Assembly: GCA_050331735.1 (NCBI GenBank)
Contig: JBHJGN010000081.1
Location: 1 to 30,995 of the forward strand
DNA from: Cyanophyceae cyanobacterium
GTDB lineage: Bacteria; Cyanobacteriota; Cyanobacteriia; Cyanobacteriales; JBHJGN01
Reading direction: 5' to 3'
DNA: 30,995 bases
In this document: one piece after another, positions 1-30,995 of the stretch
Layout: every line of letters begins with the position of its first letter
Numbering within the stretch: position 1 is the first letter of the stretch
Notes under the pieces: model-generated
Told to the model about the DNA's origin: nothing
Database searches by the model: none
The model's input: the letters and a program-made list of their open reading frames with translations, nothing else
Translations under genes and position numbers: made by a program

Positions 1-138
1 GAAAGTAGTCAGATAGTTCCTTAAACTAACCAAGCATTGGAGGTTCAAGGGCAAAGAGCTGCTGTGCTTCCCTTTCCCCTTGACCCCTTCCCCTTTCCCC
101 CAACTCATCAAGTCTCCTATTACTTTTTCTAATTGGTA
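1..138 (-). mobile_element. MITE copy (partial, runs off window start), IS630-like ends
   Basis: Reverse complement is nearly identical to 23866-24006; ends AATTGGTA (131-138) followed by TTA; internal purine/pyrimidine heptamer run. Confidence 0.85.
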
Positions 139-194
139 TTACTCATAGAGTAGTTTGTTGATTCGCCAGATTAAGTCGCTTTTACTGCCAAAGT

Positions 195-758
195 TTAAAC
201 CTGTAAGATTTGTTTAACAGTTAGATCTAACTTTGGGAAAGTCGGTGAAGTTATCTTATCATCACCTTGGTATTCTTTTTCCTCATAGAATCCTTCTATT
301 AACTGCAATACAGTCACTTTTGCCTTGGCTGGGTCGATAATCCAATATTCAGGAATCCCCGCTACAGAGTATTCAGAACGCTTATAGCGATAGTCTATGA
401 TTGATGAGCTGTCGCTTACTATTTCTACGGCTAGTAAAGCGGGGAACTCTAAAACAGCCGATACCTCCAAATACTTTTGCATCTGCTCGCGAGCAACGAT
501 GCAGAGGTCAGGAATTCTGGCACGATTAACAGAAGTTCTAATTCCAACGGATTGCAAAACAACCCAAGGAAATTTGAGGCGATTAATTTCAGCTAATAGC
601 GCGTTGTGAAGGGAGAAGATAATCAGCGCATGACGACCTGTTGGTGGATTCATTAAAATTAGTTCTCCATGCACTAACTCATAGCAGTTATCGGTTCCGT
701 CGTCGTAACTGAGGTATTCCGCAAAAGAGAGTTTTTTATGTGTTGGAGTCGCAGGCAT
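195..758 (-). CDS. Uma2 (DUF820) family PD-(D/E)xK endonuclease
   Basis: YELVHGELI..PP, RIPDL, LAVEIVS, K..EY..AGIPEYWIIDP motifs. Confidence 0.9.
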   Translation of the reverse strand: MPATPTHKKLSFAEYLSYDDGTDNCYELVHGELILMNPPTGRHALIIFSLHNALLAEINRLKFPWVVLQSVGIRTSVNRARIPDLCIVAREQMQKYLEVSAVLEFPALLAVEIVSDSSSIIDYRYKRSEYSVAGIPEYWIIDPAKAKVTVLQLIEGFYEEKEYQGDDKITSPTFPKLDLTVKQILQV

Positions 759-979
759 GAATTAGTAAAATTGGTGTTTCAGTAAGCTGAAATACTGTTG
801 AACAGGGTATATGGCAATAAGCCGATGATCTCCTTAGTTGGTTTGGGAGTAAAACAATTTATGAGGCGAGGCGGCTATACTACTGTTTGGTTCCTGAATT
901 GTAGCAAATCAGCTAAGCCATCTTGAATCTATCTGGCTGCTTGTTGTTGCTGTTTTGAGGTGATCGCATAAATCATCGC

Positions 980-1702
980 TTATCTCAACCAATTGGCATA
1001 AGCACTGACATCGATCATAGGCACTGTAGCAAACAACTGAAGCTGTGCAATTAGCTCAAGAAGGAAAGCTGTAGCAGACTTGCCTCCGTCGTCAAGCGTA
1101 TATTTGCCGTCCTCTCGAAGAATAAATGTTCCATGAGTTGCTATGCAGCCCATGTTTAACTTTTTTTGTTTATCATCTGTTTTTAACGAGTTTAGCAGCG
1201 AACTTCCTAATGCAGGCTTCCAATCGCTTTCGAGTGTAAGTATGCCGCCTAAAATTGGAAAAAGTTTTTTCGGTGGGTATTTTCCTCCAGCATGGGGAAT
1301 TGGTAAACTTGTTCGATGTAAAGTACGAACGCTAGCAACTTTAGCTTGTGCGTAACGTACTTCTGATGCATTGATAGATTGTTTTGCCTCGAAGACTGCA
1401 TAGACACTCTCGGCAGGAACAACAGTTTCTCCTTGATAATGAAATATAAAAGGAGAATATTGGCGATCGTGAATAACAATATCTATTTGATCGCTAAACT
1501 TGCCATTACTGTCAACAACATGTGCTTTGGTAGCTTGATATCTACGCGGCAAATAAGTTTTGAGTAACTCAAGCCAAACGTCTTCACTTGCATCGCCCTT
1601 TGTTCCTGGATGAGCAAAGGTTCTGCGTGCTATTTCAAGACGCTGTTGTATGTCATCATGAAGACTCGCAAGTACCTGTGATAATGACCAAGAATTATTC
1701 AT
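980..1702 (-). CDS. nucC: NucC, cA3-activated DNA endonuclease (CBASS/type III effector)
   Basis: 240 aa, colinear with E. coli NucC as recalled: WSLSQ..ASLH, HPG.KGDASE, SDQIDIV..DRQYSP, PAESVYAVFEAKQ, RTSLPIPHAGG, TVPMID..AY..W; catalytic ID..EAK intact. Confidence 0.95.
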   Translation of the reverse strand: MNNSWSLSQVLASLHDDIQQRLEIARRTFAHPGTKGDASEDVWLELLKTYLPRRYQATKAHVVDSNGKFSDQIDIVIHDRQYSPFIFHYQGETVVPAESVYAVFEAKQSINASEVRYAQAKVASVRTLHRTSLPIPHAGGKYPPKKLFPILGGILTLESDWKPALGSSLLNSLKTDDKQKKLNMGCIATHGTFILREDGKYTLDDGGKSATAFLLELIAQLQLFATVPMIDVSAYANWLR

Positions 1703-2465
1703 TTAATTATCTGATTCCAATTATTTGCCGATAATGCCTTTCTCGCTTCTCTCACAATCGTATTTTTTTCTGATATGCTTATATCGTCGGATATTACATT
1801 ATTACTATTAGCAGGGTCAACAAAATAGCTATCAACAAAATAATTTTTTAGATAGGAAAATACTTTCAAAACATTGTCGGCAATATTGCTACAAGATGCA
1901 TGGCTAAGGACTTTGATAGTGACTAGCTCAAGGTAAAACGAAGGGAAGTTAATTCCTTTTTGGTCTCGCCAGAGTTTTATCAGTCGAATTTCATTAGTTC
2001 GGTTTGAGTTTCTAACAAGCGAAATATGAAGAGAAATATTTGTTTTAGTCCAGGTGTTAGCTTTGCGACGATATAAAATATGATCGTTGCCATGTTGAGA
2101 TTGACGTTTAGCAGGAATTATATCAACGTCATAGCTATTTACTTTAATGCCTACTGAAACATTCTGCTTGCGGGGTAAATATCCCGCTGCTTGAAGCTCG
2201 TCAAAAACATTGTTATATAGATCTCTAAGGTTTATCAGCATACTAGATGAGAATGAAAACAAGAGATCGATGTCTGTTCCACTACGGTTAGGTGTCCCTT
2301 TAGCAAAAGAACCACTCTGATTAACACAAATTAAATAATTCCCCGCCCATCGCCTTAGTATTGGCTCAATTACCTTCTGTACTTTAATTATGTTATGGGC
2401 GATGTACTGCTTGTATCAACTTTCTCACGCCGTAAGATGTTTCTGAGGTACTGCTCGGATGTCAT
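1699..2465 (-). pseudogene. CD-NTase (cGAS/DncV-like, OAS/CdnC-like) disrupted by a 5-bp tandem duplication
   Basis: ATG at 2465 (MTSEQYLRNILRRE); TTATG duplicated at 2388-2397 shifts frame into a stop. Removing 5 bp gives a 253-aa ORF with SGSFAKGT..GTDIDL, QNVSV, DVDIIP, SFYLEL, DPANSNN; overlaps nucC start by 4 bp. Confidence 0.88.
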
Positions 2466-2592
2466 TTAATTTCCTTTTGTCTAAAATACTAAGCTTGCTC
2501 GTTCGGCAGAAAAAAGGTTGCAATCTAAGTATCCACATTAAGCTATGGGATAATAATTGCCAAACAACTGATTTATTTCCTCCCCCGAATTA

Positions 2593-3585
2593 TTGGACAT
2601 GTTCGAGCATATTGATTGGCTATCCTACACAAATCTGGTTGAGTTGCAAACCTGTGTCCCAGCTCAAACGCCACCTCCACTTCCAGCCCCAGCGCCCAAT
2701 CCGCCGCCAGCAGAGGATGTTGAGCTGCTCAAGAGCCAATTAGAATTCCTTGAGCAGAGCCACAGACAGATTATGGAGACAATGAAACAATTTCTCGATC
2801 TGATGAGGAACATTTTCATTGTTTTAGGGTTTACTCTAGGGATTGGCGGAAGTTTGGCTGCTTTCTTCATTGGTAAAAGTTTCAAAGATTTTCAGGAGTT
2901 TTCTGCAAAAGAAGTTCAAAACACTACCCAAAGTTTCAAAGATTTTCAGGAGTTTGCAAGAAGAGATATTAACGATTTTCGAGATTTTTATCGAAGAGAG
3001 GTTCAAGAGGCTATTCAGCGAGTTCGTCAGGAAGCTGAGGCGCAAATTCCCAATCTAGTTAAAACTGAAGTGGGCGATCTAATCCGTACCGAAATAAAAA
3101 ATGTAGAGCGGACATTACGAAGAGAGGAAGTAATTGGTTCGACACTAGTTGATTATTATTTACACAATGGGACAAGCGAGCCAACAGAATTTAAACTACT
3201 ACAAACACGCAACTTTAAAAGTATACGTTTTTGCAAAAATATTGATGATTTGAGTACATCTCAGTTATCGAGGCGATCGCCTAGTGATGTCGTTATTCTG
3301 GATTTAATCAATTACACTACTGATTCAGGACAAGCTTTTGCTAGCTTGCAAGATTTGGAGGAGCGCGACACCGCCGCTCGACCGCTTATTGACGAACTCC
3401 TCAGTCGTCTGCCGGAATCAACAGTATTAATCGTATACGTCAATGTTCCACCACCGTTGAGGTACCTCAACTCAATCCCCAAGAATCGTTATGTTGTACC
3501 TGCTAACAGCCCAATTACACTCGTTGGCAATGCAGCAGATGGGGCTTACGTGGCTAGGGGTGATCGCAGATCCAGACGTGCTTGA
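2593..3585 (+). CDS. Membrane protein: Pro-rich N-terminus, one TM helix, coiled coil, C-terminal receiver/Rossmann-like domain; candidate signalling effector
   Basis: TM segment IFIVLGFTLGIGGSLAAFFIG; charged helical region; alpha/beta pattern DVVILDL..TVLIVYV..ANSPITL. Start may be ATG 2599. Function inferred. Confidence 0.6.
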   Translation: MDMFEHIDWLSYTNLVELQTCVPAQTPPPLPAPAPNPPPAEDVELLKSQLEFLEQSHRQIMETMKQFLDLMRNIFIVLGFTLGIGGSLAAFFIGKSFKDFQEFSAKEVQNTTQSFKDFQEFARRDINDFRDFYRREVQEAIQRVRQEAEAQIPNLVKTEVGDLIRTEIKNVERTLRREEVIGSTLVDYYLHNGTSEPTEFKLLQTRNFKSIRFCKNIDDLSTSQLSRRSPSDVVILDLINYTTDSGQAFASLQDLEERDTAARPLIDELLSRLPESTVLIVYVNVPPPLRYLNSIPKNRYVVPANSPITLVGNAADGAYVARGDRRSRRA

Positions 3586-3630
3586 TTTTGTTTAAGGTTT
3601 ACGAGGCGAACGTTCTTGGTAGTGCAGTAA

Positions 3631-4206
3631 TTATGATTCAACAAATTTAATGTGCTTAATACTACCATCCTCTTTTAATGATCTAATTTGTACCTTGACT
3701 GTGCCACTTTCGGGAATCTTGTCGAATTTTTTGGATTCCTTTTCCGTAAATGGAATTCCAGCAACAGAGTATGTTACTCTATGGCCTTTAGAGTGCTTTC
3801 TATATACTTGGGCTTCAATAATCTGCTCTACTTTAAATGTCTGGATACTTTTTGGCGCAACCTTGTAGTAGCGCATTAGGCGGGCAGCCCATCCCAGAAT
3901 TTGCAATACATCGAATACATCAAACTCTTCATTTCTTAAATGAGTCTTACAGGCTTTTTCGATATTGCGATAATATTCGGGAGTTTTATCACTATGCCCA
4001 ATTTGATTCCCATTTTTTACTAAAACGCTGAGAAAGTTGAAAAACTGGGTTTTAGCATTTGATAGATCGCGGTCGATTGCACTGCGAAGATAAGCAATTG
4101 TCTTTCCCAGTTCATTTACGTCTGTCTCTTCTTTGACCAGTTTGAGAGCGATCACATGGGCAATCTGCCACTGAGCACTAGTTAAGTCACTAGTTGCTTG
4201 CATCAT
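3631..4206 (-). CDS. CRISPR-operon-associated hypothetical protein (helical N-domain, possible OB/S1-like C-domain)
   Basis: Start overlaps the stop of the last RAMP gene at 4206; helical LGWAARLMRYY region followed by a basic beta-rich tail. Confidence 0.6.
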   Translation of the reverse strand: MMQATSDLTSAQWQIAHVIALKLVKEETDVNELGKTIAYLRSAIDRDLSNAKTQFFNFLSVLVKNGNQIGHSDKTPEYYRNIEKACKTHLRNEEFDVFDVLQILGWAARLMRYYKVAPKSIQTFKVEQIIEAQVYRKHSKGHRVTYSVAGIPFTEKESKKFDKIPESGTVKVQIRSLKEDGSIKHIKFVES

Positions 4207-5234
4207 TAAATATTCTCCGGTAAGGCTTTGTCAGTCGGCCACTTGAGGATTTCAGCTAATTTTTCGAGCTGCTGCTTTTCTACCAAGCTTTTATGGGCAG
4301 AGGCAATAACTCTATCTACGAACGATTTCAGCTCTTCGTCAGTCAAGCGATCGCATTCTTGAGAAAAATAGCTGCTATAGCGTTCTTTTAAATTCTGATG
4401 TTTCTCTAGAGATTTTACGCTAACCGTCATCGTGCCCATGCCGATTGGTTTGCCCCCACCAACTTTGAGCGCCATAGGATAACGAGCATCTTGACCAAGA
4501 ACAATGAGGAGTGTTCCTAGTTGTGTCTGAGATATGTTTTTAAGATGCAAAGTGGTTTTGAAAACATAATTTCTTGTTGCTATTTGAGCGTCGAGACCCT
4601 TTTCAGCTTTATTATCTACTTCAATATAATGGTGGTAAAACTTGCGACCTTTGATAGTACCTCTGTCAGGTTGAGGCTTATACAGCGAAGGGACAAAACC
4701 GATATTATCAGATGCTTGCTCTCCAACTACATCAGGAAAGGAAACGATTCCTTGCCATCCCATAGCACCAAAAACCTGGCAAGCAGGGCATACTAGCTCT
4801 TCGCTTTCTCTGTTTTTCCTTGTGACTCTACATTCTGAATATTCATCAGGAACTGTAGCCTTGGTTTTACATAAGCAACTTTTGGTGATTGCTTCGTAAG
4901 CTGAGCGAACAGCGCCTTTTAGAGAACTTCCTGGTATAAGTAGCTTCTGATTTCGATGATAAGCAGTTTTGATAAGCGGAACGTTGGCAGAAACATCGCT
5001 ACCTAGAACAATATGACCAGTTGCGACAAAAGAAGAGGTTTGAACAGTTAGATCTAAAGAGAGCTTGCCATTAATCAACTCTTCCTTGTAAGCTTCATGT
5101 CCGACGACTTTCCCTCTGTTTGTACCACTGTTAGACAAAGGGACGAAATCATAGCGCTTAGGCTCTTTATTCGTAGAATCTGTTGTGCTTGAAATCTTCT
5201 TTTTGAGCGAAGGTTTTGGCTTTTGTGGTGTCAT
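4206..5234 (-). CDS. cas7: Type III-D Cas7-group RAMP (terminal, Csm5-like position)
   Basis: IPGSSLKGAVRS, Cys cluster (CLC..C..CPAC..FG), GRKFY, G-rich loop VGGGKPIGMG. Confidence 0.85.
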   Translation of the reverse strand: MTPQKPKPSLKKKISSTTDSTNKEPKRYDFVPLSNSGTNRGKVVGHEAYKEELINGKLSLDLTVQTSSFVATGHIVLGSDVSANVPLIKTAYHRNQKLLIPGSSLKGAVRSAYEAITKSCLCKTKATVPDEYSECRVTRKNRESEELVCPACQVFGAMGWQGIVSFPDVVGEQASDNIGFVPSLYKPQPDRGTIKGRKFYHHYIEVDNKAEKGLDAQIATRNYVFKTTLHLKNISQTQLGTLLIVLGQDARYPMALKVGGGKPIGMGTMTVSVKSLEKHQNLKERYSSYFSQECDRLTDEELKSFVDRVIASAHKSLVEKQQLEKLAEILKWPTDKALPENI

Positions 5235-5239
5235 AAAAA

Positions 5240-5665
5240 TTATCGAGCAACTAAAGCAACGAAATAGACTGTGGCAGTCTGTTGATCAAAAAAGTAACGT
5301 TGACGAATATTAATGTTCTGGTATTCAAGCCTCTTCGGAAATCGAGTTTCCGTTTTAGGATAAACGCATGCTCCTTGCTCTCGAACATTCCAAGATTGCC
5401 CTACTAGCTTGAAATCAGGGAATTCTTCGCTTGCGCTGAGTAGCAAAACGCTATAGCCTTTCCCATGCTGTTTCCAGCGTAGTTCTTGTTGACTGTTAAA
5501 AACTTGACCTTCAGGACTGGGAAAATCTGTAGGCAACTCCGTGCAAAAACCACTAACTTTATGGGGCCATCTAAGAAAGAAATAGCAATTTGTGCTTTGA
5601 AGTTGATTGATTAGCGATCGCAATTCTGCGGAATCTATCACTATTTTTGTACCGACAAATGCCAT
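5240..5665 (-). CDS. csx19: Csx19-like type III-D subunit
   Basis: ~141 aa between two Cas7 genes; EGQVFN..ELRW and RQRYF motifs; ATG at 5665 couples to the upstream TAA. Confidence 0.7.
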   Translation of the reverse strand: MAFVGTKIVIDSAELRSLINQLQSTNCYFFLRWPHKVSGFCTELPTDFPSPEGQVFNSQQELRWKQHGKGYSVLLLSASEEFPDFKLVGQSWNVREQGACVYPKTETRFPKRLEYQNINIRQRYFFDQQTATVYFVALVAR

Positions 5666-6666
5666 TATGCAGCTACTCCCAACAATGCACTCCAAGATTT
5701 TACTGCTTTAATAAACAAATCCTTGACCTGTTCGTCACCCGTCCAAGTAAGCTGTACCCCAAATCCTAATTTCGTCCCCTTGGCAGCAACAGGTAAGTCA
5801 GCTTGGATATCTTTTTTTACCTTGTCATAACCATATTTTTTCTGCTCTTCTTTCTGTTGCTTATCATCTGGATTGAAGAACTGGCTAACTCCTAGCAATG
5901 TTCTTTTATCCCAAGTACGGAGACTACCTAGATGACAAATCTTATCCGTGGCTTTGTCAATGATACAGCCAGGATATTGCACTACTGCGGAGTCTAGCCT
6001 AACTTTTACTAGCCCCATGCCGCGAGATTTCGCAAATCCAATACCAAACCAACCCTCATGCAGGTCGCGCAAGACAAGTCCAATTAGCCCCAACTGCGCC
6101 AAGGTAAAATTTTTAAGGTGAATCTTGGTACGAAAGTCCCCAGACGTACAAACCTGATAGTTGAATAGAGCACCGGAAACGGCAGAGCCAAATACCCGAT
6201 CGATAGCAACTCCATTTCTTTCTTCGATTTTAAGTTTTTTAGGATCTACCGGGTAGGCATCTTCAATGCGGAAACGACTGGCGATTGCAGTGTTACCAAA
6301 TATCTGATCTGTAAAGGAAGACTCCTTGTAAAGCTCATAGGAGGGCAACTTCTTCTGCTTGTCCTTTTTATCCTTTAAATAGTTATAATCATCGTTGAGT
6401 GGATCGTTTGCCCAAATGCCTTGGTTATTCTCAGGCTTGTGATCGCTGCCTACCGTCCTAACAATACGCTCGGCATGGGCGCGTATTGCTCCTTTTAGGG
6501 AACTTCCAGGCAGGTAGATCGAACGACCATCTGCATAATACGTTTCTACAAACTCCATATCTGGCTTTGTTGGATTGGCTCCCTCTTTACCCGATTTGAT
6601 CAGAATTGGTCCATCGGGAATTAAGGTTAGCTCAATTGTGCAGTGATTAACTAAGCGTTTATGCAT
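5665..6666 (-). CDS. cas7: Type III-D Cas7-group RAMP
   Basis: YLPGSSLKGAIRAHAE, RNGVAIDR..G, IGFAKSRGMG. Confidence 0.88.
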   Translation of the reverse strand: MHKRLVNHCTIELTLIPDGPILIKSGKEGANPTKPDMEFVETYYADGRSIYLPGSSLKGAIRAHAERIVRTVGSDHKPENNQGIWANDPLNDDYNYLKDKKDKQKKLPSYELYKESSFTDQIFGNTAIASRFRIEDAYPVDPKKLKIEERNGVAIDRVFGSAVSGALFNYQVCTSGDFRTKIHLKNFTLAQLGLIGLVLRDLHEGWFGIGFAKSRGMGLVKVRLDSAVVQYPGCIIDKATDKICHLGSLRTWDKRTLLGVSQFFNPDDKQQKEEQKKYGYDKVKKDIQADLPVAAKGTKLGFGVQLTWTGDEQVKDLFIKAVKSWSALLGVAA

Positions 6667-6751
6667 AGCAGATTTAAGTTTTAAGGGACATTGCCTGCAA
6701 TTAGCTTGACAATTAGTTTGCAGTATTAGCAGTCGTTACTCTGAACCTTTC

Positions 6752-7594
6752 TTATTTTGGTTTTCTGAGTTCTTCAATGAGAGTCTCTGACCAGTCAGTC
6801 TTGTAAGTTTCATATTCTTCACTCGTTAGTAAGTAGTAATCTTTTTTGTTATTCAGCAAACGCTGAAGATACTGAATTAGCTGTTCAGGATCGCTTGCTG
6901 GATAGTCAAACCACCAGCGTTTTTCTAGCCTTAGTTTCACTACTCCTAATCCCCGCGATCGCCCGCCCCCCAAAGGAATCTGCTGAGTCTCAAACTGATG
7001 TAGTCCAATCATTAGTAAACCTAGTTCCCACTTTTCGGCATTCTCGACAATTGCATGAAAGCGAAAGGGAGTCCCAGCAGGCACTACCTGGAAATCGTAG
7101 AGTTTGCCATTTGCAGCAATTTCTGTATCCCGGTCAATGGCAACACCATCTCGCTCTTGGTATTGATTGAACCAATCATTTGAGGAAACGTTGAGGTCTT
7201 TTATTTGAAGTTTGCTTGATAGCCAAGGAGAACCAAATAATCGCGATGCCAAATCGGTTTCTGCAACAATTGCTGTAGTCAGCCGTGCGTCATCTGAATA
7301 TTCTTCCTTGAGTTCTTTCATTCTGTCCGAGGTAATCGACCACTCTTCTTCAATTGCAGGGTTAGCAACCAACTTGCGATCGCTCCCCAAAATTCCTCTT
7401 AGAAAGCTCTCTAGTCGCGCTCTCATAGCTCCCTTAAAGCTTGACCCTGGAATCAATGGTCTGCCAAAAGCATCCTTAACGACTGGCAAGTCAGAGCCAA
7501 TTGGCTCCAGCGATCGCCCTTGGCTAATCCGCAAAGCTGTCACAGTTGTCAATTTACCTACTAATTCCAGTCGATTTCTAAAAACATCAAACAT
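6752..7594 (-). CDS. csx7: Csx7/Csm3-like Cas7 RAMP
   Basis: SDLPVVKD..IPGSSFKG, RDGVAIDRDT, LGGGRSRGLG. Confidence 0.85.
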   Translation of the reverse strand: MFDVFRNRLELVGKLTTVTALRISQGRSLEPIGSDLPVVKDAFGRPLIPGSSFKGAMRARLESFLRGILGSDRKLVANPAIEEEWSITSDRMKELKEEYSDDARLTTAIVAETDLASRLFGSPWLSSKLQIKDLNVSSNDWFNQYQERDGVAIDRDTEIAANGKLYDFQVVPAGTPFRFHAIVENAEKWELGLLMIGLHQFETQQIPLGGGRSRGLGVVKLRLEKRWWFDYPASDPEQLIQYLQRLLNNKKDYYLLTSEEYETYKTDWSETLIEELRKPK

Positions 7595-7650
7595 TGTCAG
7601 TTCAGGCTCGATAATTACTGAGATTAATTTTTTTGGATTCAGAATCTTGG

Positions 7651-8100
7651 TTACTTTGCCAGGGAATTCAGGTACACAAGGCGACGTTGGCCGTATCCTA
7701 AATAAAGGCGAATAAGCCTAATCCAAATCTCATTTAAACTTTTGTGGCTTGTTTGCGTCTGGATACTTGCAGCTTGTTCCTGAATTGAACAGTCAATGTC
7801 ATCAATAATTTTTTCTGCCAGCGAACCTTCTCCTCTTCCCCATTTTTCATCACGACCAACCTGATAGCGGAGAAAGTTTTTTATCACCTCTGGACTCTCG
7901 GTTGTTTGTGCAACTCGCAGTAAGTTACGAAACTGAGACTCCTCCAGCTTTTTCTCTCCTTTATTGTAATATTTCCCCTCTTTTAGGGCTTTTTCAACCC
8001 ACTGCACCAACTTTTCCTCGACTTGAAGAATTTTCTTTTGCACAGCAAGCTCTTGCTTTTGCATTGAGTGTTCTGATTGCTGCTCCACTGTCTGACTCAT
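7651..8100 (-). CDS. csm2: Type III small subunit (Csm2/Cas11-like)
   Basis: All-helical 149 aa, SQFRNLL..NFLRYQVGR..RLYLGY, in the expected operon position. Confidence 0.75.
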   Translation of the reverse strand: MSQTVEQQSEHSMQKQELAVQKKILQVEEKLVQWVEKALKEGKYYNKGEKKLEESQFRNLLRVAQTTESPEVIKNFLRYQVGRDEKWGRGEGSLAEKIIDDIDCSIQEQAASIQTQTSHKSLNEIWIRLIRLYLGYGQRRLVYLNSLAK

Positions 8101-9350
8101 ACCGCATCCTCCCGAAAAATGAGATGAAAATCGTCACAAACTTTTATTTGACCCAACCCTTCGCTAGTGCGATCGCCCACTCCCCGCAGCTCTAGCTCAG
8201 CTAGTTTCTCATACCACCGTTCTTGCTGAGTTTCTGAAATACTAAACAGAAAGACTCCTCCCATCTTGGCGATTAGCTCAACATCTTTAGGTAGTCCCCA
8301 AGCGGTATTCCAACCAGAGCGATAATCATAGCTGCTGTAAGTCATGTGGAGTGTTACATCAGCATTGTGCAAGCCGACGAACTGACGCAGCATGTCTTCG
8401 GAAATGACCATCGTGCGCTGCCACTGCTCAGTCAAAATTGCATCAGACTGAAGATTGACTGTGAAGAAGGTTCTTCCTTCAAGAGGATTTGGGTCAGGAA
8501 CGCCAAATGCATTCCAAAAGCCCCAGCGTTCTTTTAGCTTTTCGTTAAAGCTGCCGATGCGCTGCTTTAACGAACTTTCTTGAATATTTGCACTCTCAGA
8601 GATTTTAGCTTTTATCGTAACGTTGCCAAGTCCCCGTGACCCAGACCCTCCAAGACGAAAGCGATCGCAGTTGCTACGAATAAACTCCGAAAGTTGTTCT
8701 GCTAAATCGCCGTCATCTTGAACCAAGATCGAACTTCTGTAGGTAGTAGGAACTTTCTCTTTCTTCCCCTGAACCTCGTTAAGGACTTCGATACTGTAGA
8801 GGATTTCTTCTTGAGCAGTAGCAAGCCTGCGATTGATTCCAACTCTCGTCAGCAGGCGCTTACTCACAGAATGAGAAGAGTAACAGTTTCCGGCTTTGCT
8901 GTAGAATCCACTGAAAGATTCAACCCGATCACCTTTAATATTGTTCGGCTCATAGAAAAGACCGTGCTCTCTCGCACAAAAGCTATCAATCAAAGAATCA
9001 AAGACGCCTGCCTTGTTGGGTTTAAAGCCGCTGTCAGTTTTAGAACTCAGTGCCGTTGCTGGCAAGAAAGCGATTTCGCCGTCCCTAATTTCGTACTCAT
9101 CCTCTCCAACTTTCGCGATCGCTGGATAAGCATTTTGAAAGACTGCTGCCTGTTCGTCTAAGAATAGAGCGTGAAAGTCATCTCCAGCTTTAGGTATCTG
9201 AGTAGAGGATTTTAAGATTCTGCTAGCGATCGCCCCGCGAATAACGCTTCCGGGAATGTAGTCCATTGCTTCGCTAACAGAGCCGCCTGGCTTCCGCTGT
9301 CCAATAGCCAAAGGAGCCTGAGCCGTAATTGTCAAATCAATGCGTTTCAT
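8097..9350 (-). CDS. csx10: Csx10 (Cas5-group RAMP), type III-D signature
   Basis: YIPGSVIRGA, TRVGINR, two G-rich loops (LGGSGSRGLG; GVGDRTSEGLG). Confidence 0.88.
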   Translation of the reverse strand: MKRIDLTITAQAPLAIGQRKPGGSVSEAMDYIPGSVIRGAIASRILKSSTQIPKAGDDFHALFLDEQAAVFQNAYPAIAKVGEDEYEIRDGEIAFLPATALSSKTDSGFKPNKAGVFDSLIDSFCAREHGLFYEPNNIKGDRVESFSGFYSKAGNCYSSHSVSKRLLTRVGINRRLATAQEEILYSIEVLNEVQGKKEKVPTTYRSSILVQDDGDLAEQLSEFIRSNCDRFRLGGSGSRGLGNVTIKAKISESANIQESSLKQRIGSFNEKLKERWGFWNAFGVPDPNPLEGRTFFTVNLQSDAILTEQWQRTMVISEDMLRQFVGLHNADVTLHMTYSSYDYRSGWNTAWGLPKDVELIAKMGGVFLFSISETQQERWYEKLAELELRGVGDRTSEGLGQIKVCDDFHLIFREDAV

Positions 9351-10170
9351 TACTCTTATCCTCGTTCAATATTGTTTGAGCGGAAGAGTTTGAAGATTTG
9401 CTCCTACATAGAAAAGCCCAAACTGCCTCATCAATTTCAGCATTCTCGAAGATTGAAGGTTCCCATTGCAGCCACCCCAATCCGGTAGATTTGCTACCCC
9501 CCAAAGCGTGGATATGTTTGAGTCCAGCTAAAATTAGCGCTTTGGCAAAATCAGGTTTGCCATCATCTTGCTCTTCAGTAAAATTGCACAAAGGAGGCGA
9601 AAGAAAAATCTCGCCTGCAAACCTTAGTGCAGCATTGGCTGGAGAAGTTTCTAGGAAGTAGAGCTTTTTTTCTTCAGCAGTGCGGCGGCGGCGGTTGATA
9701 GTTACACCGGGACGTAGCACTTCAGGAAGGGTATTAGGGTCTTCAGTGCAAATCAGGTCGGTAAACTGAATTCTGGACGGCAGGCTGGGATTGCCAAAAA
9801 TTTGGCAGATCAAGCAGTGATACAAAGGCAGGTTATCAGAACTGCGCTCGCCAATTGCATATTCGTCGCGCTGAAAATGTTCGGTTAATCCAACTCTATG
9901 GGGACACATAGTCTGGGCTACCGGAGATTTGCAGGTTGCCCATTCTAAGGCTCTCGTCAGTTTCTCGCATTCGTGACGCAATCTTCCTTTAATCTGTGAA
10001 GCTGGAATCGCTAAGCGTCCGTCAGCCGTTTTGAGAATTGGTTTATCAGCCTGTGAGCCAGACGACCCCCCGGCTCCTACACACAGCGCCGTATCGAGCG
10101 TGGCAACTAGTTGAATTTGGTTTGCCTGACGAGACTGTACTGACTGGTTTAAGTCTCTTAACTGAATCAT
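9337..10170 (-). CDS. csm3: Csm3-like Cas7 RAMP
   Basis: IPASQIKGRLR, C..C.IFG, RPGVTINR, LGGSKSTGLG. Confidence 0.85.
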   Translation of the reverse strand: MIQLRDLNQSVQSRQANQIQLVATLDTALCVGAGGSSGSQADKPILKTADGRLAIPASQIKGRLRHECEKLTRALEWATCKSPVAQTMCPHRVGLTEHFQRDEYAIGERSSDNLPLYHCLICQIFGNPSLPSRIQFTDLICTEDPNTLPEVLRPGVTINRRRRTAEEKKLYFLETSPANAALRFAGEIFLSPPLCNFTEEQDDGKPDFAKALILAGLKHIHALGGSKSTGLGWLQWEPSIFENAEIDEAVWAFLCRSKSSNSSAQTILNEDKSNETH

Positions 10171-12599
10171 GGCTCCTCCCGTTCTCTGGTACTCTTCGCC
10201 ACCGTGTTTTGCGAGGCATCTGCGCTCGCGCTCTCTGCTACGTCAATGAAGGGATATAAATCAACCATCTCTCGCCAGATAGTTTCATAGATCGTCTTGT
10301 CTTGGTTTTCTTTGCGAATAGCAGTTGACCAGGGAGCCAAATTGCCGTTGTTAGATTCTGCTTCACACCAGGCAGCTTCAAAATTTGTTTGCAGTAACTC
10401 CTGTTCTTTTTGACCAAGCCGAACGCGAAAATAGCGGTAGTTGAGAATAGCTGAACGCTTACCGCGTTTGAGCAGGCTACGAATTTGGTAGAGCTGAGAT
10501 CTGGGGAAACCAGATTTTTTAAGAGCTTCAACAGTCGCGATTAGTCCTTCGAGTTCGTAGAGAGTGTAGGGAGCGCCATAGAGCTTAAGTTCCTGCGGTC
10601 GCTGTGGAACCCGGACGGTTAGTCCTTCATTGCGGAAGGAAGAAATATCAGAGGAAATCATAGTGACGGCTTTGAGAACAAGAAAATCTACCGTGCCGCC
10701 GAAATAATCTTCGCTCCTTAAGTCTTTTGCTCGCTTTTTGGCTGATTTGAGCAATTGCGAAACGAGTTTATCTGCGTAGTAGATTGGGGTATTAGCCGCC
10801 GTAATTAAAACTCCGCTAGAGATGCTCAAGCAACAACCCGATTGTTTTCCAGAAGCTGGCAGATAGCGGTGATGAGCTTGCTCAGGAGCAACTTCAGCAG
10901 ACTGTTTAAGAGCGTATCGTTTCTGACTACCAGTTATTTTCTCCATCAAAATCGACTCAAATTTGAAACCAATTTTAAGAGCGACTTCCAGGGCTTTGTT
11001 CGCAGGTACAACCAGCAATACGTCGTCACCACCGATAGTAATAATTTCAAAAGGATGAATCCAGACGGGAGCTTTATTGGTACGGGACGATTTAGCATCC
11101 GGTTTGTAGTAATGAGGGGCGATGCTGTGGGCAAGAGCCCAATAGACCGACTGCTCAGTAGCCTCAAAAACATCCTGGCTGAACTCTTGATAGTGAGCGG
11201 GAGTTTTAATTTGATCGCGAATGTACTGCCCCATATTGTTGCCATCAGCGTAAATATAAGCCACAAAGCCATCGCTAGCATCTCCAATCTCGGTGAGCGA
11301 TCGCGCTTCTCGCTTGTCAGGAGCTTTAATTGTCCCATTGCCATCAACGAACAATTTATGTTCTTTGTCATAGTGCTCTACGAGTCCCTCATCGCAGAGA
11401 AATTGCTCGAACTTAGACACCCAGCTACGGAAGACCTTATCGTCGGTTGTGGGATTCCAAGATTTATTGAAGTTAGCGCTTTTGTACCATTGCTGTCGTT
11501 CTGATGCTTCTCGTTTTGCGATCTGGCCCACTCGTCGCTTTCGTGCTGTTGGCTCAGAGAGTTGTGGGGTATTGGGTAAGGTATCTGCATCCACTTTTAC
11601 TACTGCCGAACGGCGATCGCTATCATCCCGCATTAGGTAAGGATGGGTTTCAAACAGCGGTGGATAACGACGGCTAGGACGAGCTGACGAATCGTGACCG
11701 CTGCGGCGTTGGTTAAACTGACTTGCCAGCTTCCCGACAAGTTCGCTAAATCCCTTCCGCTGCTTGAAAGCTGCTTCAATCTTTTCAGCATCGTCATCCT
11801 CGCTAATTCCAAAATAAGCTTGAAAGACTGGATTGTTAGCGTACTCTTGAATCGTATCTAGCCAGATAGTTCTGCTAACTGAATCTTGTAATTTCCCCAA
11901 ATAAATTTCCAATGGGCAAAACAAATCTCTAACCGCGCAGGAATTTGCTGTCAAGGTTTCGCAAGTGTAGCGTTTCTCAATAGCATCAACTAGGTGATCA
12001 ACAAATGCGGCTGGACAAAATGCTAGAATGTTGCCTCCAGTGGAGTAGATAACTAGTTCTGGAATTAGGACATTAGAATTAGAGAAGTGCGAAAAATTGC
12101 TCTTAAGCCATTCGCGAACCTGATGGCAGTAGGCTGAAGCCTCTTGACACTGAGGAAAGCGGCCTGATGTATCGCCATGGAAGAACGCAGGAAGATCGAC
12201 AAGGTTGATTGCGTCAAGCAGAGCAGATGCACCGCGAATTTCTTGCAGATCGGCAGACTCAAACACGTAGCTTTTGATTTTAGTTGCACCGCCATAAACT
12301 AAACCAATCTTCGCCTCTTGTAGGTACGGGTAGTCTGCAACCAGTTTTTCAAGCTCTGCCTTGGTTTTAGGAGGATTAAAAGACTTATTGGAAAAGCTGA
12401 GCAACGTTTTTACCTGCGTCAAGACTTCCCGCAGTTCGAAGTCATCCGGCTCTCGATTGTTTAAAATCGCCTCCCGTAAACTTTGTAGCTTTCTAAAAGC
12501 GTCATTTAGTTCGGTGTTCCTTCCCCAGAGCAGGCACCAAGTGATCGCAATAGCTGTCTGCTTCTGAATTTTTGTCAAACTAGCTGCTGAAGAAAACAT
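10167..12599 (-). CDS. cas10: Cas10 with intact Palm2 GGDD motif and no recognisable HD nuclease domain
   Basis: KIKSYVFES..EIRGAS, YSTGGN, YIYADGNNMG, IITIGGDDVL, LLKSAK; only ~95 aa precede Palm1, with no HD motif. Confidence 0.93.
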   Translation of the reverse strand: MFSSAASLTKIQKQTAIAITWCLLWGRNTELNDAFRKLQSLREAILNNREPDDFELREVLTQVKTLLSFSNKSFNPPKTKAELEKLVADYPYLQEAKIGLVYGGATKIKSYVFESADLQEIRGASALLDAINLVDLPAFFHGDTSGRFPQCQEASAYCHQVREWLKSNFSHFSNSNVLIPELVIYSTGGNILAFCPAAFVDHLVDAIEKRYTCETLTANSCAVRDLFCPLEIYLGKLQDSVSRTIWLDTIQEYANNPVFQAYFGISEDDDAEKIEAAFKQRKGFSELVGKLASQFNQRRSGHDSSARPSRRYPPLFETHPYLMRDDSDRRSAVVKVDADTLPNTPQLSEPTARKRRVGQIAKREASERQQWYKSANFNKSWNPTTDDKVFRSWVSKFEQFLCDEGLVEHYDKEHKLFVDGNGTIKAPDKREARSLTEIGDASDGFVAYIYADGNNMGQYIRDQIKTPAHYQEFSQDVFEATEQSVYWALAHSIAPHYYKPDAKSSRTNKAPVWIHPFEIITIGGDDVLLVVPANKALEVALKIGFKFESILMEKITGSQKRYALKQSAEVAPEQAHHRYLPASGKQSGCCLSISSGVLITAANTPIYYADKLVSQLLKSAKKRAKDLRSEDYFGGTVDFLVLKAVTMISSDISSFRNEGLTVRVPQRPQELKLYGAPYTLYELEGLIATVEALKKSGFPRSQLYQIRSLLKRGKRSAILNYRYFRVRLGQKEQELLQTNFEAAWCEAESNNGNLAPWSTAIRKENQDKTIYETIWREMVDLYPFIDVAESASADASQNTVAKSTREREEP

Positions 12600-13945
12600 G
12601 TAGAAATAAACAGCAAACGTTGTAATACCATTTAGCTTGTAAAGTAGTCTATTGCCTCAGCTTAAGACTTTAATATTCCTCCTTTCCGATTAGAGACAGG
12701 AAAAATCTTAATTTTTAAACTGGCTTTCTCTTAAATCAATAGGCAACTCTTATTTAACAGTACTGTTTTTGCAAAACTCAAAAAATTTATTTTTTCTTAA
12801 CAAGAAAGTCAAGTCATGACTTTTTCTACACTTTGTTAATTTCAAAGAATGCTTTTGATATCGCCTAATGTCTAAAAACCTGTTTTTAGAGTTTTTTGAG
12901 GCTAAAACTTTATTTCAAAAATGTTTTTTGTGGGCAAAAAATATAAGAATATTGGCATTGGTTCTCTTTTGACTAGTTGCAGTGACAATTTGATAGTCAA
13001 AGTTAAAGTCATGGCAACCAGTTAACCAAGTCTCAATTTTTCACTCATTCAACAAGCTCCGTTTTTCTGCAAGGCTGACAGGTTCTTAATTTTCTGTAAC
13101 AATCAGGCTTAACCAATTGTTCTAGTTGCTAAACTTAATTGCTGCTGTTTCCCTTTCCGTACATTGTTTGTCAGCCGCGCTAAAAAATTTTCGGTCATCG
13201 AATTGTCAGCGCTCAAATATAGGAAGTTTTTACTGTCGCCTGAATAAGCATAGCTTTGGCTCTCTCGTACAGAACTCGTCCCTGCTTTGCTCGCACTATC
13301 GAAGAACCGGCCAGTACTCCAGCCATAATCTTTGATTTGGCTGGCGGTGTAGGACGCGCGACCGACAGGGAGCATACCTACAACTGATGTGATACCACGT
13401 AGGCATGCTAAATATGACATGGGAATTTAAGCTAGAACCGACCGCTGAGCAAGCATTGGAGATTGAGCGCACATTGACGGTGTGTCGCAAGGTCTGGAAT
13501 TTTGCCTTGCGCGAGCGGAAGGATTGGCTTAATTCTCGCAAGTGCCTGATAAACGCCTGTTCATTACATTCTGAGTACATCTTGTCTGCTGATGAGCCAT
13601 TCCCCGGCTATCACCGGCAGGCTAAAGCGTTGACAGTTGCCAAAAGGGAAATTCCTGAATTGAAGTCTGTTAACGCGCAGATGTTACAACAGGTGCTTAG
13701 AAAGCTTGATATTGCTTGGGAAGGGTGGCGCTTAAAGCGATCGGGACTACCTAGGTTTAAGAATTAAGCCAGGATGCGTAGCTTTGTATTTCCTCAGATG
13801 CTGAAGAACTGCATTTCTGAGGAAGGGATCAAGCTTCCTCAACTTGGCTGGTTAAAGGTTCGCTGGTCTCGCGAGATTCCAGACATTTTCAAAGTCAAGC
13901 AAGCTCGCATTGTTCGCTCAGCATCTGGCTACTTTGTCATGCTTA

Positions 13946-15151
13946 TACCATTTCTGAGAAAGGTTGCACTGGTTAGAGGTGCTGCGTAGCAGCCAAAAGA
14001 TAAGACCATCCAGCTAGAGAGCGAAGCCCTGTTTCCGTTAAAGAGTTCACAACTTGAAAAACACGTTGTCGCAGAGCTGGTAAAGAGGAAAAATTTTGGT
14101 CTTTGAACAACTTTTTGAGGACTTGCCAAACGCGCTCAATCGGGTTGAGTTCGGGAGAGTGAGAAGGTTGGAAAATCGGCACAACGTTGTCTGGCCAGGT
14201 AAAGGTCGTAGCAATATGGGCACTAGCTTGGTCAGGGACTGAGCCGGAATCGATTCCGGCTCACAAGCCCTGACCTGCCTTCCGCAGGTCAAGGTGGAGT
14301 AGATTGAGGGGATCTGGAAACGCGGCTCCAAACAGCTCCACAAAACGCCCGAAGCAAGCCGCATCCAGGTGGGAAAAGCTATCGAAAAAATGCTCTCCCG
14401 TCGCCGGTTCCACCGCCCCATACACCCAAAAATTGTCTCGCTGCCACTGTACAGGCATTGTTGGTTTGACTCCTTTGAGCGTAATCCGTCGTCAAGCGCA
14501 AAGTCTTCAGTCCAAAACGGCTTTCGTCTTGGCAGAAGTAACGCACTCGACGACCGGCTCCAAAATGCTCGACCATCACCGCAATCACGTCTGGCAGTTT
14601 TTTTTAAACTGGTCTTGCACCTTTGGGTTTGCCTCACTGCTGCGCGGTCGAGACGCTTTGAGTTTGGCTTTCAGTCGGTATCGCACTGTCGCGTGTACTG
14701 TTGAATAGGCCGTCTCTAGTTGATGCTCTTCGGCTAGCCACTCTTGAATTTCTTCGTAGCTGCCAAACCCGCTTCGCCTTTTGAGCTGCTTTTTGAGGTC
14801 TTTTAGGGCTTCTCCACTGATCTTCGCCGGACGACCTGGACTAGTTTTGACTGCTAGGAGTCCTTTTAGTCCTTGTTTTTGGTACTTTTTGAACCAGCGA
14901 TAGATGGTTGATTCGGCACAGCCTAACATCTCGGCTAGTTGCCTTCTACTCTCTACTTTTCCAGTTCTCTGTAGGTACAAGGCTCTCAAGCGGTCCCGCT
15001 TTTTCGCCTGGTTTTGTGTCCTGATTAGTTCAATGAGTTCTTCTGCGCTTTCTTTGACCTCAACGTCATAAACACTTGCCATTCTTTCTCTCTTTGAGTT
15101 CCTCCTTGTCTTAGCTTACCTAACCTAGTGCTTTCTTTTCAAGAAATGGTA
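13946..15151 (-). mobile_element. IS630-family insertion sequence (defective)
   Basis: ~31-bp imperfect TIRs TACCATTTC..GGTTAG / CTAACC..GAAATGGTA, TTA on both flanks; HTH ORF 14585-15082, A8 slippery run at 14598-14605, DDE motifs QDESRFG, LHLD, SPELNPIERVW; extra frameshift near 14495 and an insertion at 14234-14290. Confidence 0.93.
14234..14290. repeat. 57-bp hairpin insertion (copy A) in the IS630 transposase
   Basis: Removal restores LHLD-QASAH; GGTC duplicated; contains perfect 24-bp palindrome TGAGCCGGAATCGATTCCGGCTCA and hairpin GACCTGC-CTTCC-GCAGGTC. Confidence 0.85.
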
Positions 15152-15223
15152 TTAGCTTAGAGGCTGATATCAGTATCCCTGACGTGCCGTATCACGGGCA
15201 TAGTATCGGGATTGATGTCGGAC

Positions 15224-15280
15224 CGCTCCTCGTGCCGGAACTCGGCTCCGGCACTCAGATGGGCGGTCGCCTTCCGCGAC
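15224..15280. repeat. 57-bp hairpin insertion (copy B) in tnpB
   Basis: Removal restores GIDVG-LKYFL; GAC duplicated; contains GTGCCGGA..TCCGGCAC and GTCGC-CTTCC-GCGAC. Confidence 0.85.
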
Positions 15281-16036
15281 TCAAATACTTTCTGTCTACT
15301 TCTATCGGCCTGCAAGTTAAGCGCCCTCGGTTTTTTGATGCTCTACACCGCAAGCTGAAATTGCTGCAACGTAGACTCAAGACCAAACAAAAGGGGAGCG
15401 CTAACCGAGTCAAGTTATTGAAGAAAATAGCCAGAGTGCATCAGCGGATTGCCGATACTCGTTCTGATTGGCATTTCAAACTGGCTCACCAGTTGTGTGA
15501 CAAAGCGGACACCATATTTGTCGAGGATCTGAATTTTCGGATTATGGCAAAAGGGTTTCTAGGCAAGCACACACTAGACGCTGGGCTGGGGCAGTTCTTA
15601 AATCAGGTTCTGCCGTGGGTGTGCTGGAAGCGAGATGTATTTTACGACAAAGTTGACCCTAGGCGTAGTTCTCAGGAATGCCCTGATTGCGGGGCTGAGG
15701 TACGCAAAGACCTTTCAGTCAGGATGCACCACTGCCTTGAGTGTGGGGCAGTTAAGCCGCGCGATATAGCAGCGGCACAAGTAATAAATAGCCGTGGGCA
15801 ACGGCAAATGGAAAATGCCTGTGGAGTCGAGGTGGCGGGGGTGTCGGCAACGGCATCTAGTCAACTGGCCCTGAAGCAGGAAATCTTTGGGGCGACCCAA
15901 AGAATCTCACTGCATACCGCTTAGCGGTTGCTGGGAGAGTATGTCAAATTTTGTAGATTTCGCTTCCGATGAAGAGTTTTTGTTCCCCTGCGGTGATTAT
16001 GTGTCTGAGCGGTGCTTGCCTGAGCAAATGCCCGTG

Positions 16037-16690
16037 TTAACCATCAGGAGTAGACCCTTCGACGATTAACGGTGGCTCAGTTAGGATTCCCACTAATACA
16101 CTCAGAAGTTCTTTAATGCCCTGAGGCTCTGTGTAAAAATTGATATCGCGCTCCAGTATTTTTGACTTGGGATTCAACCGGCCAAAGTGCCAAGTTTCCC
16201 CAGTGGTGACGGCTCCGTAGATAGAGATTTCTAGTTCTTCTCGCTGCTGAAAGGCTACCATTTCAGCGATTAACTGCTTGAAACCCTTTTCCGTGTCGGC
16301 TAGCTTGGCTTCGACGATTAAAATTTGGGAAGATTGGGAGCTAATGTAATAATCAACGGTTCCCTTAAGCTGGTCTGAAACAGATAGCCAATACTCGATA
16401 TTGATCTGTGGTTTAACAAGCTCGACTAAACGAAACATCAGTGGCGAGATCAGAACTTCGCGCCTAGCCGTTTCACTATCAAGATTGACGTAAGGAAGAA
16501 TATTATTAATCTGTTGCTCAATTTCAGCAGCTATTACTTCTATGCCGTTGTCATCAGAATACGGCAGCGTTAATCTCTTCCGATGCAGCGTGTAGCCGAA
16601 ATGCTCTGCAATTTCAGCGGCTGTTACTCGGAGTGAATAGTAGTCGCTGAAGGTTAGCGATGCTTTCTGGTCAATGACTGGTTTCGTCAC
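16037..16690 (-). CDS. Cyanobacterial PD-(D/E)xK-fold hypothetical protein (restriction-endonuclease-like)
   Basis: SETARRE.LI.P, GTVDY, IVEAK, QLIAEM, YGAVTTG..W.F motifs. Confidence 0.7.
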   Translation of the reverse strand: MTKPVIDQKASLTFSDYYSLRVTAAEIAEHFGYTLHRKRLTLPYSDDNGIEVIAAEIEQQINNILPYVNLDSETARREVLISPLMFRLVELVKPQINIEYWLSVSDQLKGTVDYYISSQSSQILIVEAKLADTEKGFKQLIAEMVAFQQREELEISIYGAVTTGETWHFGRLNPKSKILERDINFYTEPQGIKELLSVLVGILTEPPLIVEGSTPDG

Positions 16691-16968
16691 GATGTCGTGT
16701 CTGAATCTTCAACACAGCACCAATCTTAACTTAAACGCGATCGCCTTTTTAGCTCAAAATCTTCTGACATAGAAATTATTGAGATTTTTTAAATCAAAAA
16801 AAGCAGCTCGCGTGATGTTGGGCGATCGCTCTTTGGGTAGGCGATCGCTTTTTATCACGTCACCTTCAGGTGGTCACGCGCCCCAAGCGAAAAATTTGGA
16901 TATGGACCGCTGTTGACCACTTCAAGCGAGGGTTTCTGGCTTGGGTTGTCGGAACAGTGCCACTATCC

Positions 16969-17249
16969 TTGAATATTCACTTGCGGGGAAGAGATTAGCG
17001 CGGAATTTAGGCTTCCTCCGATTAGAACTGCCGCATTCTTTCACATTTCCATTCCTTTGCGGGGAATAGATTAGCGCGGGTCTCTCTACTCGAACGCATA
17101 TCTGTGAGTGCGGGCATATGTTTCCATCCCCTTGCGGGGAAGAGTTTAACGCGAGTGGAACTGCCCAAAACTCCAATCTTCAGGTAGCAACCGTCCTCAG
17201 CACGGCTCTAGGGAAGTTTCCATCCCCTTGCGGGGAAGAGTTTAACGCG
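16969..17249 (-). CRISPR. CRISPR array, 4 repeats (2 degenerate) and 3 spacers, type III-like repeat
   Basis: 34-nt core CGCGTTAAACTCTTCCCCGCAAGGGGATGGAAAC (minus strand) at 17120-17153 and 17216-17249; decayed copies at 17045-17078 and 16969-17002; spacers 42, 41, 62 nt. GAAAC 3' end and decay polarity imply the minus strand. Confidence 0.9.
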
Positions 17250-17273
17250 GGGCGGGTGAAGGAGCTCACGGTA

Positions 17274-17753
17274 GCGATCGCCTTTAATCGCGGCAGTTCC
17301 GATGCCCCCAATCCCAGGTTGGTCGCTGAACTCCGGATTCTCGAAAAAGTGGCGCGAAATATCGCTGTCGGCAGCAAAACAGTCGATCAGGTCGAATATA
17401 CTGCCGTTCTGATCCGAGGAATGCCGCTCTCTTTACAAAAGTTCGCCGTTTCCCGTTCAGATGTCTTATTCCTCCTGCCGCCAGTCTATCCGCGCCTTCC
17501 TCCCATCGGCTGCTATCTTAACTATCCCTGGAAATCTGCTGGTCAAGGCGACCATCACTTTACCCAGCAAGGGTACTACGGAGCGCCATTTCTCAGCGAG
17601 GAAGGATGGTACTGGTACTGCGTCGGACTCGGCGGCGGCTTCAACCGCGACAGATGGCTAAATTCCTGGAGACCGAGCACCAACCCCAAGCAAGGACACG
17701 ACCTAGCAACGCTGTTTGTCACCGCCCGCCACGCGATTAACTCCGAAGATTAA
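17274..17753 (+). pseudogene. Prokaryotic E2/UBC-like domain, apparently 5'-truncated
   Basis: LLPPVYPRLPP, GWYWYC, WRP..HDLAT pattern of prokaryotic E2 domains; the upstream part of the called ORF is CRISPR array. Confidence 0.65.
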
Positions 17754-17761
17754 CAACTTTT

Positions 17762-18124
17762 ATGAAATCAACCAATTTTATTCAGCAGAGGTCTCTCAAC
17801 CTGCCCCCTTTGACGTGGCATCGCTTTCGTAGCGCCCTGCTCTCGGCTAGACAAGAAAACGAAGAAGTCATCGGGTTCTTTTTCTGCAAGCGTCATCAGT
17901 TAAGCCACAACAAGATTCGATATATTCCCCAAGCATGGGTAGTCCCCACACCAGACTGCTACGAACAACAATCCACCAGCGGACTCGTTCTCAAACAGAG
18001 TTTCCACTGGTATCTGCTTAAAACTCATTTCTCCAGCCAGTGCGATATTGTCCACGTTCATACCCATGCTGGCACAGAGCCTCCCTTCTTCTCCGCCGTA
18101 GACGATCGCCATGAATCCGCGTAG
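17762..18124 (+). pseudogene. JAB/MPN metallopeptidase domain, apparently 3'-truncated
   Basis: EE..GFF, then HVHTH..FFSAVDD (HxH..S..D); the stop comes 5 codons after the motif. Confidence 0.7.
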
Positions 18125-18245
18125 AAATGTAGTGTCGTTTACCGCCATAACTAAACCTTAACTGTAAACGCTGGTTTGAGCTGATTATCGATACAGAACC
18201 TTTTGAGGCGCGTCCTGTCGGTGTTTTTTAGAACATTTGTATTAA

Positions 18246-18293
18246 TGGTGTAATGCTCCTCTAGCCTACACCATTTACACCATCTTTACACCA
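18246..18293. repeat. TACACCA repeats (3 direct, 1 inverted); possible integrase arm-type sites
   Basis: TGGTGTA at 18246; TACACCA at 18267, 18276, 18287; ~120 bp downstream of the tRNA 3' end. Confidence 0.5.
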
Positions 18294-18410
18294 GTTTTCT
18301 GTCTAAAGATGTCCAAAAATACCTGAAAAATTAGTGCTCTACAGAGAACCTAATTCTCTAGCGTAGCCGGGAAACTTTGAATGTTCGTCGGGTTCACTGA
18401 TTTTGCTAAA

Positions 18411-18483
<73 letters not shown>

Positions 18484-18560
18484 GCACTTTTTTAGTGCTT
18501 ATCCAAGCTAACAAAATTAGTAGTTCATCGCAAGCTTTTAGGAAAAATTTTTCGCTCAAC

Positions 18561-18606
18561 TGGCTTCATGGAGAACAACCCAATGGCTTCATGGAGAACA
18601 ACCCAA
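18561..18606. repeat. Perfect 23-bp tandem duplication
   Basis: TGGCTTCATGGAGAACAACCCAA x2, followed closely by a HIP1 site. Confidence 0.9.
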
Positions 18607-18725
18607 TAGCGATCGCCTCTAGGCTTCCCCACATTACAATCAATTAACCTTTTCCCCGCACTGCCTCTATCCTGCATTACTCTGACAAGAGATATCGAAA
18701 ACGGCATCATCTGAAAACCTTTGAC

Positions 18726-19916
18726 ATGATCTCTTCCCATCAAAAATCCAAAGCCCTCAAACCGGGCAGCCGCCGTCCTGCCAAAGAACTCTGTAGCGAA
18801 TGCGGGCTGTGCGACACTTACTATATCCACTATGTCAAGGAAGCCTGTGCCTTTCTCAATCAGCAAATCGCTGAGCTCGAAGAGCGCGCTCACGGACGCC
18901 GCCGCAATTTAGAGTGCTCTGACGATCTCTACTTTGGCGTCCATCAAGAGATGCTGGTGGCGCGGAAAAGCCAGCCCATCGAGGGAGCACAGTGGACGGG
19001 CATTGTCAGCGCGATCGCCTGCCAAATGCTAGAAACTGAGCTAGTAGAAGGCGTAGTCTGTGTCCAAAACTCTCCCAGCGATCGCTTTCAGCCGATGCCT
19101 ATCATAGCCAGAACGCCAGCGGAAGTGCTCGCGGCGCGGGTCAATAAACCAACTCTCTCTCCCAATCTTTCGGTACTCGAGGAGATCGAACGCGCTGGCC
19201 TGAAGCGCCTATTGGTGATTGGAGTGGGCTGTCAGATTCAGGCGCTCCGGGCAGTCGAAACCGAATTAGGCTTAGAAAAGCTCTACGTTCTAGGAACGCC
19301 CTGTGTTGATAACGTCACTCGTGCTGGGCTACAAAAGTTTTTAGAAACGACTAGCCGTTCACCGGAAACAGTGGTTCACTATGAGTTTATGCAGGACTTC
19401 CGGGTGCATTTTAAGCATGAAGACGGCTCCGTAGAAACCGTTCCCTTCTTTGGACTGAATACGAAAGAACTCAAGGATGTCTTTGCGCCTTCGTGTATGA
19501 GCTGCTTTGACTACGTTAACTCTTTAGCCGATCTCGTCGTGGGCTACATGGGAGCACCGTTTAGATGGCAGTGGCTTGTGGTTCGTAACGAGACAGGACA
19601 AGAGATGCTGAACTTAGTCAAAGATCACTTAGAAACTCAGCCCGTGATGTCTCAAGGCAGCAGACAAAAAGCCGTACAGCAGAGTATTCCAGCCTACGAT
19701 CGCGGCGTAACTCTGCCGATGTGGGCGGCTAAAATGATGGGTGTTGTCATCGAGAAGCTCGGACCCAAAGGGTTAGAATACGCTCGCTTTTCCATCGACT
19801 CTCACTTTACCCGCAACTATCTCTACGTCAAGCGCCACTACCCTGAAAAACTAGCGACCCACGTTCCGAAATATGCCCAGCGGATCGTTGACCAATACAA
19901 GCTCCCCGAGGACTAA
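18726..19916 (+). CDS. bciB: Ferredoxin-dependent 8-vinyl (divinyl chlorophyllide) reductase, FrhB-like
   Basis: CSECGLC, GAQWTG, GVGCQ, GTPCVDN, SCMSCFDY motifs of the slr1923/HCAR family. Confidence 0.88.
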   Translation: MISSHQKSKALKPGSRRPAKELCSECGLCDTYYIHYVKEACAFLNQQIAELEERAHGRRRNLECSDDLYFGVHQEMLVARKSQPIEGAQWTGIVSAIACQMLETELVEGVVCVQNSPSDRFQPMPIIARTPAEVLAARVNKPTLSPNLSVLEEIERAGLKRLLVIGVGCQIQALRAVETELGLEKLYVLGTPCVDNVTRAGLQKFLETTSRSPETVVHYEFMQDFRVHFKHEDGSVETVPFFGLNTKELKDVFAPSCMSCFDYVNSLADLVVGYMGAPFRWQWLVVRNETGQEMLNLVKDHLETQPVMSQGSRQKAVQQSIPAYDRGVTLPMWAAKMMGVVIEKLGPKGLEYARFSIDSHFTRNYLYVKRHYPEKLATHVPKYAQRIVDQYKLPED

Positions 19917-19970
19917 CTCTCGGAGACTGATAACCAGGCGAACAGCTAAGTTGAAGCCGAGCTTTCAAGA

Positions 19971-20020
19971 GTGAGTGGTTAGTGGGAATTGGGCTCCACT
20001 TGAGACGGCTAACCACTCAC
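19971..20020. terminator. Hairpin between convergent genes
   Basis: 12-bp inverted repeat GTGAGTGGTTAG..CTAACCACTCAC. Confidence 0.5.
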
Positions 20021-20067
20021 CAAAGCTCAACCTCTCAAAGGATGCTAGTTAAGCAGATTTATGTTGG

Positions 20068-20484
20068 TCACTGCTGATCGGGATCGTCTGGACGAGGAGC
20101 GGTGAGGGCCTCCCAAGCAGCTTTAGCCGCATCGCTGAGGCGATCGCCTAAACTGGCAACTTCAGTCAAGAGAGCGTCCCAATCTCTTTCTGCTTCTCCC
20201 TGCATCATCTTAATCGATTGTTCGATGCGCTCCGGGTCAAAAAGATTCATCTGTTCGAGTTCTGTGCGCGCTGTCCGTACCGCCTCTAAATATTTCTCGC
20301 GGGTGAACTCCCCAGCTTTTTGAGCTTCTGACTGGGCCTCGCGCCGAATTGCTTCAACAAGCGCCATGGTTTCATTCTTGACCTGCTCGGTTTCATCCGG
20401 CATTTCATTTTCTACAAGCGTTTTAGTTTCGTCACTCACTTCAACGATCGCCCGCTCTTTGGGTACTTTAGGTTGGTCAGTCAT
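20068..20484 (-). CDS. Acidic helical hypothetical protein
   Basis: 138-aa ORF with an AGGAGAG ribosome-binding site. Confidence 0.75.
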   Translation of the reverse strand: MTDQPKVPKERAIVEVSDETKTLVENEMPDETEQVKNETMALVEAIRREAQSEAQKAGEFTREKYLEAVRTARTELEQMNLFDPERIEQSIKMMQGEAERDWDALLTEVASLGDRLSDAAKAAWEALTAPRPDDPDQQ

Positions 20485-20820
20485 GTTTGTATCTCTCCTG
20501 GAATGCGTATAACCGCGTCAGCTATTGATTAAAAAAAAGTTGACGATACCAACAACTCTGGTACTGTCATTAAGATATTTGCTGAAGCAAATACGCTTAG
20601 TTTAGCCGCTCTTCTATTTTATAGACTATTTGCTGCAAACTAAGGGGACTGAGCACAAGGAACAGATTTCGCTGTCTCAACAGGGAGCTGGAATGGAGAA
20701 ATTCAAGCGCACCCTCGGTCGCCGCCAGACTGTTCTATCGGCATTGCCCTTTGGTAGATAGCATTCCGTTCGATAGAATTAAGCAGTGTCCGTCTTCTAT
20801 CAGGCTAAAGAAGGTTAACT

Positions 20821-22209
20821 TTGACCGAAGATACCACCTCTATTCAATCGGTTTCCCGGAGTGAGCTGCGCCAGCTTGTGCGCAGTCAGCTTCAGTTATT
20901 GCTGGAGCAGGGCAATTACCAGGGAGCAAAAGCCCTGCTGTTGCCAGTCCAGCCAGTAGATATTGCGGAAGCCATCGAGGGGTTACCGGAGTCGATGCAG
21001 GTGATTGCCTTTCGGCTGTTGAACAAAACCGAGGCGATTGAAGTTTACGAGCATCTTGATTCTGTCGTCCAGCAGTCGCTGGTGCAGGAGTTTAAGCGTC
21101 AGGAAGTGTTGGATGTCGTCGATAAAATGTCTCCCGACGATCGTGCGCGGCTGTTTGACGAACTGCCTGCTAAAGTTGTACGTCGTTTGCTTTCGCAGCT
21201 CAGTCTCAAAGAGCGCCAAGCAACAGCGCTGCTGTTAGGGTACGAGGAAGATACGGCGGGGCGGATCATGACCCCGGAGTACATTTCTCTGAAAGAAACT
21301 TTAACGGTCGGTCAGGCCTTGGAGCGCATTCGTTCTCTGGCCAATGTTTCGGAGATTGTTTACTACCTCTACGTTACCGATGCGTCTCGCCGACTTACTG
21401 GGATCGTTTCGCTGCGAGATTTAGTGGTTTCTTTGCCCGAAACTCCCCTTAGAGAAATTGTTACCCGCGATGTGGTCTACGTCCACACCGAAACCGATCA
21501 AGAGGAAGTAGCCCGCATGATCCAGCGCTACGATCTGCTAGCGCTTCCGGTGGTAGATCGCGAACAGCGTCTGGTAGGAGTGGTGACGGTTGATGACGTG
21601 ATTGATATTTTAGAGCGGGAAGCCACCGAAGATATCTATGCTCTAGGCGGGGTGCAGTCCGATGGCGATAACTATTTCCAGACTAATTTAGTGACCGTGG
21701 CCCGCAAGCGGGTGGTGTGGCTGTTTGTGCTGTTGCTGACCAATACCGTGACCGGCACAATTATTCGCTCCCAGGAAGCTCTGCTTCAGCAGGTTGTAAC
21801 CCTGGCTGCCTTTATTCCCCTGCTGACGGGAACCGGCGGCAATGTGGGGGCCCAGTCTTCTACCGTGGTGATTCGCGGCTTAAATACCGAAGAGATTAGC
21901 GACCTCGGACCGGGGCAGGTTATCTTTCGAGAAGCTCTGGCAGGGGCCCTGCTGGGAACAATTTTAGGAACGGTGGCAACGCTTTGGGCTTACTGGCTTC
22001 AGGGCAGTTTTTTTGTGGCTCTGTCGGTAGGCATCAGCCTGGTGGCGATCGCCATCCTAGCATCAGTTGCTGGCTCTTCGCTGCCGTTCTTGTTTCGGAC
22101 GCTAGGATTCGACCCCGCACTGATGTCAGCTCCCTTCATTACCACCGCTGTCGATGTGTTGGGCGTTCTCATTTACTTCAACATTGCCAGACTAGTTTTA
22201 GGGCTGTAA
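20821..22209 (+). CDS. mgtE: Magnesium transporter MgtE
   Basis: N-domain, CBS pair (TAGRIMT, YDLLALPVVD), GGNVGAQS, DPALMSAPFITTAVD. Confidence 0.97.
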   Translation: MTEDTTSIQSVSRSELRQLVRSQLQLLLEQGNYQGAKALLLPVQPVDIAEAIEGLPESMQVIAFRLLNKTEAIEVYEHLDSVVQQSLVQEFKRQEVLDVVDKMSPDDRARLFDELPAKVVRRLLSQLSLKERQATALLLGYEEDTAGRIMTPEYISLKETLTVGQALERIRSLANVSEIVYYLYVTDASRRLTGIVSLRDLVVSLPETPLREIVTRDVVYVHTETDQEEVARMIQRYDLLALPVVDREQRLVGVVTVDDVIDILEREATEDIYALGGVQSDGDNYFQTNLVTVARKRVVWLFVLLLTNTVTGTIIRSQEALLQQVVTLAAFIPLLTGTGGNVGAQSSTVVIRGLNTEEISDLGPGQVIFREALAGALLGTILGTVATLWAYWLQGSFFVALSVGISLVAIAILASVAGSSLPFLFRTLGFDPALMSAPFITTAVDVLGVLIYFNIARLVLGL

Positions 22210-22290
22210 TTTTGCTCAGACAGCCACGGCGGAACCCTAGCACTATAGACTGGTCTATAGTCTAACCACTTGCTCAGGAATCAAGCGACT

Positions 22291-23733
22291 ATGCGGATTT
22301 TATTTGTAGCGGCAGAAGTAGCCCCCATTGCTAAAGTTGGCGGGATGGGGGATGTTGTGGGCGCTCTCCCCAAGATTCTCAGACAGTTAGGACACGATGT
22401 CCGCCTCTTCATGCCCTACTACGGTTTCCTGCCAGACAAACTAGATATTCCCAAAGATCCGGTTTGGTGGGGCTTTGCCATGTTTCAAACCTTTGCCGTT
22501 TACGAAACCGTCCTCCCGGGTTCGGATGTGCCTCTATATCTGTTTGGGCATCCGGCTTTTTCGCCCCGTCGCATTTACGCCGGGGAGGACGAAGACTGGC
22601 GCTTCACTCTCTTTGCCAACGGGGCTGCCGAGTTTGCCTGGAACTACTGGAAGCCGTCGGTGATTCACTGTCATGACTGGCACACGGGCATGATTCCGGT
22701 ATGGATGCATCAGTCTCCGGATATTGCCACCGTCTTCACGATTCATAATCTCGCTTACCAGGGTCCGTGGCGCTGGTATTTAGAGAGAATTACCTGGTGT
22801 CCGTGGTATATGCAGGGCCATAATACCCTAGCGGCAGCAGTGCAGTTTGCTAACCGGGTCACGACGGTTTCTCCTACCTACGCCCAACAAATTCAAACGG
22901 CTGACTATGGAGAGACGTTAGAAGGATTGCTTTCGTTTATCAGCGGTAAGCTGGTTGGCATTATCAACGGCATTGATGTAGAGAGATACAACCCCAAGAC
23001 AGACAAAGCCATTGAGAAACAGTTTACGATCGATACCGTCGACCAGCGCCAAGCCAACAAAGTTGCTCTTCAAGAGGAAGTGGGGTTAGAGGTCAATAGC
23101 GGGACTTTTTTGGTCGGCATCGTTTCGCGGCTCGTAGAGCAAAAAGGCATCGATCTGACTTTGCAAATTTTGGAGCGGTTTATTTCTTATACCGACACTC
23201 AATTTGTCATTTTGGGAACCGGCGATCGCTACTATGAAACTCAACTGTGGCAGATGGCCTCACGATTTTCCGGTCGTCTCTCTGTGCAGATTCTCTACAG
23301 CGATGCCCTAGCGCGACGCATCTATAGTAGCTGCGATGCTTTCCTAATGCCCTCGCGGTTTGAACCCTGCGGTATCTCGCAAATGCTGGCGATGCGCTAC
23401 GGCTGCGTTCCCGTCGTGCGTCGGACTGGCGGCTTAGTCGATACGGTGTCCCATCACGATCCAGCCAATCACACTGGGACGGGCTACTGCTTTGACCGCT
23501 ATGAGCCTTTGGATTTATATACCTGTTTAGTGCGAGCTTGGGAAGGCTATCGCTACCGGGAGCAATGGCGGGAACTGCAAAAGCGCGGCATGGAGCAAGA
23601 TTTTAGCTGGCGTAAGTCGGCTTTAGAATACATCAGAATCTATAAGGAAATTACTGGTCAGCCACCGGAACTAAGCGAAGATGAGCAGCAGAAGTTAGCG
23701 GTCATGGCTGGTTCAGTCACTAGTCCCCGCTAG
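22291..23733 (+). CDS. glgA: Glycogen synthase
   Basis: [33 protein letters not shown]; likely start ATG 22291. Confidence 0.97.
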
Positions 23734-23865
23734 GCAGCAAACAGCAAAGAGTATAACACCTACTTGAGAAGCTAAATTAGGGAAGAGTTTTTGAGAGCGA
23801 ATAGTTAGTTGTTATCCGTAACATCTGTTGCCCACTAACGACTAACCAACGCTCGTCCTATCTTA

Positions 23866-24017
23866 TACCAATTAGAAAAAGTAAAAAGTAATAGGAGACT
23901 CGATGAGTTGGGGGAAAGGGGAAGGGGGAAAGGGGAAAGGGAAGCACAGCATCTCTTTGCCCTTGAACCTCCAATGCTTGGTTAAAGGAACTATCTGACT
24001 ACTTTCGGTAAATGGTA
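23866..24017 (+). mobile_element. 152-bp MITE with IS630-like ends
   Basis: Ends TACCAATTAGAAAAAGTA / TACTTTCGGTAAATGGTA, TTA on both flanks; second copy at 1-138. Confidence 0.88.
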
Positions 24018-24119
24018 TTACTTCTGATAAATTGAGCTGATCCATTTGAAAGTAGTTGGAATTTCGATTATAATTTTATATTTGGGGTAATAGTACGACG
24101 ATAGGAGAAGATAAGCTAC

Positions 24120-24728
24120 ATGGCTCGATATAGAGGTCCTCGCCTGCGGGTGGTGCGTCGCCTGGGGGAGTTACCAGGTTTAACTCGCAAAAATGCCCGA
24201 CATGCTTACCCACCCGGTCAGCACGGTCAAGCTCGCAAAAAGCGTTCTGAATTTGCGATCCGTCTTGAGGAAAAACAGAAGCTGCGCTACAACTACGGAG
24301 TGAGCGAGAAGCAGTTGGTTAACTACGTCCGTAAAGCCCGTCGCGCGACAGGCTCAACGGGTCAGGCGCTCTTGCAGCTACTGGAAATGCGCCTAGACAA
24401 CACCGTGTTTCGGTTGGGAATGGCCGGCACAATTCCCGGCGCTCGTCAGCTCGTTTCCCACGGGCACATTACCGTCAACGGTCGCGTTGTCAACATTGCC
24501 AGCTACCAGTGCCGCCCCGGAGACATCATCGCTGTCAGGGATCGGGACAAATCGCGGCAGCTAGTGCAGCGCAACATGGAGTACCCTGGTTTAGCCAATC
24601 TGCCTAGCCACTTGGAATTTGACAAAAACGCCCTCACCGGAAAAGTTAATGGTGTCATCGATAGAGAATGGGTGGCTCTGCAAATCAACGAACTGTTGGT
24701 GATTGAGTACTATTCTCGGAAAGTATAA
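24120..24728 (+). CDS. rpsD: 30S ribosomal protein S4
   Basis: [35 protein letters not shown]. Confidence 0.99.
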
Positions 24729-24743
24729 ATATTGTTCCTCCAG

Positions 24744-24848
24744 GACGGGGAACGGGGAAAGGGAAAACTGTCGTGTTCGGGACGGGGAAAGAATACAGGC
24801 TCAAGGAATAAGCTGTATACTTCCCTTTACCCCTTACCCTTTACCCCG
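24744..24848. repeat. Inverted heptamer (STRR-like) repeats between convergent rpsD and moaA
   Basis: GGGGAAC/GGGGAAA runs facing TTTACCC/TTACCCC runs, with an inner ATACAG..CTGTAT stem. Confidence 0.6.
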
Positions 24849-24860
24849 CGCCCTTGGCGC

Positions 24861-25850
24861 TTATCCTCCTATCTGGGACATGGTGCGGCTATAAATCCCG
24901 GTGTCGGTGCCGGAATCTCGCTGTTTGAAGTTGATTTCTGGTTTAATTTCCAAAATTTGTCGGACTTGCTCTCGAAGCACTGACGAACTGACACCGCTGC
25001 GAAGCGCTGTTTTGAGGTCAATTTGTCCCGTCTCATTCAGCAAACAGGGGCGTAGCCAACCATCTGCTGAAAGACGCATGCGGTTGCAGCGATCACAAAA
25101 ACATTCCGACATCTGACTAATAAAGCCCAAGGTTCCCTGCGCCCCCGGAATTTGGAACACGTCAGCGGGTCCATTGCCTCTCACCTGAGACTCAATTAAT
25201 CCCCACTTATCTCTAATTTTTTGCCGCAGTTCTTCAGAAGGAATCCAGGCGCGATCGCCAAATAGCTCTGCGTTACCGATGGGCATAAACTCAATAAAGC
25301 GGACGTGCCAGCGCCGATCGACCGTCAAAGCGGCTAAATCCAAAACTTCTCGGTCATTCACTCCCGGAATTACCACTACATTGAGCTTTAGCGGATTGAA
25401 CCCAACCCGATAAGCCGCTTGAATCCCTGCCCAGGTTTGAGTCCAGCGGCTGCGACCGCGATTGCCAATAATGCGATCAAACGTCTCAGGATCTAAAGAA
25501 TCTAGGCTAATGTTGAGTCGCCGCAAGCCAGCCTCATACAAATCCTGCGCCATTTTCTCTAGCAGAAAAGCGTTGGTCGTCATCGCCAAATCTTGAGTTT
25601 CCGGCAGCGCGGCAATTTCTCGCACCAAATCAACTACGCCGGGACGCAGCAGCGGTTCGCCTCCGGTCAGACGAAACTTCCTAAACCCGACAGGCATGAA
25701 TACTTCTTTAAGCAGCGTCAGCAGTTCAGAGGCGGTCAGTAATTCTTGCCGCAGCACAGTGTCTAGTTCTGTTCCTTCCGGCATACAGTACTGACAGCGG
25801 AAGTTACAGCGGTCGATTAAACTAATACGAAGATAATCTACTCGATTCAT
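24861..25850 (-). CDS. moaA: GTP 3',8-cyclase MoaA
   Basis: [35 protein letters not shown]-terminal MSQIGG; likely start ATG 25850. Confidence 0.97.
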
Positions 25851-25919
25851 GCTGTTGATGGTATCTGCGGACACTCTTATAGGATACAAAAATTGCCAAG
25901 AAGTATTGGCTACCGTTGA

Positions 25920-26534
25920 ATGATGAAAGATTGGAATTTGACTCTCTCAACTGAACGCCTGATTCTTCGTCCTCAACAACCCAGTGACTATGAAGCTTGG
26001 TACGCAGGCTTTGCGGGTCGATTACCTAGTCAACACAGATACGATGCCGGGTTAGTTGATTTAACCGAATGCGATCGCCAATGGTTCTCCGACTTATGCC
26101 AGCGCCACCAAAAGCGGGCACTGCTAGATCAAGATTACATCTTTGGAGTATTTTTACGAGAGACGCATCAACATTTAGGCAACATCGATCTTTCTACCAT
26201 CCGCCGAGAAGAAAATCAGTGGGCCAATTTGGGGTACAGCATTCACAACCAGTATCAGCGTCAAGGGATTGGTAAAGAAGCGATTCGCGCAGCTTTGGTG
26301 GCTGGGTTTGAGGAGTTAAATTATCATCGCATTGAAGCAGCGATTAATCTAGATAACAAACCGTCAATCGCGCTAGCTAAGAGTGTAGGAATGGAGAAAG
26401 AATGTATGCGACGGGGGTTTTACTACGAAAATGAACAGTGGGTAGATCATCTGATTTATGTAGCATTGCCCTCAAACTTGGGACTTGCTGAAAAACCGCC
26501 AGTGACAACCCATGATGGGATAAAGAGCCATTAA
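25920..26534 (+). CDS. RimJ/RimL-type GNAT acetyltransferase
   Basis: TERLILR, LGYSI..YQRQGIG, HRIEA..N..SI. Confidence 0.88.
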
Positions 26535-26736
26535 CCACTAACCATCAACACTGTACTGTAGTGACGAGAGAATCTCTATTCCATGTCAGCAATCGCATCT
26601 CTAAAAGAGAGCACCTCTTGGAGCCATTCTTGACAAAGAAAAGTCTGGAATCAAAGCTTACTTTGATTCCAGACTGCTTTAGTTTTGTTGTGTTCAGCTT
26701 TACTACTTTAGCCAACTGATCGGCCAAAATAGCTAA

Positions 26737-26895
26737 CTATCGACGCTCGTAGTAGGCTCTTTCGGCTTGCAGAGCGCGGACTAGATTTTCATCTCCTTTG
26801 GCTCTGGCTACCTCTAAGCGATACTCCAGGCTTTTTAGCAAGTTGGCACGATGAGCTGCTCGAACTTGCTCAAGGCGTTGATACGATTGAGTCAT
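26737..26895 (-). CDS. pirA: PirA (Ssr0692-like) PII-interacting regulator of arginine synthesis, 52 aa
   Basis: MTQSYQRLEQVRAAHRANLLKSLEYRLEVARAKGDENLVRALQAERAYYERR matches the HRAN..LE.RL.VARA.G...LV..L..E pattern; GAGG RBS; below the ORF-track cutoff. Confidence 0.82.
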   Translation of the reverse strand: MTQSYQRLEQVRAAHRANLLKSLEYRLEVARAKGDENLVRALQAERAYYERR

Positions 26896-26928
26896 GATTC
26901 TTTCCTCAGCTAATCTGTTGGGCTTGCT

Positions 26929-27078
26929 TTAGTTGTCTAAGCCGACTTCCGCTGCTGCTCGCTGCAACATCGTTTGGCTGCGGTTTTGCTGCCTCTGACG
27001 ACGTTGGCTCATTAAGAAACGAGCTTGGGCAGAAACAGATCGAGAATTAGTTGATTGAGTGTTTGAGTGATTAAGCAT
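26929..27078 (-). CDS. Glutamine synthetase inactivating factor (IF7/IF17 family), 49 aa
   Basis: ..SAQARFLMSQRRQRQQNRSQTMLQRAAAEVG matches the IF core QAR.LM..NR.Q.ML.RAAAE.G; gifA vs gifB cannot be decided. Confidence 0.82.
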   Translation of the reverse strand: MLNHSNTQSTNSRSVSAQARFLMSQRRQRQQNRSQTMLQRAAAEVGLDN

Positions 27079-27110
27079 TTCGCCTCTTCCTTGTTTGTGT
27101 AGTGGTCGGA

Positions 27111-27167
27111 GGCGCGTTCCTTCGGGATAATGTCCCTACTTCCGTCTCTATAAGAGAGATGAACGAT
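27111..27167 (-). ncRNA. Glutamine riboswitch (glnA motif, class I)
   Basis: ATCGTTCA-TCTCT..AGAGA-CGGAAGTA-GGGA..TCCC-GAAG-GAACGCGCC, directly upstream of the gif-like ORF. Confidence 0.92.
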
Positions 27168-27360
27168 TTATCCTTTACATCTAACATACTAGCCTTCCTA
27201 TGAGCGCTCGTCACTAGGGAAAACCGTACTGACGCGCCCCCATCGGCTCAAAGATAGAATCAGCCGGTGTTATTGATTCTCTAAACAAAGGTCAATATTA
27301 GCGGCGGTTAGTTTGCCTAAAATTTAAGGTATCTGCATAAACACTCAGAAAGGTAGGGAC

Positions 27361-29745
27361 ATGGAGTTGAAAGAAAAATATGTACGCTGGCTGGAAGACT
27401 TAAATTCTCAAGATGTTGAGGTCGTTGGCGGTAAAAATGCCTCCCTCGGTGAGATGATTCAGAATCTTAAAGCAGAAGGAGTCAGGGTTCCTGATGGCTT
27501 TGCCACTACTGCTGCTGCTTACTGGGAGTTTGTTAAAGAGAATCATCTTGAGGAGAAGATTCAGGACTATCTTGATAAACTGAACGACAGCGGTGAGACT
27601 CTAGCAGAAGTTGGACAGGCCATTCGTCGCCTCTTTCTAGAGTCAGCATTTCCTGAACCGGTAGAAACGGCGATTTGTCAAGCTTATCAACAGTTGAGCC
27701 AGCGCTATAGTCAGAAAGAAGTAGACGTAGCGGTGAGAAGTAGCGCGACAGCCGAAGATTTACCAGAAGCTAGCTTTGCTGGACAGCAGGAGACTTTCTT
27801 GAACGTGAGTAGCCAGAAAGAGCTGCTAGAAGACTGCCGCAAGTGCTATGCTTCTCTATTTACCAATCGAGCCATCAACTACCGTCAGGAACAGGGGTTT
27901 GACCATATGCAGGTTGCTCTTTCTATTGGGGTACAGAAGATGGTGCGCTCCGATAAAGCCGGGGCTGGAGTGATGTTTTCGATTGACCCTGAAACAGGTT
28001 TCCCGGATGCCGTCATCATTAGTGCGGCTTGGGGACTGGGGGAAAATGTCGTTCAGGGAGCGGTCACTCCAGACCAATATACGGTGTTTAAACCTCTGTT
28101 AGGAAAATTCCAGCCAATTATCGATAAACGCAAAGGCAGTAAAGAAAAGAAAATGGTTTACGCTGCCGAAGGTAGCGACAAAATTCAGAACATCAACACA
28201 TCCGGTAAAGAGCGTCAGGCGTTTGTTCTAGAAAATTCAGAAATTCTCAAGCTGGCTCAGTGGGCGCAGGCGATCGAGTCTCACTACGGCCAGCCTATGG
28301 ACATGGAGTGGGCAAAAGATGGGGAGACGGGCGAGCTATTCATTGTGCAGGCGCGTCCAGAAACGGTGCAGTCGCAGCGAACCGCCGGAACGCTTAAAAC
28401 TTATAAACTTAAAGAAACGGGCAACAAGCTAGTGGCGGGACTGAGCATTGGGGAGGCGATCGCCACCGGCAAGGTCTGTCGGGTGCTTAACGTCGAGAAT
28501 ATCGACCAGGTAGCAGACGGCAGCATTTTAGTGACAGAAATGACCGATCCCGACTGGGGACCGGTGATGAAGCGCGTCGCCGGGATTGTCACCGACTACG
28601 GCGGACGCACCTGCCACGCCGCCATTGTCAGCCGCGAACTTGGCATTCCCGCCATTGTGGGAACGGGAGAAGCCACCCGTATTCTAGCAGATGGACAGGA
28701 AGTGACGGTCTCCTGCGCCGAGGGGGATCGGGGCAACGTCTATGAAGGGATACTGGAATACGAGTCGCCGGAAGTTAGCTTAGCAGACGTGCCGGAGACT
28801 AAAACCCCAATTATGATGAACATCGCTAGTCCTGCCGCTGCCTTTCGCTGGTGGAAGCTTCCGGCTCAGGGGATTGGATTGGCACGAATGGAGTTTATTG
28901 TCAATAATATTGTCAAAATTCATCCGATGGCGCTGGTTCACTACGATGAGCTAGCAGACTCCCAAGCCTGGAAAACCATTCGCGACCTCACCCAAGGCTA
29001 CGAGGATAAGCGGGAGTATTTCGTCGAACAGCTTTCCTTGGGGATTGCCAAAATTGCCGCCTCCCAGTATCCCCATCCGGTAATCGTGCGAATGAGCGAC
29101 TTTAAAACTAATGAATACGCTAACCTCATTGGCGGCAAGCAGTTTGAACCTACTGAAGAAAATCCGATGCTGGGGTTTCGGGGAGCCAGCCGCTACTATA
29201 GCGATCGCTACCGGGAAGGATTTGCCCTAGAATGTCGAGCCATCCGGCGGGTGCGCGAGGAGATGGGCTTCGATAACGTAGTGATTATGATTCCCTTCTG
29301 CCGTACTCCCCAGGAAGCGGATCGAGTGATGGAAGTGCTAGCAGAAAACGGGCTGAAGCGGGGTGAGAATGGTCTTCAGGTGTACGTGATGTGCGAACTA
29401 CCATCAAATGTCTTCCTCGCAGAGGAATTTGCCAAGCGATTTGATGGCTTTTCGATTGGCAGTAATGACCTCACGCAACTGGTGCTTGGGGTAGACAGAG
29501 ATTCGGCTGAGTTGGCTCATCTGTTTGAAGAACGCAACGAAGCCGTCAAAATTGCCATTCGTAAGGCGATTCAAGCGGCCCACGCAGGCGGCTGTAAGGT
29601 GGGCATTTGCGGACAAGCACCAAGCGACTATCCTGATTTTGCCGCTTTTCTGGTTGAAGAAGGCATCGATTCAATCTCTCTCAATCCCGATAGCGTGATT
29701 CAGGTTAAATATCGTATTGCCGAAGCGGAAGGGAAGGCTTCATAA
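27361..29745 (+). CDS. ppsA: Phosphoenolpyruvate synthase
   Basis: VGGKNASLGEM, AVRSSATAED, TCHAAIVSRE, FSIGSNDLTQ, ICGQAPSD. Confidence 0.97.
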   Translation: MELKEKYVRWLEDLNSQDVEVVGGKNASLGEMIQNLKAEGVRVPDGFATTAAAYWEFVKENHLEEKIQDYLDKLNDSGETLAEVGQAIRRLFLESAFPEPVETAICQAYQQLSQRYSQKEVDVAVRSSATAEDLPEASFAGQQETFLNVSSQKELLEDCRKCYASLFTNRAINYRQEQGFDHMQVALSIGVQKMVRSDKAGAGVMFSIDPETGFPDAVIISAAWGLGENVVQGAVTPDQYTVFKPLLGKFQPIIDKRKGSKEKKMVYAAEGSDKIQNINTSGKERQAFVLENSEILKLAQWAQAIESHYGQPMDMEWAKDGETGELFIVQARPETVQSQRTAGTLKTYKLKETGNKLVAGLSIGEAIATGKVCRVLNVENIDQVADGSILVTEMTDPDWGPVMKRVAGIVTDYGGRTCHAAIVSRELGIPAIVGTGEATRILADGQEVTVSCAEGDRGNVYEGILEYESPEVSLADVPETKTPIMMNIASPAAAFRWWKLPAQGIGLARMEFIVNNIVKIHPMALVHYDELADSQAWKTIRDLTQGYEDKREYFVEQLSLGIAKIAASQYPHPVIVRMSDFKTNEYANLIGGKQFEPTEENPMLGFRGASRYYSDRYREGFALECRAIRRVREEMGFDNVVIMIPFCRTPQEADRVMEVLAENGLKRGENGLQVYVMCELPSNVFLAEEFAKRFDGFSIGSNDLTQLVLGVDRDSAELAHLFEERNEAVKIAIRKAIQAAHAGGCKVGICGQAPSDYPDFAAFLVEEGIDSISLNPDSVIQVKYRIAEAEGKAS

Positions 29746-29943
29746 TGAGAGTTTTGAGTTGTGCCACTGCAATCTCTATCGTCAAGCCTAACTGTTCTTA
29801 AGGTTTGGGGCGAAGCTGCAACTTCAGTTCCTCCAAAGATGGTATCTCAAATTGAATCACTTGCCATTTGTGGCAAAATTCAGCAATTTTTGCCATTGGT
29901 AGTTCAACAGAAATGCTTTTTATGTCAAGATAACCTTTACGTT

Positions 29944-30523
29944 TTATGCATCAAGCTCTACATTTTCGTAGAGATCCGCTAAACGAATTTCACAAGGAAT
30001 TGAAGAGAGCGAAATCATCGATTCAGCATCGTTGTATTCAGTAAAAATCCATTGGTGAGGATTGGTTTGAAAGTATTGCTTAGCATGAATACTGTATTGA
30101 TTGACTAAAAGATATTCTTGAAAAGTTAGAATTGTACGATACGCTGTAAATTTTTCGTCTCGATCGTAGCTCTGAGTAGATTTGGAAAGCACTTCAGCAA
30201 TCATGATTGGGTTGATGATTGTGTCCGTTCGTCCCTATTGCCTTTTGAGTGGGCGAGGCACAACCATTACGTTTGGATAGGTGTAAAGCGTGCGGTCGGG
30301 AATCCAAAGCCGTTAATCTGCCACAAAAATACTGTACGGTTGCCCTTTCAAACTAACTCTTAAGGCAGCGTTAAGAATCCTGGCAATTTCATTATGTTCG
30401 GGAGTGCCACCAGTTATGGGGACGATTTCTCCATTGATATACTCATGTCGAGTATTTGAACTCACCTCAAACTCAAGCTACTCTTCGGATGTATCAATCT
30501 TTTTCTCTTCAATGTGCACGATC
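29944..30523 (-). pseudogene. Uma2 family endonuclease pseudogene
   Basis: RHEYINGEI..GGTPEHN..YTYP..IAEVLS.ST..YDR..KF..Y in one frame with three internal stops (~30478, ~30313, ~30236). Confidence 0.85.
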
Positions 30524-30619
30524 GTAAGTTTTTCACCCCCAAGGCTTCAAGTTGTTGCTATTGCTTCATCGGTTCTGTTTGCTTGTTTTCCCTCTCGCCC
30601 AAAATCCACGTCCTACTTC

Positions 30620-30858
30620 ACCTAATTGCGACTGAGAGAAATCGGTGCTAAGCTGCACCTTCGGCGGCAAATCTCTGGTTCTAGATGTTTCCTGTGTTTC
30701 GGTGGGAAAGAATTCTCCGATTACCGTCTGGAAAAATTGCCGACCGTTTTGAGCTTCATCCTGATTGGGCAATTGAAATTCTTTCTCCTAAACAGCCACA
30801 AACAACTGTATTAGACAATTTGCTGCACTGTTCTAGCTGTGGAACTGAACTTGGGTGG
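30620..30858 (+). pseudogene. Degraded Uma2 fragment interrupted by a tnpB element
   Basis: VFRWERI..PDWAIEILSP.Q..T..LLHC..GTELGW, frameshifted upstream; 5' boundary approximate. Confidence 0.7.
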
Positions 30859-30995
30859 ATGAACTACCCCTGCTTACTTCGTTGAAGCAGGGGTTTCTAG
30901 CTTCGCAGGAAATTGCCTTGTCTTAGTCTTGCGACCGCGAGTTGGTCTGACATTTCCTCCACTAGCAGAGACGGGTGTTCCCTCCGTCTTTAGTA
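30859..30995 (-). mobile_element. tnpB: Right end and tnpB C-terminus/omegaRNA region of an IS200/IS605-family element
   Basis: Minus strand reads ..EGTPVSASGGNVRPTRGRK..KLETPASTK* (stop 30874), hairpin ACCCCTGCTT..AAGCAGGGGT, end GTAGTTCAT. Confidence 0.75.

Follow-up and report, generated by a model that had tools for sequence, protein, structure and literature searches.

A type III-D CRISPR operon next to a two-gene NucC CBASS with a frameshifted cyclase in a cyanobacterial genome

Type III CRISPR systems and CBASS share cyclic-nucleotide effectors; to our knowledge, the transfer of an effector between them has never been seen in progress. In CBASS, NucC is encoded by the CdnC-HORMA-Trip13-NucC system of E. 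coli MS115-1 and by the CdnD type III CBASS of P. aeruginosa (6p7o, 6q1h). Experimental precedents for NucC in type III CRISPR loci are, in the accessible portions of the published accounts, the III-B system of V. metoecus and the III-A system of Serratia. NucC was counted in 35 type III loci, III-D included (PMC11229360). Supplement parts 9-10 of that paper already record NucC adjoining III-D in Firmicutes, and its NucC list contains no cyanobacteria. The candidate type III effector Cam2 (Hoikkala, Graham and White 2024, PMC11229360) was predicted to be a cA3 sensor from its co-occurrence with NucC and SAVED-CHAT, and one case of Cam2 adjoining NucC was reported (PMC11229360).

The locus described here lies in a window of 30,995 nucleotides (the whole stretch of DNA analysed) from a cyanobacterial genome assembled from a stromatolite metagenome. 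This genome is the sole member of its genus and family. Similar to the type III loci of V. metoecus and Serratia and those counted in PMC11229360, in which NucC is the cA3-activated accessory nuclease, the window contains an HD-less, cyclase-type Cas10 and, at a short distance, a NucC whose cA3 pocket is preserved. It differs from these loci in that its NucC brings its own, now broken, CD-NTase and lies outside the cas transcription unit. The NucC is of the CBASS sequence type, scoring 344 bits against P. aeruginosa NucC, 256 against V. metoecus NucC and 155 against Serratia NucC. The best explanation of this arrangement, to which a probability of about 0.55 is given, is that the locus consists of two distinct, neighbouring defence modules, their adjacency being defence-island co-location and the cyclase being freshly dead. 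This is a single locus (n=1), and chance co-location cannot be demonstrated from one case.

The type III-D operon and its convergent gene

Profile searches identified nine type III-D cas genes, all intact, at bases 3631-12599 of the minus strand. These genes, with the convergent gene and the CRISPR array, are as follows:

10167-12599, minus strand: Cas10, 810 aa, GGDD present, without HD (profile searches)
9337-10170, minus strand: Cas7/Csm3 (profile searches)
8097-9350, minus strand: Csx10, the Cas5 of III-D (PDLC01024, E 1e-118)
7651-8100, minus strand: Cas11/Csm2, the III-D small subunit (PDLC01011, E 6e-53)
6752-7594, minus strand: Cas7/Csm3 (profile searches)
5665-6666, minus strand: Cas7/Csm3 (profile searches)
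5240-5695, minus strand: Csx19 (PDLC01391, E 7e-57)
4206-5234, minus strand: Cas7-family RAMP, Csm3/Csm5-like (profile searches)
3631-4206, minus strand: Csx21 (PDLC01485, E 6e-63)
2593-3585, plus strand: TM-REC protein (PADLOC Mem_02/C3a55, E 5e-63), Cam2-like candidate type III effector
16969-17249, minus strand: mini CRISPR array of the III-D repeat type, two identical and two degenerate repeats

The genes that define type III-D are present, with the Cas10 Palm and its GGDD, Csx10 (Cas5), Csx19, the III-D Cas11 and several Cas7. The GGDD of Cas10 is found in the context 'ITIGGDDVLLV', residues 1-100 contain no histidine, and no HD family was matched, which agrees with the description of Cas10 in the first-pass annotation. 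From the GGDD and the absent HD, Cas10 is predicted to be a cyclase-only enzyme. Upon binding of target RNA to this signalling-type effector complex, its Palm would make cyclic oligoadenylate.

The same annotation had stated that no CARF, SAVED, Csx1 or Csm6 gene is recognisable in the window, and indeed no such model matched any of the scanned ORFs. The premise drawn from this, namely that the III-D system is without an effector of its own, did not hold, as the TM-REC protein fits Cam2 and is a conserved companion of related III-D loci. Its gene runs toward the cas operon (convergent) and away from the cyclase (divergent). In the AF2 model of the protein (pLDDT 79), residues 177-328 match REC domains at Z 10-12.8, the best match having an rmsd of 2.8 A over 126 residues, and the hydrophobic stretch IFIVLGFTLGIGGSLAAFFIG lies inside a helix formed by residues 38-93. 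Foldseek gave no match in the PDB at E <= 0.001. No Pfam family scored above its cut-off for the window protein, and none of the 50 family members had a Pfam match at E <= 0.001 (best 0.0018). PF20299, an Atlas lead carried by 30% of a neighbouring cluster, scored below 0.9 and was dropped as unconfirmed.

Type III genes were found within 10 kb at nine of ten other loci of the TM-REC family. Two other cyanobacterial genomes possess the same Cas10...Csx21 operon convergent with a TM-REC homologue; the far side of both III-D loci carries an array, Cas6, Cas2, Cas1 and RT-Cas1, and neither the cyclase nor NucC. The TM-REC gene is thus part of the CRISPR module, and its product fits the published Cam2, with which it shares the N-terminal TM helix, the C-terminal REC fold, the occurrence in type III loci and the absence of any visible partner kinase gene (PMC11229360). 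Unlike Cam2, proteins of the TM-REC family combine a single TM helix with a long coiled stalk, and the two are likened by description, not by sequence. The protein would be an accessory of the III-D module, a candidate membrane effector gated by cyclic oligoadenylate.

The repeat of the mini-array (minus strand) ends in ...GGGGATGGAAAC and resembles the repeats of the related III-D loci L129 and L130. IS debris lies between cas10 and the mini-array. No Cas6 is present in the window, and III-D-type cas6, cas1 and cas2 were not found in the genome, which is 99.98% complete; with a Cas6 of a relative as the query, the I-D Cas6 was the only match. Elsewhere in the genome, a CARF-TM gene adjoins a type III-B system on a separate contig. 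A weak additional Cas10-palm match on contig C26 is a real III-B Cas10b. Another such match, on contig C67, was discarded, since only an SduA-type model matched there.

The cyclase-NucC cassette

The second module and its neighbour comprise the following features:

1699-2465, minus strand: short (253-aa type) CD-NTase/SMODS cyclase, a frameshifted pseudogene (PDLC00803, E 1e-66)
2388-2397, minus strand: 5-bp tandem duplication, CATAA twice, causing a frameshift and a TAA stop at 2388-2390 (alignment)
980-1702, minus strand: nucC, 240 aa, an intact predicted cA3-type endonuclease (PF20247, PDLC00745, PDB matches)
195-758, minus strand: Uma2-family PD-(D/E)xK gene (PADLOC PDC-S03; profile searches)

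The Uma2-family gene is a neighbour, and a candidate member of the system at most by position.

The frameshift of the CD-NTase, already noticed in the first-pass annotation, could be traced to a precise lesion. Frame A starts with the ATG at 2465 and runs for 25 codons to the TAA, while the remainder of the protein is encoded in a differing frame B (2415-1699, 238 codons). Alignment to relatives of 252-255 aa placed the break at the CATAA-CATAA sequence. With one copy of CATAA, the reading becomes SPIIKVQ, the relatives having SP[VL]I[KNR]VQ. The GS and DxD motifs, invariant in the family alignment, are retained in frame B as 'SGSFAKGT' and 'DIDLL'. The broken cyclase scores below the cut-offs of SMODS (22.5 bits against 26.5) and of NCBIfam CBASS_cyclase_a (64.8 bits against 200). 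The break looks recent, because the lesion is single and the catalytic motifs can still be read.

NucC is intact, as had been claimed. It matches PF20247 (DUF6602) above the cut-off at E 3e-32, PDLC00745 at E 6e-109 with model positions 2-240 of 244 covered, and P. aeruginosa NucC 6q1h at E 6e-102; 6p7o, 6uxf and 7zgv were also matched. In the alignment to EcNucC, the active-site motif IDx30EAK is kept (QID74IV ... E105-A-K107). R54, Y82 and the TV of 'ATVPMID' align with the cAAA-pocket residues R53, Y81, T226 and V227, and H137 and Y142 align with the gate-loop latch H136 and Y141. The window protein thus keeps all the catalytic and cA3-pocket residues that have been named in the E. coli enzyme (motif, pocket and gate-loop residues as in 10.1101/694703). 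The systems of E. coli MS115-1 and P. aeruginosa contain close homologues of this NucC (E 1e-99 to 1e-102) and only a distant homologue of the cyclase (6p80, E 4e-6). In contrast to them, the window has neither HORMA nor Trip13, and its cyclase, which belongs to another CD-NTase family, is shorter by about 70 residues.

The ATG of nucC overlaps the TGA of the cyclase (ATGA). Given this overlap, the premature stop in the cyclase probably lowers translation of NucC. Scans of bases 700-3900 were uninformative, giving nine promoter-like sites where 7.7 were expected and two terminator-like sites where 2.3 were expected. Of the earlier description of nucC as co-oriented with and downstream of the cas operon, the strand is right; the opposite-strand TM-REC gene nevertheless lies between the two.

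The cyclase family gave 1358 matches at E <= 1e-5, mostly of 252-253 aa. Among 400 other genomes from the phylum, only two were found to have the cyclase. The nucC start is found 3-21 nt downstream of this cyclase type in 64 of 80 metagenome loci. The pair, its order and the overlapping stop and start are those of a minimal two-gene (type I) CBASS, as seen in these 64 loci and in three genome loci, and the cyclase and its adjacent effector share one operon, as is required of CBASS; the window differs from such systems in the frameshifted cyclase and in the position of the cassette inside a CRISPR locus. The GC content of the cassette is 0.386 compared to 0.495 for the genome. The cyclase-NucC pair is a free-standing, low-GC, mobile two-gene CBASS. 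Here it would be a horizontally acquired module that is dead as CBASS, because the 5-bp duplication stops the cyclase at codon 26, ahead of the GS and DxD motifs. NucC could still answer any cA3 in the cell, including that made by Cas10; such cross-activation is only possible.

Linkage to CRISPR was not seen in other loci with this cyclase type. III-D, III-A or III-B effector proteins or the TM-REC protein were found near the cyclase in none of the 80 metagenome loci, 32 of which are at least 8 kb long; one of the 80 (L083) has a Cas1-like match 0.8 kb upstream of the cyclase. The three genome loci (L025, L033 and L034) contain the pair and no CRISPR genes, and both of the related III-D loci are without the pair. 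A DNA search of 40 relatives gave no match. III-D repeat remnants were sought around the cassette and none were found, the sole matches lying at 17045-17235. The absence of linkage between the pair and type III loci in every other case examined is the outcome that the first-pass annotation had named in advance as speaking against its proposal.

Neighbours or a hand-over

That proposal was an effector hand-over or a dual-input cA3 system. In its fullest form, Cas10 of the III-D system, or perhaps the III-B Cas10b, makes cA3 in response to phage RNA and activates both NucC and the Cam2-like protein; the cyclase is dispensable and decaying, and the locus is an intermediate toward a NucC owned by CRISPR. 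This reading is plausible, yet rather unlikely. The parts are those named in the annotation, and cross-talk between them would make chemical sense: the nuclease retains its active site with all named cA3-pocket and gate-loop residues, and Cas10 is GGDD-positive and HD-less. The distance of 127 bp between the Cam2-like gene and the cassette accords with a shared cA3 currency, the cA3 prediction for Cam2 having itself been built on NucC co-occurrence (PMC11229360).

Precedents are provided, besides the V. metoecus and Serratia systems as described in the accessible accounts, by two type III loci without a cyclase. In L016, a type III-A operon ends with the gene for a NucC 64.6% identical to that of the window; in L024, a NucC of 63% identity follows a III-D array. 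No cyclase remnants were found beside either gene (tblastn at E <= 10; family HMM with filters off). In a quick tree with SH-aLRT support, the two arise separately within the CBASS NucCs. Therefore, type III loci do capture this type of NucC. Against this, the L024 NucC is interrupted by an in-frame TGA at a conserved Trp codon. Of 96 columns strongly conserved in its family, the cyclase differs at 10, each of 29 other members differing at 0-9; NucC differs at 2 of 100, which equals the median of 66 others. This asymmetry is a weak hint of differing constraint on the two proteins.

Several observations weaken the case for a hand-over. None of 83 other loci carrying this cyclase type shows the association, which is unique to this genome, and the related III-D loci carry the TM-REC gene as their own candidate effector and no cyclase-NucC pair. 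A gene on the opposite strand separates nucC from the cas operon, and translation of nucC is coupled to that of the broken cyclase. The III-D system looks poorly armed, with its mini-array, the IS debris and no III-D-type cas6, cas1 or cas2 found. Since the break is a single young lesion, and given the ATG/TGA overlap, the intactness of NucC says little about selection. In L025, the cyclase is likewise split into two ORFs with NucC intact and no cas gene nearby; breakage of the cyclase therefore occurs without CRISPR rescue. Cross-activation of NucC by Cas10-made cA3, taken alone, remains plausible at the same low level. A little more doubtful is that an intermediate has been caught, in which a cA3-signalling III-D system with a Cam2-like effector began to drive the adjacent CBASS NucC and thereby made the cyclase dispensable.

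The frameshift could also have arisen in assembly, or represent a strain-level or minority variant within the metagenome-assembled genome, in which case the population would have an intact two-gene CBASS merely neighbouring CRISPR. The stromatolite metagenome source speaks for this, the sequence being available as contigs, which conceal minor variants. Tandem duplications of 5 bp are typical of replication slippage and not of base-calling errors. In a second assembly, made from what is probably the source run, bases 900-3700 lie in one contig at a depth of 49, without gaps or indels. The break is therefore not a peculiarity of one assembler, although the second assembly comes from the same probable run, is not independent data and equally conceals minor variants. 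With both assemblies in agreement, an artefact or variant is improbable.

A reversible switch, by CATAA slippage or ribosomal frameshifting that leaves a low level of cyclase, is most improbable: the perfect tandem repeat is in principle revertible, but it consists of only two copies, where relatives carry a single copy and lack the repeat. Moreover, the sequence shows no known frameshift signal, and the stretch from the stop to the catalytic motifs contains no canonical start.

If the adjacency of the two modules is mere chance, as the preferred reading of two neighbouring modules allows, the locus amounts to an ordinary defence island that contains a pseudogene. If it is a caught intermediate, it would be a second, independent Cam2-NucC pairing, supporting the view that the REC domain binds cA3, and together with L016 it would indicate repeated capture of CBASS NucC by type III loci through such a route. 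The locus is a concrete, clonable test case for cross-activation, in which a CRISPR cyclase is combined with a candidate cA3 membrane effector and with a CBASS nuclease that has just lost its own cyclase, and it also tests the unproven idea of cA3 sensing by the REC domain of Cam2.

The III-D locus and its accessory gene

The source genome (5.57 Mb, 99 contigs, 99.98% complete) was obtained from a stromatolite metagenome, and the window is one entire contig of 30,995 bases.

Main features of the window
758-195, minus strand: Uma2-family gene, the last before the contig end
1702-980, minus strand: nucC, downstream of the cyclase remnant
2465-1699, minus strand: cyclase remnant, beyond the TM-REC gene
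2593-3585, plus strand: TM-REC gene, convergent on the operon end
12599-3631, minus strand: type III-D operon of nine unbroken genes (named by PADLOC and Pfam), in the order Cas10, Cas7/Csm3, Csx10 (Cas5, E 1e-118), Cas11/Csm2, two Cas7, Csx19, Cas7/Csm5-like RAMP, Csx21
13405-15924: split TnpB/IS605 OrfB gene, upstream of cas10, between cas10 and the mini-array
16037-16690, minus strand: PD-(D/E)xK gene, 217 aa, PADLOC "CRISPR-associated" family PDLC01472 (E 3e-27)
16969-17249, read on the minus strand: CRISPR array of four repeats, upstream of cas10

The Cas10 of 810 aa carries 'ITIGGDDVLLV'; its first 100 residues are free of His and no HD family was matched, which bears out the first-pass annotation of a GGDD-containing Cas10 without HD. 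This agrees with PMC11229360, where 3% of III-D Cas10s carry HD. A second element, whose HTH transposase ORFs lie at 14047-15082, interrupts the TnpB/IS605 OrfB gene and leaves N-terminal (13405-13989) and C-terminal (15184-15924) pieces. The PD-(D/E)xK gene is probably not specific to the locus, because paralogues lie on five further contigs of the genome. The array consists of two identical and two degenerate repeats. Its minus-strand repeat ends ...GGGGATGGAAAC and resembles the 37-nt repeats of two related cyanobacterial III-D loci (L129 and L130), which marks it as the probable array of the window III-D system, reduced in size. Beside it, two ORFs at 17118-18124, the first overlapping the repeats, gave below-cut-off matches to Prok-E2_E (E 3e-4) and Prok-JAB (E 2e-3), and may be part of a ubiquitin-like conjugation defence set.

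When the III-D proteins of a relative were used as queries for Cas6, Cas1 and Cas2, only the genes of its I-D and III-B systems were found in the genome. Contig C93 bears the type I-D system, which includes cas4/1/2 and an array. A second signalling-type system, of type III-B, lies at 1-12783 of contig C26. It comprises RT-Cas1, Cmr3-6, a CARF-TM gene of 277 aa (PDLC01942, E 1e-98) and a Cas10b that has 'YAGGDDFLG' and lacks His among its first 100 residues. The genome therefore encodes two Cas10s predicted to make cOA, and it has at least three candidates for cOA-responsive effectors.

The TM-REC gene matches the PADLOC CRISPR-associated membrane protein Mem_02/C3a55 (E 5e-63). Its family is small (66 matches, all named sources being cyanobacterial), and no Pfam domain was found in it. 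The AlphaFold model (50-sequence alignment, pLDDT 79) predicts a single hydrophobic helix and a long helical stalk, with an alpha/beta domain at the C-terminus, and modelled residues 177-328 align to receiver domains (Z 12.8, rmsd 2.8 A, 126 residues); a Foldseek search with the model returned nothing at E <= 0.001. The Asp ending strand 3, D235, is invariant. Compared by description, the protein fits Cam2. PMC11229360 describes Cam2 as a TM helix joined to a REC domain, counts it in 26 type III loci (one with NucC and two with SAVED-CHAT as its neighbour), and predicts that cA3 is what it senses. The literature search found no later experimental work on Cam2.

In the phylum sample, the TM-REC family was present in 9 of 400 other genomes, at 10 loci. 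Nine of these have type III genes no more than 10 kb away (two III-D, six III-B-like, one III-A-like); none were found in that range at the tenth, L133. In the two III-D loci, L129 and L130, Cas10...Csx21 is convergent with the TM-REC gene as in the window. The III-D system thus has a conserved accessory of its own. Beyond the TM-REC gene, both loci carry an array, Cas6-HTH, Cas2, Cas1 and RT-Cas1, with neither cyclase nor NucC; the CBASS pair of the window occupies this place. An RT-Cas1 fusion (or Cas1) plus a second Cas1-Cas2 pair is seen at L129 22-1803 and L130 450-1454, and each locus has two arrays sharing one repeat type.

The broken cyclase and the intact NucC

The stop-to-stop frame 2415-1699 (238 codons) corresponds to PADLOC Cyclase PDLC00803 (E 1e-66) and holds the GS and DxD motifs ('SGSFAKGT', 'DIDLL'). 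Its earliest canonical start, TTG 2262, is downstream of both. ATG 2465 starts another frame, MTSEQYLRNILRREKVDTSSTSPIT, followed by a stop. Relatives are 252-255 aa long with the N-terminus MT.DQYL.NIL.RE.VDT...SP[VL]I[KNR]VQ; the family gave 1358 matches at E <= 1e-5, mostly of 252-253 aa, the best being 63-64% identical. The minus-strand junction reads GCC-CATAA-CATAA-TTAAAG, with the repeat at 2388-2397. A single CATAA copy restores SPIIKVQ as in relatives, and the lesion thus reads as a 5-bp tandem duplication, in keeping with the frameshift noted at first pass.

The downstream nucC, annotated earlier as intact, is so by length (240 aa) and by residues. The product matches NucC of P. aeruginosa (6q1h, E 6e-102) and E. 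coli MS115-1 (6p7o, E 3e-99), and is less like the CRISPR-linked NucCs of V. metoecus (6uxf, 256 bits) and Serratia (7zgv, 155 bits). All EcNucC residues named by Lau et al. (10.1101/694703) occur at aligned positions.

Key residues of EcNucC and their counterparts in the window NucC
Active-site D73 (IDx30EAK motif): D74 and E105-A-K107
R53: R54
Y81: Y82
T226 and V227: TV of ATVPMID
Gate-loop latch H136 and Y141: H137 and Y142

The nucC ATG overlaps the cyclase TGA (ATGA); related cassettes show the same overlap or a spacing of 3-21 nt. A genome-wide search found no second NucC.

The cassette and NucC in other genomes

A contig scan yielded 80 metagenome loci with the short cyclase, 32 of them at least 8 kb long. 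A NucC homologue starts 3-21 nt past the cyclase in 64, a NucC-like match is placed otherwise in three, and NucC is absent from 13, four of which have less than 800 nt of downstream sequence. By tblastn, none of the 80 matched the window III-D proteins or the TM-REC protein, and III-A/III-B effector proteins and the relative's Cas6/Cas1/Cas2 gave no match except an I-D-type Cas1-like one at L083. In the phylum sample, two of the 400 other genomes carry the cyclase (255-aa frame, 41% identity); in each, NucC overlaps it and there is no cas match. The cassette has a GC content of 0.386, whereas the cas operon is at 0.442 and the genome at 0.495. The pair is thus a minimal CBASS that is self-contained and mobile. 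A further case of a broken cyclase next to an intact NucC comes from an Acidobacteriaceae locus (L025, 8995-9986); there the short cyclase is divided between two overlapping ORFs, and no cas genes lie within 10 kb.

For the placement of NucC among CBASS- and CRISPR-type sequences, 77 ORFs with at least 200 aligned residues were collected from 24 genome loci and metagenome loci; 71 remained after removing identical copies and were analysed with that of the window (quick IQ-TREE, SH-aLRT support only). The NucCs that go with long cyclases (type III CBASS) group in one clade with support of 96, which arises from among the NucCs linked to the short cyclase. Inside this clade falls the NucC of a deltaproteobacterial locus, L016 (2240-11907), which is of CBASS type (366 bits against the CBASS NucC model). 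It is the terminal gene of a type III-A operon, Cas6-Cas10-Csm2-Csm3-Csm4-Csm5, after a 101-aa ORF without a family match; the operon has no cyclase, and Cas2 lies beyond. The window NucC is outside that clade, in a group without resolved branching, and its five nearest rows are all short-cyclase-linked. The same group includes a Wenzhouxiangellaceae NucC (L024, about 10010-10732) located after a III-D CRISPR array, with no cyclase. It has an in-frame TGA at a conserved N-terminal Trp codon, and its longest canonical-start ORF is short of ~17 N-terminal residues. The CRISPR label requires two changes on the tree. From this placement, the window NucC most likely arrived together with its cyclase, and type III loci have acquired CBASS-type NucCs on more than one occasion.

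Relation between the III-D system and the cassette

The favoured reading, at a probability of about 0.55, is that the III-D system and the CBASS cassette, whose cyclase died recently, are independent neighbours. The hand-over proposed earlier, in which cA3 made by the III-D Cas10 drives NucC, is plausible but less likely. It draws on the conserved cA3-pocket residues of NucC, the predicted cyclase-only type of Cas10, the cyclase-less III-A operon of L016 as a precedent, the tie of Cam2 to cA3 in PMC11229360, and a weak asymmetry, the cyclase departing at 10 of 96 conserved columns (the most of 30 sequences) and NucC at 2 of 100 (the median). However, the expected linkage of the CBASS pair to III-D loci in relatives did not emerge: the pairing is unique against 83 other cyclase loci, and both related III-D loci lack the pair. 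Moreover, the cyclase bears only one young lesion, an opposite-strand gene separates the cas operon from nucC, translational coupling of nucC to the truncated cyclase is probably lost, the array of the III-D locus is vestigial and IS debris is present there, and at L025 a cyclase broke beside an intact NucC with no CRISPR nearby.

An assembly artefact or strain variant as the source of the frameshift is improbable. The Logan assembly of the probable source run, which is not independent data, spans 900-3700 as a single gap-free contig (depth 49), and this agreement argues against assembler error. A switch or recoding is very improbable.

Every part of the locus belongs to a known kind, and NucC in type III loci, III-D included, is already published; the phylum of the window is absent from the published NucC list (PMC11229360). 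What is new is that a III-D system, a Cam2-like gene and a dead-cyclase CBASS cassette are combined at one site in this phylum.

Follow-up and report, generated by a model that had tools for sequence, protein, structure and literature searches.

A 54–57-nt two-hairpin DNA element inserted exactly in transposase and tnpB genes of cyanobacteria

The Nostoc SDR1–8 repeats of Elhai et al. 2008 are reportedly 21–27 nt long, non-coding, marked by compensatory changes and nested in other repeats. We know of no mover for them, and the movement of repeats shorter than 100 nt that have neither terminal repeats nor a gene has been an open question since their description. The accessible text of PMC5861425 records no SDR-like repeat outside Nostocaceae; there and in the accessible text of PMC4390886 SDR5 lies within HIP1 (GCGATCGC), and further SDR background is given in the available part of PMC2884548. 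According to the excerpts available of PMC6006769, HUH TnpA enzymes use hairpins together with a guide at the hairpin foot, and in-frame REP insertions inside tnpA-REP genes are described in these and in the available part of PMC3733652. The integron integrase, as presented in the accessible part of bioRxiv 10.1101/2022.09.11.507474, cuts in 5′-AAC-3′ on a folded strand and acts at GWT genomic sites by single cleavage.

Two exact insertions in a broken tnpB gene

The window is a 30,995-nt contig (C81) from a 5.57-Mb cyanobacterial assembly, here called G000, with 4852 HIP1 octamers. Its tnpB gene (13405–15924) is interrupted by an IS630-type element (Table 1). Besides the small insertions described below, tnpB carries a stop at 13765 and the IS630 insertion itself, and the IS630-type element has extra bases at about 14492–14498 relative to its siblings. 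The flanks of this element (window 13943–15154) appear to be 3-bp T-N-A repeats, TTA here and TGA, TCA and TCA at other right ends; the usual IS630 flank repeat is TA. Read depth suggests several further IS630-type copies, unassembled at contig ends. The broken tnpB sits between a Cas10/Cmr2 gene (10167–12599) and a CRISPR-repeat-like sequence (17120–17150) that scores below the Rfam gathering threshold.

An earlier note on this DNA had singled out two 57-bp segments, copies A and B, and both are present at that place and length. The flanking repeat proposed for A, GGTC, is indeed a direct repeat (14230–14234 and 14287–14291) but is 5 nt long (GGTCA); its reverse complement, TGACC, is present inside the copy. 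The 3-nt repeat GAC given for B holds. Six registers are equivalent for the boundaries of A, from 14230–14286 to 14235–14291, and those of B can be placed from 15221–15277 to 15224–15280. As first noticed, A adds a TGA stop directly after the LLHLD of the IS630 transposase, which now reads LLHLD-LRKAGQGL-stop, and B lies in frame, two codons past the Asp of TnpB GIDVG. Either strand of both copies folds with z-scores of −3.6 to −4.5. A and B share only 25 of 57 positions in an ungapped comparison, so that it is the fold, the tail and the other copies that tie them together.

Table 1. Coordinates of the two copies and of their host genes in the window
Feature	Position	Strand	Basis
Host tnpB, 5′ part (HTH_OrfB_IS605; stop 13765–13767, frame changes afterwards)	13405..13945	+	Pfam
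IS630-type element, host of A (HTH and DDE_3 domains; inverted ends TACCATTTCT; TTA-repeat flanks)	13946..15151	-	Pfam, sibling comparison
57-nt copy A, G-type, with its A|C core on the minus strand	14231..14287	+	Sequence, model, target alignment
Inner hairpin of copy A (TGAGCCGGAA / TTCCGGCTCA)	14240..14263	+	Folding, model
Short tail hairpin of copy A, C-T-GC-CTTCC-GC-A-G	14275..14287	+	
Host tnpB, 3′ part, with B (OrfB_IS605, Cas12f1-like TNB domains)	15152..15924	+	Pfam
57-nt copy B, C-type, with its A|C core on the plus strand; in frame within tnpB	15223..15279	+	
Inner hairpin of copy B	15232..15254	+	Folding, model
Short tail hairpin of copy B, T-C-GC-CTTCC-GC-G-A	15267..15279	+	

Uninterrupted homologues are available for both sites. 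Of 17 non-self IS630 rows, 13 are in register and lack A (the other four are off-register and uninformative); in these rows nothing separates the D/E from the peptide downstream, and the closest row has LLHLD|QASAH. Copy B is missing from all 21 non-self tnpB rows. In sequencing run X1, which is possibly the source sample and so not independent, contigs of sibling IS630 copies skip A, and one contig of run X2 has a tnpB lacking B. An Rfam search of 12600–17200 of the window at E up to 5 gave no match over A or B. Copies A and B are confirmed to be genuine: each is a small non-coding DNA element with two hairpins, inserted exactly.

Anatomy and census of the family

The element, mostly 54–57 nt long, is built from a long bulged hairpin and a short Y-GC-MTTCC-GC-R hairpin. 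Read 5′ to 3′, a 6–8-bp outer stem, a one-base bulge, a three-base bulge and an 11-bp inner hairpin are followed directly by the short hairpin. Across 69 sites, 55 copies are 54 nt, seven 53 nt and five 57 nt long; 62 of the 69 are a multiple of three in length, and 18 of the 55 54-mers are stop-free in all six frames. In 49 distinct 54-mers, 97.8% of cells are paired and 19 of 21 pairs vary on both sides, figures that may be too high because the sequences are related and because DNA palindromes can undergo template-switch correction, and that fall short of proving selection on the fold. G-U pairs occupy six of 1029 cells in the same set, a near-absence that fits a DNA hairpin better than RNA.

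Copies occur nested in one another and in other small repeats, and a 66-nt copy (C16) has an inverted tail hairpin inserted in its loop at GAA|C. Loop flips and exchange of hairpin modules at one site are common, and the two insertion types defined below, C-type and G-type, carry identical inner-hairpin variants. At some homologous sites different variants are found (L235/L345/L351, L231; L333/L359/L395), a mixture that suggests insertion hot spots or inner-hairpin exchange between copies.

Several related repeats were also seen. A third tail type, C-GTT-G, occurs on A-like bodies (L224, L268, L277, L279, L283, downstream of L071, and C30:4231 in G000), and copies with it have 4–5-nt repeats (GTCA, CTCAA) at both ends. 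G000 contains a second, 45-nt family with the same two-hairpin logic, CTCAA-long hairpin-TTGAG-CAAG-CTCAA (C12:67429, C83:11918, C98:25212, C80:11877, C27, C59 and C6), in which the C27 copy shows covarying CTAAA/TTTAG. A 24-nt form made of a short stem and the tail hairpin (C11:41577–41602) lies in the same IS1 as a full copy and may be what a deletion left behind or a minimal element of SDR size. At C16:54926–54977, C65:585 and 2576, C44:80746 and C62:288 there are hairpin repeats that have a CCGGAAC..GTTCCGG core and no tail hairpin.

The family was searched with a model (R1) built on 12 seeds from BLAST and patterns, with which 150 of 2874 first-look candidates in G000 were scored. As the earlier note had anticipated, further copies exist: at least seven firm full-length copies score at least 37.8 bits each, of which A, B and C38 are seeds and two copies on C62, C11 and C37 are non-seeds. 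Three degenerate copies (C9, C16, C45) score 28–32 bits, inside the chance range of pattern-preselected foreign loci (up to 31.4 bits). With a loose pattern, 119 loci were retrieved from 49 of 64 parts of a genome contig collection; four score at least 56 bits, three of which are seeds or seed-identical, and we take the remainder (up to 31.4 bits) as the chance ceiling.

Beyond G000, matches were found in 11 of 13 genomes of one other genus, with up to 37 per genome, and a 19-nt pattern was present in 18 of the 401 genomes searched in the order, spread over 10 genera (reversed control, 0). Metagenomes yielded 72 loci in 37 flank clusters with a pattern that fixes the commonest body and leaves the ends free. 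A phylum-wide model search, insensitive at 38 candidates scored per genome, was positive in four of 150 genomes. Plasmids gave one match for a 54-mer and none for copy B; viral contigs gave none with one pattern and, with a second, two chance matches in a portal gene. Named carriers are Crocosphaera subtropica ATCC 51142 (plasmid pC) and one Pleurocapsales isolate. The 69 sites analysed are 77 flank clusters minus three degenerate, two short-flanked and three merged duplicates, one of the merges (L333 with L245) looking spurious. Copies in G000, in other genomes and in metagenomes, together with exact empty sites, bear out the proposal of a structure-defined, dispersed and precisely inserted mini-element family.

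Insertion sites and candidate routes of movement

Empty alleles were found for 21 of the 69 sites (none for L226), and in the family register the gap is 0 at 20 of these 21, several of the homologues being only 72–85% identical. Insertion is therefore precise, without loss or clear duplication of target DNA. At 64 of 69 sites the element and the right flank begin with the same base; four of the others have T opposite a C start and one has a changed start. A reading of the flanking repeat as a target duplication sits poorly with C38 and L231, whose empty alleles carry T where the element starts with C (one of one and three of four homologues, 82–99% identical, the fourth L231 homologue having C), which favours no duplication over a 1-bp duplication.

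C-type copies (n=59) share the target consensus T-N-R-A|C-Y-T, where the bar marks the insertion point: T at −4 in 36, a purine at −2 in 52, A at −1 in 47, C at +1 in 55 (T in the other four) and a pyrimidine at +2 in 51. The remaining 10 of 69, the G-type copies, which include A, start with G and precede GT; read on the opposite strand, their targets are R-A|C (A at −1 in eight, C in 10, purine in eight; p 0.001 versus background), with a pyrimidine at +2 of the A|C strand in 5 of 10, a poor right-half fit for which 2-nt pairing on the sense strand could be an alternative. When the two ends of an element are joined, the junction reads A|C in 50 of 59 C-type copies; all 10 G-type copies show A|C there on the opposite strand. 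Six C-type copies have a G|C junction instead, and the target of each has A at −1. The junction restores A|C-Y within a paired core, which is GC-ACY-GC or, in B's subfamily, GC-GACC-GC. In G-type copies such as A this core lies on the opposite strand and the element is inverted on the target motif; the core of B (GCGA|CCGC) is within one base of that of the G-type copies L202 and L055 in inverted orientation. The apparent duplication around the copies is the R-A|C-Y motif common to target and element junction.

The quasi-palindromic targets pointed out at A and B are present in the sequence, yet left–right complementarity over all sites does not exceed that of shuffled pairings at any of nine centres; across sites there is a consensus trend (purines left, pyrimidines right) that is not site-specific. 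The 'C at −4' rule of topoisomerase I was considered and rejected (T at −4 in 36 of 59; G at the mirrored position in 7 of 59).

It had also been proposed that the stems adapt to the flanking DNA, and a rewriting of stems by the flanks at or after insertion, at least in 57-nt G-type copies, can be weighed directly. Total flank match over the family is 149 against a permuted mean of 152, sites with at least four matches number four against 5.9 expected, and the second base of the element equals the flank in 21 of 57 cases, with no effect of type (Fisher p 0.38). Many unrelated sites carry nearly the same stems. G-type copies considered alone show a slight excess (29 versus 24.7, a total reached in 231 of 5000 permutations) that comes from A and L221, each of which matches its flanks over 5 nt, and the core occurs in both orientations within several body lineages. 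However, A is the discovery case, and its body (GTCAGG...CCTGAC) is found again in genomes G129 and G211, where the flanks differ and the tail is CGTTG (L224, L279, L283). We consider such rewriting highly doubtful; stems are inherited and do not, as a rule, adapt to each site, with no family-wide sign of it.

Taking these ends and inherited stems together, the reading that we prefer, at about even confidence, is that the element moves out of DNA and back into it as a single-stranded, folded circle, with a borrowed enzyme making and resealing the cut at A|C. Excision would be limited to the strand that has A|C at each end, the circle would reopen at the same A|C bond, a single-strand exchange would join the excised element to a target A|C, and replication would fix the inserted strand. 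Such a model would explain the need for the first base to match the target, with T tolerated as a wobble, the lack of circularly permuted copies and the occurrence of both orientations. Reopening at the same bond would keep the linear order, and circularly permuted copies (tail hairpin first) did not exceed the control in five genomes. A flipped core would reverse the orientation, and both orientations occur.

The chemistry envisaged would resemble that of the integron integrase on attC/attG and of HUH transposases on hairpin ends. An HUH enzyme of the IS200/IS605 TnpA type is a tentative candidate for the mover, an enzyme of another class is an equally tentative one, and a tyrosine recombinase seems slightly less likely. 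Y1_Tnp genes are present in four of five carrier genomes (19 matches in the five draft genomes searched), and the proteins translated look class 1, apart from that of a broken gene in G000 resembling subclass 1.2. An HUH gene of this subclass was set aside as mover, being broken in G000 and absent among the other translated matches, and no RAYT or class-2 TnpA flanked by copies was found in the five draft genomes. The strictest target position is +1, and IS200/605 TnpA selects sequence to the left of the cut. The 13 genomes searched in the high-copy genus showed no integron integrase above the cut-off and gave only fragments, in G211, G282 and G038, and none was found among the two full-length PF00589 proteins scanned in G000 (four matches). 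The fragments are L431 (G282), L432 (G211) and L435 (G038); G282 and G211 are among the element-richest genomes. In the element, 6 bp separate the cut from the first bulge, a spacing that departs from the known geometry of attC.

Instead of a dedicated cutter, a polymerase or reverse transcriptase might leave a stalled or broken end at AC microhomology for a folded donor copy (DNA or RNA), copy it and return. The AC-hairpin-GT-hairpin-AC layout favours template switching, as do the loop flips and hairpin-module exchange; reverse transcriptases occur in four of five carrier genomes, and an RNA intermediate has reportedly been proposed for Nostoc SDRs. The extended motif (T at −4, purine at −2, and A at −1 in all six targets of G-ending elements) points instead to protein recognition, and both the exact boundaries at the empty sites and the scarcity of G-U pairs speak against templating, which we judge rather unlikely.

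The expected enrichment in other mobile elements is clear: 40 of the 69 sites lie inside IS genes, 24 in tnpB/IS200-605 (20 called by a TnpB profile, one of them just outside the gene, three by Pfam and one by RRXRR) and 16 in DDE or IS1 genes (12 by Pfam, four by eye). The model contains no flank sequence, so detection is not biased by flanks. Other sites include yoeB, a telomere resolvase, heptamer repeats and unannotated DNA. All seven firm G000 copies are in IS genes, three of them in tnpB, which makes up 0.27% of that genome by a profile from 16 ORFs that may undercount it; two of the three weak copies are also in IS genes, bringing copies in tnpB to five of 10. Orientation relative to tnpB transcription is even (11 versus 12, hand tally), and both orientations occur in host genes. 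DDE-gene sites lie near tnpB in one of 15 cases, compared with two of 22 control IS loci, so local TnpA action near tnpB is not supported. Weak purging of copies from dispensable DNA, together with hitch-hiking on IS, likely contributes to the concentration in tnpB and transposase genes.

Proximity to catalytic motifs, also noted earlier, is suggestive only. Eight of about 37 nuclease-gene sites (A, B, L235, L231, L249, L236, L369 and the partial L472) lie within three codons of what we take to be a catalytic residue. Without A and B the count is 6 of 35 (p 0.017 at 6% expected), and it is 5 of 34 (p 0.05) when L235 and L231 are collapsed to one recurrent position. In TnpB, weighting by motif left the expectation no higher. 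Detection by profile is biased towards conserved cores, which makes catalytic proximity a lead.

The IS-gene bias in G000, this proximity and the unraised TnpB expectation would suit a host-beneficial device, kept or aimed to disarm TnpB and transposases by landing at their catalytic residues. Against it stand the weaker signal on collapsing the recurrent position, the detection bias and the presumed catalytic assignments; moreover, frame length is kept in most copies, 18 of 55 54-mers are stop-free in all six frames, and both hosts in the window are already broken. We regard such a device as clearly improbable, and the disabling of other mobile elements proposed earlier is conjectural, given the other lesions of both hosts and the 62 frame-keeping copies. 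A broader version appears quite unlikely: that the 54–57-nt DNA dumbbell with its flippable core is a self-spreading transposon parasite, which a hitherto undescribed single-strand recombinase steers into TnpB and transposase genes, often by catalytic residues. If it were true, a mobile element of minimal size would be at work in cyanobacteria, disarming the other mobile elements.

Returning to the single-stranded circle, the family offers a handle on movement through exact ends, a strand-defined A|C-Y cut motif and a predicted circle junction. The natural pair of C-type and G-type copies should flip insertion orientation, and Crocosphaera subtropica ATCC 51142 is a culturable carrier. The excess in tnpB and transposase genes bears on TnpB gene decay, and if an enzyme is found, a 54-nt frame-keeping donor with a short target would make a very small insertion substrate.

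Comparison with known systems

Nostoc SDRs reportedly share with the element a tiny size, the lack of coding capacity, a cyanobacterial host and nesting in repeats, and the compensatory conservation of structure is seen here too, in the 49 distinct 54-mers. They differ in their described length, reportedly 21–27 nt versus 54–57 nt, and the element is further distinguished by its R-A|C-Y target and strong IS-gene bias. SDR-like repeats had been found only in Nostocaceae according to the accessible text of PMC5861425, whereas the element is found in Crocosphaera and Pleurocapsales records. Unlike SDR5, it does not lie within HIP1 (GCGATCGC), as judged from flanks and target logo.

REP/REPIN sequences and IS200/IS605 ends resemble the element in size range, hairpins and absence of target duplication (available parts of PMC6006769 and PMC3733652). 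However, the GTAG/CGTC tag at the REP/REPIN stem foot is absent from the element (alignment by eye), which is mostly intragenic and has its strictest target base 3′ of the cut. Non-autonomous IS200/IS605 elements have a fixed 4–5-nt left target and a free right flank, whereas here the left side is degenerate and +1 is strictest. MITEs have target duplications of at least 2 bp, which the gap of 0 at 20 of 21 empty sites contradicts, and the absence of TIRs noted earlier stands, since the 5′ end pairs with an internal segment and not, as in a MITE, with the 3′ end.

In form the element resembles attC cassettes at attG, with a bulged, folded single strand of about 57 nt, a putative crossover at the C of an A-C step, a short genomic consensus and no strand bias (accessible part of bioRxiv 10.1101/2022.09.11.507474). 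In contrast to attC, the element has no cargo gene and no RYYYAAC/GTTRRRY boxes, its junction cores are GCA|CYGC, and its consensus is R-A|C, not A-W|C. Rickettsia palindromic elements, in the available part of PMC10969869, are likewise palindromic and in frame in genes, but are about 150 bp long and lie in metabolic genes. No description of the family was found in the literature searched, in which three element sequence strings were unmatched and whose scope was papers outside subscription (Elhai 2008 being among those behind it). The element is a real addition to the SDR-like tiny mobile repeats, and what appears new in it is the combination of defined ends and motif, an invertible core and an IS-gene bias.
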